IMG/VR virus record: IMGVR_UViG_3300037166_000075
DNA: 64,000 bases
Source: an uncultured virus (IMG/VR IMGVR_UViG_3300037166_000075)
Taxonomy: Duplodnaviria; Heunggongvirae; Uroviricota; Caudoviricetes
Reading direction: 5' to 3' (one strand)
Under the pieces are notes generated by a model. That model was not told the DNA's origin. It did no database searches and saw only the letters and a list, made by a program, of their open reading frames with translations. Shown here in pieces: positions 1 to 64,000 of this stretch. A program made the position numbers and the translations under genes. Numbering within the stretch: the first letter of the stretch is position 1; each line of letters begins with the position of its first letter.

Positions 1-278
1 CCCGCCGATATGGACATGGACGTGTTGAGTATCGCCGTCCCCGTCGCGGTCACATAGCCGGACCCGAACGTGACCGACGGCGCCGTCGTGTAGCCAGAGC
101 CGCCGGCCGTGATCTGCGTCGTCGCGATGGACATGCCGAGACCGCTGGCGGACCCGAGCGTGGGCGGCGTAGTGCAGGTGCCGCCCGTCAACAGCGCCGG
201 CTGCGTGGGAACGACCGTATAGTCGATGAGGCCGTAGGTCGGTCCGAACGTCGCGACCGTGCCCCCAGTCCCGATCGT
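1..278 (-). repeat. Start-less variant copy of a C-terminal segment of the 61759-64000 tail-spike gene (direct repeat of 61955-62232)
   Basis: Manual alignment: 270/278 identical, mismatches at 103, 140, 191, 206, 229, 230, 235, 261; runs off the window edge. Confidence 0.9.
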
Positions 279-289
279 ACCGGACTCAT

Positions 290-3103
290 CTAGTTCGGCG
301 GCAGGTTGGCGGCGACATAAGCGGTGAAACCTTGCGCGCCACCATTCCCTGCGTCGATCAAAAGCCCTCCGTAGTAAGTCGGATGGGTGCCATCATAGCC
401 GTAGGTTTTGTAAACAGCGAACGCATCGCCAACCGACAAGGATGCGACCGTGAGTCCAGTTTGGCAGAGGATATACGACGTTGTGTTACCATAGACGCGG
501 CAGACCTGACCGGCGTCTGCCCCCGAGGTCATTTTCATGACCATTCCAGGCATCGCGTTCGAGGCGTTGCTACCACCGAGCCAACTTGCCGTCGTGTAGT
601 TGATCATCGAGCCGGAAGACCCGCTCGCGATCGTCCCTGTCCCGTAGGGAACCGACGGCGACAGCCAATAGCTGCCGCCGAGGGTCGGAACATTCGAGAC
701 GTTTACTTCAAGGGTCGCGGCAAGGTCGAAGATGCCGGCGAAATGCCCGGTCGGCACTCCACCGCTCGTCACGGGAGCCCCCGCCAGCCATTGCGCGCCG
801 GCCCGCAGCCAAGCGTTGTAGGCTTGGCGCGAGCTTTCCAGGCTGCTGGGCGTGAAATTGGCCGGTACGATCATGTCGTCAGTCGACAACCCGCGCGGCA
901 GCATCGTGGTGACGATGACCTTTTTGCCCAGCGCCGACTCCGCCGCGGCGAACGTTTCAAGATTCGCGGCCACGGTCTGCCGAGACAGAGTTGCGACGTA
1001 GAGATCATTCGTCGATAGATCGGTAACGACAGTATCACAGAAGTCCATCATCCGCAGCCGCATCGCCCCGCCGGGGAAACCGCCGCCGGTAAACGACTGC
1101 ATTTCAGCCGAGGGGAGGCTGAAGTTCAAAATATTGTAGGTGCCAAGATGGAAGGCGGCGGCGAACCAGTTCTCGCCCCGCGGATCGGTCGTATTGACGG
1201 TCGGGATGTCGGCGGTCTGGCTGATGACTCCGGTGCCGGCCTGGATACTGTCCCCGGCCCCGCAGTAGCCGATGGAAGCCGCGTCGTTCCCAAGCACGAT
1301 CGGAAGGCTGGTGTAACAAGTGTTCAAGCCCGCGATTGGCATCGCGCCTGTTCCGACCACTGCGTTGGCCTGAGTCCCGCCGCAGGAAGATCCGGTGCCG
1401 GAGAACCCGGTCGGCAAGTTTCCATTGTAGCTATAGGTGGCCGCGGCCGGAGGCGTGGCGCCCGCGGTCGTGCCGACGGCGCCGGTGTCGATATAGACAA
1501 GGCCGGGCGCCGGAAGCGTCGCCAGGTAGGTCTCCGCGCCCGTTGTGGTCGAGCGGTAGATTTTGATGCCACCCGCGCAGCCTAGCGGGTCCGCCGTGGC
1601 CGTAGCGGTCAGCGTGACGGATGACGTCGCACCCGTCGTCGTAACGGATTGCTCGGCAGTCGGCCCGCTCTCCACTCCGGCCCCAAGGCCAGGAACGAGG
1701 CACGTTTCCTTATAGTAATATGTTGCAGCGGCGAGCGTCCCTCCCGTCGTTAATCCAGCGGCAGCAAGGGCGGCTGGAGGCGCGGCGACATAGGTTCCAA
1801 ACCGAATGGCGAACTGCGTGCCAGCGGGGATAATAACGCCCAGCTTGTCGGTCAGTTGACCGGTCCCGACTGTCGCGGACCACATAGTGCGAGAGCCGCG
1901 CAGTGTAAAACACGGCTGGTTCGTGTTGGCCACGCCGAGCGGATATTCCACACAACCAAGATACGCGACAGGGTTCGGCTGCGCGATTTCCACGCCGCCG
2001 GCACTGGCGGCGGTCTGCTCGGGCAGGAACAGTTGGAGCAGCGATATCGGTCCCCGCGTCGTCACCAAGGCGCGGATGGACTCGCCGTAAATCGGCGGCG
2101 TGCTGTAGGTGCCCTCCAATGCCGTAACCCAACTGCTCAGTCCCACGGGCTTGGGGCTGAGCAGGCCATTCCGCACGGCAAGCGTCGCCAGCGCCTGCCT
2201 CGTCGTGCCGCCAGTGGCGAGAGCGGTCGCGGCGGACACGTCGGTGCCGCTGAGCGAACCGCCGCTCAGTGTCCCGCCGGAGGCCGGGAGCGCCGCATTG
2301 GCGGTCGCGAGAGCGGCCTCAGCAATGCTGGTGACGCCCGGGAGGATGCTTAATGCGTCTGCGGCTTGCAAGAGGGCGTTATTGGCCGTCGCCGCCACGG
2401 TGGCGACGCTTGCCTGCGAGCCCGCGCCCCCGTTTGTCGGCGTGACGACGGCGGCGGACACGTCGGTGCCGCTGAGCGAACCGCCGCTCAGTGTCCCGCC
2501 GGAGGCCGGGAGCGCCGCATTGGCCGTGGTTTGCGTGGCCGCCAGAACGCCGCCGTCGCCCACGGTGCCCGTCGTAGTGCCGATCATCGTCGCGGCGATC
2601 TGTGCCGCAGTCGGAGTGCCTGTCAGCCCGGCAACACTCTGCACTGCGCCCGAAGCGGAGAGCGTGCCGTCGCCCGCGATGCTGACATTTGCGCCCTGCT
2701 TGACGCCGCCAAGCACGGAAGATGTGGCCGCAGGAACGCTCAGGATGCCGCTGGACAGCACCAAGCCGGTTCCGGGGGTGATTGCCTGCGCCAGCCCGGC
2801 GGTGCCGCTGGTGCCAAGCAGCGCGCCTGCGGTGGCGGGGAGGGCGGACTGGATTGCGGCGATGCGCGCGGCGGTCTCTGCTGTCAGCGCGCCGCCATCG
2901 GCTACTGTGCCGGCCGTGGTCCCGACATTGAGCGTCGCCGCACCACCCAGATTGAGGCTGGCGCGGGCTTGCGCTTGAGCGGCCGATCCCTGCTGTGCAA
3001 TCTCGCCGAGCCCCCGCTGGATCAGCAGTGGGCCAGCGGTCGGTGCCTGGGCAAGTGCGAGCGTCGGCCACAACGCGGCCAGGATAAGCGCGAGTCTTTT
3101 CAT
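290..3103 (-). CDS. Tail-associated SGNH/GDSL esterase with N-terminal signal peptide, low-complexity stalk and FN3-like module
   Basis: GDSI...TND...DGTHP motifs; MKRLALILAALWPTLALA-Q leader; YYYKETC...IYRS...YIDTG module. Confidence 0.75.
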   Translation of the reverse strand: MKRLALILAALWPTLALAQAPTAGPLLIQRGLGEIAQQGSAAQAQARASLNLGGAATLNVGTTAGTVADGGALTAETAARIAAIQSALPATAGALLGTSGTAGLAQAITPGTGLVLSSGILSVPAATSSVLGGVKQGANVSIAGDGTLSASGAVQSVAGLTGTPTAAQIAATMIGTTTGTVGDGGVLAATQTTANAALPASGGTLSGGSLSGTDVSAAVVTPTNGGAGSQASVATVAATANNALLQAADALSILPGVTSIAEAALATANAALPASGGTLSGGSLSGTDVSAATALATGGTTRQALATLAVRNGLLSPKPVGLSSWVTALEGTYSTPPIYGESIRALVTTRGPISLLQLFLPEQTAASAGGVEIAQPNPVAYLGCVEYPLGVANTNQPCFTLRGSRTMWSATVGTGQLTDKLGVIIPAGTQFAIRFGTYVAAPPAALAAAGLTTGGTLAAATYYYKETCLVPGLGAGVESGPTAEQSVTTTGATSSVTLTATATADPLGCAGGIKIYRSTTTGAETYLATLPAPGLVYIDTGAVGTTAGATPPAAATYSYNGNLPTGFSGTGSSCGGTQANAVVGTGAMPIAGLNTCYTSLPIVLGNDAASIGYCGAGDSIQAGTGVISQTADIPTVNTTDPRGENWFAAAFHLGTYNILNFSLPSAEMQSFTGGGFPGGAMRLRMMDFCDTVVTDLSTNDLYVATLSRQTVAANLETFAAAESALGKKVIVTTMLPRGLSTDDMIVPANFTPSSLESSRQAYNAWLRAGAQWLAGAPVTSGGVPTGHFAGIFDLAATLEVNVSNVPTLGGSYWLSPSVPYGTGTIASGSSGSMINYTTASWLGGSNASNAMPGMVMKMTSGADAGQVCRVYGNTTSYILCQTGLTVASLSVGDAFAVYKTYGYDGTHPTYYGGLLIDAGNGGAQGFTAYVAANLPPN
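2229..2524. repeat. Exact 74-bp intragenic direct repeat (2229-2302 and 2451-2524)
   Basis: Encodes ANAALPASGGTLSGGSLSGTDVSAA twice. Confidence 0.9.
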
Positions 3104-3130
3104 GATGATGTCCGGAAAGGAGCTACAGAG

Positions 3131-3865
3131 TCAGCCGGCGTACCATTGTGTCTGCGGCGATTGCGTCGTGAAGGAAATCCGGCTGCCGTCCGCGCCGACG
3201 ATGAACGGCACATTGACCCCGAGGTCCTCGATCTGCGCACCCGCCGGCGGATAGATCGGTGCCGCATCGGCGGGGTCCCTGTTCTGCACGATGACTGTTC
3301 CGCTCGCGAACCCCACCGCAGGCAGGATGAATCCCGATCCGCTCGGCACGCTGGCGATGATGTTGGTCTGCGCCAGCAATGGAAGCGCGGTTGCCTGATT
3401 TGTCCCCGTTCCAACCAGTCCCGTGGCGACGCTGGTAGATCCAAACACCGGAACCCCCGTGCAAAACGTTATCGGCATGCCAAAACCGGGATTGGGCGGC
3501 GGCGGGCAAAGCTCCGAAGGGCGGCCGACAGTGAGCCCGAAGTGCCAGGTCCAGACGCGGCCGGACGCCCCCATTGCCGTGACGGCAATCCTGTAGACCC
3601 GCCCTGCAACACCGCCGCCGAACTGCGCCGTGATGACGCTGCCGTTGACGGCGAGATCGAGTGCCGCGAGCTCGCCCGATCCGCTCGGCGCGATGGCGAG
3701 CGAGATTGCGGCGAGGATGTCCCCGACATCGGCGAGTAGTGCCGTGACGTCGATCGAGTAGTCGAGATCGCATCCCGGCTGGGCTGGGGGGAAGATGCCG
3801 TCAAGGCGCTTCCATAGCGGCCTGCTGACCGGCAGCACGATGGTGCGGGCCATTGAAGCGGTCAT
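3131..3865 (-). CDS. Putative fibre-tail adaptor protein
   Basis: LDYSID...GG..G..Y.I.V......GR pattern; ATG overlaps upstream stop (TGATG). Confidence 0.55.
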   Translation of the reverse strand: MTASMARTIVLPVSRPLWKRLDGIFPPAQPGCDLDYSIDVTALLADVGDILAAISLAIAPSGSGELAALDLAVNGSVITAQFGGGVAGRVYRIAVTAMGASGRVWTWHFGLTVGRPSELCPPPPNPGFGMPITFCTGVPVFGSTSVATGLVGTGTNQATALPLLAQTNIIASVPSGSGFILPAVGFASGTVIVQNRDPADAAPIYPPAGAQIEDLGVNVPFIVGADGSRISFTTQSPQTQWYAG

Positions 3866-4440
3866 CAGATCGCCGCCACCTGTTCCGGCCATGTCGGTGT
3901 GCCGCCGCCTTGCAGAACCGCAGCCTGGACGCTGAGGGCGTAGACGAGATCCCGCGATGCCCGGTACAGCGCCACGATCTGCGGTCCGGCGAGCGAGTGG
4001 GCATCGCCGGCGAGATCAGCGACCGGCAATGTGCCGCCGCCACCCGGCAGCCCGAGACCCGCCGCGAAGTCGCGCGCCAGGATGCCGACTTGCTCCACCA
4101 CGGGGGGAGCAAGGGAGTAGACGGCGGAGGCGGCGGGACAGGACCGGCAGGTGATGGTGATGCCGGCCATGGCGCGGCTGGCGAACGCCGCGGCGGCCTG
4201 CTGGATGGGCGTGGGGCCTGATGGCAGCGGAGCCGGAACCGTCTCGCGCGCCACCAGGGCGCCGTCCTGGACGGCCCAGCCGCCGGGTTTCGCCATGTGG
4301 CTGTCCCATTGCTCCGGCGTGACCTCGATCAGGTCGGCCGGCTGCGGCAGGTCGGGATAGCTCAGCGCATCGGTATCGTACCAGCCCGTCACGGGTGCCG
4401 GTTGCGCGGCGGCATGGTCGAAGCGTGCATAGAGGGACAT
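3865..4440 (-). CDS. Tail fibre assembly protein
   Basis: GWYD...P.DLIEVTPEQW motif, directly downstream of the fibre gene. Confidence 0.65.
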   Translation of the reverse strand: MSLYARFDHAAAQPAPVTGWYDTDALSYPDLPQPADLIEVTPEQWDSHMAKPGGWAVQDGALVARETVPAPLPSGPTPIQQAAAAFASRAMAGITITCRSCPAASAVYSLAPPVVEQVGILARDFAAGLGLPGGGGTLPVADLAGDAHSLAGPQIVALYRASRDLVYALSVQAAVLQGGGTPTWPEQVAAI

Positions 4441-4443
4441 CCT

Positions 4444-5016
4444 CTACCACCCTATCGCGAGGAAGGATTGCGTGATCGATCCGCCCGTCCATCCGCTGCC
4501 GGTCCACGATTCGGCCCATCCCTGATAGCCGCTGACCGTTGGATTCGACGCGCCGTGCACCGTCGGGGTGCCTGATCCCCACGAACCCGCCGCCGCCTCT
4601 TCGCAGACGAGTACCTGAAAGCAGCCGTGCGGGAACGTGACCGGGAACGTCACGCTGCTCGGTGCGCCGATATTATTGCAGCCCCACTGGATGATCAGAC
4701 CCGACGGCAGGTACTGCACGCCGGACACGCCAACACTCGCCGGGCCGGTCGTGACACCGAACTGCCCGAGGTTCACGGCTTGGCTGGACTGCGTCGCCGC
4801 CGCGACGGCGAACTGATAGTTCGCGTTGCCAGTCAGCGCCGCCTTGTTGGCATAGAGCCATGCCGTGCGGTTCGCGAGGGCCTGCGCTGCCGCGTTGTCG
4901 ACACCGATGCCGCCGTGCGAGGCGCCCGTCGCCTGCCCTTCGACGAGGTCGGTCTGCAGGATGCCGGGGACCGAGTTGGGCGTGTAGCTGGCGCTGTCGA
5001 TTAGGGTGCCGCTCAT
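4444..5016 (-). CDS. Short tail fibre protein (gp53-like C-terminus)
   Basis: QALANRTAWL and LPSGLIIQWG...FPVTFP...IGW motifs. Confidence 0.75.
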   Translation of the reverse strand: MSGTLIDSASYTPNSVPGILQTDLVEGQATGASHGGIGVDNAAAQALANRTAWLYANKAALTGNANYQFAVAAATQSSQAVNLGQFGVTTGPASVGVSGVQYLPSGLIIQWGCNNIGAPSSVTFPVTFPHGCFQVLVCEEAAAGSWGSGTPTVHGASNPTVSGYQGWAESWTGSGWTGGSITQSFLAIGW

Positions 5017-5026
5017 CGGGTCTGCC

Positions 5027-5671
5027 TCAGTACGTGATCGTGTAGCTGCCCGCGTACGTGGCGGTGCCATTGAAGGTGAATGCCGGGGTCAGGGCATGGG
5101 TCCAAATCGGCACCGGCGCCGTGTGGAGCGCGACACAGGTCCAGACCGTGCCGGTGCCGTCCGTCACGGTACCGCCGACGGTCGTTGGCCAGGTCGGATG
5201 CGCGGATCCGGTGGTGCCGGCTGTCGTGCAGCACTGCACGTTGCCGTTGCTGTCCTTGATGATGGTGCCGACCGCCACGGCAGTGCTCGCCGACCACGCC
5301 GCCGTCACGACCCCGATGGAGATCGGGGTTCCGGTCGCGCCGGTATTCCCGAACAGGCCAAGTTCATTGACCGTTATGCCGGGTACCGCGCCGTAGTCGG
5401 TCGGCGTGATGGCGTAGCTGAACGTCACCGATCCGGCCGAAGGATAGGTGTGACCGGTGACAGCGTTGTAGTACTGCGCCGATCCGCTCAGCGCGGTGTC
5501 GCCCACGGCCGGTGTCGTGGTGCCGGATCCGAAGCCCATCAGGCTGACCGGCTGGCCGGTGACATCGCCGCCGGTGAGATGGGCCGCAGCAACCAGCGCC
5601 GCGTTCACGATGAGGTTGTGGCGGGCACAGATCAGCTTTCCATTCCGGTAGAGACGGAAGGACCCACGCAT
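5027..5671 (-). CDS. Baseplate/tail-collar-like structural protein with inserted Trp-rich module
   Basis: NLIVN...GFGSG...ELGLF pattern; position after the tail I-like gene. Confidence 0.55.
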   Translation of the reverse strand: MRGSFRLYRNGKLICARHNLIVNAALVAAAHLTGGDVTGQPVSLMGFGSGTTTPAVGDTALSGSAQYYNAVTGHTYPSAGSVTFSYAITPTDYGAVPGITVNELGLFGNTGATGTPISIGVVTAAWSASTAVAVGTIIKDSNGNVQCCTTAGTTGSAHPTWPTTVGGTVTDGTGTVWTCVALHTAPVPIWTHALTPAFTFNGTATYAGSYTITY

Positions 5672-5691
5672 CTGTTCTTGCTCCTGTCGGG

Positions 5692-6417
5692 CTATGCGGT
5701 CGGCGTGCCGTTGATGGTGAAGCCGGAGTCCACGATCGCGGGCTGCGTGCCGCCGTGGGTCAGTCCGGTGTGGTAGAAGTGCGCGTTGTGGTACGGCGTC
5801 GTCTTCTTGACGTCGGTGATGGCCTGGATCGGCGCCGTGAAGGTGTCGGTGATCGGGATCGGACTATCGACGCCCGGGGCGCTGAAGGAATCCGCCAGCA
5901 CGATCGCAGGATCGGAAAATGTATCAGTGAACTGCAGGGCATCGAGCCAGCAGCGTTCCGGCTTGAAGAACTTGATGGCACCGATCGCCTGCGCCTGGAC
6001 GGAGGCCGGGATCGCTGCACCGCCACGCGGCATCACGACACGGAACACGGCCCAGCCCTCGTTGTCCGGCCAGGTGGAGCCTCCCCAACTGTCCTGGCCT
6101 TCGAGGATCTCGGCGCCGGAGAACCCCAGGCTCGCCATGATCGTGGTGATGGCGGCGGGTGTCCCCATCTTGGCATGCAGGCCGATCGCCTGCTGGATCA
6201 GCGTCCGCTGATCGCTGGTGCTGGCCAGCAGCGCCCACCACGGCGACGTCATATCGAACTGCCAGGCCAAGAACGGCAGGACCGCGGCCGGCACATTCTT
6301 GATCACGTAGACCAGGATCTGCGTCAGATCGATGCCGGCAAGCCGTGCCCCGATCTGAAGATGCGCCTGGGTCCGGACATCGTTGATGCTGCTCGGCGGG
6401 GTCAGGGTGCCGCTCAT
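5692..6417 (-). CDS. P2 gpI-like baseplate wedge (tail protein I)
   Basis: LPFLAWQF...HAKMGTPAA...KPER motifs. Confidence 0.8.
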   Translation of the reverse strand: MSGTLTPPSSINDVRTQAHLQIGARLAGIDLTQILVYVIKNVPAAVLPFLAWQFDMTSPWWALLASTSDQRTLIQQAIGLHAKMGTPAAITTIMASLGFSGAEILEGQDSWGGSTWPDNEGWAVFRVVMPRGGAAIPASVQAQAIGAIKFFKPERCWLDALQFTDTFSDPAIVLADSFSAPGVDSPIPITDTFTAPIQAITDVKKTTPYHNAHFYHTGLTHGGTQPAIVDSGFTINGTPTA

Positions 6418-6431
6418 CTCGCGTGCCGCGC

Positions 6432-7913
6432 CTAGCCGTACTGCTTTTTGGTGCCGGTGACGAAGGTCAGGTTGATGGCGGTGCAGTTGCACCACTCGCC
6501 GTCGGCGAGCACGATCCTGCCGTCAGATCCGACGGTCGTTCCGCCCAACAGGCCGCCCGGGCCGACGGTATAGCTGACCACCCCGGAGACCGGAGAGACC
6601 GCCGTCAAGACGGTCCCGGCCGGAAGGTTCTGGGCTGCCCCGTTGGTCTGGGCGGTTATGGTAATCGTGGCGGTTTCCGATTCCTGGAATGAGATACTTC
6701 CCGTGCTGGAGCCGCCGGAGCTTAGATTATACAGATTTCCGCTGGCATCCTTCAGAACGGTGCTGAGCGGAAGGGATGTCATGATCGCCGCGACGACGAT
6801 GAGACTTCCCGTTGCGGTGGTATGGGTCACAATGTTGATCGGGGCCACCTCATAGACGCCCGGGACCGACAGCGCAGTGCTCCATTCCGAGGGGACGAGA
6901 TCGTTCGAGATCGAGCTGGCGAGATCAAGGGCAAGCTGTACCGCGGCAGCCTGAGCGCTTGCCTGCGCAGTGGAGGACGCATCGGCGAACAGCGTCACGG
7001 TGGCGGTGACGGTATAGTCGATCTCCGTCACGGCGTACGCCGCCACGGTGTCGCAGAGCGGCCTGACGGTGGTGGGTGCGCATGCCGCCAGCACTTCGGC
7101 CAGCACGGCCGGGGATGCGATCGCGATGCTGTTCGGAGCAGCGGCGGGCTGCTGGAGAACCGGGCCGGTCAGGACATAGATCGCGATCTGCCCGGGCGCC
7201 GGCGTTATCACGTTGGCGTCGATGATCGTTGAATCTGCCGACGCCGCGAAGAACCGGTAGGCGCCCTCGGGGCCGGCCGAACTGTACTTGTTCGGGGACT
7301 GCTGGATCCTGGCCCGGTAGTGATCGTCGGTTTCCGGATCGGACCCGTCCGATGTTGTTGTCGTGTTGGTGATGCCCGCCAGCAGGCTGTTGCCGCCGAT
7401 GATGACGCTGACCTGGCCGGGCAGATAGCCGTTCGCGGTTGATCCAGCAGTCTGGGCCGAAGCCGCGACGGTCAGGACGGTGGTCCCGGCCGGGAACGTG
7501 AGAGCCGCCGAGGTCAGGAAGACCTGCGCGCCGTCGGTCGTTCCGACCTGGCTGTTGGCCGGCAGCGTGTAGGGAACCGTCAGGGCGTTCGCCAGCGTGG
7601 CCTGGAGCGTCGTGGTGGACGGCTGGGCCGCGAGCCGTGGCGTGTCGGTGAGCTGGCCGATATAGTCCAGCACCGGGTAGGACGCGAAGGCCAAGAGGTT
7701 CTGCTGGCCCGTGTATTGGATGGCGTTCCGGACCAGTGTCTCCCGGTAGGCATAGAGGTTGATCAGCAGGCGTTCGACCTGGGCCGGGTAGAGGGTCTTG
7801 CCGCTGGCCTGCTCGAACGTCGCGATCATGTCGTTCAGGATCGCGAGCGGATCGAGACCGTCAGAATCGGTCAGGAACGACGGGGCCGGCAGCGTGGTGA
7901 TCGAGGCGCTCAT
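6432..7913 (-). CDS. Baseplate J/gp47-like protein
   Basis: LYPAQVERL, NLLAFA, ETDDHYRARI, AGPEGAY, RPLCD motifs. Confidence 0.9.
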   Translation of the reverse strand: MSASITTLPAPSFLTDSDGLDPLAILNDMIATFEQASGKTLYPAQVERLLINLYAYRETLVRNAIQYTGQQNLLAFASYPVLDYIGQLTDTPRLAAQPSTTTLQATLANALTVPYTLPANSQVGTTDGAQVFLTSAALTFPAGTTVLTVAASAQTAGSTANGYLPGQVSVIIGGNSLLAGITNTTTTSDGSDPETDDHYRARIQQSPNKYSSAGPEGAYRFFAASADSTIIDANVITPAPGQIAIYVLTGPVLQQPAAAPNSIAIASPAVLAEVLAACAPTTVRPLCDTVAAYAVTEIDYTVTATVTLFADASSTAQASAQAAAVQLALDLASSISNDLVPSEWSTALSVPGVYEVAPINIVTHTTATGSLIVVAAIMTSLPLSTVLKDASGNLYNLSSGGSSTGSISFQESETATITITAQTNGAAQNLPAGTVLTAVSPVSGVVSYTVGPGGLLGGTTVGSDGRIVLADGEWCNCTAINLTFVTGTKKQYG

Positions 7914-7931
7914 GCGGGAGTCTCCGCGCGG

Positions 7932-8168
7932 TCAGTGCGCAGGCGCATCGGCGGGCGGGGCTGCGTCAGCCTTCTTCGCTGTGGCCTTGAGCGTATCGTT
8001 CTCGGCCCGGAGCGCAAAGATTTCCGTGCGAAGTTCGACCGTCTCCTGGGTCAACTGCATGACCGTAGCGGCCAGCGCTTGCATCTGCGGAGAGGGGGGC
8101 TGTGGGACGGTTTGCGCCGCCGCGATGACGGGAACGAACAGGATGGACGCGATGATGAAACTACGCAT
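7932..8168 (-). CDS. Small coiled-coil protein with signal peptide
   Basis: MRSFIIASILFVPVIAAA-Q leader, GAGGAG RBS, heptad-like middle. Confidence 0.65.
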   Translation of the reverse strand: MRSFIIASILFVPVIAAAQTVPQPPSPQMQALAATVMQLTQETVELRTEIFALRAENDTLKATAKKADAAPPADAPAH

Positions 8169-8177
8169 GGTGGCTCC

Positions 8178-10280
8178 TCAACAGTGCGTAACAATGCCTT
8201 TGACAGAAGCAAAGCTGGATGTGGGTGTGCCGGAACAGGACACGCCCGCGCTGGTACCGGAGGTGAACGACGCAGAAGTTAGTCCGTTGGGGAAATTGAC
8301 CACTCCCGTCCCCAGAGCGGTAATGCTGAGGTTCGCGTTCGTTGCGGGGGACGCACCGGCACCAACGACGGTTATGCCCGGGGCTGCGCCTGCACTCCCC
8401 ACTATTTCGACGCGGGAGTTGTAGTTAGCGACAGTTGGACCGACCATGAAGCTGGGGCCAGCATATTCCGATGTCGTGAAGGAACTCTCGTCCCACAGGA
8501 TGCCGTTCGACACGGTGAGTTCGGTATCCGTGTTGGATGTCGGGTAGTGGTCGTCCGTTATGAACGCATAGGTCGCCAGTTGCGTGGAGGCCGAAACCGC
8601 ATTCTGCAGATTGAACCAAATGCCTTTGTAGTAGCCAGGTAGCGCGGTGCTTCCCTCATTCGTTATCTCGACGGCGGCAATGGCCTTGCTTACGTTGGGC
8701 CCGATCGTGGACACCTCGATCGAGGCGTCGCCGGGGATGATCCCGCTATGCAAGTTCGTGACGGCCACGACGGCCCCGTGTGCCGCCCCGCTGGTCTGTC
8801 CCGCGATGGTCTGCGCCTGGAACACCCCTCCGAATGATTGGGCGCCGTTGACGCCGTTGACGCCCAGGCCGGCGACGCCGTACCCGTCTCCGCCGGCATT
8901 CGTCACCGTCGTGGCCCCGTAGACGCAGATCCCGCCGGATGCCTGCGGCAGTGTCATTACGCAGCCGTAGCCGGCGACGCCATTCGGGTAGGTCGTGCTG
9001 TTCGGCGAATAGCTGCCCTGTAGGCTGTTTACGAACAGCGTGGCCCCCGCAGAGCCGTTGCCTATCCAATCGGTCAGTATATCGCCACCGTAGCGGGTTC
9101 CGCCTGTATAGGTTCCGCTATTCGTCTCTGCCGTTGACGTCATCGCCAGGGCCTGCACAGACGTCAGGCCAGCCGAGACGGTGACCGTTCCGAGGAACGC
9201 AGCGTTGCCGCCCGCCTCGAACGTGCTGCCGGCGACGAACGGGCTGGCGGCATAGATGGCCGCCGTTCCCTTGGCGGTCAGGTTCAGCTCGACGTTTGTG
9301 TCCGCCCCGATCGCCGCGACTTGCGTGGGCGCTCCGGTAACACTTGGCACCAGCGCCACGCCATTGACCGCGTTGGCGATCGCCTGGATGCTGGCATCAA
9401 GGCCACCGGCCTGGTTCACGAACGAGACGCCACCGTCCTGGAACTGCATGCTGATGGAATTCGCGGCTGTCGCCACGGTACTGGTGATGTTGGGTCCGGC
9501 CACGTCAGAGGCGTCATGCCACTGGATGATGTGGCCCTTGGCGAGCCGCATCGCATACCCAAAGCCGCTGTAGTTGGTGAGCGCGTTGGCGCCGACAATG
9601 ATTCCGGTCTGGAAGCGCGCCCCGTTGTCCTTGATGCCAATCGCCTCAGTGGCATCGGTGACGCCGGCATGCGAGCCGCCGGAGGCCAGCCAGAGGGCGA
9701 TCGTCGAACCATAGACCTCCGGTGAGCCCGGAGACGTGGCCGTGGCCTGCGGGCCGAAATTCACGGCATCGATCTCGCGCCCGAACGCGAGCCCGGAGGA
9801 GCCCGACAGTGTCTGCGCCTCATCGTATCCCGCGTAGACCGAGAGGTGGCGGCCGCTTGCGGCGAACACGTCGTCATTGAACGCGAAACCAGCAGTGCCA
9901 ATCGTAGTCTCCAGCGAGCCGTAGCTGTTGCTGAGCTGCGAGGCCCGGGAGGCTGTCGTCAGGGCGATCTGCCCGTTGGGCGACAGAACGGCGGCATTCG
10001 CGCCGGTCACGGGCCAGGCGAGCTGATAGGCCGACCCGCTGGTCAGCCAGTCCGCGGCATAGAGGTGCGTCGTGCCGCTCACCCCGAGCCCCGTGAACGC
10101 GCCGGCCGCGTTGTAGTCCTGCTTGGACGCCCACGCATGGTCCCACTGCGAGATGGACCATATCGCCCCTTGTGCCGGGGACTGTCCGATGCCGAAGCCG
10201 TTTGTGGGAGCCGGTATTGACTGTGCTGCTGCCGGCAGCGGGCCGATCAGAATCGCGAAAATCGCGAGAAGTTTGCGCAC
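8178..10280 (-). CDS. Beta-rich tail fibre/spike-like protein with signal peptide (700 aa, GTG start)
   Basis: AGGAG RBS then GTG-RKLLAIFAILIGPLPAAA-Q; G/A/T/S-rich; LTAKGT/ITALGTG fibre-like repeats; C-terminal Cys pair. Confidence 0.65.
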   Translation of the reverse strand: MRKLLAIFAILIGPLPAAAQSIPAPTNGFGIGQSPAQGAIWSISQWDHAWASKQDYNAAGAFTGLGVSGTTHLYAADWLTSGSAYQLAWPVTGANAAVLSPNGQIALTTASRASQLSNSYGSLETTIGTAGFAFNDDVFAASGRHLSVYAGYDEAQTLSGSSGLAFGREIDAVNFGPQATATSPGSPEVYGSTIALWLASGGSHAGVTDATEAIGIKDNGARFQTGIIVGANALTNYSGFGYAMRLAKGHIIQWHDASDVAGPNITSTVATAANSISMQFQDGGVSFVNQAGGLDASIQAIANAVNGVALVPSVTGAPTQVAAIGADTNVELNLTAKGTAAIYAASPFVAGSTFEAGGNAAFLGTVTVSAGLTSVQALAMTSTAETNSGTYTGGTRYGGDILTDWIGNGSAGATLFVNSLQGSYSPNSTTYPNGVAGYGCVMTLPQASGGICVYGATTVTNAGGDGYGVAGLGVNGVNGAQSFGGVFQAQTIAGQTSGAAHGAVVAVTNLHSGIIPGDASIEVSTIGPNVSKAIAAVEITNEGSTALPGYYKGIWFNLQNAVSASTQLATYAFITDDHYPTSNTDTELTVSNGILWDESSFTTSEYAGPSFMVGPTVANYNSRVEIVGSAGAAPGITVVGAGASPATNANLSITALGTGVVNFPNGLTSASFTSGTSAGVSCSGTPTSSFASVKGIVTHC

Positions 10281-10282
10281 GG

Positions 10283-10795
10283 TCAGAATGCTCCTGTCCC
10301 AAAGGCGCTTGCCCCGAACACGAATCCCGAGGCTCGACTGGGCGCCGCTGTTGCCGCGGCGCCGACCGTCACCGTCGTGCTCTGCACGGTGTTGCCGATC
10401 ACGATCTGCGGTGCCGTCCCGGCCAGCTTCAGGACCCAGCTCACCGTGACATCGAGGGCACCCGGACTTGCTGCACTGACGGTGCTGGTCACAGACTTCA
10501 CCGTGATCCGGGGTTCCCAGGTCGCCAGCGCGTTCGTCACCGTCCCGGCGATCGCCGACTGCGCGGCCTGGATTGGCTGGTCGAGGTACTGGGTGATGTC
10601 GCAGCCGAACGTCGGTCGGAACGGGTCCTCGCCGGGGATGGTGGTGAGGATGATGGCGATGCACTGGTTGACGTCATCGAGCGCCTGGACGATCGAGCCG
10701 ATCCCGGAGCCGGTCCCGCCGCCAGCCGTGGCGTCGAGTTCCAGCGACCAGTCGGCCGAGGTCACGTCGGCCAGGGTGGCGGTACCGGACATCAC
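10283..10795 (-). CDS. gpW/gp25-like baseplate wedge protein
   Basis: ILTT.PGEDPFRPTFG...WEPRI. Confidence 0.9.
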   Translation of the reverse strand: MMSGTATLADVTSADWSLELDATAGGGTGSGIGSIVQALDDVNQCIAIILTTIPGEDPFRPTFGCDITQYLDQPIQAAQSAIAGTVTNALATWEPRITVKSVTSTVSAASPGALDVTVSWVLKLAGTAPQIVIGNTVQSTTVTVGAAATAAPSRASGFVFGASAFGTGAF

Positions 10796-11413
10796 TTACC
10801 CCTGCGGACCAGAAGTCGTCGCTCCGCCACTCTGAACATCGCCGTGCACGTGCTGGGTGGCGCTGATCCCGATGGCCACCATGTCGCTGTCGCTGACGAT
10901 CTGGCCGTGGACCTTGATGGTGCCGTCGCCGTTCAGCTTGATGTAGGAGCCGGCCCTGTCCTGCAGCAGCACGGTGCCATCGCTGGCCAGTGCAATTTCA
11001 TTGCCGAGCGGGGTATTGATCGTGGCGCTTCCGCTGGTACCAAGCTGGACCGTGAGGGTGTGGGCCGCGGTGTCGTAGACGATGCTGGTGCCGTCGCTGT
11101 AGTCGGTCCTGTCCTGGGTATTGGTCGCGGCCTCGACTGGTGCGTCGACGCTCGACCACAGCTCGCCGTCGATGCTGCCGTTCTCGTCGTGCTCGTCGAG
11201 CGAGCACTTCACCTGCGCGCCGATCTCCGGTATGTGCCAGTGCTTCGTGCCCTGGGTGCCACGGGTCAGGACCTGGAGCCACCCGCTCTCGATGTTGTCG
11301 CGATCCGGGAACCGGACGCGCACGAATCCTTTGTACTGGGCCGTCCCGAGCGCGCTCACGATGCCGCTTCGGAACGTGACGTTCCGCGATTGTGCCCAGT
11401 ATTTATCTGCCAT
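10796..11413 (-). CDS. Baseplate spike gpV
   Basis: VRV.FPD...SGWL, P.IG.QV, terminal H-x-H. Confidence 0.9.
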   Translation of the reverse strand: MADKYWAQSRNVTFRSGIVSALGTAQYKGFVRVRFPDRDNIESGWLQVLTRGTQGTKHWHIPEIGAQVKCSLDEHDENGSIDGELWSSVDAPVEAATNTQDRTDYSDGTSIVYDTAAHTLTVQLGTSGSATINTPLGNEIALASDGTVLLQDRAGSYIKLNGDGTIKVHGQIVSDSDMVAIGISATQHVHGDVQSGGATTSGPQG

Positions 11414-11416
11414 CGC

Positions 11417-12502
11417 TCAGGTCCCCGGCGTTACGCCCGGCGAAGATGCGGCCTCGGTAATGTCCGCCCCGACGGTCTGGGCCGCCGTGCCGGTCACCAC
11501 GATATGCAGCGACAGCGCCGTGACCCACCCCTGGGTGGCGAGCCGGTGTTTGGCTCGCTCAATCATGTAAGTGCTGCTGTCGTACGTACCGAAGCCCGAG
11601 ACGTTCACTGTCATGCCGGCCCGATAAGTCATGGTTCCAGGCAACGAGATCTCGCCCGTGACCTTGCTCGCGTTGTGCTCGTGCAAGTAGGCTTGCGCGC
11701 GCAGTTGCGCCTGCTGGCCGTTCTCGACCCGCTCCACCGTCTTGAGGGTGTCGGCCGTTGGCACGTTGGTGGCGGTCGCGTGGCCGGTCACCAGCGCCTT
11801 GGTCGCGGGATCGAAATAGCTGACCTGCGCGGCCTTGTAGGTCTGCCGGCCGAGCGTCTGGTTCTTGAAGTCGAAGTTGATCACTCCCGTGCGGGAAATC
11901 GTCCCGACCGGCGCCACCGCTTCCAGTGCCGGGTGGCTGTAGAAGACCAGCTTGTTGTCCCGCACATTGAACTCGTAGTTGTGCGTGCTGGCGAGACGAT
12001 GCAGGAAGGCAAGATCGGGTTCCAGCGCCTGGGTGACGCGCCCGTAGGGGACATTCGGATCGACGGCATCGCCAACCACCGTGAAGCCGTGCCGGGCCGC
12101 CACCGTGCCGGCGATCTGCAACAGGGTCTGGCCCTCATAGGCGGCACTATTCGGGGTGCGGAGCGCCTGCGTGAGGCCGGCCTGGATAGCTTTGATGTGG
12201 AACTGGTCGGGCGGCCCCTTGAGGCCAAACTCATCGATCTGGAACGTCCCGACAGACTTCAGGGCGCTGCCGGCGTAACCGAGCGAGAGGTCGATCGTAT
12301 CCGTGATGGTGGGCGGATTGGCCTGCATCTGCTGCAGGGCATCGGTCAGCACGATCTCGATCGAGTTGGCCTGCTTGCCGACGGCCTCCTCGTAGGTGAT
12401 CTCGCTCAGGAAGGTGGCGAGCCGGCGCGTGATGTCGGTTCCGTTGTACAGCACGCGCCAGTCCGGCACCGGCAGCGCGAGGGATATCCCGGCGCCGCTC
12501 AT
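11417..12502 (-). CDS. Baseplate hub, gpD-like late control protein
   Basis: DIT, LGY, G.F.IDE....GPP, E.DLAFL.RLA motifs. Confidence 0.9.
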   Translation of the reverse strand: MSGAGISLALPVPDWRVLYNGTDITRRLATFLSEITYEEAVGKQANSIEIVLTDALQQMQANPPTITDTIDLSLGYAGSALKSVGTFQIDEFGLKGPPDQFHIKAIQAGLTQALRTPNSAAYEGQTLLQIAGTVAARHGFTVVGDAVDPNVPYGRVTQALEPDLAFLHRLASTHNYEFNVRDNKLVFYSHPALEAVAPVGTISRTGVINFDFKNQTLGRQTYKAAQVSYFDPATKALVTGHATATNVPTADTLKTVERVENGQQAQLRAQAYLHEHNASKVTGEISLPGTMTYRAGMTVNVSGFGTYDSSTYMIERAKHRLATQGWVTALSLHIVVTGTAAQTVGADITEAASSPGVTPGT

Positions 12503-12506
12503 GCGA

Positions 12507-13046
12507 TCAGCCGCCGCTCTGCGCGATGCAGACGTACTGCAGCTTGTTGCCGTTTGCGGACGTCTGGGTCGTCGAGATGGCGGTCGCCGAGGTCACGTAG
12601 CTCTGCGAGGCCAGCGGAGTAGCGATCCAGCTCACCACGCAGTACGGGGCCGCGTTGTAGGGCTGGGCGAAGGTGATGACGCAGCCGGTCGCGGAAGTTC
12701 CCATGGTCACGATCCCGGCGGTGTCGGTGCCGGCGATCGAGGGCGAGGTGCCACAGCTCGACAGGGTCGGGGCCGCGCTCTGGGCCGAGACCAGGTGGGC
12801 CGGGGCGGAGGTCGTGGTGCCGAACGCCTGGCCGGCGAGCGCGGCGGGGCTGGTGACGCCGTTGTTACCGGCAAGCCCGATGCCCACCGTGTTGGCGGTG
12901 GTCGGCGGGGTCTGGTAGATGACGGCGCGCAGCTGCCCGGTCGCGGGCGACTGTGCCTGCGTCGCCACGGCACCGCCGAGGCAGCCAATCAGGACCGCGG
13001 CGGCGGCGAGTTTCAGCACTGCGGGGAAGCGGAAGCGGAAGCGCAT
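12507..13046 (-). CDS. Exported Cys-containing small beta protein inside the baseplate operon
   Basis: AGGAG RBS; basic and hydrophobic leader (TQA-Q cleavage or LIGC lipobox); 4 Cys in the mature part. Confidence 0.65.
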   Translation of the reverse strand: MRFRFRFPAVLKLAAAAVLIGCLGGAVATQAQSPATGQLRAVIYQTPPTTANTVGIGLAGNNGVTSPAALAGQAFGTTTSAPAHLVSAQSAAPTLSSCGTSPSIAGTDTAGIVTMGTSATGCVITFAQPYNAAPYCVVSWIATPLASQSYVTSATAISTTQTSANGNKLQYVCIAQSGG

Positions 13047-13114
13047 CGTGGTCTCCTGGATCTGAGGGGAGGGGGAAGGCGTTTCTGAAGCTGAGGCGTC
13101 GGCGGGCGCGGGGC

Positions 13115-13399
13115 CTAGCCCCAAGGCGTCGTGCTGGCCGGCGCCGCTGGCGGCGGCAGAATTCCGCCCTGGATCACGGTGCCCTGCGGGATCTGGCAGA
13201 CGATCGGGACGGCCGGGTTGGCCATCACCAGGACGTTGATCTGCGTCGGATCGCCGTAGAGCTTCCACGCCACGGTGTCCCATCGCTCATTCAGGCCGGT
13301 CGTGTAGACGGCGTTCGGGGCCGCGGGCGCCGGCGTGCCGGATGCTGGCAGCAGCCCGTAGGCGAGGGCGAACTCGGCCGCCGTCATGGGTGTGGTCAT
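13115..13399 (-). CDS. Tail protein X (LysM-like)
   Basis: ERWDTVAWKLYGD...ANP...PW. Confidence 0.85.
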   Translation of the reverse strand: MTTPMTAAEFALAYGLLPASGTPAPAAPNAVYTTGLNERWDTVAWKLYGDPTQINVLVMANPAVPIVCQIPQGTVIQGGILPPPAAPASTTPWG

Positions 13400-13929
13400 G
13401 CCGACCTCGTGGCTGTGGACAGTGGCGCGTCCGCGAAGTCTCCGGCCACCGGGGCCGACGCGGGCGCTGGCGCCTGGAGCGGGGTTGCACCAGGGCCGGC
13501 CGTCGTGGTTCCGAGTGCGTTGGCGTTGGTCTGGACGGTGGGAGCCGAGGCCGGCAGCGTACCGGCCCATTGCAGCAGCGACAGTTCGCATCGCGCCGCG
13601 ATCAGGGTGCCGTCATCGGCCCGCCAGACGTCCCGCTGCCGCAGGTTGGTGATCACGTAGTTGCCCTTGTTCTCGACCCCGATCACCATGGGCGCGGGCT
13701 GATGCAGGGTCCGCTGCTGCTGCAGGTCGGCGATCGCGGACGTGGGATCGCACCACATCTGGTGCAGATAGATGCCAAGCTCGATCCTGGTCAGGTCATC
13801 GAAAATCCACTGCAGAACGGGCGGGCCCTTGATGACGTCGATCTTGGCATAGTGAGACTCGTCCTCAAACGACAGCTTGTCCGGGCCGCCCAGAACTGTG
13901 AACCCGATACCGCCGAATGCGCCGAACAT
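13396..13929 (-). CDS. P2 gpU-like tail protein
   Basis: MFGAFGGIGF start, P.LQW, G.YVI; follows TMP. Confidence 0.85.
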   Translation of the reverse strand: MFGAFGGIGFTVLGGPDKLSFEDESHYAKIDVIKGPPVLQWIFDDLTRIELGIYLHQMWCDPTSAIADLQQQRTLHQPAPMVIGVENKGNYVITNLRQRDVWRADDGTLIAARCELSLLQWAGTLPASAPTVQTNANALGTTTAGPGATPLQAPAPASAPVAGDFADAPLSTATRSA

Positions 13930-13947
13930 CTGCCGGTTCCCCTGCGA

Positions 13948-16056
13948 TCAGTAGGCGGGGCTGAAGCGGCTGTCGCCGAAGTTCAGCCGCGCATCTTCGT
14001 CGGCCGAAGTCGGATTGAGTCTCTGCATCAGGCTCCGGTGCACGTCGGCCACAGCCGCCGCAGCAGCCTGCGGGGCCGTCGCGCCGGTCACGGTCTGGTT
14101 GATCGTGATGTTCGCCGGCGCGCTGACCGAGTTGTTCACCGTGGCAGATACCGGCGCCGGCGAGGCCGCCGGAGTGCCGCCGGCCCAGGTGGGCAGCACG
14201 GACCGCGCCGCGCCGGTGACGGCCCCGACAGCCGAGGACGCGGCCCCGCTCACCGCGCTCTTGACGCTCTTGGCGGCTTCCGAGATGGCCTTGACCTTGT
14301 TGTCCATCCACTCGGCCGCTTGCCGGACATCTTCGATGACGGGTCTGATCTTGTCCCACGCGGCCTGGAAGACCCCGACCACGGCGTCCCACATGGTCTT
14401 GAAGAAGTCCGAAACGGGTTGCCATGCCCCGACGATCGCCGTCGCGGCTTCAGCGAAGTAGCGCTTGATATCCTGCCAGTGGTCGTAGACCAGGACCGCG
14501 GCATCGACGAGCCAACCGAACGGCCCCGCGATGGCGGCCACGATCGCCATATGGTTCCTGATCCAGTCCACGGCCTCGGAGAAGTACCGCTTGATGTCCT
14601 CCCAGTGGTTGTAGATCGCGATCGCGGCCTCGCTGATGCCGCCGGTCATGATCGCGAGCGCGGTCCTGATCCCCTCGATGTGCTCCCGGCACCAGGCCAC
14701 GCCTTCCGCGAACCATTGCTTGATCTTGTCCCAATGTTCGTAGATCTCGAAAGCCGCAACCGCGATGGCCGTTACCAGCAACCCGATCGGGTTCGCGGTC
14801 ATCGCGACTTTGACGGCCATCATGCCCGCCTTCACCGCCACGAGGGACGAGTGGACGATGTAGAAGGCGCCCCCGAGCGCGATGGCGCCCGATGCGAGAC
14901 CCGCGATCGCGGATGCGAACTCGGTGATGTGAGGGTGCTCCTCCGCGAACTGCCGCACTGCCCCGAGCACGTCGGTCAGGCCGTGGGCGAAGTCGGCGAT
15001 CGGAGCCAGCAGCGGCGTCCCGAACGCGACCGCCAGGTCCGTCACGGCGTTATGGAGGTTGGCGAGCTGTGCCGCGAGGGTTTCCTGTTGCTTCGCTGCT
15101 TCGGCGGCAGTCGAGCCCGCAGCGTTCGCCAGGTCCTGCGTGCCCTTGGTGATGTCCCCGACATGATCGACCATCAGGGCCAGGAGCCTGCCGGACGGCC
15201 CGAGCTTCTTTTCAAACGCCTCCAGGGCGGCCGGGCCGCGATCGTGCAGATGCTCAATCGTCGTGGTCAGATCGATCGTGCCGTCGCGGAAGTGATAGAG
15301 CGCGAACCCCGCCTCGCGGATTGCCGGGACGCCGTCCTTGCCGGCCTTGAGCATCGCCTCCGCGAGCGTGCCGAAACTCACGCCGGCGTTGCGCGCGGCA
15401 CCGGACTTGCTCAACGTCTCGACCGCCGCCAGCGACTGATCGATGTTGAGGCCGAGTTGCTTCGCGGTACCGGCGGTGTTGGCGAGCTCGCGCGCCATCT
15501 GCTGGGCGCCCCCGACGTTGGGCATCGCCTTCACCATCGCGGTGATCTTGTCGGCGACGTCCTGCATCCGTTCGGCGACTGGCTTGGCCTGGTCGCCCAT
15601 GGTCTCCATGGCGGGGCCAAGGATCTTGGAAGCTCCCTCGGCCGAGGTGCCGATCACGTTGGCGAACTGCGCCGTCGTGGCCATGGTCTCTTTCGCGGCG
15701 TCGAGCGAGCCCGTGTACTTGGACATCGCGGTCTGGGCGGCCGTGATGTCCTCGGCGCTGCGGGCATAGGTGGTGGAAAGGCTATCTGCCTGTTCCTGCG
15801 CCTCCTTGAGCTGGTCGGCCGTCGCGCCGGTCGCCTGTGCGAGCCGCACCTGCGCCTGCTGCATTTCCTCGGCTGGCCCGATGACGTGCTCCAGCACCTC
15901 GTAGCCGACGAACGCCGCCGCGGCCGCCTTGCCGATCCTGCCGACCGATTCCTTGAATCCCTCGGCATGCTCCTTGATCTCGTTCAGTGGCCCACTGAAC
16001 TTGTCCCGGAGTTCGACGAGGAACTGCAGGACGCCGGCATTGCTTTCGTCAGCCAT
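13948..16056 (-). CDS. Tape measure protein
   Basis: L.DKFSGPL start; ANPIG; IY.HW..IK..F repeats. Confidence 0.92.
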   Translation of the reverse strand: MADESNAGVLQFLVELRDKFSGPLNEIKEHAEGFKESVGRIGKAAAAAFVGYEVLEHVIGPAEEMQQAQVRLAQATGATADQLKEAQEQADSLSTTYARSAEDITAAQTAMSKYTGSLDAAKETMATTAQFANVIGTSAEGASKILGPAMETMGDQAKPVAERMQDVADKITAMVKAMPNVGGAQQMARELANTAGTAKQLGLNIDQSLAAVETLSKSGAARNAGVSFGTLAEAMLKAGKDGVPAIREAGFALYHFRDGTIDLTTTIEHLHDRGPAALEAFEKKLGPSGRLLALMVDHVGDITKGTQDLANAAGSTAAEAAKQQETLAAQLANLHNAVTDLAVAFGTPLLAPIADFAHGLTDVLGAVRQFAEEHPHITEFASAIAGLASGAIALGGAFYIVHSSLVAVKAGMMAVKVAMTANPIGLLVTAIAVAAFEIYEHWDKIKQWFAEGVAWCREHIEGIRTALAIMTGGISEAAIAIYNHWEDIKRYFSEAVDWIRNHMAIVAAIAGPFGWLVDAAVLVYDHWQDIKRYFAEAATAIVGAWQPVSDFFKTMWDAVVGVFQAAWDKIRPVIEDVRQAAEWMDNKVKAISEAAKSVKSAVSGAASSAVGAVTGAARSVLPTWAGGTPAASPAPVSATVNNSVSAPANITINQTVTGATAPQAAAAAVADVHRSLMQRLNPTSADEDARLNFGDSRFSPAY

Positions 16057-16488
16057 GGGGGGTGCCTGGTTTGGCTTCGCAGTCCCGCAGTGCCTCGGCC
16101 CAGAAGAAGATGTCGCCGATCGTCATGCGGCTCAACTCACTGGGCTGGATGTTGGCCCGCACTAGACTCCCGAGGAGGGCGCGGCTTGGGGCTCGGGAGC
16201 CTCCATGGGGGAGTCGTCTTCATTCAGCTTCTGGAACACCTTGCTGATCCGGGTGATGACTCCAAGCGGCAGGCGCCGGAATGTGTCGTAGGTCATCTGG
16301 ACGCCGTCGATCGCGACGCAGCGGGCCGTCAGCGCATAGTACTGCTCAACCGATGAGGCATCGGCAGGGGCGGACTTGAGGGCCTGGATGCTGTCGTCAC
16401 CGGTGGCTTGGCGGATCACCGCGACACGGCCGCGCGATAGCGGCACCCTTGTGGTCGGGACCGTGGGATCGGGGACTTCAACCATCAT
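16049..16488 (-). CDS. Tail assembly chaperone gpE (16162-16488) with predicted -1 frameshift extension gpE'
   Basis: The -1 frame reads ...ANIQPSELSRMTIGDIFFWAEAL...stop overlapping the TMP start; C5 run at 16207-16211. Confidence 0.75.
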
Positions 16489-16512
16489 GGCGGAGTTTCC
16501 TTGTGTTGCTGA

Positions 16513-17037
16513 TCAGGCGCCGAGGTTCGCGCGATACTGTGCGAGCTGATCGACGCCATTGACGACGTATTGATTCGAGAGCGAGTCGAAGAGCAGGATC
16601 TGCTGGCCGGCGAGCGAGTAGTCGATGTGGTAGACCGACGCGACGCTGCTGTACTCGGCGTTGGCCTGCGCCTTGAGGTCGATCGGCCCGGGGTCCTTGA
16701 AGATCACGGTCATGTTGCCGGAGACCGGCAGATCCTGGATCAGCCCCGTTGACGCGATGACCTGTGCGTCGGCCATGAACGTGAGGGCCGTCATGCCATT
16801 GGTGTTGTTGATGTTGGTCAGGACATCGGCATCGAATGACGTCCACTTCAGGGTCGTCTCGAGCTTCTCGAACCCGACCGGCACCTCGATCTGGCCGGCC
16901 ATGCCGAGCGACTTGTAATCGACCATGACACGCTTTGGCTGTGGGATCTTGAACTCCGCCATTCGGCCGAGCAGGTCTGTACCGTTCAGCAGCACGTTGC
17001 AGTTCCACAGCGTGGTCACAGAAATGAGCTGCGCCAC
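16513..17037 (-). CDS. Major tail tube protein (P2 FII-like)
   Basis: GMAG.IEVP.G.EKLE; NG.DQLA.YR.NLG end. Confidence 0.9.
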   Translation of the reverse strand: MAQLISVTTLWNCNVLLNGTDLLGRMAEFKIPQPKRVMVDYKSLGMAGQIEVPVGFEKLETTLKWTSFDADVLTNINNTNGMTALTFMADAQVIASTGLIQDLPVSGNMTVIFKDPGPIDLKAQANAEYSSVASVYHIDYSLAGQQILLFDSLSNQYVVNGVDQLAQYRANLGA

Positions 17038-17093
17038 CGTACTCTCCTATGTCTGGGTTGCGTGGCGCCGGGGTGCCACCGTTCCTTGGCGCG

Positions 17094-19415
17094 TTACGTG
17101 GAGGACTGCGAGGACGTCAGGCTGTTCAGCAGCGAGGTGTCGACCGTGAAGTTGTAGGTGATGTCCTCGGCGGGGGGCGGCGGCATCAGGTTGATCGCGA
17201 AGACGATGATGCCGGCCGCGAGCTGGGTCGCGGGGTTATCGCCCGAGTTGAACGAGATCTTGGAGCCCGGCAGCAGGCCGCCCTGCCGGATGACGTCGCG
17301 CAGATAGGCGTTCACCGAGCCCAGCACCGAGTTGATCAAGCCGCTGGTGATCGGCAGATCGACGAACTGCAGGCTGGCCTGCTGGATCGATACCTCGATG
17401 ACGTCGAGCACCATCCGGACGGCCAGGAATGTCCTGGCGTCGGTGTAGGTCGGGTATGCGGACGACCGGTTGCCCCAGGTCCGCAAGCCGGTCGCGAAGG
17501 CGTTGAAGACTGTGATGATCCCGGCCGCGTTCAGGTTGTTGGTGTCGCTGTCCTGATCGGTCGCGGACATGTAGATCGGCACGTCGGGGCCGGTCGGATC
17601 GGTCAGCACGGTGTTGCTGGGCGAGTACCAGAACCCATTGTTGACGATCCTGGACGACCAGGCCCCAGCCACGAGGGCGGAATACGGGGCCTCGGCCGTG
17701 GCGTCGACCACGGGATTCACGACCACGCCCGCGGCGTTGATCATCGTGGCGGTCGGATCGATACCCAGATCCTCGAATTTCTCGCACGGGAAGCAGTGGC
17801 CGACCCGATAATCCGTGATCCCGAAGGCTGTGGTCGTGTCCGAACGACTTGCCAGCGCTGTCGCGACACTGACATTGGGCGCGGAATCATCGAGCGAGAT
17901 CCCGCGCAGCGTGTTGGCAATCACCTCCAGGGCGGACGCTACGGGCCGATCCTGCGAGCCGGCGTTGCCGGCATAACCGGGCGCGATCAGGATCCGCGGC
18001 GTGAAGCCGAACTTGCTCATTGCGAGCTGCCACGCCTGCATGCCCGTGTATTGGCCGCCCGTCACGGCCCCGATCAGGTCGGAGTCTTGGACTTGCGAGG
18101 GATCGCAGTACGCGTACGAAACCGAGAGGGCCAGGCTCGGCGCGATGGCACCGCCGGACTCGGCATAGATCAGGCCGTTGACGTAATCGACCGTATAGTC
18201 GGTGTTCTCGACGTAGGTCGGCGATCCGCCGGCCGCCTTCACCACGACGGTGCTGGGGGGGCCGGCCCAGGTCATGTTGAAGGTAGCGCCCGTCCCCGCG
18301 CCGCTGCTGCTGGCCTGCGCAACCGGATTGGCTGGCACTGCCGTGTAGGAGCCGGCGGTCGACACGGTAGCGGCCAGGATGCCGAATACGGCGGCGTTGA
18401 AGGTAGCGCCCGTCCCCGCGCCGCTGCTGCTGGCCTGCGTGAAGGTGGCGCTGTTGGCCGTGTATTTGCCCGGATTGACGACCGAGAAGGTGTTGACGCC
18501 CATGACCAGCGACAGTGCGGCGCCGGTCAGGCCCGCACCGGTCACCGGCTCGTCGGTCAACGTGGTCGGGTTGACCGTATAGGCGCCGGCCACCGAGATG
18601 GACCCGACCGCCGTGATGGCGCCACCGGAAACGGTCACGCTGGCCTGGAACTTCGTGCCGGAGCCGGTCGTGCCCGTGACGGTCTGGGTGCCGTTGGTGC
18701 CACCGGTGCCGCCCGCCGCTATGGTGGCGGACACGACCTGAGTGGTATCGACCGTGACCTGGCCCGCGACCGTCGAGGTCCCGCCCGCGAGCACGATCCC
18801 GGCGCCCGGCGCATAGCTGTGGGTGGCGGCGCCGCCCGGGGCGTTGAGGCCGAGCGAGACGATCTGCGTGGACGCTACCGTCAGGACCGTCGCCGGGATC
18901 ATGGAGGTGCTGGGGGTCCCGCCCGCGAGCGTCACGGTGTCGCCGTGGGCATAGCTGTGGTTCGTCTGGCCACCCGGTGTCGCGACGACATCGACGGCCG
19001 CGGTGCTGAGCGGCGTGTTGGGCAGTCCGGGGCCGATCAGGCCCATGTGGCCGACGCTGACGTACTGGGTCCCGCTGGCCGGCATCGCGAGCGTCTGACC
19101 ACTGACCTGGGTGTTGTGGATCAGCGGATTGAAGACGTTGACGGCGATGACCTGACCAACGCCCTTGGCGCCGGCCTGGTCGAGGATGTGCTGCAGCGCG
19201 TACGGGATCGAGTAGCCCTCGATCATCGGCCCCAACATGCTCTGGGCCGACTTGCTGTTGACCAGGAAGGGCTGGTTGGGGGCGGGCGGGGTGCCGGACT
19301 GGACGTCCCAGCTTGGCGCCGACCCGACCAGGCCGATGACCGCAGCCTTGACGGACTGGATCGACACGCCACCGGCCAGCGTCTCGGTGATCGTGATGCC
19401 ATGGAAAAAGCTCAT
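17094..19415 (-). CDS. Tail sheath protein with G/T-rich insertion
   Basis: FFHGI..E, VIGLVG.AP, GFWYSPSN, WGNR, PPP.E.I.Y; exact 44-bp repeat 18276-18319/18396-18439. Confidence 0.93.
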   Translation of the reverse strand: MSFFHGITITETLAGGVSIQSVKAAVIGLVGSAPSWDVQSGTPPAPNQPFLVNSKSAQSMLGPMIEGYSIPYALQHILDQAGAKGVGQVIAVNVFNPLIHNTQVSGQTLAMPASGTQYVSVGHMGLIGPGLPNTPLSTAAVDVVATPGGQTNHSYAHGDTVTLAGGTPSTSMIPATVLTVASTQIVSLGLNAPGGAATHSYAPGAGIVLAGGTSTVAGQVTVDTTQVVSATIAAGGTGGTNGTQTVTGTTGSGTKFQASVTVSGGAITAVGSISVAGAYTVNPTTLTDEPVTGAGLTGAALSLVMGVNTFSVVNPGKYTANSATFTQASSSGAGTGATFNAAVFGILAATVSTAGSYTAVPANPVAQASSSGAGTGATFNMTWAGPPSTVVVKAAGGSPTYVENTDYTVDYVNGLIYAESGGAIAPSLALSVSYAYCDPSQVQDSDLIGAVTGGQYTGMQAWQLAMSKFGFTPRILIAPGYAGNAGSQDRPVASALEVIANTLRGISLDDSAPNVSVATALASRSDTTTAFGITDYRVGHCFPCEKFEDLGIDPTATMINAAGVVVNPVVDATAEAPYSALVAGAWSSRIVNNGFWYSPSNTVLTDPTGPDVPIYMSATDQDSDTNNLNAAGIITVFNAFATGLRTWGNRSSAYPTYTDARTFLAVRMVLDVIEVSIQQASLQFVDLPITSGLINSVLGSVNAYLRDVIRQGGLLPGSKISFNSGDNPATQLAAGIIVFAINLMPPPPAEDITYNFTVDTSLLNSLTSSQSST

Positions 19416-19505
19416 CGGAGCCTCCGATTTCTGTCTGCCGCAGCTACGCGGATTGCCCGACGCCGCGGCAAAGCGCGGCGCTCATCGGTCGAGGGGTGGC
19501 GTTGA

Positions 19506-20348
19506 TCAGGGAGCCGTGACGGTATCGAGGACTGGCGCCGTGGTGATCTGCACCGTCATGTCCGGCGCCAGGATGCCGGACGGCACGATGCTGAAAGTCC
19601 CGACCACGGCGGCAAAATTGTAATCGCGATCCAGGCGCGCCGGCACGCCTCCTGGAGCCGCCTCGGTGGCCGGAGCCATCACCGAGACCACGATGGTGTT
19701 CGGCGGAAGTGTCAGCGTGCCATCTTGCGCGATCGTCATGGTTGCCGTGACCGCGCCGGCGAATGTCGAGACCAGATCGGTGATCTGCTTCAGGTTCGCC
19801 AGCAGCATCTCGGGTGCCTGCTGGGGCCGCAGCGTCACGACGTTGAGCGTCATCCGGTAGTCCCAGACCTTACCTTCGGGATCCTGCTGGGTGTAGCGCT
19901 CGTCGGTGAAGTAGGCGTTCCGGCATCCCGTCGGTCGGAAGCCGGTCAGCGCCGCCTCGACGGCATCATTCAGCGCGAAGACGGATCCTGGTCCAAGCAA
20001 CGCCCATGCAGTCGTGCGCGCCAAGATGTGGATCTCGAACTCGATGGTGCGTTCCTGCAGCATCGCGGTGGAGTTGATGGGCTGGCCTAGGCGCGTGCTC
20101 GAATACGCCACCAGCAGGAACGCGATCGACTTGCTGGCCCACCACTTGTCGAGATCGTAGTTGGGAAACTCGTAGACGCCGATCGAGGCGAGGTTTGCCT
20201 TTGCCAGGAAGCTGCGAAGCTGCCCGGCGATCTGATCCTGGATCGCCCCGACGTCCATCGGCGAGGGCGGCGTGTATCGGCGTCCGAACCAAGCAACAGG
20301 GTCGATCTCGACCGGGAGGCTACCGTAGGTCGGCACGTTGTCAGACAT
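19506..20348 (-). CDS. Mu gp37-like tail completion/terminator protein
   Basis: LLVAY..., ALTGF.P.GC, G.VW.Y; upstream of sheath. Confidence 0.6.
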   Translation of the reverse strand: MSDNVPTYGSLPVEIDPVAWFGRRYTPPSPMDVGAIQDQIAGQLRSFLAKANLASIGVYEFPNYDLDKWWASKSIAFLLVAYSSTRLGQPINSTAMLQERTIEFEIHILARTTAWALLGPGSVFALNDAVEAALTGFRPTGCRNAYFTDERYTQQDPEGKVWDYRMTLNVVTLRPQQAPEMLLANLKQITDLVSTFAGAVTATMTIAQDGTLTLPPNTIVVSVMAPATEAAPGGVPARLDRDYNFAAVVGTFSIVPSGILAPDMTVQITTAPVLDTVTAP

Positions 20349-20353
20349 CGACA

Positions 20354-20821
20354 TTACCTCGAATGCGGCAGCACCATCTCGATGCCGAGGATCTGCTCGC
20401 TCCACCGGTTCTGCATGGTGGCCGGGGTCGTGACTTGCCTGCCGTTGATCCATGCCTCTTGTACGAGATCATCGAGTGTGTTTTGCGCCGTTCGGCCGCA
20501 CGCGATCTGGACGGCATGCTCGACCGCGTCGGCAAGGTTGTTCAGGTCCGCGACGGCAGAATCATCCTCGATCTGGCCATGCAGGGTCTGGATGATGCCT
20601 TGCGCCCTCAAGGTCACCTTGGCGGGCGCGAAACGCTGGCCGCGGTCATACTCCTCGCCAAGCTCGACGAAGAAGAAGGCCGGGTACTGCTCGGCCGGCA
20701 GTTTCCCGAGATTGATCATGCGGCGGCCCGCGTAGCCGAATGACCCGGCCGGGGCCAGCAGCATGGTGCGGAGCTGCTCAAAGAACGCGCTGTAGATGGC
20801 CTCGCGGCCCAGGGACGACAT
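20354..20821 (-). CDS. Tail terminator/neck protein
   Basis: RE.I..A, P...P.F, D.VE.A...TL..LV pattern; position. Confidence 0.55.
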   Translation of the reverse strand: MSSLGREAIYSAFFEQLRTMLLAPAGSFGYAGRRMINLGKLPAEQYPAFFFVELGEEYDRGQRFAPAKVTLRAQGIIQTLHGQIEDDSAVADLNNLADAVEHAVQIACGRTAQNTLDDLVQEAWINGRQVTTPATMQNRWSEQILGIEMVLPHSR

Positions 20822-20947
20822 CTGACCTGCCTATTCTGGGGTGCCGGGCGCCGCCTTGGCGGGACGGCTCGTGCCCGGCACCTTTCGTCCGGACTCTGGT
20901 CTGGGCTGCCAACCCGTGCCGCTCCGGCTTGTCTCGGTAGTGACGCG

Positions 20948-21532
20948 TCAGAGCTTTTCGATGGCGGCGCCGAGCGCGCGCGCCAGCGCGTTCTGGACCT
21001 CGGTTTTCTTGTCCCGGATGCCGGGTGCGAAATATGGCCGGGCCGGCATCGTGACGCTGCGCTTGAGCGCAAACAACGGAGTCGCCTCCGCGTCACCGGG
21101 CTGCTTGCCCATGATGGCGCCACCGGCGAAGAACGTCTTCCAGCCTTGGCTCTCAGCCTGCCGCGGGCCGAATCGCGCCACGCCGGCTTGCGTCTTAACG
21201 GCATCGAGCGGGATGGCGAGGAACTGCCCGTGGACCGGCTTGATCTCGCCGCCGTACTCGTGGATGCGGGCATAAGGAAGCCCCTGGCCCGCCAGAACGC
21301 GGCCCGTCACGCTGGCGGCCCCGCGTTCCACCTTGCCCGGCACGATGCTGCGGCTCAGTGCGCCAGTGCGGCGCTCCAGGCCGGACTTCGGCAGCGTCAC
21401 CGACTTGATGTGTCCCACCAGCATGATGGTGACGAGCGATATCTCGCGCGCCGCGGCATTCATGACCGCCGGCGTGATAAGGTTGATCTTCGCCGCGATG
21501 GTGTTCTCGGTGACGGTGATGTCGAGCGGCAT
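20948..21532 (-). CDS. Virion morphogenesis/neck protein (HK97 gp10-like)
   Basis: RTG.L.RSI, YARIHEYGG, MPARPYF. Confidence 0.8.
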   Translation of the reverse strand: MPLDITVTENTIAAKINLITPAVMNAAAREISLVTIMLVGHIKSVTLPKSGLERRTGALSRSIVPGKVERGAASVTGRVLAGQGLPYARIHEYGGEIKPVHGQFLAIPLDAVKTQAGVARFGPRQAESQGWKTFFAGGAIMGKQPGDAEATPLFALKRSVTMPARPYFAPGIRDKKTEVQNALARALGAAIEKL

Positions 21533-21533
21533 C

Positions 21534-22394
21534 TCACCACCGTCCTGCGCCGGCGGCGCCCGGCATCACGACGTCGGCGATCGGCACCACGGCGCGATGC
21601 AGATCCAGCGCTTCCTTGGTGCGGGGGTGCATGTTCTTGAGCATAAAGCTCACCCGCTGCGGCCCTTCACCGACCGAGGTATCGCCCATGCGGGTCCGCA
21701 TCGTGGCGGCGTAGCTGGTCAGTTCCAGGCAAGCCACGACGATGTCATCGGGCAGCGGCTCGGCGCCAGCCGGCGGCGCCACATAGGCCGCGGTGCAGCG
21801 CCAGGTGATCAGCCCGTCCACGACGGCGGCGCCGATCGTGGTCGGCCATGCCGGAGCGGTTGCCCCGGTGGCACCCTCGCCGCTGGCCGTGTAGACGCAG
21901 CCGTTCCCGGGCAGAATTTGCGCCCCTGGGGCGGTCGGCTTCTCGGCCGTCCATTCCGGCAGGCCAGCCAGCGCAACCTGCCCGGGCGTCAGATACCCGG
22001 CCGCGTAGGACAGCGCGACGTTCTTGATCCCAGGGGCGAAGCGGCCACCGCCACCGCCGGGAACGCCGCCGGGCCGGAGGTAGATGAACTGCTCGTCGTT
22101 GATGTACCCGGGCCCCGTGGGTCCCTGCGCCGGCGTGACGGTGTGGCCGTTGATCGTGACTGCCGCGACGGAGATGATCGGCCAGTTCTTGGTGCGCATC
22201 GACTCCAGGCCGTTGCCGTGCCGCAGCTCGGTGTAGCTCTCGGCGACGAGGTGGCGGCTCAGGTACTGCTCGATCCCGCGCGACACGCTGGTCAGGATGC
22301 GGGCCAGCACGACGTCGCCGCGCGTCGTCTCCGCGAGCGGCACCATGTAGGCTTTCAGGCTCGCCAGGTCGGCGAGGTCTCGGGTAGTGGCCAT
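21534..22394 (-). CDS. Head-tail connector with inserted Trp-rich module
   Basis: L..LKAY, IE.YL.R, Y.AGY, P.DI..AC.EL. Confidence 0.8.
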   Translation of the reverse strand: MATTRDLADLASLKAYMVPLAETTRGDVVLARILTSVSRGIEQYLSRHLVAESYTELRHGNGLESMRTKNWPIISVAAVTINGHTVTPAQGPTGPGYINDEQFIYLRPGGVPGGGGGRFAPGIKNVALSYAAGYLTPGQVALAGLPEWTAEKPTAPGAQILPGNGCVYTASGEGATGATAPAWPTTIGAAVVDGLITWRCTAAYVAPPAGAEPLPDDIVVACLELTSYAATMRTRMGDTSVGEGPQRVSFMLKNMHPRTKEALDLHRAVVPIADVVMPGAAGAGRW

Positions 22395-22406
22395 GGTGGC
22401 TGCGCC

Positions 22407-22637
22407 CTATGACCGGCGAGCTTGCTTCCCGCCGCGTTTGTCGGCGCCGGACTCCGGAGTCGCGGCGTCATTTGCGCCCGGAGCTTCGTCGGGCGGCTCG
22501 TGCTCGACCCGCCAGCCGTGGGCCAGGGCGTGCTCCAGCATCCGCTGGTCCACCATCACGGCTCCGTACTTGTCGGGCTTGCCCACCGCGAAGGACATGC
22601 TGGCGCCTGGCGCCGGCGGAGCAACACGGATCTGCAT
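22407..22637 (-). CDS. Small head-associated hypothetical protein
   Basis: ATG after AGGGAA; between capsid and connector. Confidence 0.5.
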   Translation of the reverse strand: MQIRVAPPAPGASMSFAVGKPDKYGAVMVDQRMLEHALAHGWRVEHEPPDEAPGANDAATPESGADKRGGKQARRS

Positions 22638-22713
22638 TTTGTGGGGAATTCCCTTGTTGGATAGCCAAAGGCGCCTGATGAAGCGAAGCATCTCCGCCTT
22701 CAGTGGTGTTGGG

Positions 22714-22746
22714 TCGGCGGCCCCGGCATCGTTCCGGGGCCGCCGA
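22714..22746. terminator. 13-bp perfect GC-rich hairpin just after the capsid gene (terminator or mRNA-stabilising stem)
   Basis: tcggcggccccgg / ccggggccgccga; no U-tract. Confidence 0.45.
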
Positions 22747-22759
22747 TGTTGCGGAGAGG

Positions 22760-24382
22760 TCAGCCGTTGCCGACGTTGGTCAGGAGGCCCATGGCGAACG
22801 GCACGTAAACGGCAAGAACTTCTTGCGAGTAGCAGCCGTAATACTGCTCGCGCGAAACCTTCGGCCAGATTTCGCTGTAGTAATCCTGCCGGGTCTGCAC
22901 GACAGCGCACTCCGGCACGGCGTTCGACACGTACCATGGCGGCAGATGCTCGGCCCAGCCGAGGAGTGTCCCGGCCGCCAGGTTGGGATGGATCTTGATC
23001 GGAATCTTGACGCCGCCGTCCGGGGTGTAGGGGTTGAAGTAGTAGCTGACGACACCGCCGGCCGTGACCTTGTATTCGGCACCACCCTCGGCATCGACTT
23101 CCTGGTTGTAGCGCAGCAGTGGGGCCGAGGCGCCGTTCAGCGTCTTCGCCGTGATGTTCTTTTGTTCCTGGCTATTGACGTAGATCACGGTGGCGCTGAG
23201 GCGAGAGTTGTCCCACATCGCCTTGTTCATGGTGTCGATCTCGTTGACACCGCCGGCGCCCGAGCTGGTCAGGAAAGTGCCGGTGCCGGCCGTACCGGTC
23301 GGGAGCGTGTTGACGTAGGCGCCGCTGGACGGGTTGAACGCCCAGGTCAGCAAGCCGTCGAAGGCGTAGCTCTGGTTCGTGCTGCAGTCCGCGGTGATGG
23401 CGGCGGCGGGCTGCAGGCCGGAGGTCAGCGGCGCCGAGAACACGACGCTGTTGATCGTGGTGATGGCCTGCAGGGTCTCCTGACCGGCCACGCCGACGAA
23501 CCAGGCATAGGCGACGGCACCCGTGACCGGCGTCTCGGCGCCGGTCAGCGCCTGGCCCAGGGTGATGGGCTGCGTCGTGTTCGGCGACTTGTTCGAGGAG
23601 CCGCCGTTCAGGACATAGGTGCGGGCATCGTTGCCGGTGATCGTCAGCGCCTGCGCGATGCCGCCGCTGAGCGAGGAGTTCAGGTAGCCTTCCTGGGTCA
23701 GCGCGACCACGATGACGCTGTACGTGCCGGCCGGAAGGGTTGCCGTGGAGCCGGAGGCGCCAAGGGTCGGGGCGGACGGAGTGCCGAGCGGCAGGGAGTT
23801 GTCGCCGCCGATCAGCCCGGCCTCCTCCTTGATGAAGGTACGCAGCAGCAGCCGGAGCTGCACGAGGGCATCCTCGTCCTCGAAGCCATCGGCCGCGAAG
23901 CGGGCTTCCTCGGTGATGCTGTCTTCCTCGCCCAGCGTCATGTAGGACAGGGACTTGTTGGACGTCACGTAGGACATCGAGGCGCTGCGCCGGCCTTCCT
24001 GGACCCACCCCATGAAGGGCTGGCCGGAGCCGATCGTGTTCACGACCGCCTTCCAGTGCGCGGCTTCGCCGGGATGCTCGCGCTGCATCCTGGCGAGGCT
24101 GTTGCGGATCGGCGTCACGGTCGGGAACAGGTTCATGGCCGGGGCCCGCAGATCGTAGTAGGTGAGGCCGGTTGCGACCGACACGCTCTTGCGCAGCGAG
24201 TCCGACATCTGGTCGTCGGTCATCGGGTTGCCGAACGACGCCTTGAAGAGATCGAGCGTATGGGCGGCGCGTTTGCGGGACATGTAGCCGATGCGGTTCT
24301 TGTCCGGGGCCGACGTGCCATTGATGGTCGCCTGGAAGCGGTCGATCACCGCATCCCGGGGCTGGACGACGCGGGTTGCCAT
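22760..24382 (-). CDS. Major capsid protein with Ig/FN3-like insertion
   Basis: Follows the protease; GAGGAG RBS; YDL.AP...P..TP.RN; FDGLL; HPNL..G. Confidence 0.8.
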   Translation of the reverse strand: MATRVVQPRDAVIDRFQATINGTSAPDKNRIGYMSRKRAAHTLDLFKASFGNPMTDDQMSDSLRKSVSVATGLTYYDLRAPAMNLFPTVTPIRNSLARMQREHPGEAAHWKAVVNTIGSGQPFMGWVQEGRRSASMSYVTSNKSLSYMTLGEEDSITEEARFAADGFEDEDALVQLRLLLRTFIKEEAGLIGGDNSLPLGTPSAPTLGASGSTATLPAGTYSVIVVALTQEGYLNSSLSGGIAQALTITGNDARTYVLNGGSSNKSPNTTQPITLGQALTGAETPVTGAVAYAWFVGVAGQETLQAITTINSVVFSAPLTSGLQPAAAITADCSTNQSYAFDGLLTWAFNPSSGAYVNTLPTGTAGTGTFLTSSGAGGVNEIDTMNKAMWDNSRLSATVIYVNSQEQKNITAKTLNGASAPLLRYNQEVDAEGGAEYKVTAGGVVSYYFNPYTPDGGVKIPIKIHPNLAAGTLLGWAEHLPPWYVSNAVPECAVVQTRQDYYSEIWPKVSREQYYGCYSQEVLAVYVPFAMGLLTNVGNG

Positions 24383-24492
24383 TCGAGACTCCTCTATGAC
24401 CGCCGCCGCTCAGGCGTCAGCGGATCCGACAAATGCCGGGGCGTGCGCCAGCACGACCGCGCGGCGTGGGACAAGAAGGCTGGCGCCTGAAG

Positions 24493-27438
24493 CTATTTCG
24501 ATGTCGACAGGTAGGCTTCGCGCAGCAACGCGTCGGCGCGTTCCGGGCCGGCCGGAACCGCGAGCACCTTCTGCAGCAGCGCCGACTGCGGAGCGGGATC
24601 CGTGGCACCACCACCGGCGCTGATCGCGCCGCCGTCCGCGGTCTTGGTGACGGCGCTGCCGGCCGGCCGCGAGGCGTGCCGGAGCGGCGTCACCACGGGC
24701 TCGCCCTCGAGCTTGGCGATCTTGCTCTTGAGCGTAGCGATCTCGACGTTGGCCGTGGTCAGGCTGGCCCGCATGTCCTGGGTCGCCTTCACCAGCGGCG
24801 CGACCTGGCCCACGATACTGCGAAGTAGCTTCTCGGATCGCGGATCGGTCGTGGTCGTGGCAGCAGGCGCCTGGCTGCCGGAACCAGTACCGGTTGCCGT
24901 GGGACGATCTGCCGTCGCGAGGCGCTCCATCTCGGGCGCTGCCTTGTCGAGCGAATCGGCCAGCGCCTTGCGGAGCTTGCGGACGTCCTTCGGGACCGGC
25001 TTTTCGGCCCTGGCCCGCAGCACGCCGGCGAGATCGCGCATCCAGGTCGGGGCCGCGAGCGTGACGTACTGAGGGCCATTACTGTCGCCGGTCCAGATGC
25101 GCTCGACGTCCTTGCCCTCGCCGAACTCCGTCGCCTCGCGGGCCACGACGTCTTCCAGGAGCTTGATGCCGGACGCCAGCCATTCGTGAAGCTGCTCGAC
25201 CAGCTTGACGGCGTCTGGATCGGTGTCGCCCTCGGCGGACTGCTCGCGCTGATAGTCGTGCTGCAGCGATCGGATACCAGTCAGGGTGCTGGCCAGAGAC
25301 GCGATGAAGCCCATGCTCTTGTGCATCGTCGCCGCCTTGGTGAGGGCGCCGCCGCAGGCCGCGCACTTGGTGTCGCCATCCTTGATCTCGGCATGGCAGG
25401 CCGGGCAGGTCTTGGCAGCCTTGGCCAGCGGCTGCGACTGACCTTGCGCAGCCCGCACCTTGACAAGCCGATCGGCCCTGGCCACCCAGCGCGCGGCCTT
25501 GGCCAGCTTCTTGGCCTTCCGGGCCGCCTTGGCGAGCTTGCGCGCGCGTCGGTCTGCCTCGCTCTCGCCGGTAGGAAGCACCGCGTTATCCTGCTGGGGA
25601 TGCGGCTCGGGATGGGCCTGATCGACCGTCACGCCGGCACCCTTGGTCGCCGTGCCGCCCTTCTTCTTGGTGCTGCCGGGCCAGTCCTCGGGCAGCTTGT
25701 CGGTGGCCTTCAGGCGCTTGGCCTGGGCGGTGATGTGGGCCTTCGCCTTGTCCTTGTCCTTGGCGCGGCCGAACGCCGAGACGGCGTCCTCCAGATCGGC
25801 CTCGGTCTCGATCGGGAAGCTGCCGTCCTCCATGGCGTGGCCAGCGTCGGCCGCATCCTGGCGCTGCTTGTCCGTGAAGTCGCGCTTGCCGAAGTACACG
25901 CCGTGCTTGTCGAGCCACGTCCCGTCGGCCGACTTCGTCAGCTTGGCGAGCGGCTTCACGGCACGCTTCTGCGTCGGCTGCGCCAGATCCGGAAGCCCCG
26001 CATCGGTGAAGCTCTTCGCCATCGCCTTGCGGGCATCCGCGACCTGGCGCAGCGTACCGGCGAACTTCGCATGGCCTGCGGCGTCCTCGGTGCGGCTGTC
26101 GGTCTTGGCCCGTTCGGCGAAAGCGTCGTACTCGCCGGCTGCCTTCCCGCACTTCTCGGCGTGGGCGGTGCAGTGATCGGCCGCGGCCTTGCACAGCGCG
26201 ATACGAGCGCCGCCGGCCGCCTTGCCGAGATTGCCGTCCTCGTTGGCGCCGTGCGCGGAGTCCGACGGCACCGTCTTGATCCGCTCCGCCACGAGATCGT
26301 GGTAGCTCTGGGCGGCGTCGTGGTGATGCTGGGCCGCGGTCTCGTGCGCCTCGGCCTCGGCGTCGGCGTGCTTGGCCTGGTCCTTGTCGCCGTCGGCGCG
26401 CTTCGCGTTGGCGGTGGCGCGGGCCTGTGTGGCGGCCGCGATGGCCGCGATGGCCGCGGCGTCCTCCTCGACAGCCCTGCCATGCGCGGCCTGGATCTCG
26501 GTCAGCGCGGTGATGCCCTCGATGTTGGCCGAGCTGATCGCCGCCGTCATCTTGGCGAGTGCGGCCTCGGCCTCGGCGAGGATGTTGTCAGGCATTTGAA
26601 CCTCCTTGGAACCGCCGGACGCCAGCGAGGCCGCCAGCCGGCGATAGTTGCGGGCGGCGTTGCGGTGGTGTTCGGCCAGCGCGGCGTTGGCGTCGGCCAG
26701 ATGGCTGTGAACCGTGATCCCCACGGCGTCGGCCCCGGTTTCGGCGGCGGCGCGGCGGGTGCGGTGATGCGTGGCGGCCTGCTCGGCCTTTTCGGCCGCG
26801 GCGTCGTGCTCGGCGGCGTGGGTCAGCACCTCCTGGCGCAGCGCGTCACGGGTCGCGAAGGTGCCGCCATAGAGGCGGTGGCCGGCCTTCCCGAGCGGCT
26901 CCGGGCCGCAGCCCAGGAACTTCGCCAGCGGTTCCGCGGGGGCGGCACCGTCCGCCTTGACGATATCGATCCGAGCGTCAGGGTTACATGGCCGATCGAC
27001 AAGCGAGATTTCGACCAGGTCGATGCCGGTCACCGTGCGCTTGTCGTCCGGGTCGCGATCCGTGATGCGGCCGCCAACCGAAAATCCTTTGTAGACGGCC
27101 GGCAGCTCGGTTCCATCAGCAAGCTTTGTCGGCTTGCATTTCGCCCACGCCTGATCGTCCTGGACATAGGCGCCAAACCACAGACCTTTGCCGTCGATCG
27201 TCGCTTCGACCGCTGTCCCAACTGCGGACGGCTGGTGCATTTGGCGCACGCAACCCCAGTCAAGATATTCCGGAAGAGCTTTCTTGACCGCGTCGAGCGT
27301 TATGACCTCGCCGCTCTGGTCGCGGGTTGGCGTCGTCGCGTACCCGAAGACCATGCGCTGCTCTTCGTCGATCTTGCATATCGGCGCGAACAGAACGGGC
27401 GTGACGCCACCTGCGGAGGTCGAGACTGCACCAGACAT
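24493..27438 (-). CDS. Prohead protease (HK97/XkdF-like) fused to a long scaffold-like region
   Basis: R.VFGYA, MHQ, KGFSVGG, EISLVDRP.NP in the first ~160 aa; CxxC...CxxC later. Confidence 0.85.
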   Translation of the reverse strand: MSGAVSTSAGGVTPVLFAPICKIDEEQRMVFGYATTPTRDQSGEVITLDAVKKALPEYLDWGCVRQMHQPSAVGTAVEATIDGKGLWFGAYVQDDQAWAKCKPTKLADGTELPAVYKGFSVGGRITDRDPDDKRTVTGIDLVEISLVDRPCNPDARIDIVKADGAAPAEPLAKFLGCGPEPLGKAGHRLYGGTFATRDALRQEVLTHAAEHDAAAEKAEQAATHHRTRRAAAETGADAVGITVHSHLADANAALAEHHRNAARNYRRLAASLASGGSKEVQMPDNILAEAEAALAKMTAAISSANIEGITALTEIQAAHGRAVEEDAAAIAAIAAATQARATANAKRADGDKDQAKHADAEAEAHETAAQHHHDAAQSYHDLVAERIKTVPSDSAHGANEDGNLGKAAGGARIALCKAAADHCTAHAEKCGKAAGEYDAFAERAKTDSRTEDAAGHAKFAGTLRQVADARKAMAKSFTDAGLPDLAQPTQKRAVKPLAKLTKSADGTWLDKHGVYFGKRDFTDKQRQDAADAGHAMEDGSFPIETEADLEDAVSAFGRAKDKDKAKAHITAQAKRLKATDKLPEDWPGSTKKKGGTATKGAGVTVDQAHPEPHPQQDNAVLPTGESEADRRARKLAKAARKAKKLAKAARWVARADRLVKVRAAQGQSQPLAKAAKTCPACHAEIKDGDTKCAACGGALTKAATMHKSMGFIASLASTLTGIRSLQHDYQREQSAEGDTDPDAVKLVEQLHEWLASGIKLLEDVVAREATEFGEGKDVERIWTGDSNGPQYVTLAAPTWMRDLAGVLRARAEKPVPKDVRKLRKALADSLDKAAPEMERLATADRPTATGTGSGSQAPAATTTTDPRSEKLLRSIVGQVAPLVKATQDMRASLTTANVEIATLKSKIAKLEGEPVVTPLRHASRPAGSAVTKTADGGAISAGGGATDPAPQSALLQKVLAVPAGPERADALLREAYLSTSK

Positions 27439-27443
27439 ATCGA

Positions 27444-30400
27444 TTACTCTTCGCTCTCGCTGCCTTGGTCGCCGCCGTCCTCGACGATCGTCACCGCGAT
27501 GTCGCAGCGGTCGTTGGGATGCGCCGGGGGCGCGTCATCACCAGACTGGAACGTGTCGTCCATGTCGATTTCCCCCTGGTCCGCGTTGGCTTGGCAGATT
27601 TCGCAAGGGTCATCGCCCACCAGCCAGGACTTCTTCATCTTGGCCCCGTACTCCTTGGCGGCCTCGCGGTAGCCCGTCATGGCTCCGGCCATGCTGGCAT
27701 CGGCTGCCTCGGTCCTTGCGATGGTCAGCGAACGGGCCAGCGAGAACGCATAGTCCTCGCTCAGCAGATCGCGCGTCTGGGCCGCTGAAAGGCCATCCTC
27801 GTACGCCTGGGCCAGCGTGCCGCGCAGCATCTCGCGCGTCGTGTCGTCGATCCGCATCGCGGCTCGTTTGGCCGGCACCAGGTTGCCGTCCTCGTCGTAC
27901 CGCATCCCGACCATCTCGGCGGCGCGCCGGCGGGCGTGGTCGAGCGCCTTTTCGTCCACGGCGTCGAAGACCGCGGAGTCGTCATGCTGTTCCGGCGCCA
28001 CGGCCTCCACGGCGGCCTCGGCCGCTGCCTTGCCGGCCTGGACCGCGATCCGGCCGAGATCGGGCTCGATCTCGATCAGCTTCTTGAGCGCGTCCAGGCT
28101 GATCTGCGACGTAGCGGTATTGGCCCGCGCACCAGCGCTGGCTGCATCCTTGCCGAGCTGGTCGCCGATCTCGTTCAGAACCTCGTTGCGGAGCGCCGTC
28201 AGGACACGGTGGACCTTGTCGGCGATCGCCTGGACCTCGGCATCTCGGGGCTGCCGCACCGGCGGCAGGCGATGCGCCGCCGCCTTGCTGAGCGGATCAG
28301 TACCGGAACCAGTCGTGGCGATGAAAGGGACGGGGCCGCCTTCGGCTGCCTCCATCTTCCGCATCGCGTCCGGCGAGATCGGAGTCGTGGTCTTGCCGCT
28401 CTTCAGCCATTCCTTAAACCGGGCCATGGTCCATTCGTGGACCGAGCCGATGAAGTGGTGCCCGGGGTGTGCCGGTCCGCGAGTGTCGGCGTTCCGGTAC
28501 GCGGCGATGAAATCGTGCTGCGCCTCGGACCAGTGGTGGTAGCCGATGAATGTCTTGTGCTCGTCGAATGATCCATCTTCCTTCACCTGATCGATGATGA
28601 AGACGGTGGCGCTTTCGGGATCCGGTCCGAGAAAGACATCGACCGGCTCGCCGTCGGCGTCTTTCGTGTCCTCGATGTAGCCGTACTCGGTCGGCATCAC
28701 GGCGCGCCAGCCGTCGTGCCGGCTTTCGCGAATCGAACCCTGGGCGTTCTCGATCGCGATCGGGAGGCCTTGGATCTCGATATGGCCCTTCTTGTAGTTG
28801 CCGGAGGCACGCTGGGCTTCGGTCGGGTCGCGGGCTGTTTCGGCCGCGGCCTCCTCGACCTCGGCGTGGGTTACCTTGGCGAGCCCGGAGTCGTCGTCGC
28901 CATACTCCGGCGACCCGAACAGCAGCATGCCGGGGAAGTTCGGCGGGACATCGTCCGGAACGTCGAGGGAAACCAGCATCCGCGGCGTGTCACCAAGCCA
29001 GCCGTCAAACGCGGCCATCTCGCGCCGCAGCTCATCGGACTCAAGCGCCAGCCAAACTCCAGTCGCATCCGCCTCTACCTTGATCTGACCGGGCTCCACC
29101 AGGATCATCGGCGCCATCTCGGGGCTGAGCATGAGGTCGACCGGCCACGACAGCAGCCCGGCCGTCACGATCATCGCGACCGTCACGGCGGGCCGCTCGA
29201 CCAGGCCGATGCCATAGCGATCGGCCCACTCGCTCAGCTCGTAGACGCTGTAAAGTGGGCGCTCGACCGAGATGACCTCCGAGCCCGCCATCTTGCGGGT
29301 GGCGCCGCTGGGCCGCGTGCCGGGCTGGACCGGCTCCACGGCATCGTCACGGCCGGGCCGCGGCGGCTTCGGCAGCTTGCCGCCGGGAGGGGCATGCACG
29401 TCGTTCGCCGGAATCGGTCCACCCGGACACGGCGTCAGTGCGGCCCGCTCGTCCGGGTCAACCGGCACATAGCCGGCGGCGGTCAGGACCATCGGCTTGG
29501 AGAACGCGCCGCCGAGCGGGTCCTGGCCGATCGATTCCCGCCAGTCGTCCAGCGCGATCGCCCCCTTGGTCGCGGCCGTGCTCAGGATGACGGACTGCTT
29601 GATCGGGTCGAATTCGCGGTCCCCATCCCAGGCGATGCCCAGGTAGTCGATCCCGAAGCAATCCCGGATGATGCCGTTGACGAACCGACGCATCCATTGC
29701 GAGGTCGGCTGCAGGCCCTCGGCGGACGCCTGGGCCTGGTTGACCTGCGCGGTAGCGCGATTCTGCTCCTTGATGAACGGCCCCGGCGCAATCGACATCG
29801 CGTAGCAGATGACGCGCGCAAGCCACTCGTCGAAGGCGTCGGTCAGGACGTCCTTCGTGAACGGCTCGTACTTGGTCCCGGCCGGCACCCACCAGAGGCG
29901 GCGCCGCTGCTCGATGTTGCCGAGGAAGACCGAATCCCAGTACTGCTGGATTTCGGTGATCTGGGCATTCGAGAACCCGACCGGCGCCTCCATGATTCCG
30001 ACCGGGACATCGCCGTGGGTGTAGAAGGCCATCTGCTCGCGCAGCCGGGCGATCGCCATCTCGGCATAGGCAAGGACTTGCTCGCATGGGCCGTACCCGT
30101 AGGCGTGGTCAGGACGCCAGTTCTTGATGCCGTAGATCAGGTCGCCAGCCGTGTAGGTGGCGTAGTCGGCCGCCGGAATCCCCTTCAGGACCTGCTGGAA
30201 CGCGGGGTTAGGCGGCTTCGGCGGCCGGCCGTTCTCGTCGATCAGAACCGAGATGCTGGCGGCGTCAAGCTGCTCAAGCGCGTAGAGCTGGCCGCCACGG
30301 TTGCGCCGCTTGTAGAGCGCGACAGCGTCATAGACGAAGTGCTGGTCCAGCACGCCGCTCAACCACTGTGACCAATCGAGCCGTTTGTCCGGCGACTCGA

Positions 30401-30887
30401 AGAACTTGGTCAGCAGCCTGATGTCGTCGGCGTATTTCTTCTTGAGCGCGGGGCGTTCGGCGGGAGAGCCGAGCGGCACAATGTGCCAGTCCAGCGCGGT
30501 CATCTGATCAATGCGGGTCTGGATGCACTCCCGCAGGATCACGCAGTTCTGTGCCACCGCGCGGAGCCGCCCGAACGATACCGGCTCGTGGGAGCGCGGG
30601 ATGTAGTTCAGGTTCCAGCCAACCGGGAAGTCGAACTGCCGCGACCGCGCGCTCTCCGGAGCGAATGGCCGCAGTGGCTGCAGCGGCGAGAACCAGGTCG
30701 ACGGCGTGACACCGGAGATCGTGTACTGGACGGCCTGCGCGACACGGCGCAGCCATCCAGCCCGCGGCGCCGGGGCCGGCGGCGTCGTCAGGCGCCAGTT
30801 CTCGTTGGTGGGCCGGTTCCGCAGCAGCGCCGGATCGGAGGTGACGATCTGGCTCGCGGGCTGGCCATCGTTGATGCCGGCAGGCAC
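27444..30887 (-). CDS. Portal protein fused to degenerate 2H-like, inorganic-pyrophosphatase-like and MuF domains
   Basis: Portal motifs (YG.GP.E; G..P.G); GNYKKGH...YGYI..T...DG..VDVF.G...FDEHK; IARTE...CEIC...PPAHPN.RC. Confidence 0.8.
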   Translation of the reverse strand: MPAGINDGQPASQIVTSDPALLRNRPTNENWRLTTPPAPAPRAGWLRRVAQAVQYTISGVTPSTWFSPLQPLRPFAPESARSRQFDFPVGWNLNYIPRSHEPVSFGRLRAVAQNCVILRECIQTRIDQMTALDWHIVPLGSPAERPALKKKYADDIRLLTKFFESPDKRLDWSQWLSGVLDQHFVYDAVALYKRRNRGGQLYALEQLDAASISVLIDENGRPPKPPNPAFQQVLKGIPAADYATYTAGDLIYGIKNWRPDHAYGYGPCEQVLAYAEMAIARLREQMAFYTHGDVPVGIMEAPVGFSNAQITEIQQYWDSVFLGNIEQRRRLWWVPAGTKYEPFTKDVLTDAFDEWLARVICYAMSIAPGPFIKEQNRATAQVNQAQASAEGLQPTSQWMRRFVNGIIRDCFGIDYLGIAWDGDREFDPIKQSVILSTAATKGAIALDDWRESIGQDPLGGAFSKPMVLTAAGYVPVDPDERAALTPCPGGPIPANDVHAPPGGKLPKPPRPGRDDAVEPVQPGTRPSGATRKMAGSEVISVERPLYSVYELSEWADRYGIGLVERPAVTVAMIVTAGLLSWPVDLMLSPEMAPMILVEPGQIKVEADATGVWLALESDELRREMAAFDGWLGDTPRMLVSLDVPDDVPPNFPGMLLFGSPEYGDDDSGLAKVTHAEVEEAAAETARDPTEAQRASGNYKKGHIEIQGLPIAIENAQGSIRESRHDGWRAVMPTEYGYIEDTKDADGEPVDVFLGPDPESATVFIIDQVKEDGSFDEHKTFIGYHHWSEAQHDFIAAYRNADTRGPAHPGHHFIGSVHEWTMARFKEWLKSGKTTTPISPDAMRKMEAAEGGPVPFIATTGSGTDPLSKAAAHRLPPVRQPRDAEVQAIADKVHRVLTALRNEVLNEIGDQLGKDAASAGARANTATSQISLDALKKLIEIEPDLGRIAVQAGKAAAEAAVEAVAPEQHDDSAVFDAVDEKALDHARRRAAEMVGMRYDEDGNLVPAKRAAMRIDDTTREMLRGTLAQAYEDGLSAAQTRDLLSEDYAFSLARSLTIARTEAADASMAGAMTGYREAAKEYGAKMKKSWLVGDDPCEICQANADQGEIDMDDTFQSGDDAPPAHPNDRCDIAVTIVEDGGDQGSESEE

Positions 30888-30890
30888 CCG

Positions 30891-31148
30891 TCAGGACTCC
30901 AGCCGCACCGCGACCGCGGTCGGACGGCCGCGATGCTCGCCAACCGAAAAGGAGACCCTGGCGCCGTCAACCAGCAACCCGGGATCGAGGTCGCCCAGGG
31001 CGCGGCGGTGCAGGAAGAGGTCGCGCTCCGCCAGGACCGGGGTCTTCTGGTACGGCGTGATGAAGCCCCAGCCCCTCTCGTCGCTGAACCACTTGACAGT
31101 GCCGAGATAACGAACCGGGGCCAGCTGGACGGCAACGGCTTCAGACAT
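30891..31148 (-). CDS. Cold-shock domain protein
   Basis: GTVKWFSDERGWGFI and DLFLH (RNP1/RNP2). Confidence 0.9.
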   Translation of the reverse strand: MSEAVAVQLAPVRYLGTVKWFSDERGWGFITPYQKTPVLAERDLFLHRRALGDLDPGLLVDGARVSFSVGEHRGRPTAVAVRLES

Positions 31149-31464
31149 GGACGCGATCCTTGATCAGCTTGACGGGATTGAAGCCGCGCAGCGACGCGAA
31201 GCCGCGGCGGAACATGTCGCGGCGCCGTTCCCGGCGCGGGGCCTCGAGGTGGGACTTCACGGCGAGCTCGTAGTCGATCGGGTGCAGGGTGATGGTGTCG
31301 GCGACGATGCCGGGAACCTGCTCGCCGATGCGGAAGACGCCGAGCAGATGGCCCTGGCACCACAGCGCCTGGACGCCTTGCGGGAGCTCGAAGGATTTCC
31401 GGATGGTGACGCCGTTGAACGTGCGCGGGGCGTAGCCGACCGGCTTGACGGGATGATCGAACAT
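31141..31464 (-). CDS. Hypothetical protein
   Basis: ORF with RBS, tightly packed in the operon. Confidence 0.6.
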   Translation of the reverse strand: MFDHPVKPVGYAPRTFNGVTIRKSFELPQGVQALWCQGHLLGVFRIGEQVPGIVADTITLHPIDYELAVKSHLEAPRRERRRDMFRRGFASLRGFNPVKLIKDRVHV

Positions 31465-31477
31465 TGGCGCGGTCCCC

Positions 31478-31843
31478 TCAGGTCACCGCCAGGCTACGGG
31501 CCTGCGCCTGGTGCCAGTCCGCGGCCTGGTCATGGAGCCGCGCCAGCGCCTCGCCGTGCGCCAAGCTGATCATGCCCTCGCCGCTCCGGCATTTCCGCGC
31601 CTTGCGGCGATGCCGGGTCGCCTCGTCGGCGTGGAAGCTGGCGGCCTGCAGGTTGGTCAGCGCGGCGCCCTGATCCGGCGCCGGCGCGATGTTGGTGTCT
31701 CCCTTGGCGAGGCGATCGCGGGCGCGCAGCTCGTGCTTGGCCGCCTTGCGGAGATGCTTCGCCAGCTTGGTGGCAGTCCGCTCGACGGAGCTCTGGAACA
31801 GCGGGGCAGGCGTCATCGTGAAGTTGCCGCTCTCTCCGGCCAT
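31478..31843 (-). CDS. Hypothetical protein
   Basis: GGGGAG RBS; operon packing. Confidence 0.55.
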   Translation of the reverse strand: MAGESGNFTMTPAPLFQSSVERTATKLAKHLRKAAKHELRARDRLAKGDTNIAPAPDQGAALTNLQAASFHADEATRHRRKARKCRSGEGMISLAHGEALARLHDQAADWHQAQARSLAVT

Positions 31844-31865
31844 CTCGGTACTCCCCTGGTGCTGC

Positions 31866-32321
31866 TCAGTCGCCGGCAGGGGCGGGGACGTGATAGGTGA
31901 GCATGGTGCCGACTTCCTCGCGTCCCTGCGCTCGCATGGCCCCTCGAGCCGCGTCGTTGCTGACGTGTGTGGCGCTCGAGATCGTCGGTCGCTTCAGTTC
32001 ACGGGCCTTCGCCTTGAGGGCGTCGAACATCTCGGTATGGATGCCCTGGTGGCGGTACTCCGGACTGACGTAGGCCAAGTTGATCCAGATCTCGTTCGCC
32101 CAGTTGGCGTCGGTCCAGGTCAGGACGCCGACGGGTTCGTCATCGACGAACGCCACAATGGCTTTGTGATCCCAGCAGACCGCCGTCGTCGCCAGCGTGC
32201 AGAGACCTTCGTGGAGCAACTCGGCCCAGCCGAACACCGCAAGGGGCAGCACCGGCGTGTTGGGCAGGCAGTTGAAGTGCTCGACACGAAGGCGTTCACG
32301 AAGGCTTTGTCGCATAGTCAT
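31866..32321 (-). CDS. GNAT acetyltransferase
   Basis: YVSPEYRHQGI and N.AA motifs. Confidence 0.85.
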   Translation of the reverse strand: MTMRQSLRERLRVEHFNCLPNTPVLPLAVFGWAELLHEGLCTLATTAVCWDHKAIVAFVDDEPVGVLTWTDANWANEIWINLAYVSPEYRHQGIHTEMFDALKAKARELKRPTISSATHVSNDAARGAMRAQGREEVGTMLTYHVPAPAGD

Positions 32322-32349
32322 TATGTCTTTCCTTGCGTTGATCGGCACG

Positions 32350-33984
32350 TCAGCTCGGGCGCCGGCATCCGGCCCGTTCCAGCGCCGGCACGAAGGCGAC
32401 CGGCACCGTCAGCATGCCGGTGGCATCGGCCATGAAGCGCTGCGAGCCACCGGCGGGATCCGGCACGAAGTAGGCCGCGTATGGCCCCTTCGCGATCAGC
32501 CGCACGGTATCGGGCGGCGGCGGCGGATCGGTCGGGCGTGCCGGCAGGGCAGCCACCGGGTTCGTCGGCACTACGGACTCTTGCGGGATCGCGGGCACGG
32601 CCGGCGCCTGCGGTGGCTTCGGGGTGTGGGCGCGGTAGTATTCCAGCCACCCCGCGGCGTTCGGCCCCAGCATCAGGTCGGTGAGCCCCCAGACTGCAGC
32701 GTCGGCACGGTTTGGCGACCTGGCCCCGATGTAGCCCTGGTCGGTGAACTCGGTCAGCTCATCCTCGAGCTTCTCGAAGCGCCCGGCATGCGAGACCTGT
32801 TTGCGCTGGTAGAGGGTGGCAATCGGCTCCGCCCGCTGCGCCTTGCCGCGGCTCGCCGTCACGGCCTTGAACGGCACGCTGGCGTCGACGGTCTGGATCA
32901 CATACTCGACCATCGCACCGCCGAAATTCGTCTCGCCCACGATCGCGTCGGCTTGCCAGTGATGATACGCCGCGACCGCTGCACTGCCCCATTGATTGGG
33001 GCCGCCGAGCAGCGAGCAGTCGTCCAGCACGTAGCCGCGGCCGTCCATCCCGAGCCCCGCAACCATGATCCCGATCTCGTCGTGCGCGCTGTCGAGTTCG
33101 TTCTTGGCGCCCGATGGGTCGACCGCCACGACGACTCGCTGCATCCGGGGTAGCCGGGACGGCTCGACGCGGGTCTCCTCGAGAAGCTTCCAGGTCCACA
33201 GCGCCGACTCGGTCTCGTCGCCGTAGACGCCGTCGCGGAACCGTCGCCGCGCCCGATCCGGCATGTCGTCGAGCGATTGCAGGTAAGCCGGGTCGAGGTG
33301 CTCGGCGTTGTCGGCCGGCTTCGAGAACAGCCAGCGGTACTGGTCGGGGTTCGCGAGCGGCTTCTTGCTGACCGGGTCGCGGTGCTCACCGAACAGGATG
33401 TTGGTCCAGTGGCCCTTGCCCGGCGGGTTGAGGTCGTAGAACGCCTTTTGCTGAAGCGCCAAGCTGGTATCCGGGTTCTTCGCCGTCTGAGCAAGGCGGG
33501 TCAGGGCGGTCAGCACCGACGAGTACGGGATCTGCGAGCATTCGTTCAGGAGAATGGTCGCGTATTCGTTGCCGAGGATCTTGTCGACCCGCTCCTTGTC
33601 GTCGAGGCCGCCAAGCCAGAGTTCGGAGTCATTCGGCAGGCTGAAGAAGCGATCCGCGGAATGCGGCACGATCCGCAGGTCCGGGAAGAACGTCCGCGCT
33701 ACGAACGGCAGGGTCTGAAGCCCGATCGAGGGCCAGACCGCCGCGGCATGGAGGCGCATGATGGCATGCCGGGACGGCGCCTGCAGCCCGCGCAGGATGA
33801 TGGTCCGGACGATGGCGACCGTCTTGCCACTGCGCGACCCGCCGGGCAGGCAGATGTGCCGGGCCTCGCTGTTCAGCAGCTCGGTCATCTCGACCTGCCG
33901 GGGCGTCAGCAGATCGGGGCGGCCGTTGAGGATGACGTCCTTGGAGGCCGCCTTGCTCCGCGTGGCCTTCCGTTTGGTCGGCAC
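32350..33984 (-). CDS. terL: Terminase large subunit
   Basis: Walker A GGSRSGKT, ILLNE, NPP, VAVDP, SPNRADA; Pro-rich C-terminal extension. Confidence 0.93.
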   Translation of the reverse strand: MPTKRKATRSKAASKDVILNGRPDLLTPRQVEMTELLNSEARHICLPGGSRSGKTVAIVRTIILRGLQAPSRHAIMRLHAAAVWPSIGLQTLPFVARTFFPDLRIVPHSADRFFSLPNDSELWLGGLDDKERVDKILGNEYATILLNECSQIPYSSVLTALTRLAQTAKNPDTSLALQQKAFYDLNPPGKGHWTNILFGEHRDPVSKKPLANPDQYRWLFSKPADNAEHLDPAYLQSLDDMPDRARRRFRDGVYGDETESALWTWKLLEETRVEPSRLPRMQRVVVAVDPSGAKNELDSAHDEIGIMVAGLGMDGRGYVLDDCSLLGGPNQWGSAAVAAYHHWQADAIVGETNFGGAMVEYVIQTVDASVPFKAVTASRGKAQRAEPIATLYQRKQVSHAGRFEKLEDELTEFTDQGYIGARSPNRADAAVWGLTDLMLGPNAAGWLEYYRAHTPKPPQAPAVPAIPQESVVPTNPVAALPARPTDPPPPPDTVRLIAKGPYAAYFVPDPAGGSQRFMADATGMLTVPVAFVPALERAGCRRPS

Positions 33985-33990
33985 AGCAGA

Positions 33991-34395
33991 TCAGGACGTT
34001 GGTTCGCCATTGACCTGCACGGCCCGGCGCGCCGCCGCGCGGGTCCGCCGCGAGAACCGCGCCGCATCGAGCCGCAACAGCAGGCCGGTGAAGCGCCGCA
34101 GCACCGCCGCGAGACGGCCCGGCGCCCGAGCCTCGCCCTGGTCCACGGCGCGCTGGGTCGCGACCACGGTGGTGTCCAGGGTCGGATCGGCGGCGATCAG
34201 GGCGTCGAGCGCGGTCCGCGTCATCGTGATCGTTACGGCCTTGCCGCGGCTCTCCGGCAGCTCGTGGAGAAGCGTGATGGCGCGCGCCGCGGTGCGGGCA
34301 TCATGGTCCGCGAAGGCGATCACGGCCGCGGAGCCGAGATAGATCGGCAGCCAGCCGCGCTCATCGAGCAGCTTCTCAGCCAGCGTGTTCTGCAT
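33991..34395 (-). CDS. Hypothetical protein
   Basis: ORF between the terminase genes. Confidence 0.5.
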   Translation of the reverse strand: MQNTLAEKLLDERGWLPIYLGSAAVIAFADHDARTAARAITLLHELPESRGKAVTITMTRTALDALIAADPTLDTTVVATQRAVDQGEARAPGRLAAVLRRFTGLLLRLDAARFSRRTRAAARRAVQVNGEPTS

Positions 34396-34801
34396 CGGGT
34401 TCTGTTTCGTTGATGGGGTCTGGTGGTTCGGGCAGGCTGGCCTGCGGCCGGTCCGGCCCGCCGATCTGGACGATGAAGCGCGTCCCGTCGGGGAGCTCGT
34501 GTTCCAGCTTCTCGGTCAACTTCCATCCGCACTTGACGCGGAGGAAGAAGAGGATCGCCCGGAGATTCCCCTTCCGGATGTGCTGTGCCAGCCGAAGTTC
34601 CGCGACGCCCTGAAGCCACATCGGGTCCGTCGCCAGCTCGGCCTTGTAGTGCTTCCGCAGGGTCTTGAGATCGATCCTAAGGTAGCGGGCAATCTCGTTG
34701 TGCGTGTGCTCCAGCGCGGCCAGAGCCGTCACGGCCGCCTTGTTTTCCCGCGTCGGAACATGCTCGGGCCGCCCCACGTGGCCCCGTGCGGCCATCGCCA
34801 T
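34376..34801 (-). CDS. Terminase small subunit-like HTH protein
   Basis: GRP.H.PT, IA..L.ID.KTLRKHY..EL, A..F.L....GW. Confidence 0.8.
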   Translation of the reverse strand: MAMAARGHVGRPEHVPTRENKAAVTALAALEHTHNEIARYLRIDLKTLRKHYKAELATDPMWLQGVAELRLAQHIRKGNLRAILFFLRVKCGWKLTEKLEHELPDGTRFIVQIGGPDRPQASLPEPPDPINETEPDAEHAG

Positions 34802-35008
34802 ACCCCTTCGTGTTGGCTACCCGAACAGACCGGCCGCCTTCTCCTCCGGCACCGACCCCGGTGATGGGCGGGCATCCCTGGCGACAGGCTTGGCTATGTC
34901 TGGCGGGCTGATCCGAGCCCCGGCCCTCACGCGCGATAACGCCGGTTTAGCGCGTGTTACGCGGACCCGCCACAATCCGCTCGGGACGCAGCTTCAGAGC
35001 ATGGTCAA

Positions 35009-35038
35009 TCACTACTGCATAAGATTCGCGCCTGTCAA
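35009..35038 (-). promoter_or_regulatory. Candidate late promoter
   Basis: TTGACA-18 bp-TAGTGA facing the terminase operon. Confidence 0.5.
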
Positions 35039-35241
35039 GCACTTTCTTGTGCTCCCGGCCTCCGAGGCCGGTTTCCGGGGAGCGACGAGCGCCGCGACGA
35101 CGGCGCCACTCGGGTCCGAGGTCAGCCCAGTATGAACTGCAATGTTCGAACCGCCCGGCCGCCGCACCACTAGGTCTGCCGATACTGCTTAGGCGCGGAC
35201 ATTGTTCCGGCCCAGGCGGCCATGCCCATAAACCGGGGGAA

Positions 35242-36093
35242 TTACTCCGACATCCCGCCCGGCGCCGGCGGGTCGTAGAAGTCGGCGAGCCGGTCCAGCG
35301 CAGCGACCAGGATGCCGAGCGCGACACGCTCGTCGATCTCGGTGCTGCCATCCTTGCGGCGGCGGCCAAGGTGATGGCGGCGCGCGAACGACTTGACGTC
35401 GCGATGCAGCGGGTCCGGCCAGCCCAGGATGACGTGCGCCATCGCCGTGACGCCGAGCTTCCCGACCGCGGCGCAGGCGGCTTTCCAGCGGCTGAGCCGG
35501 ATCAGCACCGTCTCGGAGCAATACATTCCGTCGGCGCCGGGGGCGCCGACTGCCATGCCGATCCGCTCGACCGTCGACCCGATGCTGACCTGGCTGCGCT
35601 CGTAGTCGTCGAGCCATCGCCGGGCAGCGCGGCTGTGCCGGCGGGTGATGTAGCGGGAACGCTGCAGATCATGCAGCGGATCGGTGGCCCTGGATGCCGC
35701 GATCTTGCGTGCGGTCCGGCGGTGCGGGTCGGTGTCGCTGGGGTCGCGCCATTCCGCCGGTACGGCGCTGGGCTCCCGCAGCACGGTCCCGTCGGCGTTC
35801 CGGATCTCCTGTCGCCGGATCGCGGGGCCGAGGTCCTGGGCATCGACGAGATCACCACGGGAGCTGGCGCGGATCCGGATCAGCGTCTCGGTCGCGACCT
35901 TGCGGTCCGCGGCATGGATCGGCTGCAGAGCTGCGGCGAGCATGTGCGGGACTTCGGCGCGGAGCCGATCGAGGCGCTTACAGGCGCATTCGCCGGGGCC
36001 GGGGTCCGGCGGCACCAGCGGCTCGCCGGCATAGGGCCATGGTTTCCGGCGACGCCTGCCATCGGCGCGGGGGGAAGCGGCATCGGCGGTCAA
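35242..36093 (-). CDS. Putative late-gene regulator (DUF6456-like)
   Basis: L.....IT.R...AA.....DY, AL..LA.FY; lies before the late promoter; start uncertain. Confidence 0.55.
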   Translation of the reverse strand: MTADAASPRADGRRRRKPWPYAGEPLVPPDPGPGECACKRLDRLRAEVPHMLAAALQPIHAADRKVATETLIRIRASSRGDLVDAQDLGPAIRRQEIRNADGTVLREPSAVPAEWRDPSDTDPHRRTARKIAASRATDPLHDLQRSRYITRRHSRAARRWLDDYERSQVSIGSTVERIGMAVGAPGADGMYCSETVLIRLSRWKAACAAVGKLGVTAMAHVILGWPDPLHRDVKSFARRHHLGRRRKDGSTEIDERVALGILVAALDRLADFYDPPAPGGMSE

Positions 36094-36425
36094 TCGGCCC
36101 TCTCGACATCTGGAAGTCCCAGGATGTGCCTCGGCAGCACGGTGACGATCAGCGCGTCCGCGGGCTGGTAGACCACGCGCACCGGAACTCCGCACAACGT
36201 GACACGCCAGATCTCGCGGTCGAACCGTGTCGGGCCGATGTAGCGCGCCGAGCTGGCCTCACCGGCCACCGCGGCGCAGATCGCGAGCACGGCATCCCGC
36301 CAGTCCGTGGCCGTGGGTTCCAGCCCATGCTGTCCGGCAGCGTACTTCGCCGTGATGGCGGCATGGTGCGCCTCGCCGATGTCGCGGGGTGGCTGGTGGA
36401 CGGAGTGAGCAAGGTCCAAGGACAT
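36090..36425 (-). CDS. Hypothetical protein
   Basis: EIWRV.L....VRVVY.....IVTVLP; start uncertain. Confidence 0.55.
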   Translation of the reverse strand: MSLDLAHSVHQPPRDIGEAHHAAITAKYAAGQHGLEPTATDWRDAVLAICAAVAGEASSARYIGPTRFDREIWRVTLCGVPVRVVYQPADALIVTVLPRHILGLPDVERAD

Positions 36426-36501
36426 GATGTTCGTTAGCTTCCCTGACACGCCGAACGTTCCGACCGCGCTGCCTTTCCGCTCCCCCCGCCGGTTCGTAAG
36501 G

Positions 36502-36641
36502 TGCGCCATAAACTGCGCCATAACATGCGCCATTTCGACCCAGGGGCGGTGGGCTGCGCCATAACGGCGCCGCCGTAAGGCGGCGTTATGGCGCACCGCC
36601 CCCTTTGGGCGCCATTTCTGCGCCACAAACTGCGCCATAAA
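36502..36641. repeat. Iteron-like array with central hairpin (candidate replication origin)
   Basis: (T/G)GCGCCA units at 36502, 36514, 36526, 36555, 36608, 36619, 36631 plus one inverted copy; hairpin 36543-36603. Confidence 0.7.
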
Positions 36642-36646
36642 CTCGC

Positions 36647-37870
36647 TCACGACACGGGACCCGGACGCTTGGCGTCGACCACGCGGACGCACATCCGATC
36701 CTTGCGTTGGACGGGATCGCGGTAAGTGTCCCTGACAAGAACGCCATTGCGCACCCATGTCTCGATCACCTTGTCGGATTCGAGGTCGGTCAACCCGAAC
36801 AGTCGCACCAGGACGGTGCCGGCCCACCGGGAGGCGTCCTTGCCGCGGCGCGAGTGGGTGTAACGAACGCCCTCGCCAGGACCGTCGGCGATGGCGTCCA
36901 GCACTTCGTTGCACTGGTCGACACTCAGCGTGTCCGTCACCTTCGGGGGGTCCCAGGCGACCATGGCCGCCACGGTGTCGCCGTTGGGGTAGTCCTGGGT
37001 GCCGTTGCCCAGCTTTACCTGTTCCAGCTTGAGCCACGTCGCTTTGTTGCCACGCGGCGCCATGTTGGCCTTGGCGTTGTCCAGCCGCACGTACTGCCAG
37101 CGGTCTTCTGGCGCGATGGCAAGGTCCTTGCCGTCATCCTCGCCCATCGGCGACATGATGAGACCGACGCGGGCGCTGTCCGTCAGGCCCTTGGCGCCGC
37201 GCGCCGCGTCGATGTCCGACACCGCGCCCTTGCGCACATGATGGATCAGGAAAATGGCGCAGTTCGTGGCGCGGGCAACGCGTCGCCACGCCGCCGCCGC
37301 CTTGACCATCTGAGGGTTGCTGTTCTCTTCGAGGCTGTGGGACTCGGCGAATGGGTCAACCACGAGCACGCCGATCTCGTGCATCTTGATCTGCTCGATC
37401 AGCGCGACCTCGTCGGGGTGGATGATGCTGAAGCCGTCCTCCGAGATTGCCGCCATGGTGACCGGGCGGTCCTCGCCCGAGTGCATGAAGAGCCCACCAG
37501 CGACATCGGTCTCGTCGACGTTGTGCTGCAGCAGGATCGCGGCGAGGCGGCGGTCCAGCTCGTCGAGCGGGTCCTCCAGGTTGAGCACTGCTGCGTTGGT
37601 ACAGGCGAACACGTGGTCTCGTAATAGGCCGCGGCCCAGCACGCAGGAAACCGCGACGGTCATGGCGTAGATGGACTTGCCGGTGCCACCGGGCGCCACC
37701 AGCACCGTGACGAACCCGCGGAGGAGCTGCGTGCCATAGAGCCACTGCCGCGGCGGGATCGTATGCGGGTCGGGCAACCGTGCCGGACGCAATACGAGCG
37801 GGGGCGTGTCCTGGTCGTGCACCACCGAAAGTCGGGGCTTGCTGCCCCAGATCGGATCAGCGGACTGCAT
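36647..37870 (-). CDS. RepA-like replicative helicase (AAA_25)
   Basis: APGGTGKS, LED, VVDP, IHH.RK, ARGA, KAN. Confidence 0.9.
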   Translation of the reverse strand: MQSADPIWGSKPRLSVVHDQDTPPLVLRPARLPDPHTIPPRQWLYGTQLLRGFVTVLVAPGGTGKSIYAMTVAVSCVLGRGLLRDHVFACTNAAVLNLEDPLDELDRRLAAILLQHNVDETDVAGGLFMHSGEDRPVTMAAISEDGFSIIHPDEVALIEQIKMHEIGVLVVDPFAESHSLEENSNPQMVKAAAAWRRVARATNCAIFLIHHVRKGAVSDIDAARGAKGLTDSARVGLIMSPMGEDDGKDLAIAPEDRWQYVRLDNAKANMAPRGNKATWLKLEQVKLGNGTQDYPNGDTVAAMVAWDPPKVTDTLSVDQCNEVLDAIADGPGEGVRYTHSRRGKDASRWAGTVLVRLFGLTDLESDKVIETWVRNGVLVRDTYRDPVQRKDRMCVRVVDAKRPGPVS

Positions 37871-38618
37871 GGCGCCTGCGCCTCATTGTCTGCGCTGCGA
37901 CCCGGCGGCACTCCTCGATGAGCGCGTCGCTGGGCACGAGCCAGCCGCCGAACCGCTCGTGCACCGCCTCGGCTGCGGAAAGGATCTGCTCACCCGGTTC
38001 CCGGCTGGCGCAAAGCGGCCAGATCCGGCGCCGTAGGGTATCGTGGAAACGCCGTGCGACATCGTTGCCCTCGCACCAGATCGCGGCGCCGGCCTGGCGC
38101 GCTGAGGTGTCCGGCAGGTCGACCTGCGCACCGAGGCGGACCGCCGCACCGACAACTTCATCGGCGCCGTCCGGCCACTCCACGCCGAACAGCGCGCAGG
38201 TGGCACACATCACGGCGTAGCCGAGCAACTGCTCGCGCAGCCAGCGGGTACGGCGCGGCGATTCGAGCCGGGTGACGGCGTCGTACTCGCGCTGGCGCCG
38301 TGCCTGCTCGTCGCGGCGAAGCTTCGAGCGGATCGGCCAATCATGCGCGAGTGCCAGCACGCCGGCGAGTGGCGGCGGGTCGGGGTAGCCGTGCAGCATC
38401 ATGTCGGCGGGGTCCTTGGGCCACGCCGCAACACGGGCGGCCTGCTCCGGGCGGCGCCGGTAAACCACTGCGACCACGGCCGGGGCGTAGGCATCAGCGG
38501 TCTCGAGAGGCAGGGCGGATACCAGATCCAGCCAGGCCGCGCGGCCCCCGCCCTGGCCCATGCACAGCAGCTCGGCTGCCTCCTCGATCATGTCAGCCGG
38601 GAGTTCGGGGACGATCAT
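37857..38618 (-). CDS. Hypothetical protein
   Basis: ATGA-coupled ORF upstream of the helicase. Confidence 0.6.
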   Translation of the reverse strand: MIVPELPADMIEEAAELLCMGQGGGRAAWLDLVSALPLETADAYAPAVVAVVYRRRPEQAARVAAWPKDPADMMLHGYPDPPPLAGVLALAHDWPIRSKLRRDEQARRQREYDAVTRLESPRRTRWLREQLLGYAVMCATCALFGVEWPDGADEVVGAAVRLGAQVDLPDTSARQAGAAIWCEGNDVARRFHDTLRRRIWPLCASREPGEQILSAAEAVHERFGGWLVPSDALIEECRRVAAQTMRRRRHAVR

Positions 38619-39001
38619 GCTGCACGCACCAGTCGCCGGGCATCGTCGTCGGAGCCCAGCACCGCCGAGAGACCGCCGGCGGCCGCGACCGCGGCCAGGA
38701 ACTCGCGCTGTCCCATCTCGAAGCGACCGCCGCGCGGCTTGACCTCGCCGGCGGTGAACAGCCCCACGAGATGTCCGACCATGTCCGGGGTAACCACGAC
38801 GCTCGTCCAGCCGATCAGGTCGGACGCTCCTTGCAAGAGTCCGCATTCCTGCCGGCGCGGATGCAACAGCGTGACGGTATCCTCCGTGGAGGCGATCACC
38901 TTGCCGGCCCAGAACAGGCCGCGGTTGTTGCGGAACAACCGGGCGTGCGGTACCCGGCCGATGGCGAGGCGGATGTGGGCCTGCAGCTCGGACTCGCTCA
39001 A
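38615..39001 (-). CDS. VRR-NUC nuclease
   Basis: E..LQ..I, FRNN.G, G.SDLIG, EVK, Q..F. Confidence 0.85.
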   Translation of the reverse strand: MSESELQAHIRLAIGRVPHARLFRNNRGLFWAGKVIASTEDTVTLLHPRRQECGLLQGASDLIGWTSVVVTPDMVGHLVGLFTAGEVKPRGGRFEMGQREFLAAVAAAGGLSAVLGSDDDARRLVRAA

Positions 39002-39204
39002 TTCTGCCCCTCCGCCGTGAAGATCTGACGCATCCCCGCAGCGGTAACGTCGATCTCCGCCGTGACCTGGTAGCCTTCCGGGGCGGCGGCCAGCCAACGA
39101 CGGAACGCCGCCACCATTGCGCGCCGGGCCGCGCAGAACTCGTCGTACGGACTGCTGCGGGGCACCTCTCGTATCGGAAGCGGTATTAGGTTGCTGGCGC
39201 TCAT
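38998..39204 (-). CDS. Hypothetical protein
   Basis: Coupled small ORF with GGAG RBS. Confidence 0.5.
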   Translation of the reverse strand: MSASNLIPLPIREVPRSSPYDEFCAARRAMVAAFRRWLAAAPEGYQVTAEIDVTAAGMRQIFTAEGQN

Positions 39205-39659
39205 GCCGCTTCTCCAGCGAATCGCAACGGGGCCTGTCGCCGCTGCCACTTCTTCGGGACGGCCTTGATCTCTTCCCAGACCCTGGGATGCTGGCCTTTG
39301 AAGTCGGGCAGCCGAGGTCCGGCGATGAAGCCACGGCCGGCCGGATCCGGTACCAGCCAGCGGGAGCCATCGATCCAGCGGCGGATATCGACGTCCACGG
39401 CGCGGAAATCGTCGCGGGTCAGGTAGCCGGTTTCGCCAAGCAGAATCGCCAGCCGCAGCGCCCGGATCTTCCAGTTCGTAAGCTGGATCGGCGCCGATGC
39501 CCCGGCGACGACATCCGGCACGTACTCCGGCAGCGGGCACCGCCGCGCCGGCATCATCTCGTGCCAGTCACCGTCCTGGTAGTAGAGGGCATCCGGAACC
39601 GGCAGCGACGGCGAGAACGCGGGGCCACGGACGTACTTCGGATAGGGAACTATATACAT
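39201..39659 (-). CDS. Probably N-truncated phage protein whose start is supplied by the adjacent inverted-repeat end
   Basis: LP.YVPDV.AG..AP..LT.WK..A motif; ATG lies inside the TIR-like sequence. Confidence 0.5.
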   Translation of the reverse strand: MYIVPYPKYVRGPAFSPSLPVPDALYYQDGDWHEMMPARRCPLPEYVPDVVAGASAPIQLTNWKIRALRLAILLGETGYLTRDDFRAVDVDIRRWIDGSRWLVPDPAGRGFIAGPRLPDFKGQHPRVWEEIKAVPKKWQRRQAPLRFAGEAA

Positions 39660-39666
39660 GACTCCC
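39645..39666. repeat. Orphan terminal-inverted-repeat-like sequence of the same family as the ends at 44675 and 45352
   Basis: GGGAACTATATACATGACTCCC matches each end of the mom element at 20/22. Confidence 0.8.
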
Positions 39667-39674
39667 TTTTCCAC

Positions 39675-40003
39675 TCATTTTGCAGCCGCGAACAACGGCG
39701 CATCGGTTCCAGAGACATGAGCAACCCGGCGCTCAATTCGTTGGCGTCGATGGTGCCAATCATCGGCTTGCGGGCCAATACAATCGGCTCATGCGCCGGT
39801 TTCAGCGAAGCGCGCGACTTCGGAAATCCAGTTTTGTAAATCCACTGAATTTGATCGCGTATCTCGAAGCCCGCGTCCTCAACAGCGCAAGCAAGCCGAT
39901 GGTAGGTGCGCGAGCCACCGAAGGCGACGAAGTGCCCGCCGGGTTTGAGAACGCGGAGACATTCTCGCGACCACGCCTCGCACCACTCCTGAAAGAGGTT
40001 CCC
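39675..40003 (-). pseudogene. N6/N4 DNA methyltransferase remnant, internally deleted
   Basis: ECLRVLKPGG..AFGG.RTYHR...GFEIRDQ..W.Y..GFPKS..LKPAHEPIVLARKP; no DPPY or FxGxG; out-of-frame tail RIERRVAH...APLFAAAK-stop. Confidence 0.8.
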
Positions 40004-40150
40004 GTGCAGGACCGGATCGTTGATGTGGACCCCGAGCAACGCGCGGGCGCGTTCGAGATAGCCGCCCGGGTAGGCACCGAACAGCTTCGCGCCTTCTCGC
40101 AGACGCGGGCGCGCCAGGATCCATTCATCGGAGATCGGTCGGTATGTCAT
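40004..40150 (-). pseudogene. N-terminal fragment of a phage gene fused in frame to the MTase remnant
   Basis: MTYRPI...FGAYPGGYLERAR.LL...PVLH, then an abrupt switch to MTase sequence. Confidence 0.5.
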
Positions 40151-41055
40151 GCCGCTTTGTCCGGCTCCGCCGTCTTCGCGGGCGCCAGACCGCTCGGGCT
40201 TGAGCCAGGTCCAAACGGCTCGACCAGCACGAACTCGGGTAGCCGCCACTTCCGGCGATGCTGGTTCAGCCCTTCCATGTCGCCATTGAAGCGCGGCAGG
40301 CCAATCTTCCGCGCCAGCGCTGTGGCCTGGTTCCAGCCGATCTCGATGCGGCCGTACGGCCGCGGAAGCGGCAGCACAACCGGCGCCGGGGAAGGTGCCG
40401 CCGTGATCTCAGGTGCCGGGGAAACCGGCTTCGTCCCCGAAGTGATCGGCGGGGGTTCGGCGGCCCTTGGTGCTGCCGCGTTCGGCTGTGGTTCCGGGAT
40501 CGCAGCCTTCTGGTCCGACGCCAGGACGGGCGACTTCCGCGGATCCGGCACACAGCCCGGGCGCCGCTTGAAGTGGCACTTCTTGATGACGACCCACACC
40601 GCCTTCGAGGTTTCGATATGGGGGCCGGGCAGCTTGTTGACCTCCGGCAGGATGGCGTCTTCCCAGAGACCGTCGCCCCACTTCTGCTCCACCAGTGCGA
40701 CACGCTCGGGAGTCCATTTTACCGGAGGTCCGGGGCTCTTCTGGGTTGCCGGACGCACGACGACCTGCATCGCGGCCCCGAGGACGTTCGGAACTTTCGG
40801 CACTGGCGCTGGCGGAGGCGCCATCTCATCGTGCTGTTCTGGTGCGTCGGGTGGCGTCGGCGGAGCGACCTTGTCGGGCGTGGTGAGATCAGCCGCCGCG
40901 ATCTTCGCGACAGCAGCATCGGCCACGGTGACCACGCCATGCGCCGGGTCTGGCGCTGGGAGGCGCGTCAGGAAGCGCTCGACCAGCTCCTGCAGATCAG
41001 GGTCGAGCCCAACCGTGATGTGGTTCGGAACGCCGGTGATGGCAATCTCGATCAT
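40147..41055 (-). CDS. Pro-rich protein with GcrA/Myb-like HTH segment
   Basis: KWTPERVALVEQKW; ATGA-coupled to the helicase. Confidence 0.6.
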   Translation of the reverse strand: MIEIAITGVPNHITVGLDPDLQELVERFLTRLPAPDPAHGVVTVADAAVAKIAAADLTTPDKVAPPTPPDAPEQHDEMAPPPAPVPKVPNVLGAAMQVVVRPATQKSPGPPVKWTPERVALVEQKWGDGLWEDAILPEVNKLPGPHIETSKAVWVVIKKCHFKRRPGCVPDPRKSPVLASDQKAAIPEPQPNAAAPRAAEPPPITSGTKPVSPAPEITAAPSPAPVVLPLPRPYGRIEIGWNQATALARKIGLPRFNGDMEGLNQHRRKWRLPEFVLVEPFGPGSSPSGLAPAKTAEPDKAA

Positions 41056-42440
41056 GCCGCTCTCCGCTGCAGTCGCCGCTGCCACTGCATCCACGCCCAG
41101 CCGGGCTTGTAGCCGAGCTGATGCGCAAGATTGTGCATGTCGTGCAGCGAGTGCGCCTCGGCCAGCAGCGCGTCGAGGCTGGTGCGCTTGAGCTGCACGT
41201 CTTCCGGGCGCAGCTCGGCCAACTCGCCGGCGCGGCGCTCGACTTCGCGGGGGCTGCTGGCCGCCGCGGTAAACTCATGTCCGCAGCACGGACAACGATG
41301 CTGCGGAGGAAAGACGGCGTAACAGGCGGGGCACTGCCGGATCGCCGGCACGGCGCGGCGATGCCTGCGGCCTTCCAGCGACCATTGCCGTGGCGTCTCC
41401 GCGAACCCATGCGCGGCGGTGTTGTTGGCGTGGTCCAGCACCACCAGGTGCGTCTTGTCCGGCATCGGGCGGAGGCCGCGGCCGATCTGCTGCAGATGCA
41501 GCGACAGGCTCTGGGTCGGCCGCAACAGGGTGACACAGCCAACCGCGGGGACATCGAGTCCCTCGGAAATCAGATCGGCCGCGCACACCACCTGCACGCT
41601 GCCGTGGGCCAGGCCGCCGAGTGCGGCATCGCGCTCGGCCGGCCGCATCTCGCCGTGCGCCGCCACCGCACGCCAGCCGGCGGCGCGGAATGCCTCGGCG
41701 ACGTCCTTGGCGTGCTGCACCGAGACGCAGAACGCAATGCACGGCAGGCCCGGCGCATGCCGGGCGTAGTGCAGCACCGCATCGCCGGTGATGGCTGCCT
41801 TGTCCATCGCCGCGGCGAGCTGGCGGGCATCGTAGTCGCCAGCAATGGTGCGCACTGCGGACAGGTCCGGTCCCGTGACCGGCGCCCAGACGCGCGTCGG
41901 CGTCAGATAGCCCGCCGCGACCAGCTCGGCGACCTGCGGGCCCATCACCAGGCGATCGAAAACGCCGCCGGCGGCGATACCGAGGCCGCGGGCGTCGAGG
42001 CGTTCCGGCGTCGCCGTGACGCCGAGCAGCTTGGCCTGCGGCTGCGACTTGATGATGGCGAGGTATTGGCCGGCGACGGAATGGTGCGCCTCGTCGATGA
42101 CGATCAACGCGAATCGCGGCAGCCGCGCAAGACGGCGCGCCACCGTCTGCACCGAGCCGACCTGCACCATATCGTCGGTCTCGGGATAACCCGGGGCGAT
42201 GATGCCGTGCGGCACGCCGGCGTCGCGCAGCTTGTTGCTGGCCTGGCGGATCAGCTCGGCGCGGTGCGCCAGGATCAGCACCCGGTTGCCCTTGCCGTAG
42301 GCGCCGAGCGCCACGGCGGAGAAAACCACGGTCTTGCCCGAACCCGTGGCAGCACACAGCAGGGGCGCGGCGGCCCCTGTCATGTACGCCTGCCGGAGGC
42401 TTTGGACTGCGGCCTCCTGATACGGGCGCAGGCGGACCAT
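41052..42440 (-). CDS. SF2 DEAD/DEAH helicase with C-terminal zinc ribbon
   Basis: LRPYQ, TGSGKT, DEAH, TATP, EGLD, QQIGRGLR, CxxC...CxxC. Confidence 0.93.
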   Translation of the reverse strand: MVRLRPYQEAAVQSLRQAYMTGAAAPLLCAATGSGKTVVFSAVALGAYGKGNRVLILAHRAELIRQASNKLRDAGVPHGIIAPGYPETDDMVQVGSVQTVARRLARLPRFALIVIDEAHHSVAGQYLAIIKSQPQAKLLGVTATPERLDARGLGIAAGGVFDRLVMGPQVAELVAAGYLTPTRVWAPVTGPDLSAVRTIAGDYDARQLAAAMDKAAITGDAVLHYARHAPGLPCIAFCVSVQHAKDVAEAFRAAGWRAVAAHGEMRPAERDAALGGLAHGSVQVVCAADLISEGLDVPAVGCVTLLRPTQSLSLHLQQIGRGLRPMPDKTHLVVLDHANNTAAHGFAETPRQWSLEGRRHRRAVPAIRQCPACYAVFPPQHRCPCCGHEFTAAASSPREVERRAGELAELRPEDVQLKRTSLDALLAEAHSLHDMHNLAHQLGYKPGWAWMQWQRRLQRRAA

Positions 42441-42700
42441 CAGATCGGCGCCTCGTTCATTGGCGACGTGTCGCCCAGCGGCATCTCGGGCTGGTCCGGC
42501 GTGATCGGCGCCGGCTTGCGCTCGCCCTCGTACTCCTCGGGGTCGGCCACCACGATCAGCACGCGCGCCCCCTGGCAGTCGATCAGCTCGTGTCGCCGCT
42601 CCTCGAACTTCGACATCGTCAGGGCGGCCTTGATGCCGTCCTTGACCGTGATGCTTTCGAGAGTGGCGGGAATCGTGCGTCGGCCGTTGGCAGCGAGACG
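42440..42700 (-). pseudogene. C-terminal part of a phage protein with no clear start
   Basis: GRRTIPATLESITVKDGIKAALT...PDQPEMPL looks coding; the upstream frame does not. Confidence 0.35.
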
Positions 42701-43468
42701 GGAGCAACGAAGGATGGAGGTCGGTGCACAGACTTTGGCGACGGTAGACAACGGCAGGCGCCCGGTGCTGGGGAGCATGGACGGGCGCCGGCACGCGCGG
42801 TGGGATGATGCAGTCGCGGCAACAGGCGCTGCGGCTACACGATCGTACCGAGGGGTTGGTCCCGACGCGGCCACACGCACCGCGCCGGGCGCCGAGGGTC
42901 GCAGCAGCAGCAGCGCGGGAGAGGTGAGGAAGCCCGCGTGGTTGCCGTTCGTGTGCCTCGGGTGGCAATGGGAAAGTGCGGCCGGCCCTGCGACCGGCCG
43001 CGAGTTGGGGGAGGAGACGCCAGCGTGGCGAATGACCGCGGCCACGCACGCGGAAACGACGCCAGCGGGACGCCCGGCGTTACCGGGTAGCGGCCCCCCG
43101 CTGACGCGCGTCACACACCGGGCCGCATCGCATGGAGTAGCACCAGTCGGCCGGAGTCTGTGTGTGGCGAAGGGGAACATGGTGCGACGCTGCTAGCCCC
43201 CGAACAGCCACGCCAGGGCAAGCACCGCGGCCCCGATGCAGGCGACGTCGGCCAGCAGAATGGCGGGGATCAGTCCCACGTCACCCACCGCAAGGCGCCG
43301 ACGGCGCAGAGCCATGGCACCAGCATGAGGGCAGTGATCACCGCTGCACCCAGCCCTGGTCGTCCGCGCGTCGCCGGGTCTCGGCCACGCGACGCTCCCG
43401 CTGCCGCTCACATGCGACGCAGAACCCGCAATACGAGACGATGATGAGGACGACGATGATACCCGCGG

Positions 43469-43723
43469 TCATGTCACACCTCGCTTCGCCAGCTCTTCAT
43501 CGACGCGCGACACGCACGCCTCGACCAGCAGCTCGCGCGCCGACACGCCCAGCACACGCTCGATGGCGATGGCCTGCTCGACGGAAACGAATCGGCGGCC
43601 ATGGATGAGGTAGGAGAGCTGCGACGCGTTGATTCCCAATTCGCGCGCCAGTGCGGCAACACCGTGCCGCGCCTGGGCGGCGTCCTGCAGCAGGGCGGCC
43701 AGACGTGCATGCAGCGGCGGCAT
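43469..43723 (-). CDS. XRE/HigA-like HTH protein
   Basis: LARELGINASQLSYLIHGRR.VS.E.A..I..VLG. Confidence 0.8.
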   Translation of the reverse strand: MPPLHARLAALLQDAAQARHGVAALARELGINASQLSYLIHGRRFVSVEQAIAIERVLGVSARELLVEACVSRVDEELAKRGVT

Positions 43724-43938
43724 CAGGCGGCCTCACGCGATTCGGTGGCGGGCGCATCCCACAGATCCGGACGCAGCTCGTGACGCGGGATGCCGCTGGC
43801 GCAGGCCACTGCGGCAACGCGCTTGGGTGGGATGTCTTCCCAGGAATAGAGCGACTCCATCCTGATCCCCAACTCCCTCGCGAGGGCCGTGGGACCGCCG
43901 GCTGCCGCGATCGCCCGCTTTACGATCTCACTTTGCAT
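43723..43938 (-). CDS. Cro/YdaS-like HTH regulator
   Basis: AGG.TALARELGI....LYSW..IP......G.....LRPDL. Confidence 0.88.
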   Translation of the reverse strand: MQSEIVKRAIAAAGGPTALARELGIRMESLYSWEDIPPKRVAAVACASGIPRHELRPDLWDAPATESREAA

Positions 43939-43943
43939 GCCTT

Positions 43944-44066
43944 GGACACTAAGCGATGCCTAGCGGAATATCAATAGGCAAACGCTAGGTGCGACTCCGG
44001 TACGCAAAAAGGACAATCTCGCTAGGCTGTGCCTATTGACGTTTCGCTAGGCGTCGCTTAGTGTCC
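43944..44066. promoter_or_regulatory. Back-to-back sigma70-like promoters forming a 37-bp inverted repeat, with operator-like palindromes
   Basis: Leftward TTGATA-17-TAGTGT, rightward TTGACG-17-TAGTGT; arms 43944-43980 and 44030-44066 match at 33/37. Confidence 0.8.
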
Positions 44067-44094
44067 CCTCGCTCCCGCGACGAGGAGACCCCCG

Positions 44095-44292
44095 ATGTCA
44101 CGTCCCGATCTCACCCTCCAGGCCGCTCTCCGCATCGCCCATTCGGCCGGCACAGACGCCGCGAACCGTTCCGCGCGTCGCGGCGGGCGCAGCGCTTGGT
44201 CGGACACCGATCGCGATGCGGCGCAACGGGCCACGGAGACGGCGCTGCGCGGGTTGGGGTTCGGCCAGTTCGTGACATCAGAGGTCGCCTGA
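44095..44292 (+). CDS. Early hypothetical protein
   Basis: GAGGAG RBS; first gene after the rightward promoter. Confidence 0.7.
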   Translation: MSRPDLTLQAALRIAHSAGTDAANRSARRGGRSAWSDTDRDAAQRATETALRGLGFGQFVTSEVA

Positions 44293-44293
44293 G

Positions 44294-44674
44294 ATGCTCA
44301 CCGGCCTCTGCACCGCTCTTGAAGCCCAGCCGGCCCCGCCGCTGGTGGTGATCCCGCGGCCTTATCCTGAGTTCGCCGGCGACCTCGACCCGGCGAAGTT
44401 GCCGGCCACGGGGCTTCCGCGGAGCGACACCTACCAGTCGCTCGCCGCGCGCCGGGTCCGCGAGACCCGGCAATGGGTCCGCGACGCGATCTACGAAGGC
44501 CGGCACTACGAGGCCAGCGAAGAGGTCCGGCTCGCGCTACGGGCGCTCCGGTACTGGCAGCGCCGCCTCGTGCTGGCCCCCGTGCACGATGCGATGCGAG
44601 AGCAGCGGCGCCTGCAGCGTGTCGTCGATCTGGCGCGGCGCGAGACGCCGGCCGCGCTGCTGGCCGCAGAATAG
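44294..44674 (+). CDS. Hypothetical protein
   Basis: GAGG RBS; its stop codon lies in the 8-bp target duplication. Confidence 0.6.
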   Translation: MLTGLCTALEAQPAPPLVVIPRPYPEFAGDLDPAKLPATGLPRSDTYQSLAARRVRETRQWVRDAIYEGRHYEASEEVRLALRALRYWQRRLVLAPVHDAMREQRRLQRVVDLARRETPAALLAAE

Positions 44675-45352
44675 GGGAATTATATAGATGACTCCCTCTA
44701 ATCATTTCAGAATCGGTCTAGTGGCCGAAGCGTCTGAACTGGTGGAACGATTTCACTACAGCGGCCGTGTGCCTGCCAACTTGCAATGCGTTGGGACTTG
44801 GCATGCGGATGGCGGACTGTTCGGAGATCAAGGTCAAGTGATAGCCGCGTGCTTCTTTTCTATCCCGCCGACACGATGGTCCGAAGATGTCTGGGAATTA
44901 TCGCGTTTGGTGCGCCGGGATGACGCGGCGGTATCGTTGACCGGCCTGATAGCTGCGACCGTGCGTTTCCTGGCCCGTAGGAAGGCCATGGACCTGTTGG
45001 TGTCGTTCGCCGATGCCACGCATGGGCACCACGGGGCATCTACCAAGCGGCTTCATGGGCTTATGCGGGGCAGCGTGAACGGCGACAGGACGGCCTGATG
45101 ATTAACGGAGTTTTCCATCCTTGTCGATCTTGTAACTCTCGTTGGGGAACGAGTTCCCCAACGAAATTAGCCATCCGGTTGCCGGATCACACGATTGAAC
45201 CGCATTGGGATGACGGCAAGCATCTCTATTGGCGAGCATTGAATAAATCTGGTCGTGCAAAGGCTAAAAGGTTGGGCTTGGAAGCGTTGGCATATCCAAA
45301 ACCACAATGGGCAGCGTTATGAGGGAGCGAGGGAGTAATGTATATAATTCCC
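44675..45352. mobile_element. Non-autonomous IS-derived cassette (678 bp) with 22-bp TIRs and 8-bp TSD; ends resemble IS1595 family (ISNwi1-like)
   Basis: TIRs GGGAATTATATAGATGACTCCC / GGGAGTAATGTATATAATTCCC; CAGAATAG at 44667-44674 and 45353-45360; lower GC; no transposase. Confidence 0.85.
44688..45322 (+). pseudogene. Mom-like DNA-modifying GNAT-fold protein, split by a 1-nt frameshift
   Basis: FHYS, ELSRL, VSFAD..HGH.G[shift at GGGG 45033-45036]GIYQAASWAYAG...KHLY. Confidence 0.75.
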
Positions 45353-45370
45353 CAGAATAGGGAGATCGTC

Positions 45371-45847
45371 ATGGACACCAACGTCACCGACACCGTTCGG
45401 TCGGAAATCACTGACATCATGGTCGGCGCCTGCACGGCCAGCATCTATCGCACCGGCAGCGTCTACCTGCACGGCGGCAGCATTGGCGGCGGTTGCACCA
45501 TCATCGATCCCGAGCACATGGACGACGCCATCACCGCTCTGACCGCTGCGCGCGATGCCAGCGCCGACCTGAAGCCGTTGCCGGTCGCCATCGCTGAGGC
45601 CAGCAAGCTGATCGACCAGGCGAAGAAGCTGCTGCTGCCCGTTGAGCACGATCTCGGTGTCGAAGCCAGCGCCGCCGGCGATGCCGATGAGGATGTCGCC
45701 GGCGCCTACGTGGACGCCCAGACCGACATGGCCAGCGCCCTCGGTGAGCTGGGCGGCGTGCTCGACGGGCTGCGGCTGATCTCGTCCGGGATCGCCACCG
45801 CACGCCGCTACCGCGCCGAGGCGGCGAAGTCGCGCGCCGCGGCCTGA
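45371..45847 (+). CDS. Hypothetical protein
   Basis: GGAG RBS; an alternative in-frame ATG at 45338 lies inside the TIR. Confidence 0.7.
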   Translation: MDTNVTDTVRSEITDIMVGACTASIYRTGSVYLHGGSIGGGCTIIDPEHMDDAITALTAARDASADLKPLPVAIAEASKLIDQAKKLLLPVEHDLGVEASAAGDADEDVAGAYVDAQTDMASALGELGGVLDGLRLISSGIATARRYRAEAAKSRAAA

Positions 45848-45882
45848 TCCATCCCCGCCAGTCTCAACGCAGGATATCCGCA

Positions 45883-46065
45883 ATGTTCCATGATGAGCCC
45901 GTCCCTTCTGACGGCGTGATGACCCGGCAACGCATGCGCGCCGCATCGCGTGCCACTGCCAAGGCCGAGCGCCAGGAGGCCGGGCGCCAGGTTCACCTCG
46001 CCCGCCGCAACGCACTGCTGGCACGCCGCCGCGCACGGAACGCCGGCCACAAGGCCGCGGCATGA
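45883..46065 (+). CDS. Small basic hypothetical protein
   Basis: AGGA RBS; ATGA-coupled to the next gene. Confidence 0.5.
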   Translation: MFHDEPVPSDGVMTRQRMRAASRATAKAERQEAGRQVHLARRNALLARRRARNAGHKAAA

Positions 46066-46880
46066 CTCCCGCCCTTCCCGCGCGCCCAATCCACGAGGCA
46101 CTGGACCGGCTCGCGCGAGGGCTTCGCGCCGCTCCCGTTGCTGCTGCGCGCACCCTGGTGGTCACCGACGAACTGCCGGAGATCGTGGCCGCGATCGCGG
46201 ATCGCGTGGAACCGGAAGGCCACGCGAGCAGCGCGCAGACTGCGCAGCCCGAGGTCTGCACCGCGGCCGCGGCCCCCTTGAACCCGCGCGTGCTGCGCGC
46301 CGACGTGGAGGCGCTGAACGAGGCGGCGCGGATGTGTGACCGCCGCATCGCGCCGTCCGGCGAACGGCTCCGGCTGACGGCGATCCATCTCGACATCGTG
46401 GCCGAGCAACTGGAGCAGGTTGAGCGCTGCGCCGCCCTGCTGATCAGCTACCGCGACACCCTGGAGGCACACGGCGTCGTCGGGCTGCCGATCGGGGTGC
46501 ATGACGCGAAGCTGCTGGCGCAGTCCCTCGCCGTGGTGGCGCGGACCCTGGCACCTCAGGCTCCGGGGACGAGCGAGTTGCCGGCGGGCGTGGCCCGGCT
46601 GCCGATGCGCGAGGAAGCGACGCGCTTGCTGTCGGGGCCGGCTCTCGCCAACGCCAAGCTGGCTGGCGACATCACCGAGCGCATCGTCAAGGAGCTGGCC
46701 GATCGCTCCGCCACCGATCGCTGCATGATCCTGACCACCGTCGCGACCGGCCTGGCGATGGACGCGCTGATCCGGCGCCGCGATCAGCGCACCGCCACGG
46801 CGATGTTCGAGACACGGATCTCGGGCAACTCGAAGCCGACCCCTCCGAGCTCGCGGTCGAGACGGTGCCGGAGCACGTGA
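46062..46880 (+). CDS. Hypothetical protein
   Basis: Coupled ORF with phage-like codon usage. Confidence 0.6.
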   Translation: MTPALPARPIHEALDRLARGLRAAPVAAARTLVVTDELPEIVAAIADRVEPEGHASSAQTAQPEVCTAAAAPLNPRVLRADVEALNEAARMCDRRIAPSGERLRLTAIHLDIVAEQLEQVERCAALLISYRDTLEAHGVVGLPIGVHDAKLLAQSLAVVARTLAPQAPGTSELPAGVARLPMREEATRLLSGPALANAKLAGDITERIVKELADRSATDRCMILTTVATGLAMDALIRRRDQRTATAMFETRISGNSKPTPPSSRSRRCRST

Positions 46881-46884
46881 ACTG

Positions 46885-47292
46885 ATGCCCACCCCCCGCA
46901 AGATCTGGTGCTGCGGCTGCGGCAAGACGGTCTCCGCGCGCCTGACGAATGGTGCCGAAGTCTACTCAGGCCGCGCCGATCTTGCGGAACTGCCGTTCTG
47001 GCGCTGCGATGTCTGCCGCAACTTCGTCGGCTGCCACCACAAGACAAACAACCCGACGCGCCCGCTCGGCGTGATCCCGACACCGGAGATCAAGGGTGCC
47101 AGGCGGCACATCCACCGCATCCTCGACCCGCTCTGGCAGAGCGGCCGGATGCAGCGCGGAGAAGTCTACGTGCTGATCTCGGAACGCCTCGGCCGGCAGT
47201 ACCACACTGCCGAGATCCGCAGCATCGAGGAGGCCCGCGAAGTCTACCGCGTCGTGCAGGCGGTCGCGAAGGAGTTCCCGGTCCATGCGTGA
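46885..47292 (+). CDS. Zinc-finger protein (DUF3268-like)
   Basis: C..C, W.C..C..FVGCH, PLG, H..LDPLW, H.AE. Confidence 0.75.
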   Translation: MPTPRKIWCCGCGKTVSARLTNGAEVYSGRADLAELPFWRCDVCRNFVGCHHKTNNPTRPLGVIPTPEIKGARRHIHRILDPLWQSGRMQRGEVYVLISERLGRQYHTAEIRSIEEAREVYRVVQAVAKEFPVHA

Positions 47293-47620
47293 CAACATGC
47301 CGCCGCGCCGTGTGGATCAGCCGGAGCCCGGGCTCTTCCGTTGCCGCCTGGTGCGCCGCGGGCCCTGGGTTCCGGCGGCGATCCGCCACGAAGCCGGCCT
47401 GTGGTGGGCCGAACTGAACGGCGAGCGGCTCGAAGCCGCGGCCGATCCCGCGCATGCCCCCAAGGTGTTCGAGATCTGGCTCAGCGGCCACGTCATCGAC
47501 CGGGCCGAGTACGAGCACATGCAGCGCGTCCGGGGCTTCGCCGAGCGCTATGCGCCGGCACACCCCGGCGCGAAGCCGCGCGAGCCGATCGTGCTGGCGC
47601 AGCTACCCCCCGTTTACTGA
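47285..47620 (+). CDS. Hypothetical protein
   Basis: P.PG.FR.RLVR.GPWVPA.I pattern. Confidence 0.65.
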   Translation: MRDNMPPRRVDQPEPGLFRCRLVRRGPWVPAAIRHEAGLWWAELNGERLEAAADPAHAPKVFEIWLSGHVIDRAEYEHMQRVRGFAERYAPAHPGAKPREPIVLAQLPPVY

Positions 47621-47633
47621 GGACAGGAGAGAG

Positions 47634-48485
47634 ATGGGAACGCAGGAAACGATTGCCGCGACTGTCACCGAGGCCATCAGCGAAGCCACGGCGACGATCG
47701 GCGACAACAGCCGTCATGCCTACATCGACCTCGCGGTCGTGCTGGCACCGGAGTGGTTGAGCGACAACATGGAGGCCGGCTACGGCGACCGCCGGAAGCG
47801 CGGCGGCGAACTGATGGCCGCCAACCTGCGCTTCCTTGCCGCCAACCCAGACGGCATCAAGGACGACGAGACGCAAGGCCGCGCTTCGGCCTTCGCGCGG
47901 CAGCTCGGCGACGAGATCAAGTCGCTCGATACCGCCCGCATGGAATCGGGCGCCCCGATCCGTCAGGCTACCGGCATCGTCAACAGTTGGTGGGCGGCGC
48001 TGATTGATCCGCTGAAGAACGCGCGGGCCGGCGTCATGAGTCACATCGACAAGTACGCCAAGGACCGCGCCGATGCGGCCCGCAAGACGGCCGAGGAAGA
48101 GGCCCAACGCAAGCGGGAAGAAGCTGCGAACCTCGCGGCAATGGCCGAGCGCAGCGGTGACGTCGCCACGATGGACCGCGCCATCGAAGCCGAGCAGGCG
48201 GCCGAGGACATGCACGCTGCTGCTGCGGCGAGCCCTGCGGCGCTGAGTCGCGTCCGCGGCGACCTCGGTACCACCACCAGCCTGCGGACGCGCTGGAGCT
48301 GGGCCGAGGATCCCGCCACTGGCGGCCTGATGGCACTCGTGCGCGCCGTGGCTGCGGGCACGCAGCCCTCGAACCTGCTAGTACCGAACAAGGCCATTCT
48401 CGACGCACTCGCCCGCGACAAGAACAGCCGCAGCATCATCCCGGGCATCCGCTGGGTATCCGAACAGAGGGCGGTCGTGCGGTGA
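47634..48485 (+). CDS. Coiled-coil early protein
   Basis: AGGAG RBS; E/A/K-rich helix, SR.RGD.G, IPG near the C-terminus. Confidence 0.65.
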   Translation: MGTQETIAATVTEAISEATATIGDNSRHAYIDLAVVLAPEWLSDNMEAGYGDRRKRGGELMAANLRFLAANPDGIKDDETQGRASAFARQLGDEIKSLDTARMESGAPIRQATGIVNSWWAALIDPLKNARAGVMSHIDKYAKDRADAARKTAEEEAQRKREEAANLAAMAERSGDVATMDRAIEAEQAAEDMHAAAAASPAALSRVRGDLGTTTSLRTRWSWAEDPATGGLMALVRAVAAGTQPSNLLVPNKAILDALARDKNSRSIIPGIRWVSEQRAVVR

Positions 48486-48817
48486 AAACGCCATACGGCA
48501 TCTACCTGCCCGGCAAAGCCGAGCCGGAGCGGCGCGACGTCGACTGGCCGCATGATCCCGGCTACGACCGCATCCGCGATCTCATCAGGCCGCTGCTTGA
48601 CGGCGGCAAGCTCGAACACGTCACGGTTCTGCACAACGGCAAGCCGGCAGACATGTTCGTCGATGAGGATTTCCAAGACAAGGGACTGCCACGGAACGAC
48701 GCCGCGACCGCGATCTACCGCGCGTACTCGCTCAAGTGCCAACCCGGCACGGATCCCGAAACGCTTCCAGCAATCGCCGGGCCGGCCATCATCTTTGAGA
48801 GGAGAGTTTGGCTTTGA
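48482..48817 (+). CDS. DUF3846-like hypothetical protein
   Basis: LEHV, MFVDE....GLP.N..AT, I.G.A. Confidence 0.55.
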   Translation: MKTPYGIYLPGKAEPERRDVDWPHDPGYDRIRDLIRPLLDGGKLEHVTVLHNGKPADMFVDEDFQDKGLPRNDAATAIYRAYSLKCQPGTDPETLPAIAGPAIIFERRVWL

Positions 48818-49410
48818 CCACCACCTACTTTCACTGCGACGTCACCGGCCCGTGGCTCTGGGAGCTGCCTGCCGATGCGCCGCAACAGCCACACCTGCTG
48901 CGTCTCTCTCTGCTCAAGGCGGACAGCGCGGGCGGTGAGGCGACACCCGAGGTGTTGTTCGTCAAGCCCGAGGCGTCCTGGACGCTCGACGGTGAAACGC
49001 TGTTCCACGCCGGACTCGATGGCGTCTACGTGACGCAGTATGGCCAGCCGCAGGCCGTGGTGCTGCGCCGGTTCCTGGATTACGCGGCCGTCTCGGAGCG
49101 TTTCGTCGCGTACAACGCCGAGTTCCATACGCGCGTGCTGCGCCGGACTGCGGCTGACCTCGGCGTGATCTGGCCAGACATGGAGGTGGAATGTGCGATG
49201 CGGCGCTCCACCAACATCGTGCGCGTGCCGAAGATGCAGCCGGGCGGTGGCTTCAAGTGGCCGAAGATGAGCGAGGCGCACCAGTACTTCGCCGGTACCG
49301 ACATCCCGCACGGTCAGGGGGCTGAGATCGACGGCGCTGAGCTGGTGATGGCCGTCCGGCTGATCGACACCTGCCTCGATTCCGAATTCGCGGAGGTTGA
49401 ACCCCGATGA
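48814..49410 (+). CDS. DnaQ-like 3'-5' exonuclease fold with altered catalytic residues
   Basis: FHCDVTG, VAYNAEFH, C.M, KWPK.SEA. Confidence 0.65.
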   Translation: MTTTYFHCDVTGPWLWELPADAPQQPHLLRLSLLKADSAGGEATPEVLFVKPEASWTLDGETLFHAGLDGVYVTQYGQPQAVVLRRFLDYAAVSERFVAYNAEFHTRVLRRTAADLGVIWPDMEVECAMRRSTNIVRVPKMQPGGGFKWPKMSEAHQYFAGTDIPHGQGAEIDGAELVMAVRLIDTCLDSEFAEVEPR

Positions 49411-51248
49411 GTGGATCAAACGCCTTCGCCCTGGCACCGACGCGCGCCCAGGGCCAGTTTCTTGAAGCGGTCCGCAGCGGTGGTGGCGGTTTCGACCCTG
49501 ATGTCTGGCACGTCATGGATGCCAGGGACAATGCCCTGATCGCCACCGAGATCCTGCATGGCGCCGGCTCGTCCAAGTTCGTCTATTCCTTCCCGATCAA
49601 GGGGCAGAAGGACCCCGTTGCCGGCATCTCCGTCATCGGTGCCCGCCATCTCGCCGCCCACTACGGTGGCCTCAAGCATCGCCTGCTCGGCAGCGTGCAG
49701 AAGACGGGCGCACTGCTGACCTTCACCAGCTATCCGGCGCCCGGCGTACCGATGCACGTCGAATGCTCCCGCATTCCCGAGCTGGCCGACGAGCCCGATT
49801 TCTTCGAGGCGGTCTGCGAGGTTGAAGACATCAAGGCCGGCAACGCGGTGCAGATGATCCGCCGCGAACTGCGCTACGAGACGACGCGCGAGGGCAATCT
49901 CTACGATCGGCCGCACTATGCGACGATCGCGCAAAGCAAGGCGTACCGAAACGGCGTGCTCGCGCTGATCCCGCAGGACGTGCAGATCCAGTGGAAGCTG
50001 CAGCAGCTCGCGCTGGGAAAAGATGAGGTTATCACCGGCAGCGTAATCGAGGAGAAGCGCGTCGGTGTCCTGCAGTTCGCCGCCCGCAAGGGCATCCCGC
50101 TCGACCGGCGCGCGATCGAAGCCCTGACCATCGAGCAGATCACCGGGCTGTCGGAGGCGGTGCGCGGCGAGGGCCTGGACCAATTCCGTGCGTCTGCTCA
50201 GGCGCTCGGCATCGTGCAGACCAGGCCGAGCGAGCAGACGCATCCCGGCCTGGTCATGACGGCGAGCTCGCGGGCACCTTCGGCGCAATCCGGCGGAAAT
50301 GCCGAACCGCGGCAGCCCCGCCAGGACGTCCAGCAGCAGGCGGCTGCCACCGACGGACCTCCGGCCGGGCATCCCGCCAACGGACCGGCAGAGCCTTCGG
50401 CTCCGCAGCAGACCCAGCAACAGCCCACCAACAACGCGCAGCCCAGCGCCGGTCAGCAGCCTCAACAGCCGGCCCCGACCTTCGAGGCTTACGTCGTGGA
50501 CGAGTTCGGCGAGCTGCAGATGGACGGTGACCGCACTGCCTACTACCGCGATCCCGTCGTGTTCGCCCGGAGTTTCGTCAACCGTGCCATGACGATCGGC
50601 AACCTGCCGACGTTCCTGGAGAACAATGCCGATGCCATCGAGGACGCCCGCAAGGCCAACCCCGAGGCGGCGAAGATCCTGACCGAACTGGACGCGCTGG
50701 TGAAGCCACGGCCGGCCGACGGCGCCGGACAGCAGCAGGCCCCGCAGCAAACCCAGGAGAAGGTGTCGCGCTGCGTCCAGTTGCCGCAGAAGGGCAACCG
50801 GTTCGATCTCGCCGGCTACCTCGTGGCCCTGAAGGCGTCGGCCGACCAGATCACGGATCTCGATGACCTCACAGCCTGGTGGACCGAGCAGGAGCCGGTG
50901 CGCGCCAAGCTGCCCAGCGTGACGAAGCACGGGGCCGAGCACATCCTCGCCGATCGCCGCAGCGCGCTCTCGGCGCCGCAGCAGCCCCAGGGCGCCGGGC
51001 AGCAACAGGCCCAGCAGCAGCAGCCCGCGGCACCGCAGCCGTCGGGCCCGGACTGGAACGTCATGGCCCAGGGCATGCTGTCCGACATCCGGGCCTGCAA
51101 GAAGCTCGGCGACCTGGACGACATCGAGAGCAACGTCGCGCACCAGTCGCAAATGCGGCGCCTGGAAGCGGCCGACGCCGGGCTGGCACAGCAGATCCGG
51201 GACGCCAAGCAGCATCGCCGTGCCGAGATCGCCGGGGGGAAGCCGTGA
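49407..51248 (+). CDS. Large early protein with Q/P-rich linkers, possibly a recombination/annealing protein
   Basis: Adjacent to the exonuclease; globular N-domain ending A.SKA.RN.VL..IP; function inferred from position. Confidence 0.5.
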   Translation: MSGSNAFALAPTRAQGQFLEAVRSGGGGFDPDVWHVMDARDNALIATEILHGAGSSKFVYSFPIKGQKDPVAGISVIGARHLAAHYGGLKHRLLGSVQKTGALLTFTSYPAPGVPMHVECSRIPELADEPDFFEAVCEVEDIKAGNAVQMIRRELRYETTREGNLYDRPHYATIAQSKAYRNGVLALIPQDVQIQWKLQQLALGKDEVITGSVIEEKRVGVLQFAARKGIPLDRRAIEALTIEQITGLSEAVRGEGLDQFRASAQALGIVQTRPSEQTHPGLVMTASSRAPSAQSGGNAEPRQPRQDVQQQAAATDGPPAGHPANGPAEPSAPQQTQQQPTNNAQPSAGQQPQQPAPTFEAYVVDEFGELQMDGDRTAYYRDPVVFARSFVNRAMTIGNLPTFLENNADAIEDARKANPEAAKILTELDALVKPRPADGAGQQQAPQQTQEKVSRCVQLPQKGNRFDLAGYLVALKASADQITDLDDLTAWWTEQEPVRAKLPSVTKHGAEHILADRRSALSAPQQPQGAGQQQAQQQQPAAPQPSGPDWNVMAQGMLSDIRACKKLGDLDDIESNVAHQSQMRRLEAADAGLAQQIRDAKQHRRAEIAGGKP

Positions 51249-51961
51249 GCTACTCGGCGGCGTCGGTCTCCCCGGCCGACGCCTCGCCGCTGCACGGCGG
51301 GGATTGGACCGACGAGGAGAAGACGCGTCTCCGCGAACTGTGGAGCGGCCCCAGCTCGTCCGGTGCGATCGCGCTGCTGATGCACCGCTCGAAGAACGCG
51401 GTGGTCGGCATGGTGCACCGTCTCGGGCTGCCCGGCCGGCCATCGCCGATCAAGGGGCACCGTACAACTCCGGCCCAGCGACTCCCGCACAGCAAGCCGC
51501 CGGTGCTGACACTGCCGGTGCTGCCGAGCATGGTGCCGGTTGTCCCGGCCACAGTCGTCGCCCAGCGCGAGCGGCAGACGCCCACTCCGGAGCCGCCGCC
51601 GAAGCCGACCGTGTTCAAGCCGCGCGCCTGCGGTCTTTGCTGCTGGCCGGTCGGCGAGCCCGGCACTCGCGGCTTCCACTTCTGCGAGGCAGGAACACTG
51701 CCGGGCAAGCCGTACTGCGCCGAGCACGCGCGCCTCGCCTACGTGAAGGTCTGGCCTTTCGCCCAGGAGGTGTCGTGGGACGATGTTGCCCGCGAGGCCC
51801 GCCGGGTCGGCATCGTCGCCCGTTCGCCACAGCATGCCATCGCCCAGCTCAACGAACAGCGCCGCGCCAGGGGCGAGCCCGCGCTGCACGTCGATCCTGT
51901 CGCGGCGACGCATTGGATTGCTGCCGCATCGCCCGCTGTACAAGGAGGGCTTCCGGCATGA
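51245..51961 (+). CDS. gcrA: GcrA-like transcriptional regulator
   Basis: WT.E....L..LW...SKNAVVG.VHRL.L and C.WP.GEP....F.FC......PYC.EH..AY. Confidence 0.88.
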   Translation: MSYSAASVSPADASPLHGGDWTDEEKTRLRELWSGPSSSGAIALLMHRSKNAVVGMVHRLGLPGRPSPIKGHRTTPAQRLPHSKPPVLTLPVLPSMVPVVPATVVAQRERQTPTPEPPPKPTVFKPRACGLCCWPVGEPGTRGFHFCEAGTLPGKPYCAEHARLAYVKVWPFAQEVSWDDVAREARRVGIVARSPQHAIAQLNEQRRARGEPALHVDPVAATHWIAAASPAVQGGLPA

Positions 51962-52308
51962 CATCGCCTCTGACCATTGTCCGGACGATCGCCGCCCAGG
52001 CCGCGCAGCACGACCTCAGCTCGCGCCAGCTCGCGGTGTTCGCCGAGGTGTACTGCACCGGCGAACTGCTGAGCGTGAAGCACCTAGCCGAGCGGCTCGG
52101 CTGGCGCGCGAAGTCTCCCGTCACCCGCGCGCTGGACCGGCTTTGCGCGCTCAGCCTCGTGCGGCGCAAGATCGACCCGCGGGACCCCCGCATGATCCAG
52201 GTCATCAAGACCGATGACGGCAACCGCTACGTCGCAGTGCTGGAGCATGCCGTCGGCAAGGCGCTGTCGGCAGAGCCCGCGGCGGTACCGCAGAAGCGGG
52301 CCGCGTAG
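51958..52308 (+). CDS. MarR-type winged-HTH regulator
   Basis: LS.RQLAV, V..LA..L...K..VTRALDRL...LV.R..D..D.R. Confidence 0.85.
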   Translation: MTSPLTIVRTIAAQAAQHDLSSRQLAVFAEVYCTGELLSVKHLAERLGWRAKSPVTRALDRLCALSLVRRKIDPRDPRMIQVIKTDDGNRYVAVLEHAVGKALSAEPAAVPQKRAA

Positions 52309-52310
52309 CC

Positions 52311-52415
52311 ATGCTCCCTTGGATCAATCGCCACTTCGCCGGCTCCGCGGTCGCATTCGCGGTGGCGGTCGCTCTCATCGTCGCCGGCGTCATGCTGCTG
52401 GGAGAAGGAAGGTGA
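52311..52415 (+). CDS. Small single-TM peptide
   Basis: MLPWINRHFAGSAVAFAVAVALIVAGVMLLGEGR; TGATG-coupled to the next gene. Confidence 0.45.
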   Translation: MLPWINRHFAGSAVAFAVAVALIVAGVMLLGEGR

Positions 52416-52927
52416 TGAGTGACGATCTCGCGCAGGCGCGCAACCCGGAGCGGCGCACTGATCTACGGTGGGCGAGCGATGGAGCCGCGCCATCCGCACC
52501 CGAGACGGTTGACGCCCGCTACATCGTCAGCCGTCTGTCTGATGCTGGCCGGACGTTGCTCGCGCTCCCGGCCGGCCCTCACAACATCCACCTGCTGCAC
52601 GCCTCTATGGAGGTCATGCGCATGGCGGTCGATGCCGCCGATGCGGATGCCGACCGCCTCCGCCCACGCCCTCCATCGGCAGGGTCGATCGACCTGATGG
52701 ACGATGCGCTATCCTGGATCTCGCTCATTCCCCGTGACCGATATGTGCTGCGCCGGATCATCGGTTCCCGGTGCCTGGTTAGCCCGGTCACAGGGCGGCA
52801 TCTGTATTCGTGGCGCCGACTGGGCACATTGCTTGGTGCTGACCACAAAGCCATCAAACGGTGGCACGACCAAGGCATCGACATGATCGTCCGGGCGCTG
52901 AACCGGCGCGGCACGAGGAACGGGTGA
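52415..52927 (+). CDS. DUF6362-like HTH protein
   Basis: RL..AG.TL..LP, PS...I..MD.AL.W, SW..LG..LG.D.K....W. Confidence 0.7.
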   Translation: MSDDLAQARNPERRTDLRWASDGAAPSAPETVDARYIVSRLSDAGRTLLALPAGPHNIHLLHASMEVMRMAVDAADADADRLRPRPPSAGSIDLMDDALSWISLIPRDRYVLRRIIGSRCLVSPVTGRHLYSWRRLGTLLGADHKAIKRWHDQGIDMIVRALNRRGTRNG

Positions 52928-53292
52928 TGGTCGATCGTCCCATCATCTTCAGCGCGCCCATGATCCGCGCGCTGTCTGCCGGCCGGAAAACGCAGACGCG
53001 CCGGCTGGCAATTCAGCAGGTGAGGCGCCGGGTTCGGGTTGGCGAGCCGACGGTCGTGATCGTTGAACGGCCGTCGCCATGGCAGAGGGTCAAGCCTGGG
53101 GATCGCCTGTGGGTGCGAGAGGAATGGCGGGTTGGTCGTCGCTGGGATGCGACCAAGCCACGCAATCTCCCTCCACGCGCCATGACAGTGATGTTCGATG
53201 CTGGCGGTTCCGTCGCGAATGAAGGTATTGGCAAGGGCTGGCCCAAGGGCCGGCGGCCTGAAGCGACCCGAAATTGGGAAGAGAGAACATGA
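52927..53292 (+). pseudogene. ASCH-like phage protein, apparently C-truncated
   Basis: PI.FS.PM.RA...GRKTQTRR, GDRLWVRE; the usual SIHMPR.ASR half is absent. Confidence 0.55.
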
Positions 53293-54641
53293 GAAACAGG
53301 ACTGACCCACTTGAGGCGCGCGCCCGGGAACTGGCGATGGCGGCCGGGAAGAACCCGGATGACCGTGTCACCGTTCCCGGTAAGCCGCGCGGCATGCCGA
53401 CGTGGTGCCTGTACCGCGGCGATGCCCGCGTCGAGCAGAATGCCCGCGAGCAGTCTGCACTGGCAGCGGAGAACGCCAGTCTTCGCCCGCAGGCGCCGCA
53501 ATACCAGGATGGCCCGCTTACCGTCCTCGGCGCACACGACTACGCCACCATCGAGCAGATGCGGAACTGCATGAAGGTCGGCAACGTCGTGGCCGGCGTG
53601 ATCTGTGCTGATGGCCATCTCGGCTATGCGCAGCCCGTTGGCGGCGTCGTTGCCTATGAGCGGCAGGTTTCCATCTCTGGCGTGGGATTCGACATCGGCT
53701 GCGGCAACATGGCCGTACGGCTCGACGTTCCGTTCTCGACCATCGAGGATCGGGTCGGCGCGATCATGGCCGACATTGCGCACGTCGTCTCATTCGGCAT
53801 CGGACGGCCGAACGGCGAGAGAGTCGAGCACGAGCTGCTGGACGATACCGAAGCGTGGGCGGCCTCCGGGATGGAGGAGTACCGGCCGAAGGCGGCGGCG
53901 CAGCTCGGCACGGTCGGTGGCGGCAACCACTACGTCGATCTGCTGCGCGACGAGAGCGGCCTGGTGTGGATTGGGGTCCATTTCGGCTCGCGTGGCCTCG
54001 GCCACACCACCGCGACGAAGTACTTGAAGCTGGCGGGAGGCAAGGACGGCATGAACGTTCCGCCCGCCATCGTGGACGAGGACTCCGACGTCGGGCGTGC
54101 CTACCTCGCCGCGATGAAGCTTGCCGGGCGCTACGCCTACGCCGGGCGGGAATGGGTGTGCGAGCGTGTCCGCCGGATCATTGGTGGAACCGTGACGGAT
54201 ACCGTGCACAACCACCACAACTATGCCTGGCGCGAGCGGCACGCCGATCGTGATCTCTGGGTTGTTCGCAAGGGCGCCACTCCCGCCTTCCCCGGCCAGC
54301 GTGGTTTCGTCGGTGGCTCCATGGGCGACGACGCCGTGATCCTTGAGGGCGTCGAGAGCGAGCAATCGAAGGCAGCGCTCTACTCCACGGTACACGGTGC
54401 CGGGCGCTTGTTCGGCAGGAAAGAAGCCAAGCGACGCTTCGCCCGGCCGGAGATGGACTCCTGGTTGCGCGAGCGCGGCGTCACGCTGATCGGCGGCGAT
54501 CTCGACGAAAGCCCGATGGCCTATCGCCGGCTGCCGGATGTCCTGTCGGCGTGTGCCGACAGTGTCCGGGTGCTGCATACCCTGCGCCCGGTCGGCGTGG
54601 TCATGGCCGGGGAAGGCGAATTCGACCCCTGGAAGGACTGA
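53289..54641 (+). CDS. rtcB: RtcB family RNA ligase
   Basis: D.H.G, G.DIGCG, GGGNHY, H.GSRG, HN, RKGAT, HGAGR, DE.P.AY. Confidence 0.95.
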   Translation: MRNRTDPLEARARELAMAAGKNPDDRVTVPGKPRGMPTWCLYRGDARVEQNAREQSALAAENASLRPQAPQYQDGPLTVLGAHDYATIEQMRNCMKVGNVVAGVICADGHLGYAQPVGGVVAYERQVSISGVGFDIGCGNMAVRLDVPFSTIEDRVGAIMADIAHVVSFGIGRPNGERVEHELLDDTEAWAASGMEEYRPKAAAQLGTVGGGNHYVDLLRDESGLVWIGVHFGSRGLGHTTATKYLKLAGGKDGMNVPPAIVDEDSDVGRAYLAAMKLAGRYAYAGREWVCERVRRIIGGTVTDTVHNHHNYAWRERHADRDLWVVRKGATPAFPGQRGFVGGSMGDDAVILEGVESEQSKAALYSTVHGAGRLFGRKEAKRRFARPEMDSWLRERGVTLIGGDLDESPMAYRRLPDVLSACADSVRVLHTLRPVGVVMAGEGEFDPWKD

Positions 54642-54710
54642 CGGCCTAGCGCTGCTCAGCGAGCTTCCCGATGGCCTGCCGCAATTCCGCGGCAGTTGGA
54701 AACAAGGGAC

Positions 54711-54833
54711 ATGAGAGTGTTTAACGACCAAGCGATCGAGGCCGAGATCAAGACCAAGGGACTGAATGCCCCGCGTCTATCTCCGGACAAGATCGACGCC
54801 GTGATCGTCGGCGAGGACTACCACGTCTTTCCC
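54711..54833 (+). pseudogene. N-terminal fragment of a gp49/gp66-like phage protein
   Basis: DQAIEAEIKTKGLNAPRLSPDKIDAVIVGEDYHVFP, then similarity stops. Confidence 0.5.
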
Positions 54834-54931
54834 GACCCCCGCGAGCCGATTGCGGCTCGCGATCAGGTCTTAGGTGGTCGTGGGGGCAACCCCGCGGCCG
54901 TCATCGTGTCGGGACATCAGCCTCCGTCATG

Positions 54932-55342
54932 TCAGGGCCGCAGGCAGCCACGCACGATCGGAGCGCAGACCGCATCGTGCCCGGTAATGCCGTCATCAGC
55001 ACCCGCATAGCGCAGGGACACCACATGCCAGTCTCGCAACGTTGCTATGGCGCGGCAGTCACCGGAGGTGCTCAGGGATGTGGACCCGGCGCCTGCCAGA
55101 CTGATCGGCAGTGATACAGGCAGCAACGCCAAATCGGCGAGCGGCAACGCCATGCTGCGCGATGGTTCGACATAGCTCCACATCGCCACCGTCGTGCCGT
55201 CGCGGACGTCCGCCTTGTCGGGCGGCCCCATGCACTGCTCAAGGTCCGCGAGCGTGTGGCCTGGTGCCCATGTCCGGGCCTCGCGAGCCTGCTGCGCGCC
55301 GCAGGATGCCAGAAAGAGGCAAAAAATCAGCGCCAGCCGCAT
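54932..55342 (-). CDS. Lipoprotein
   Basis: MRLALIFCLFLAS-C lipobox; CMG.P, W.Y; further Cys. Confidence 0.7.
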   Translation of the reverse strand: MRLALIFCLFLASCGAQQAREARTWAPGHTLADLEQCMGPPDKADVRDGTTVAMWSYVEPSRSMALPLADLALLPVSLPISLAGAGSTSLSTSGDCRAIATLRDWHVVSLRYAGADDGITGHDAVCAPIVRGCLRP

Positions 55343-55349
55343 TTTCCCA

Positions 55350-55382
55350 TTGACGTGCATTGGGGTGTCCTATATATAGGAC
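55350..55382 (+). promoter_or_regulatory. Promoter with perfect 16-bp palindromic operator
   Basis: TTGACG-17-TATATA; GTCCTATATATAGGAC at 55367-55382. Confidence 0.65.
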
Positions 55383-55433
55383 GGCATAGAGCCGGTCACA
55401 GGACCGCTCGGAAGGTCAGCAAGGACCGCCGCC

Positions 55434-55667
55434 ATGATGGATCAGAAAATTCTCGCCAAGTTCGTCGATCGGGCCGCCGACCGCGCCGACATGATCGACC
55501 GCGAGCCAGCCAGCCCGAAGCAGTGCTGGTTCCTGGCCGGCCTGATCGTGAAAGGCGGCGACGAGACACAGGCAAGCGAGTTCGTTCTGAACACCAGCCT
55601 TGTTCTCACGAAACGCATCGCTTCCGGCATGATCGATGGCTATCTGAGCACGCGGAGGGCCGCGTGA
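55434..55667 (+). CDS. Hypothetical protein (moron gene 1)
   Basis: AAGGA RBS; PASPKQ motif. Confidence 0.65.
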   Translation: MMDQKILAKFVDRAADRADMIDREPASPKQCWFLAGLIVKGGDETQASEFVLNTSLVLTKRIASGMIDGYLSTRRAA

Positions 55668-56053
55668 TGGACGACTTCTCAAGTCCATGCACTGGCGATG
55701 TGGTCGCCGGCGATACGATCCGGTTCTCGGAGGGCGTATTCGGTGGCTCCTTTCGGCGCTCGCAGTTCCTGGGCGAGCGCCTCGTCGAGGCGCGGGTTAT
55801 TCGTGAAAGCTACGGCGCCGACCGACAGCAACACACGTTCACGCTGGGGGTTCTGGCATCTTCCGGCGTCGAGCCGCTGGCGGCTGGAACGACGATCCGA
55901 CGCAAGGGCCGGAACGTGTATCGAAACGGTACATGGCGCCAGCCCTGGCCAGATGAAGCCGCGCGGCGGCTGGTGGCCAGCGAGAAGCATGCTCGGGGCG
56001 ATGTAGCGCGGGCCGTCCGGCAGGCGCGGCGGGAGGAATACGACGGATACTAA
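55667..56053 (+). CDS. Hypothetical protein (moron gene 2)
   Basis: GD.V.GD.I.F.E, ESYG...QHTFT, KGRN.Y.NG. Confidence 0.7.
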   Translation: MDDFSSPCTGDVVAGDTIRFSEGVFGGSFRRSQFLGERLVEARVIRESYGADRQQHTFTLGVLASSGVEPLAAGTTIRRKGRNVYRNGTWRQPWPDEAARRLVASEKHARGDVARAVRQARREEYDGY

Positions 56054-56513
56054 CGAACTGCACGCCTGTGGCATGGCGCTCTACGGGCCCGAGTGGCAGT
56101 CGCCGCTTGCCCGCGCGCTGGGTGTGAACGCCCGCTCCATTCGATTCTGGGCGTCGGGTTCCCGGCCGATTCCGGAGGAGATTGCGGCAAAAATCCGCAA
56201 CCTGATGGGCGTTGCCGATCCGCTCGACCTGGATCAGCGGCATCCGTTCGACGACTGGATTCTCGGCGATGGCGCGAGCGATAGGGAATACCTTATCCAC
56301 ACGCGTCGGCCGCGTTTCATCGCTCGCATCGCTGCGGATGACATGGAATCCGACGACGCTGCTGATCGCAGCAGCGGAGTGACTTTCCATGGCGGCGGAG
56401 ATTCGGGCTACACGCTCTGCGAGATCGTCTGGATCGATGCCCCGCCGGGGGCGGGCGAGATGGTGCGTCTTATGGAAAGCGCGTGCGACGCGGTGGACGC
56501 GAGTGTCGAATAG
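56043..56513 (+). CDS. HTH protein (moron gene 3); start at ACG 56043 or ATG 56073
   Basis: ALYG..WQSPLARALGV..R.IR.W..G.RPIP; GGAGGA precedes the ACG. Confidence 0.7.
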   Translation, partial: TDTNELHACGMALYGPEWQSPLARALGVNARSIRFWASGSRPIPEEIAAKIRNLMGVADPLDLDQRHPFDDWILGDGASDREYLIHTRRPRFIARIAADDMESDDAADRSSGVTFHGGGDSGYTLCEIVWIDAPPGAGEMVRLMESACDAVDASVE

Positions 56514-56519
56514 CGTCCG

Positions 56520-56840
56520 TTACAGTACCAAAACGGAGAGTGCGAGAATGAGCCATCGTGCTGCCCACACGATTGTCCTGATGGCGACGGCAAAGCAGAT
56601 GCCGGCGCGGACGTACACCCACCACGGCGACGGTGCGTTCGTAAACTGCAGCTCGCAATGATCGCGCTGGACAGCCCACGACAGGAACCAGCACATGACG
56701 CGTGCCCACCGCTTGCCCTGCCGATTTGCGACGGCGCAGCGCAGCGAGACGGTCTGGTTCGGCAGGCCGCCAGCGAGCGCGTTGATTTCCTCGTCCGTCA
56801 TCACGCCGACGGTCTCGGCGTAACGCTAAATCTCGTTCAT
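56520..56840 (-). pseudogene. Membrane protein paralogous to 57585-58034, with in-frame TAG at codon 5
   Basis: N.L..G.P..TVS.R......W....C..L.....DHC is shared; ATGA coupling at 56840; TAG at 56826-56828. Confidence 0.55.
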
Positions 56841-57595
56841 GCCGCAATCGCCCCCAGCGCCGCATCAAGCCCGTCGAAATCCAGGTGCGTGGGCGATACC
56901 GCCGAGGTGTTCAGCCAGTCGCGGTTGAGCAGCGCGTAGGCTTCTTCGCAGTACTTCTGCCAGAACGCCCACGTCATCCGCTGCACCGTGTCCCAGGTGA
57001 TGCAGGCCAGGCCGTCCTGATCGTAGTCGGTCACCCATACGGCGTGACCGCCCCAAGTTCCGGGTGCGCTGCCGACGTCCCACACCGGCTGATTCTGGGC
57101 GCTATCGGGCAGCAGCAGCCCGACGTAGAGGCCGCCGAAGTGATAGATGGCCTCGCGCACGTCGGCGTCGTTGCCTGGTTGCAGCGCCGCCCACAGAGTC
57201 ACGTCCTCGTCCTGCCGCCCAATGTCCCAACCATGCCGCGACCAAGCGCCGAGCACGTCGGTCTCGACGGCACCCTGGTCGGTCGCCGGCTTGCCGGGCC
57301 GATAGCCGGATTGGCCGTAGCGCGCCTCGACGATGGCGTCGGCCACGCGCCAGAGCGCGCCGTTCGCGGCGGTCCACGTCTGGATCGCGTTCGCCGCTGC
57401 CGCAATGGTGCAGTCGCCGATGGCGTCGTTGAGGTGCATTCCCCATTCGGAGATAATGCCGCTGCGCTTGCACGTAGGCGGCGGAGGCGGCAGCGCACGC
57501 CGCCGGAAGTCCGCCAGCTTCGGCACGATCATGCCTGCGTGAGGCGGCCGACGGCCGAGCTTGACGAGACGATGATCAGGAAAATCAAGCATCAA
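56837..57595 (-). CDS. Papain-like (C1-type) cysteine peptidase
   Basis: ND..GDCT.AA, GGHAV...YD, TW motifs. Confidence 0.7.
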   Translation of the reverse strand: MMLDFPDHRLVKLGRRPPHAGMIVPKLADFRRRALPPPPPTCKRSGIISEWGMHLNDAIGDCTIAAAANAIQTWTAANGALWRVADAIVEARYGQSGYRPGKPATDQGAVETDVLGAWSRHGWDIGRQDEDVTLWAALQPGNDADVREAIYHFGGLYVGLLLPDSAQNQPVWDVGSAPGTWGGHAVWVTDYDQDGLACITWDTVQRMTWAFWQKYCEEAYALLNRDWLNTSAVSPTHLDFDGLDAALGAIAA

Positions 57596-58034
57596 CGTCT
57601 CCTTTGCCGGCTGATTTTTTCAACTCGTACAACACGATCTCCAGCGGCTCCCCGCTCCACCGCCAGATGCGATACCCGCTAGGAGTCCCCGGAGTAATCG
57701 CCCAAGTGCAGTGATCCTGGGTCGAGCCGACGAGTCGTCCCGCCATAGTCAAAAGCGTGCATGCGATGCGAGCCAACCATCCCCACGGCTTGCCACCGTC
57801 CTTGCGGCACCATGCAGTACGTTGCGATACAGTTTCGTATGGCGCCCCCAGCAAAACGGTATTCAATGCCTCGTCGTCCAGGATCAGCGCGTTGATGCCA
57901 AACCTTCGGTCGATCAGGGTTAGGAACGCCGCCGCGACGGTCCACGCCGCCAGAATCGGCACGATAATAACCCCGACTAGCAGAACGAATAGAGCAAGCA
58001 CTACGTGGTCAAGAATGTTTTTCAACGCGGGCAT
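57585..58034 (-). CDS. Membrane protein
   Basis: N-terminal TM segments; D...N..L.G...ETVS.R...C...DHC. Confidence 0.6.
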   Translation of the reverse strand: MPALKNILDHVVLALFVLLVGVIIVPILAAWTVAAAFLTLIDRRFGINALILDDEALNTVLLGAPYETVSQRTAWCRKDGGKPWGWLARIACTLLTMAGRLVGSTQDHCTWAITPGTPSGYRIWRWSGEPLEIVLYELKKSAGKGDVDA

Positions 58035-58038
58035 GCCC

Positions 58039-58323
58039 TTACCAGCGCCCAGCACGCAGCGTCCCCTCCACTGATGCCTCGCGATTTTCCAGAGTAGACA
58101 AATTTTGTGATTCTTCCGGCCGCCATCCGCATACTGCCGCTCCGTGCTTGTCATGCGCCAGCACCTGCCGTACCAAGCCGGGAGACATCGCCCCGATATC
58201 CGACGCCGCAGGTCGGATCGGTTCCCATCCGGCGCACGGGTCGGGACAGCTAGCGACTACGGCTGGCCCAGTTGAACAACTCGCGGCGATCGGCAGTATC
58301 GCTAGCAGCAGCCACCGCGTCAT
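58039..58323 (-). CDS. Outer-membrane spanin-like lipoprotein (Rz1-like)
   Basis: IAAS-C lipobox; C..W.PI.....D...QVL.H......CGW. Confidence 0.7.
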   Translation of the reverse strand: MTRWLLLAILPIAASCSTGPAVVASCPDPCAGWEPIRPAASDIGAMSPGLVRQVLAHDKHGAAVCGWRPEESQNLSTLENREASVEGTLRAGRW

Positions 58324-58468
58324 CGGTCTTCTCCCTATCCTCCAGAGCGACCACCGTCGCGGTGGTCTGCGCTTGCTTGTCCACTGCGCTCTGTGCCGCG
58401 TCGCCGGCACGATACCCGGCGAGGTAGAGCAGGAACGCCTTGATTTTGGCCCAAAGCGTGAGCATCAA
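58250..58468 (-). CDS. Inner-membrane spanin-like protein (Rz-like, short)
   Basis: N-terminal hydrophobic patch, helical, overlaps the lipoprotein gene. Confidence 0.5.
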   Translation of the reverse strand: MMLTLWAKIKAFLLYLAGYRAGDAAQSAVDKQAQTTATVVALEDREKTDDAVAAASDTADRRELFNWASRSR

Positions 58469-59037
58469 TGCCCGGCCGGGAGGCCAACGGCGCGGAACAT
58501 GGCGGCCTCGGACATCGGAGCCGTCGCGGGAGCCTTGACCGAGCTGACGGACGAGATCAGTGATTGCAGCAAATTGTATGCGGTAGCCACTGCGTTGATC
58601 ACGGTGGCGACGGTGGATGCGTCAGCCGATGACAGCTTAGCTTCGATCGGTGCGACGCTCTCCTGCATATCGGTCAGGACCGTGCCGACATCGGCGAGCA
58701 CGGAGTCGAATGCCGCCTTGGCGCCGGTGCCGTCGTAGGTGAAGGTCAGGCTGCCGCTGGTGGCTGTGTCGAGCGCCTTGAGCGTGCCAGCCAGCGCCGT
58801 GCTGGCGGCATTGATGATCACGATGGCGGGGGCGCCGATGACGGACGCGACCGCTGCGATGGACAGCATCGTCGCGACAGCGGAAATTCCGACCTGAGCG
58901 TAGGAGTCCACGGTCTTGGTGTTGATCGTGACGGTGGTCACGCCATTGGTCGTGGTGGTGGTGCATGCCGCGAGACCGGCGGCTGTCAGGATCGCGGCGG
59001 TAGAGATGCCCCCGAGGCCGCGGCGAGAGAGGTTCAT
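58465..59037 (-). CDS. Tat-type lipoprotein
   Basis: LSRRGL twin-arginine motif plus LAA-C lipobox. Confidence 0.7.
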   Translation of the reverse strand: MNLSRRGLGGISTAAILTAAGLAACTTTTTNGVTTVTINTKTVDSYAQVGISAVATMLSIAAVASVIGAPAIVIINAASTALAGTLKALDTATSGSLTFTYDGTGAKAAFDSVLADVGTVLTDMQESVAPIEAKLSSADASTVATVINAVATAYNLLQSLISSVSSVKAPATAPMSEAAMFRAVGLPAGH

Positions 59038-59456
59038 GAATTTTGTCCTTTGATGGTTTCAGCAATCTTCGTCTGGCCGACGACGAGTTCAGTATGGTTT
59101 TCTGCCGACACTGCATCGACGTGAGTATCGCGGGCGACTTGAGTCGTCTGCGCAGTCTTGATAGCCTGAACGTCGTGCGCAACGGCCGCAATGTCCGCCA
59201 TGATGCTAGACGCAGCAGCCCAATTTTTTGTCGCCACGGCGGCAATCATGTCGCCGGCCAACTTGTTCATGTCGGCCTGGGTAGTCGGCGCCTCCGGCAG
59301 CACCATGGCGATGGCGCCGAAAACTGCCGCCGCAACCCCATGCGCCATTATAGCGTTGCCGTTCACCAGATAGGTGACAACGCCGGCGGCAGTGCCGACG
59401 AAAAGACTGATACCGATGATGGTAGAGGGCTGCTGCACCCACGTTTTGAAACTCAA
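59034..59456 (-). CDS. Putative holin (TTG start)
   Basis: AGGAG RBS; W..QPST..G then two TM helices; next to the endolysin. Confidence 0.65.
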   Translation of the reverse strand: MSFKTWVQQPSTIIGISLFVGTAAGVVTYLVNGNAIMAHGVAAAVFGAIAMVLPEAPTTQADMNKLAGDMIAAVATKNWAAASSIMADIAAVAHDVQAIKTAQTTQVARDTHVDAVSAENHTELVVGQTKIAETIKGQNS

Positions 59457-59473
59457 TGGATTCTCCTGTTGTT

Positions 59474-60061
59474 TCAAGTTTGAGACACGGCACCGATCGG
59501 AGCGATAGAAGCCGCTGCGGCCAATTTGATCGCCAGTGCTGTGCAGATGTTTAGGCGGGCAAGCCAACCATTGCCATCCTCCGGGAATTTCCGATCACTG
59601 CGGTAATCGGCTTCCATCTTGTTGCGAATCTTGATAATGGACTGCCCTGGGGTTCCAAATCCCCTGAGCGCCAGAAGTGTGATCGGACCAATTTTCCCAT
59701 CCACTCGGACGTCCAACATTCTCTGCAAGAGTATCGCGGCTGTCTCAGGACCGGCGTTGAGGGCGTGATCCGACAGCAGCACGTCCACGCCTGCCGGAAG
59801 GCCATCTCCGTTCACCACATTCCAGTAGTTCTCGTGAGAAATCTCCTTGATTTCTGACAGCCGAAGAAGATCGCGCATGTCGTCGGCGGTTAGGGTCTGG
59901 TCGTGACGCCAATCGCGCCATTCAGACAACTCGATGCCACGCCACGTCGGATTTTCCCGCGAGGGATCGTCGGCATTGAAGCCCCCCTCCTTGCCTCCTG
60001 GTGAGGTTTCGCTGACGCCGAATGCAAATTCACACCATGGATCAAACGATGATGCCGCCAT
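59474..60061 (-). CDS. Endolysin, glycoside hydrolase family 108-like
   Basis: EGG...D, T..GI, YW, LP.GVD...D...N.G, VDGKIGP.T, GW..R. Confidence 0.88.
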   Translation of the reverse strand: MAASSFDPWCEFAFGVSETSPGGKEGGFNADDPSRENPTWRGIELSEWRDWRHDQTLTADDMRDLLRLSEIKEISHENYWNVVNGDGLPAGVDVLLSDHALNAGPETAAILLQRMLDVRVDGKIGPITLLALRGFGTPGQSIIKIRNKMEADYRSDRKFPEDGNGWLARLNICTALAIKLAAAASIAPIGAVSQT

Positions 60062-60062
60062 A

Positions 60063-60668
60063 TCACCCCTCCACCAGTTCTTCGGGCACGACGCCCGGTG
60101 TCATCGGAATAATTGGCAGGCGCCGACCTGCAAAGAACTTGCGTTCTTCCTCCATCCCGAACGAAATATCCCAACAAGATGCTCGCAACTGGATCATGCC
60201 GCATGCGCACTCCATCATCGGCGCGTCGGCGTTCAGCCAAATGGCGTGCGAATAGGGGTCGATGTGGCCGTGTTCGGCGATAGGATGACTGTGGGCGATC
60301 GGCGAATAGACCTTGACTCCGGCCACGAGAAGACGAGCGGCTTCCTGGCATGCCTGTTCGGCAGCGAGGATGCTGACGATCTCATCGAGGCTCGCGTCGT
60401 CAGTTTGTACATCTGGTGGCGTGTAGTCCCGCTGTGTGCCGTCTCGGGGCGCATCGGCCGCGCCCGTCAGCCCCCGCGCTTCGGCCGCCCGCCATCGCCG
60501 CAGCACTGCGTCGGGTTTCATCCCGAGTGCCGCCGCCGCCGCCCACACGGCTGATCTGTGGCCGGCGTGGACCCGTCCGCCCGGCGGCACGGCGCCCTGT
60601 GCCGCGGCATCCTGAACGGCTGCCACAGTGCGATGTAGTTCGGCGGCGGATAGGGGATGAGTTGCCAT
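60063..60668 (-). CDS. Chimeric HTH / DUF1937-like protein
   Basis: HTH-like N-half; YSPIAHSHPIA...W..S.G..EE C-half lacking its usual N-terminal strand. Confidence 0.55.
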   Translation of the reverse strand: MATHPLSAAELHRTVAAVQDAAAQGAVPPGGRVHAGHRSAVWAAAAALGMKPDAVLRRWRAAEARGLTGAADAPRDGTQRDYTPPDVQTDDASLDEIVSILAAEQACQEAARLLVAGVKVYSPIAHSHPIAEHGHIDPYSHAIWLNADAPMMECACGMIQLRASCWDISFGMEEERKFFAGRRLPIIPMTPGVVPEELVEG

Positions 60669-60728
60669 CAGGGGGGGGGCCCAAACCGATCACGGAGACG
60701 CTGGCGGCCCTCCGTTCTGGTGTCTCGC

Positions 60729-61064
60729 TCACGGCCTGAGCACTCCCGCGTGGAAAAGAATCAGCGTCACCAGTCCCCCGACCAGCGCAGGGACTACCCA
60801 CGTCGCGAGTCGATTCGCGAACCCAAGCGCGCCCTGCCCACGCGCAAGTCGCATAGCAATATCAGTGGTTTGCGTCGCAAGTTCCTTGAACTTTTCGGAA
60901 ACTCCCTCGAAACCCCGATCAAGTTTTGTCTCAATGGTATCTATTCTTCGACTTGTAGCATCTTCTCCGCGTTCTACTTGCTTTTCCAGAGCGACAAGCT
61001 GACCCTTGACGAACTCAAGACGTTCCCCAAGAGAAAGAGGCTGAGAATACTGGTCATCTGCCAT
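60729..61064 (-). CDS. Coiled-coil protein with C-terminal TM (holin/XhlA-like)
   Basis: Heptad region then WVVPALVGGLVTLILF; precedes the lysis genes. Confidence 0.55.
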   Translation of the reverse strand: MADDQYSQPLSLGERLEFVKGQLVALEKQVERGEDATSRRIDTIETKLDRGFEGVSEKFKELATQTTDIAMRLARGQGALGFANRLATWVVPALVGGLVTLILFHAGVLRP

Positions 61065-61098
61065 TGCGCATCCTTCCAACGGCGCCTTGCGCGTGGGC

Positions 61099-61512
61099 TC
61101 AGGTCGGCGGCACAGCCATGAGCGCGTTCACCTGGGCCTGGGTCATATATGACTTCGATACGCAATAGTTGAGCAGCGTCGCGAGGGCCGGTTGCGTCAC
61201 ATCGACTATGCCGCCGTTCGCCACCACACCGTTCATCCAAGCATTGTAGTTGTCTGCCAAGGTGGTATCGCTCACCATCTTGGACCACATGCCCAGGCGG
61301 ATCGCCTGAGGTACCATAGCCATATACTGCGGCAGCGGCATCAACGGAGAAGGCGACGGGCTCGGCAAAACCCAGTCTGCTGGAGCCATACCAGAGAAGG
61401 CAGCATTTGCTTGAGCTTGACTGCACGGACCTATCGTAATTCCTCCGCGACCCCAAGAGCCGTCAGCGTTTTCGGTTACGGTCGCACCGAAGGCGTCGAT
61501 GAATGTGGTCAT
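61099..61512 (-). CDS. Tail fibre assembly-like hypothetical protein
   Basis: AAGGAG RBS; downstream of spike genes. Confidence 0.5.
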   Translation of the reverse strand: MTTFIDAFGATVTENADGSWGRGGITIGPCSQAQANAAFSGMAPADWVLPSPSPSPLMPLPQYMAMVPQAIRLGMWSKMVSDTTLADNYNAWMNGVVANGGIVDVTQPALATLLNYCVSKSYMTQAQVNALMAVPPT

Positions 61513-61696
61513 TACAAGGCTCCTTGCGCAGTAGCGCCTATCCCACCCGTACCGCCAGTGACGCCAGATAGACCTGCGACGATGTGCCGGAGGGGATGGC
61601 CGTGGCCGCGATGAACGGCGGGGGCATCGGCTGCGCCCACACCGGCCCTGCCAGCGGCAGAAGAAGCCCAAGAGTGGGGAGAAGAAGTCTGCGCAT
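61512..61696 (-). pseudogene. Remnant of a signal-peptide protein (52-aa ORF 61538-61696 plus out-of-frame Gly-rich tail)
   Basis: GAGAGG RBS; MRRLLLPTLGLLLPLAGPVWA-Q; another frame gives SGVTGGTGGIGATAQGAL-stop overlapping the next ATG. Confidence 0.5.
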
Positions 61697-61758
61697 TTTA
61701 ACCTCTCAAAAGATGCAGACCACAGCCTGCTGTTGCTACCACGCCGTGGCGACGACGA

Positions 61759-64000
61759 TTAATACGTGCTCAGCGCCGCGCGCTTCCAGGTGTTGGCAGC
61801 CGTGCAGGCGTAGACGTAATTGGCGTCCACGCCGACCTGCCCGGCCGTGCAGGTCGCATTGTCAGCAGGAGTGCCTGGCGTGACGCGCAGGGTATCGGCG
61901 GACACGCCTCCGGTCAGAGCCACGCCACCGCTGGTGAGATTGATGGCGCCAGTGCCCGCCGATATGGACATGGACGTGTTGAGTATCGCCGTCCCCGTCG
62001 CGGTCACATAGCCGGACCCGAACGTGACCGACGGCGCCGTCGTGTAGCCAGAGCCGGCGGCCGTGATCTGCGTCGTCGCGATGGACATGCCGATACCGCT
62101 GGCGGACCCGAGCGTGGGCGGCGTAGTGCAGGTGCCGCCCGTCAGCAGCGCCGGCTGCGCGGGAACGACCGTATAGTCGATGTCGCCGAAGGTCGGTCCG
62201 AACGTCGCGACCGTTCCCCCAGTCCCGATCGTCAACACCTTGAGCCGCTGCGGATTTGAACCGATGTACCGGCCACCCTGAACAGAAAGGATGTCATTCA
62301 CCGAGCATCCCGCGCCTAACGACAGAAGATTTGTCGTATTATAAGGCCCGGCAATGAAGACGCTCGTGGTAACGGCCGTTGCCTGTGTCCCGCCAACCGG
62401 GGGCGCACCTAGTGTAATCGACGGAAGGGCTGCCGAGCCGAATGGATAGAAGTATTCTCCACCGCTGTTCGTGAGATTGATGCTTCCGACGCTGCCGGTG
62501 CTGTTTATTGTCCCCACCGTAAGAACAGGCGGCGGGCTCCACGTTGGCGTAGCCTCGTAGCTCTGCCAGCCCGCGCCGAGGTTCACTTCGCCGGTGAACT
62601 CGGCGCTGGTCAGGTTCCAGTTGTTGGCATCGGGAAGCGAGAAATGTCCATCCACGGTCCAAGGGATGGCGGGGTTGAACATGGTCGCGCCAACAGTATC
62701 GACGCCGATCCAGACATTCGCGTCCGTTACCGTGGCGGAGGTGATCCCCGCGTCGCTGCTGAACACGCTGCCCGTCGCGTAGCTGTGCTGCGTCGCGAGC
62801 GTGAACTTCTGCAACAACGGGGTCGGGTTCGTCCCGGTCAGAAAAACCAGGTCCGTGAGGGGCGGCGTTTCTTCGTAGCCGAGGTCCAGGTCATACACGC
62901 GCGAGTTCGGGACCTCGTAGACCGTTACCCCGTGCCTATTCGGCGCGACCGGCAGGAAGTTGATCGATGCACCCTGGGCAACCCCGCTTCCCGTCACCGC
63001 CTGCGAGAGCGTGAGCGAGGCGCTGTTGATGATCGACGCGATGGTTGTGCCGGCCGGAATATTGGTGCCGGTCACGGCGAGGCCAGTGAGCAACGTCGAT
63101 GTCGGCACCGAGAGGGTCGTCCCGGAAGCCGTTGCCGCGGTCGTGGCCAGCGACGTGCCGGCCTGGGAGTTGCCCATGTAGGTATCGCCCCGGCCGTAGT
63201 GGTGCCGGGCGGCGGGGGCCGATTCCCACAATGGCGAACCGCCGCCGCTGGTTTCCAGGGCGCAGTTCGTGCAGGAAAACTCGTTGAAGCTCGTCGTGCT
63301 GCCGTTGTAGTTGACGACCGTCTGGAACGCGCTGGAAATATTCCAGTGATCCAGCCCGTCCTGGATTAGCGCGTACGCGGTGGGAGAGAGGTATCCATTG
63401 CTGGAAAATACCTTGGTGAACTCCGTTCCTTCGGCGGCGCCGTTGTAGATTGCGCCGTTCACGAAATTCCCGCTCACCGCGACGCTATCGAAGTGGTGCA
63501 GGTCCGCGGCGAGTCCCGACGAAATCCGGCCGAACTGAATGCCGTAAAGCGGCGTCGCCGCCGTATCCCCGTAAACCGAGAAGTCCTTCAGGTGCAGGAA
63601 CCGGGAACCGAGGGCGTCGATCACCGGGAACGGCGAGAAGCCGACCGTCGCGCCCTGGGCGACGCCTGCCCCGGTGACCGGCTGCGAGAGCGTGAGCGAC
63701 GTGCTGTTGATGATCGACGCGATCGCCGATCCCGCGACGATGTTCGCCCCGGATACCGGCATTCCCACCGCCAGCCCCGTCGTCGGGATGGCGAGCGTCG
63801 TGCCCGTCGTCGTGGCGGCCGTGGTGGCGAGCGATGTGGCCGCCGGAGACTTCCCCCAGATCGACGCGCCCGCGCCGTCGATCATGAAAAGCTGAGACTG
63901 AAAGCCCGTCCAGTTGATGCTGGATTTGACGACGGCATGGCACCCGGCCAGCGTCATCGACACCGCGCGCTGGTTGCCGGTGGTCGCAAGCTGCGTGCGC
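61759..64000 (-). CDS. Tail spike/depolymerase-like protein (5' partial)
   Basis: Frame open to the window end; beta-helix-like region; duplicated ~67-aa module; GSGYTTAPSVT; C-terminal C...YACTAANTWKR. Confidence 0.7.
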   Translation of the reverse strand, partial: RTQLATTGNQRAVSMTLAGCHAVVKSSINWTGFQSQLFMIDGAGASIWGKSPAATSLATTAATTTGTTLAIPTTGLAVGMPVSGANIVAGSAIASIINSTSLTLSQPVTGAGVAQGATVGFSPFPVIDALGSRFLHLKDFSVYGDTAATPLYGIQFGRISSGLAADLHHFDSVAVSGNFVNGAIYNGAAEGTEFTKVFSSNGYLSPTAYALIQDGLDHWNISSAFQTVVNYNGSTTSFNEFSCTNCALETSGGGSPLWESAPAARHHYGRGDTYMGNSQAGTSLATTAATASGTTLSVPTSTLLTGLAVTGTNIPAGTTIASIINSASLTLSQAVTGSGVAQGASINFLPVAPNRHGVTVYEVPNSRVYDLDLGYEETPPLTDLVFLTGTNPTPLLQKFTLATQHSYATGSVFSSDAGITSATVTDANVWIGVDTVGATMFNPAIPWTVDGHFSLPDANNWNLTSAEFTGEVNLGAGWQSYEATPTWSPPPVLTVGTINSTGSVGSINLTNSGGEYFYPFGSAALPSITLGAPPVGGTQATAVTTSVFIAGPYNTTNLLSLGAGCSVNDILSVQGGRYIGSNPQRLKVLTIGTGGTVATFGPTFGDIDYTVVPAQPALLTGGTCTTPPTLGSASGIGMSIATTQITAAGSGYTTAPSVTFGSGYVTATGTAILNTSMSISAGTGAINLTSGGVALTGGVSADTLRVTPGTPADNATCTAGQVGVDANYVYACTAANTWKRAALSTY

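Follow-up and report, generated by a model that had tools for sequence, protein, structure and literature searches.

The genome of a peat bacteriophage raises the question of why several of its tail fibre and spike genes appear to begin with export-type leaders, a feature predicted likewise in many unrelated soil phages. To our knowledge, the particles of tailed phages are held to form entirely within the cytoplasm, out of proteins that have no leader. The window analyzed here is the whole 64,000-nucleotide stretch of an uncultured virus of the Caudoviricetes (IMG/VR record IMGVR_UViG_3300037166_000075). Its first-pass annotation proposed that the leader-bearing proteins are exported, oxidatively folded in the periplasm and joined to virions at lysis, or act as secreted depolymerases or receptor decoys.

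Five genes had been named in that annotation, and their coordinates, cleavage sites and cysteine counts held. All are on the minus strand and encode a basic start followed by a hydrophobic core. A (290..3103; predicted cleavage at ALA-Q) is a spike of 937 aa with 10 mature Cys, B (7932..8168; AAA-Q) is a coiled-coil-like protein of 78 aa with no Cys, and C (8178..10280; AAA-Q) is spike-like, with 700 aa and 4 mature Cys. D (12507..13046; TQA-Q, with AVA-T fitting as an alternative site) is a mini-fibre of 179 aa whose 5 Cys include one inside the leader, leaving 4 in the mature part, and E (61538..61696; VWA-Q) is a 52-aa remnant of a second spike gene. A strict Sec-leader rule, which was home-made (not SignalP), tuned after the examples were known and has A/G/S at -1 built in, passed exactly these five of the 71 called window genes and also 149 of 2400 shuffled N-termini (6 %); four further window genes had passed a looser first version. 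As the leaders were called by this heuristic alone, they might not be working Sec signals. They could be uncleaved anchors, or the virion protein could start internally and its cysteines be oxidized by air once the cell has lysed, the way they are in phages without leaders. However, in B, C, D and E a ribosome-binding motif precedes the first codon, and within the first 70 codons neither A nor C has an in-frame start with such a motif after the leader.

The interleaving of these genes with baseplate genes was confirmed by Pfam, as was a Gp77 fibre-tail adaptor domain. Between D and C lie gpW, gpV and gpD (10283..12502, minus strand; GPW_gp25, Phage_base_V and Phage_GPD), and C itself stands between gpW and gpJ. 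The wedge genes gpI and gpJ (5692..7913; Tail_P2_I and Baseplate_J) are followed by three leaderless genes (3865..5671) and the leaderless adaptor (3131..3865; PF23148, E-value 1e-12; PDB 8JOU_D, E-value 2.6e-6), all on the minus strand. The three encode a 191-aa protein without a match in the family search, the conventional fibre of only 190 aa (4444-5016) with a Gp53-like_C tip (E-value 2e-12) and tail fibre PHROG matches, and a 214-aa tail-associated protein (5027-5671) with a weak tail fibre PHROG match. The lysis block (58250..61079, minus strand) contains a GH108 endolysin (59474-60061; Glyco_hydro_108) and membrane proteins, one of which may be a holin, and a lipoprotein-like gene (58465-59037) is, from its sequence, a candidate spanin. 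RNA-library contigs from three runs span most of positions 1-20000, including B, C and D; since DNA carry-over is possible in such libraries, this coverage was not counted as expression.

Exported phage proteins are usually of the host-conversion or superinfection-exclusion kind, such as Bor, Lom and Cor. The leader-bearing products could likewise reside in the envelope of an infected or lysogenic cell, where they would bind its receptor or mask it, and repressor-like genes at 43469-43860 would suit such a role. Against it, A, B and C sit tightly within the late operon, separated from their neighbours on either side by 2-27 nt (D likewise downstream), the GC content of the leader-bearing genes is genome-like, and no integrase match was found among the window genes scanned for families.

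The C-terminal tip of D, modelled as a four-Cys beta-sandwich of ~90 residues, defines a large family. At E ≤ 0.001 the family comprised 4591 clusters (50 % identity), and at E ≤ 1e-10 it comprised 1483; atlas clusters with the tip were 88-100 % viral. The D profile had matches in 2 of 201 relatives and in 1 of 401 class genomes (G001 itself counted in each), and on this sequence evidence the tip is not a common cellular protein among the genomes searched. No match to the tip was found in 50,697 phage records, none in the PDB by Foldseek at E ≤ 0.001, and nothing useful was obtained when the D profile was compared with PDB sequences; its predicted fold bears a weak likeness to H-lectin, gp53-C and pyocin tips (Z 5.4-6.2). 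Mature residues 40-148 of D were modelled as a trimer with a score of 0.88 (best control 0.00), a pLDDT of at least 82 and a contact agreement of 81 %. Of 30 solved pairs, 20 attained the score mark, as did 1 of 23 single chains; for the D model, likeness to solved trimers may lie behind the result.

Leaders were kept among homologs in kind, not in sequence. By the home-made rule, 230 of 259 proteins with the D tip (123-1388 aa) carry one, as do 89 of the 105 with at least 315 aa, where the profile mostly matched the C-terminal part alone. In metagenome loci the figure was 40 of 51, and per-locus counts are lower bounds because some genes were mis-started by the gene caller (L023 and L013:6385). 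The locus set leaves out duplicates (L024, L035, L037, L038, L047 and L063), four copies of the phage and the non-D loci L013-L015. Across 400 random pairs the leaders were 33 % identical and the tips 75 %, with the n/h/c layout retained, which argues against leaders that do not work as Sec signals. Tat-like motifs were seen in 4 of the 230 leaders. A Cys at +1 was seen in none; this absence of a lipobox speaks against an envelope-resident role.

Cysteine parity follows the leader. The four tip Cys were kept in 257 of 258 aligned tips, and mature Cys numbers were even in 225 of the 230 leader-bearing proteins; odd counts do occur, as with the nine of P0287. Cys beyond the tip four were even-numbered in 106 of 111, and counts run up to 22 Cys. 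Outside the D family, leader genes were 41 even to 7 odd and leaderless genes in the same loci 144 to 269, a comparison between genes that are not independent. Such parity would not be expected from leaders without function. A Met within 15 residues beyond the cleavage site in 45 of the 230 tip proteins suits an internal virion start; with the conserved layout and the parity on the other side, we give leaders that are not working Sec signals very little credence.

The position of the relatives bears on where the exported products would go. Leader-bearing tip genes were found in the head, neck, baseplate and fibre blocks of unrelated phages. Some follow the major head and cement genes, and others lie between the connector and the tail genes, between genes of the baseplate hub, or between fibre and endolysin. 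They lie in virion morphogenesis blocks, with L101, L223 and L066 as exceptions. Two leader-bearing relatives, in G110 (L101) and G001:C421 (L223), have chromosomal, non-phage surroundings, which indicates that proteins of this kind can be maintained even where there is no virion. One of these chromosomal copies stands amid long genes that look by eye like polysaccharide enzymes, as might an envelope-resident protein, but given the late-operon packing and the missing lipobox we regard envelope residence as distinctly improbable.

The chromosomal copies without phage genes also suit another explanation, in which export and disulfide folding take place and the proteins then remain free. They would be spike-derived depolymerases, esterases or lectins stored in the periplasm and released by lysis to strip capsule, aid progeny escape or act as decoys; the leaderless short fibre of the window might then suffice for the particle. 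The relatives point elsewhere. When four of the 259 were tested, the leader of three was immediately followed by a head-binding domain of the kind solved for tailspikes: P0252 (residues 33-103; tail spike 9VYG, E-value 9e-9; head-binding domain 7EEQ, E-value 1.5e-5), P0244 (7EEQ, E-value 5.6e-4, with a Collar domain) and P0198 (9VYG, E-value 0.004), while P0186 had no match in the PDB. The retention of head-binding, Collar and head-decoration domains behind leaders is difficult to reconcile with free proteins, as are D-type mini-fibres without an enzyme, many of them directly after capsid and cement genes. For the window's own leader-bearing proteins, A, C and D among them, Pfam and PHROG gave no recognized virion-binding domain. 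A fibre-shaft repeat known from leaderless fibres turns up, now with two Cys, at the start of the mature chain in six leader-bearing proteins. The fibre genes of GP4, SI01, RHph_Y1_10, KLEP18-1, RsoM2USA, Paso and PfAn1 lack a leader, which counts against the appendage reading. The cultured phage PBR31 encodes a leader-bearing fibre homolog, orf035, with 2 mature Cys and a C-terminus resembling the virion tail fibre 8VBX (E-value 3e-10).

The spike locus shows how enzymes are carried. A consists of a leader (1-18), a repetitive stalk to about residue 300 and a passenger with a putative SGNH hydrolase, which matched Lipase_GDSL_2 with an E-value of 5.7e-5, under the curated Pfam cut-off. The motifs GDS at 617, block III at 698 and DxxH at 904 place it in the SGNH group, and D309-S310, N390-D391 and H598 (alignment numbering) are invariant in five alignment rows. 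Leaders were called in 4 of 5 non-self homologs of A. In the allele L075, with 7 mature Cys (odd), the leader and residues 1-299 are as in A and the passenger is a pectate-lyase-like beta-helix; thus, judged from the alleles, leader and stalk are fixed and the enzyme passenger is exchanged. Enzyme passengers, the beta-helix of L075 and other relatives included, are what free enzymes would need, but a stalk that stays constant while the enzyme varies fits an attached spike.

Two alleles of this locus are present in the window, as bases 1-278 recur at 61955-62232 (97 %). G (61759..64000, minus strand; 5' end outside the window) would supply an alternative spike passenger; its last 157 codons recur from window 1-278 onward, its visible 746 aa contain 7 Cys, and its C-terminus matches a tail PHROG. 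The circular contig G001:C85 (61,912 bp) has A and then only a 3' remnant of the 61759-64000 gene; in G002 the tail region lies outside the coverage. The start of E resembles by eye a 764-aa leader-bearing spike in the same slot (L013:11972-14266). Downstream of the Gp77 adaptor stand leader-bearing spikes in the window and L013, and leaderless proteins in the chromosomal elements L107 and L118. The adaptor at 3131-3865 is a candidate cytoplasmic docking site for A; it had no match in the phage collection, where A, P0171, P0244, P0241, P0243 and P0266 gave partial matches only (some records examined). The A profile yielded nothing useful against PDB sequences. Among A-repeat loci (L076-L100), 1 of 17 called genes passed the leader rule, but these loci match a short stalk word only and say little about A.

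Passengers are also shared across the leader boundary. Ten of 22 matches to C have leaders and 12 do not, and in the chromosomal tail elements L135, L136, L137 and L139 gpJ and gpI flank a leaderless homolog. The only phage-collection match of C is a tail spike (E-value 6e-7). In a tree that omitted P0123 and matches under 150 aa, C passengers with a leader did not form one clade (4 changes; AU p=0.0012, subject to long-branch effects). On these alignments, passenger domains are shared between leader-bearing proteins and leaderless baseplate spikes. B may be exported together with C, as its companion or chaperone: small leader-bearing genes come after the spike in L013, L021, L030 and L057, and the one in L021 aligns by eye with the leaderless post-fibre gp24 of phage KLEP18-1, although B itself aligns only weakly (14-32 %). 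The AlphaFold2 model of the C monomer (pLDDT 43.7) was not good enough for a fold search, and the idea that C consists of two repeated halves was ruled out.

Virion proteins with Sec leaders occur in filamentous phages (pIII and pVIII, pIII with periplasmic disulfides), but these stay anchored in the membrane and join the particle as it is extruded, whereas A, C and D lack a C-terminal anchor by eye and the phage has an endolysin. The window proteins have the anchor-stalk-passenger-tip layout of Caudoviricetes tailspikes and fibres (Pam1 7EEQ, the 9VYG spike, AP22 gp53 4MTM, R-pyocin fibre 6CL6 and LKA1 gp49 4RU4), and are also alike in trimer (modelled here), swapped passengers, tail or head block position and, in relatives, the head-binding domain. 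What sets them apart is an N-terminal leader of the cleavable type, together with systematic pairs of Cys; of the cultured-phage fibres examined, all but PBR31 orf035 start at the anchor itself. In Ralstonia podophage GP4 (PF23148, PDB 8JOU) the Gp77 domain also lies beside fibre genes, and 15 adaptor copies are described in the portion of the report consulted as attaching three fibre sets (PMC11445570). All 14 GP4 virion-block genes examined are leaderless, whereas in the window a leader-bearing gene follows the adaptor and the tail is of the contractile type.

Disulfides stabilize virion parts in Agrobacterium phage Milano and in a siphovirus gp39 tail tube, as far as the sources cover them, and the Milano text searched mentions neither signal peptide nor periplasm. 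According to the sections consulted of PMC13576161, such disulfides can arise spontaneously in air without export, and no dedicated phage machinery is described; host DsbA or air is suggested. Unlike in Milano and gp39, export here would give direct Dsb access. Signal peptides occur on 5 % of prophage CAZymes, enzymes that were read as auxiliary metabolic genes (PMC13507307, in part), and the leader-bearing SGNH esterase gp40 in the PBR31 lysis block was read as a lysis helper (PMC10975493, in part), which supports free enzymes. In the parts seen, these papers exclude or ignore virion parts; here leaders precede stalks and head-binding domains. All told, we consider free periplasmic proteins, the main alternative, rather unlikely.

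The best reading, with a probability of roughly 0.6, is therefore that the proteins leave through Sec, fold with disulfides in the periplasm and attach to virions as the cell lyses. The head, tail, baseplate, one short fibre and the Gp77-type adaptor would follow the usual cytoplasmic route. A second appendage set (A, C, D, companion B and remnant E) would be transcribed with the late operon and take the Sec route, with leader removal by signal peptidase I, disulfides by the host Dsb system (G001 encodes DsbB) and trimerization in the periplasm. Finished trimers would meet the particles once the holin has breached the inner membrane, or else in the lysate, and their new N-termini would dock onto cytoplasmically made sites, so that a particle would be fully armed only at lysis. 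The first-pass interpretation is thus partly supported: the comparative evidence for Sec export and disulfide folding is strong, and a virion appendage is favoured over a free decoy by the head-binding domains behind leaders and by passengers that swap behind a fixed stalk.

With slightly better than even confidence, we extend this to widespread soil and peat tailed phages with myo- and podo-type blocks, in head and tail positions: assembly would use two compartments, fibres, spikes and companions would be exported, locked by disulfides and trimerized in the periplasm, to be mounted on the virion no earlier than lysis, and passengers would repeatedly cross between cytoplasmic and exported chassis. 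A periplasmic route for fibres of tailed phages is not described in the literature searched. Leader-bearing fibres joined to virions were absent from the portions covered of PMC3556154, bioRxiv 10.64898/2026.10.24.761521, PMC10811340, PMC9658991, PMC5026251, PMC13507307, PMC4834066, PMC13576161, PMC11445570, PMC7824862 and PMC10975493, whose supplements may annotate orf035.

The claim to a route new to tailed phages depends on the best explanation, not on the free-enzyme alternative. If it is true, a periplasmic branch would be an added step in phage morphogenesis, Sec and Dsb would become host factors for infectivity, and the way in which phages obtain disulfide-rich receptor-binding proteins would be explained. 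Signal-peptide enzymes of soil phages that are filed as secreted metabolic genes may then be virion spikes. Thousands of protein clusters that lack annotation can be recognized by the D tip, and in PBR31 the idea has a cultured phage on which it can be tested.

When the window sequence was read again, the five ORFs, leaders (N-terminal Sec-type signals) and cysteine counts claimed by the first-pass annotation were all borne out. A strict home-made leader rule (basic start followed by a hydrophobic core of at least 9 uncharged residues, with small residues in positions -3 and -1) singled out 5 of the 71 window genes, the same five as in that annotation: A (290-3103), B (7932-8168), C (8178-10280) and D (12507-13046), all on the minus strand, and the remnant E (61538-61696). 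Shuffled N-termini passed in 149 of 2400 cases. Gaps of 2-27 bases separate A, B and C from their neighbours and D from gpD, which embeds the leader genes in the late operon, in agreement with their earlier placing among tail genes.

The most likely reading (probability about 0.62) is that appendage proteins would be exported through Sec with leader cleavage, then fold by way of Dsb and trimerise in the periplasm. Lysis would mix the compartments and let the appendages dock on cytoplasmic sites, e.g. the Gp77 adaptor (3131-3865) or the baseplate wedge. In T4 and P22, finished fibres and spikes attach to finished particles in vitro. The nearest genome found, G001, encodes DsbB and contains the same phage as a 61,912-bp circular contig. 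One may speculate that disulfide-locked appendages gain stability in acid soil.

The window is nearly the whole genome of a phage with a P2-like contractile tail; the terminase, portal, protease, sheath, tube, tape measure and gpU/X/D/V/W/J/I genes all lie on the minus strand. Two spike-locus alleles are present, at the window ends. Runs with at least 20 % of the query's words (20/24 rows) were peat metagenomes throughout. The host may be an alphaproteobacterium, judging from a single named homolog and from a gene that looks GcrA-like. The portal (27444-30887, 1147 aa) is fused to InPase-like and Mu gpF head-morphogenesis domains, and the prohead protease (24493-27438, 981 aa) contains 12 Cys and a zinc ribbon, together with an extended charged scaffold region. 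The 540-aa protein at 22760-24382, presumably the major capsid protein, matches phrog_13692 (function unknown); it and the sheath (17094-19415, 773 aa) have apparent Gly/Thr-rich beta-type insertions, the capsid one resembling, by eye, residues about 445-550 of A. Other genes encode an RtcB RNA ligase (53337-54641), a cold-shock domain protein (30891-31148), a GNAT acetyltransferase (31866-32321) and a Mom-like DNA modification protein (44688-45098).

The last 90 residues of D (the four-Cys D tip) define a large family: a word search found 294 matches, and a profile search 4591 clusters (50 % identity). Leader conservation in homologs, on which the first-pass annotation had staked its claim, was found in 230 of 259 retrieved proteins under the strict rule; among the others, several had a mis-called start with a leader behind it, and some were fragment-like. 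Leaders were present in 89/105 members of 315-1388 aa, in most of which the profile match was confined to the C-terminal part. Identity among members was 33 % for leaders versus 75 % for tips. That the leaders are non-working is highly improbable. The four tip Cys were kept in 257/258 tips, and additional Cys were even in number in 106/111 proteins. Outside the family, counts were 41 even and 7 odd for leader genes versus 144 even and 269 odd for leaderless genes (related genes being non-independent). Against periplasmic folding stand the odd counts of some leader-bearing proteins and, according to PMC13576161, the possibility of virion disulfides without export.

The D tip was predicted as a confident beta-sandwich, weakly like H-type lectin, AP22 gp53 and pyocin fibre tips (Z about 6), and its best predicted-structure matches include viral fibre proteins. 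Three modelled copies gave a trimer score of 0.88 (best control 0.00), with contacts agreeing at 81 % and pLDDT no lower than 82; resemblance to solved trimers may account for this pass. Prediction gave no resolved structure for C, which counts against the export-and-docking reading.

Virion-type domains were found behind leaders in four proteins chosen by eye among 139. P0252 consists of a leader, a tail-spike-like domain and a terminal D tip; its middle domain matches two PDB entries, 9VYG (N-terminus of a tail spike, E=9e-9) and 7EEQ (head-binding domain of the Pam1 tailspike, E=1.5e-5). Weaker matches to this domain were obtained for P0244 and P0198, which carry a Collar domain; P0186 matches a head-decoration PHROG, with none found in the PDB search. 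A shaft repeat occurs in leaderless fibres, including those of cultured RsoM2USA, and its two-Cys version opens the mature chain in six leader-bearing proteins. Pfam matches (beta-helix, SGNH or Collar) were obtained for 11 of 65 longer D-family members scanned. The mature N-termini of A, C and D recur in other leader-bearing fibres; A, C and D matched no known virion-binding domain, which counts against docking.

In dereplicated loci, leaders were found in 33/40 called D-tip genes, 17/38 next genes and 26/470 distant genes; in metagenome loci, in 40/51 and 18/39 of the first two. As judged from 55 neighbours checked by PHROGs, the D relatives of L034, L057 and L019 lie downstream of genes for the major head and cement proteins. 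In L052 the relative separates connector from tail genes, in L029 it sits amid baseplate hub genes, and in L058 and L030 it lies between fibre and endolysin genes. Against virion attachment, the L066 relative lies among genes without a virion match, and two leader-bearing spike-like genes, L101:18335-19831 (G110) and L223:6026-8428 (G001:C421), have chromosomal, non-phage neighbourhoods and are possibly domesticated secreted adhesins or decoys. That the phage proteins themselves are free depolymerases or decoys is a less likely alternative, and envelope-resident exclusion proteins are unlikely. A second leader-bearing family (~155 aa) follows the D homolog in L031, L034, L036, L040, L042-L045 and L050, and L020 and L022 have leaderless versions at this position; its L031 member matches the Gp77 adaptor.

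Tailspikes are known to evolve by enzyme exchange with the attachment end retained. Population allele L075 keeps A's leader and residues 1-299, followed by a terminal pectate-lyase-like beta-helix, and a second allele, P0283, has A's passenger (distal domain) behind another leader and stalk. The copy number of a 222-bp stalk repeat in A (2229-2527) differs between alleles. Related phage L013 encodes gpJ, a gpI-slot gene, leader-bearing C-like and B-like proteins, a leaderless fibre, Gp77 and two leader-bearing spikes, the second resembling E at its start. C passenger matches had leaders in 10/22 cases and none in 12/22. In a tree of 27 C passengers the leader-bearing ones require four changes, and a single clade for them was rejected (AU p=0.0012, subject to possible long-branch effects). 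In four chromosomal tail elements (L135, L136, L137, L139), a leaderless C homolog occupies the position between gpJ and gpI. The contractile-tail element of L224 (G061:C10), L135, L137 and L139, also with such a C homolog there, has sheath-, tube- and baseplate-like genes recognised by eye and is possibly a tailocin. A Gp77-like adaptor occurs in 146/401 genomes of the G001 family (L104-L132), usually next to a conserved fibre-like gene (~415 aa) that has no leader, which suggests a widespread domesticated tail module.

Among cultured phages, the virion-block genes checked in GP4, SI01, RHph_Y1_10, KLEP18-1, RsoM2USA, Paso and PfAn1 had no leaders, one membrane protein excepted. In Xanthomonas phage PBR31, a leaderless tailspike is followed by leader-bearing orf035 (L225:5136-5945; 269 aa, two mature Cys), located before the holin. 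At its C-terminus it is similar to 8VBX, a tail fibre of virions (E=3e-10), and to a tail fibre PHROG. As it has no D tip and no match to the proteins of this study at E<=0.01, it is an analogue of the leader-bearing fibres; as a tail-fibre homolog with a leader in a cultured phage, it is the best experimental handle. The searched text of PMC10975493 does not mention orf035, and interprets a signal-peptide SGNH esterase of PBR31 as a lysis helper. Rhodoferax phage P26218 has a 169-aa leader-bearing gene (L228:6715-7224) two places after the spike, between the spike block and the lysis genes.

Judged by sequence, the leader-bearing proteins would work like fibres and tailspikes, but they are not leaderless as those are. 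In the full-text literature searched, which takes in few subscription journals, no leader-bearing fibres joined to tailed virions were described. If virion incorporation is true, the proposed export-and-docking route would be new in kind.

What the first reader, a model, noticed from the sequence alone, without database searches (positions are those of the whole stretch)
44667..45360. Transposase-less mobile cassette delivering a mom-like DNA modification gene
Seen: 678 bp bounded by 22-bp inverted repeats (20/22 match) and a perfect 8-bp direct repeat CAGAATAG. Removing it restores a clean junction, GCA GAA TAG-GGAGA-tcgtc-ATG (stop, RBS, start). Its only content is a mom-like gene. Known (from memory): IS1595-family elements make 8-bp TSDs, the ISNwi1 group ends resemble ggnnatTAT, and they can carry passenger genes; Mu Mom modifies adenine and blocks restriction. 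Inference: a minimal anti-restriction cassette mobilised in trans.
Basis: partly seen in the sequence, partly recalled or inferred. Interest (0 to 1): 0.8.

Follow-up and report, generated by a model that had tools for sequence, protein, structure and literature searches.

The report
Transposase-less phage cassette with broken mom
A small jumping-gene cassette with no transposase of its own has dropped a DNA-shielding enzyme gene (mom, related to that of phage Mu) between two genes of a peat-associated phage; this copy is broken, but two other cassettes, one with a different type of end, carry unbroken mom genes.

Summary
Window 44675-45352 (678 bp, 54% GC against 68-70% flanks) has 22/24 terminal inverted repeats and an exact 8-bp duplication. 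It sits between a stop codon and the next gene's ribosome site in a circular ~62-kb phage. The same ends bound 96 closed elements in the viral and bacterial contigs fetched: 71 with an exact 8-bp duplication, 54 with a full IS1595 transposase, 35 with none. So this is a non-autonomous IS1595 cassette. The cargo is a Mom-family gene that starts at an ATG inside the left repeat, but it is frameshifted at 45033-36 in every copy seen, and the product lacks the C-terminal ~95 residues. 'Delivering anti-restriction' is therefore past, not present. No empty site and no cognate transposase in the nearest genome were found, so movement in trans is inferred. New here: Mom was captured independently at least three times, by two IS1595 end types. 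Among viral elements, cargo is enriched for DNA-modifying genes (11/60 against 3/150 neighbours), and in transposase-less elements it runs with the host operon (25/25). The kind is known (MIC/tIS); this phage clade was not found in nine literature searches.

The parts
44667..44674 (.). Left copy of the 8-bp target duplication; contains the stop codon of the upstream phage gene
   Evidence: fits 3 of the 4 strongly A/T positions of the family target pattern NWWNNWWN
44675..44698 (+). Left terminal inverted repeat, of the type that lies downstream of the transposase in autonomous relatives; holds GGGA and the ATG (44688) that starts the cargo
   Evidence: end type from 50 autonomous elements
44688..45035 (+). 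mom, 5' part (116 codons homologous to Mom; the frame runs on out of register to a stop at 45098)
   Evidence: PF25680 positions 10-118; 87% to P0001
45033..45036 (+). Frameshift: run of four G, one base short relative to intact homologues (HHGG[IV]YQ in 115 of 120)
   Evidence: identical in G001, three viral records and two metagenome records; no indel in contigs of 4 runs
45035..45322 (+). mom, 3' part (95 codons; Tyr159 equivalent, insertion region, basic C-terminus ending YPK), not reached in frame
   Evidence: PF25680 positions 120-202
45329..45352 (-). Right terminal inverted repeat, of the type that lies upstream of the transposase in autonomous relatives; its outward ATG (45338) happens to be in frame with the next gene
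   Evidence: frame
45353..45360 (.). Right copy of the 8-bp target duplication
44294..44674 (+). Upstream phage gene (126 aa, unknown), left intact
45371..45847 (+). Downstream phage gene (158 aa, unknown), with its own GGAGA site, left intact
39645..39668 (+). Third copy of the same end: the surviving end of a second, decayed element
   Evidence: 3 mismatches in 24; no partner end or duplication found
39653..40003 (-). Internally deleted N6/N4 DNA methyltransferase remnant, cargo of the second element, fused to the 5' part of a phage gene (40004-40150)
   Evidence: PF01555 E 2e-15

Best explanation
A non-autonomous IS1595-family cassette. Shown: IS1595 ends, an 8-bp duplication, a single Mom-family gene filling the space from an ATG inside one end to a stop 6 nt from the other, and a fixed frameshift. 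Inferred: an element of this clade captured an ordinary phage mom gene; the compact unit was moved by a cognate transposase from another element (co-infecting phage or host) into an A/T-rich 8-mer at a stop/ribosome-site junction; it was kept because it lay in the direction of the operon, borrowing its transcription and using the GGGA..ATG of the repeat. There it would have made a Mom-like GNAT enzyme that modifies adenine (in Mu, with glycyl-tRNA as donor) and blocks host restriction. The gene then broke, by drift or because Mom made from an early operon is costly. Today it is a stranded, inactive cassette.
For: Same ends on 96 closed elements; exact 8-bp duplication in 71 of 96; full transposase in 54, partial in 7, none in 35; IS1595 domains. 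Clean loss predominates: only 3 of 35 transposase-less elements keep the small basic ORF found in 46 of 61 with transposase, and ours has no trace of either. Cargo runs with both flanking genes in 25 of 25 informative transposase-less elements (8 of 33 uninformative) against 24 of 36 for transposase genes (23 of 59 uninformative), Fisher p 8e-4. Methyltransferase/Mom genes are 11 of 60 cargo genes in viral elements against 3 of 150 neighbouring genes, p 9e-5. Cargo starts at the repeat's ATG in 14 of 35. Mom relatives are normally free phage genes: of 149 distinct loci only this one has these ends. Mom identity.
Against: No empty site found. No transposase-less element was seen at two different sites: the two duplicated ones share their target, whereas one autonomous element occurs at two. 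No cognate transposase in the phage or in G001, which is 80% complete. Arg151 of Mu Mom, reported essential, is Thr in this clade even in intact relatives, so the chemistry may differ. Half of the viral transposase-less cassettes (8 of 16) carry no recognised methyltransferase or Mom. Gene calls came from my own simple caller, and the 11 include this element itself.
Confidence: 0.6

Rival explanations
1. It arrived as an autonomous passenger-carrying IS (tIS) and lost its transposase by deletion in place; the 678-bp unit never moved as such.
For: A deletion in place keeps the duplication, so the duplication cannot tell the two apart. Seven of 96 elements have partial transposases, and L164 has a transposase scrap with cargo reading inward from the opposite end. 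The second element in this phage (39645) has decayed in place. No second site for the cassette.
Against: Traceless loss (35) far outnumbers partial loss (7), and 32 of 35 also lack the small basic ORF; mom is flush with both ends; none of 149 Mom loci showed mom inside an element with these ends and a transposase.
Confidence: 0.28
2. Neutral hitch-hiking: the ends pick up whatever small phage genes lie near, and mom was never useful here.
For: This copy is broken, as is the methyltransferase cargo at 39653; many cargos are small unknown ORFs.
Against: Nine-fold enrichment of DNA-modifying cargo over neighbours and 25 of 25 co-orientation point to selection for expressed cargo across the family; L052 and L309 Mom frames are unbroken.
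Confidence: 0.08
3. The gene is still active through ribosomal or transcriptional slippage at the G run, or the break is an assembly error.
For: The break lies in a homopolymer; the rest is nearly intact (87% to P0001; one notable Gly-to-Cys change where 97 of 120 have Pro-Gly). Low output would suit a toxic enzyme. Contigs hide rare variants, and all 20 holding runs are flagged as possible sources.
Against: Only four G and no X-XXY-YYZ heptamer (sequence; slippery-site rule recalled); identical in every record and in contigs of 4 runs from 4 studies.
Confidence: 0.04

Closest known systems
IS1595-family transporter IS (tIS), e.g. MTnSag1/tISSag10 and tISCpe8 (PMC5704250, passages read)
   Same: IS1595 DDE family, ~25-bp terminal repeats, 8-bp duplication, AT-rich targets, passenger gene
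   Different: Those encode their transposase and carry lincosamide resistance in Firmicutes; this has no transposase, lies in a phage and carries mom. The cognate transposase had no match at 60% or more in 72,556 plasmids or 50,697 phages (best-ranked hits 43-47% and 37%).
Mobile insertion cassettes (MIC; concept as summarised in PMC3129680, passages read; MIC231 itself recalled)
   Same: IS ends around a non-transposase gene, moved by a cognate transposase in trans
   Different: MIC231 derives from IS231 in Bacillus (title in that paper's references); here IS1595 ends and phage cargo; trans-mobilisation not shown here
Transposon-like restriction-modification and orphan-methylase units (Furuta 2010, PMC2853133, passages read)
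   Same: DNA-modification genes alone between imperfect inverted repeats, inserted with an 8-bp duplication, no transposase
   Different: Chromosomal RM genes, transposase not identified there; here the ends tie to an IS1595 clade, the host is a phage and the cargo is a hypermodifying Mom
Phage Mu Mom (PMC7261163, Introduction and passages; PMC13219725, abstract, sections 13-14 and passages)
   Same: PF25680, GNAT fold (top Foldseek hit 8BV8, E 7e-10, for intact relative P0001), His58, Tyr59, Arg111, Asp149, Tyr159 equivalents
   Different: ~25% identity; Ser124 is Thr and Arg151 is Thr; no com translational activator inside the cassette; placed in a small-gene operon next to a Cro-like gene rather than in a late operon; frameshifted

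Membership tests
IS1595 family | DDE transposase with zinc ribbon (PF12762 + PF12760) | tested here: not met
   Absent from the element and the phage; present in autonomous elements with the same ends. So a non-autonomous derivative, not an IS.
IS1595 family | ~25-bp imperfect terminal inverted repeats | tested here: met
   22 of 24; 22-bp core conserved across 267 distinct ends
IS1595 family | 8-bp target duplication, AT-rich | tested here: met
   Exact here; 71 of 96 relatives; 76% AT in the 8 outer bases against 42% further out
IS1595 subgroup ISNwi1 | Ends ggnnatTAT and DDEK-type motif (both recalled, not read) | tested here: inconclusive
   Ends read GGGAATTAT and cognate transposases show E.DE / TDE / N..E..[WF]...KR, which fit the recalled pattern; no ISfinder comparison was possible
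Mobile insertion cassette (MIC) | IS ends enclosing only a passenger gene | tested here: met
Mobile insertion cassette (MIC) | Mobilised in trans by a cognate transposase | tested here: inconclusive
   No empty site, no second site, no cognate transposase in G001; needs experiment
Mom family | PF25680 / Mom fold | tested here: met
   5' piece above the curated cut-off (39.1 vs 27.1), 3' piece 23.3; hhalign 91% to Mu Mom; Foldseek (model of relative P0001)
Mom family | Active-site residues H58, Y59, R111, S124, D149, R151, Y159 of Mu Mom | tested here: inconclusive
   H, Y, R, D present, S is T, R151 is T across the clade, Y159 lies beyond the break (numbering offset of 10 between the two papers inferred)
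Mom family | Intact frame including the essential insertion and C-terminus | tested here: not met
   Frameshift at 45033-36; deletion of the insertion abolishes Mu Mom activity
Mom family | tRNA-Gly-dependent formation of 6-NcmdA | not testable with these tools
   biochemical

The most novel reading that the evidence does not exclude
In uncultured soil, peat and water phages, IS1595 ends work as a gene-capture shuttle: they excise single phage accessory genes, supply ribosome site and start codon from the repeat itself, and drop them into operons of unrelated phages. Counter-defence genes (methyltransferases, Mom, PAPS-reductase-like and QueD-like genes, Lar) are preferentially kept. Mom has been packaged this way at least three times by two end types, and its break here was selected because Mom is toxic outside a late operon.
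Probability: 0.3. Interest if true: 0.7.

Novelty: new variant of a known kind. Interest (0 to 1): 0.45.

Why it matters
Phages are thought to gain accessory genes mostly by recombination; a family of one-gene transposable cassettes enriched for DNA-shielding enzymes would be a distinct route for spreading restriction evasion across hosts (ends found in Acidobacteriota, Alphaproteobacteria and others). The conserved ends are a handle for mining counter-defence genes among the many unknown cargos. The unbroken cassette-borne Mom genes (L309, L052) and the Thr-for-Arg151 clade are candidates for new adenine chemistry. This particular copy is inactive, which limits its own importance.

Tried and rejected
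Empty site: both flanking proteins matched only 3 viral records, all carrying the cassette; no true relative in 351 genomes of the family of G001 besides G001 (one E 8e-4 hit set aside); no joint in contigs of 4 runs (contigs show presence, not absence). Autonomous partner in the host: five IS1595 genes in G001, none with these ends; ends in 3 of 351 family genomes. 'Restart codon' idea (outward ATG in frame with the next gene, true at both elements of this phage): not enriched family-wide, frame 0 open for >=80 codons in 17 of 84 ends against 13 and 12 in other frames, with the same slight excess in ends without ATG (28 of 173 vs 24, 25); rejected as a general feature. Strictly phage-confined family: rejected; many genome-contig copies lie among housekeeping genes. 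Transposon-borne Mom clade: rejected. The AU test for one clade of cassette Moms did not finish; the claim of independent captures rests on starred branches forcing at least 3 changes, and L052 and L050 are long branches. Promoter scan found nothing on the + strand. Sequence search of PDB gave Mu Mom only at E 0.14. No earlier scan note by sequence or place.

Full report
Observation. The insert is as described: 44675-45352, 678 bp, ends matching at 22 of 24, exact CAGAATAG at 44667-74 and 45353-60, GC 0.54 against 0.70 and 0.68. It lies between the stop of a 126-aa gene and the GGAGA site of a 158-aa gene, both left whole. The window is a circular phage genome: base 1 recurs at 61,955, the matching contig of nearest genome G001 is 61,912 bp, and terminase, portal, sheath, tape measure and endolysin are present. 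No integrase appeared among the 52 window frames scanned in that call (80 genes were called). No IS1595 transposase lies in it.

The ends. After removing repeats, 96 elements had both ends (45 viral, 51 genomic; 91 clusters at 95%; this element is one of them). Of the 96, 71 have an exact 8-bp duplication, 54 a full transposase, 7 a partial one and 35 none. The transposases are IS1595 (PF12762, PF12760). None reaches 60% identity to anything in the plasmid or cultured-phage collections. Targets are A/T-rich, pattern NWWNNWWN; about 1% of 8-mers in this GC-rich phage fit, which may by itself steer insertions to gene junctions (inference). Our left end is of the type found downstream of the transposase and the right end of the upstream type. 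Many genomic copies sit among housekeeping genes, so the family is not confined to phages.

The cargo. Two frames hit Mom. Intact relatives of 204-420 aa exist, up to 87% identical; 115 of 120 read HHGG[IV]YQ where the window is one base short in a run of four G at 45033-36. The break is identical in G001, three viral and two metagenome records and in contigs of four runs, though these may share a source. A model of relative P0001 (pLDDT 91.7) finds Mu Mom 8BV8 first. By alignment to Mu Mom, His58, Tyr59, Arg111 and Asp149 lie before the break; Tyr159, the insertion and the basic C-terminus lie after it. PMC13219725 (sections 13-14 read) reports that Mom transfers glycine from Gly-tRNA to adenine N6, that deleting the insertion abolishes activity, and that Arg151 is essential. 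Arg151 is Thr throughout this clade. So this copy is inactive as it stands, and even intact relatives may do different chemistry. PMC7261163 (Introduction) states that Mom overexpression is lethal and that Mu confines it to late infection; here it lies in a small-gene operon beside a Cro-like gene, which makes selected inactivation plausible but untested.

Capture. Of 149 distinct Mom loci (111 with at least 300 nt on both sides) only this one has these ends; the closest locus with context, L150, is a plain phage gene. The end search found a second cassette with the same ends and a distant, unbroken Mom (L052, 628 bp, 8-bp duplication) and a Mom beside a single end (L050). The Mom search found a third cassette, L309 (927 bp, 22/22 ends of another sequence, 8-bp duplication, unbroken 225-aa Mom), whose ends are shared with IS1595 elements only 33% identical in transposase. 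On a tree the four are scattered; starred branches force at least three changes, two rows are long branches and the AU test did not finish.

Family pattern. In viral elements 11 of 60 cargo genes are methyltransferases or Mom (this element included) against 3 of 150 neighbouring genes (150 of 163 sent), p 9e-5; in transposase-less ones 8 of 22. Other cargo: PAPS-reductase-like, QueD-like, Lar, many unknowns. Cargo runs with both flanking genes in 25 of 25 informative transposase-less elements (4 duplicates dropped overall, 8 uninformative) against 24 of 36 transposase genes. In 14 of 35 it starts at the ATG inside the repeat, as here. These counts use my own simple gene caller. An outward restart codon is not enriched. 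This phage holds a second, decayed element: an end at 39645 with an internally deleted methyltransferase, its other end lost.

What is not shown. No empty allele, no second site for any transposase-less element, no cognate transposase in G001 (29-34%). Loss of the transposase in place stays open at about 0.3; against it, traceless loss outnumbers partial loss 35 to 7 and 32 of 35 also lack the small basic ORF typical of autonomous copies.

Comparison. The kind is known: MICs and transporter IS (PMC3129680, PMC9330008, passages), IS1595 tIS with 25-bp ends and 8-bp duplications (PMC5704250, passages), and transposase-free methylase units with 8-bp duplications (PMC2853133, passages). Siguier 2009 was seen only as a reference; the subgroup names ISNwi1 and ISSod11 are recalled. 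Nine searches (listings seen) showed no paper on IS1595 cassettes in phages or on mom as a transposon passenger; subscription journals and ISfinder were not searchable. Earlier notes of this scan describe the family at least 11 times with methyltransferase or dpdA cargo, none with mom; they are leads, not support.

Verdict. A real, non-autonomous IS1595 cassette with a broken mom gene; a new variant of a known kind. The family-level signal is the interesting part; this copy adds Mom as a repeatedly captured cargo. Interest 0.45.

Noticed in passing
window 39204-40150: Second, decayed element: one end at 39645 inside a ~260-aa phage gene (only its last 147 codons remain; relatives 259-359 aa), a methyltransferase remnant, and loss of the other end together with host DNA.
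   Followed up: partly
L309:2375-3301 (same as L402): Transposase-less cassette with ends of a second IS1595 clade carrying an unbroken 225-aa Mom; relatives L398, L399, L404, L405 are longer elements with the same ends (transposase confirmed in L399, L405), L400 is a 643-bp cassette.
   Followed up: partly
e.g. L188:3853-3987, L203:3108-3236: A 41-57-aa basic ORF (motif LD.I.D.VL.YRPK, lysine-rich tail) follows the transposase in most autonomous elements (46 of 61 by motif); no Pfam or PHROG hit in the examples scanned. Possible regulator or targeting factor.
   Followed up: partly
window 43943-44067: Long dyad in the divergent control region between the Cro-like gene and the operon that holds the cassette; there is no room for a CI-type gene between them, and no integrase was seen in this circular phage.
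   Followed up: no
window 53289-54641: The phage encodes an RtcB RNA ligase (PF01139, E 4e-66), a possible counter to tRNA-cleaving defences.
   Followed up: no
L018, L166, L177, L203, L415; L022; L079, L092; L192: Other cargo or end-adjacent genes with the same ends: PAPS-reductase-like proteins, a QueD/PTPS-like frame, Lar restriction alleviation, and a Beta protein (PF14350).
   Followed up: no
L414:1501-1931 (G240): 431-bp transposase-less cassette with the same ends and a DUF6572 gene, in a chromosome of the family of G001 beside ATP-synthase-like genes.
   Followed up: no
both ends, window 44675-44686 and 45341-45352: Each end carries an outward-facing TATAAT four bases from its tip, and the commonest upstream-type end in the family has an inward TTGACT; possible promoter halves, not tested.
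   Followed up: no
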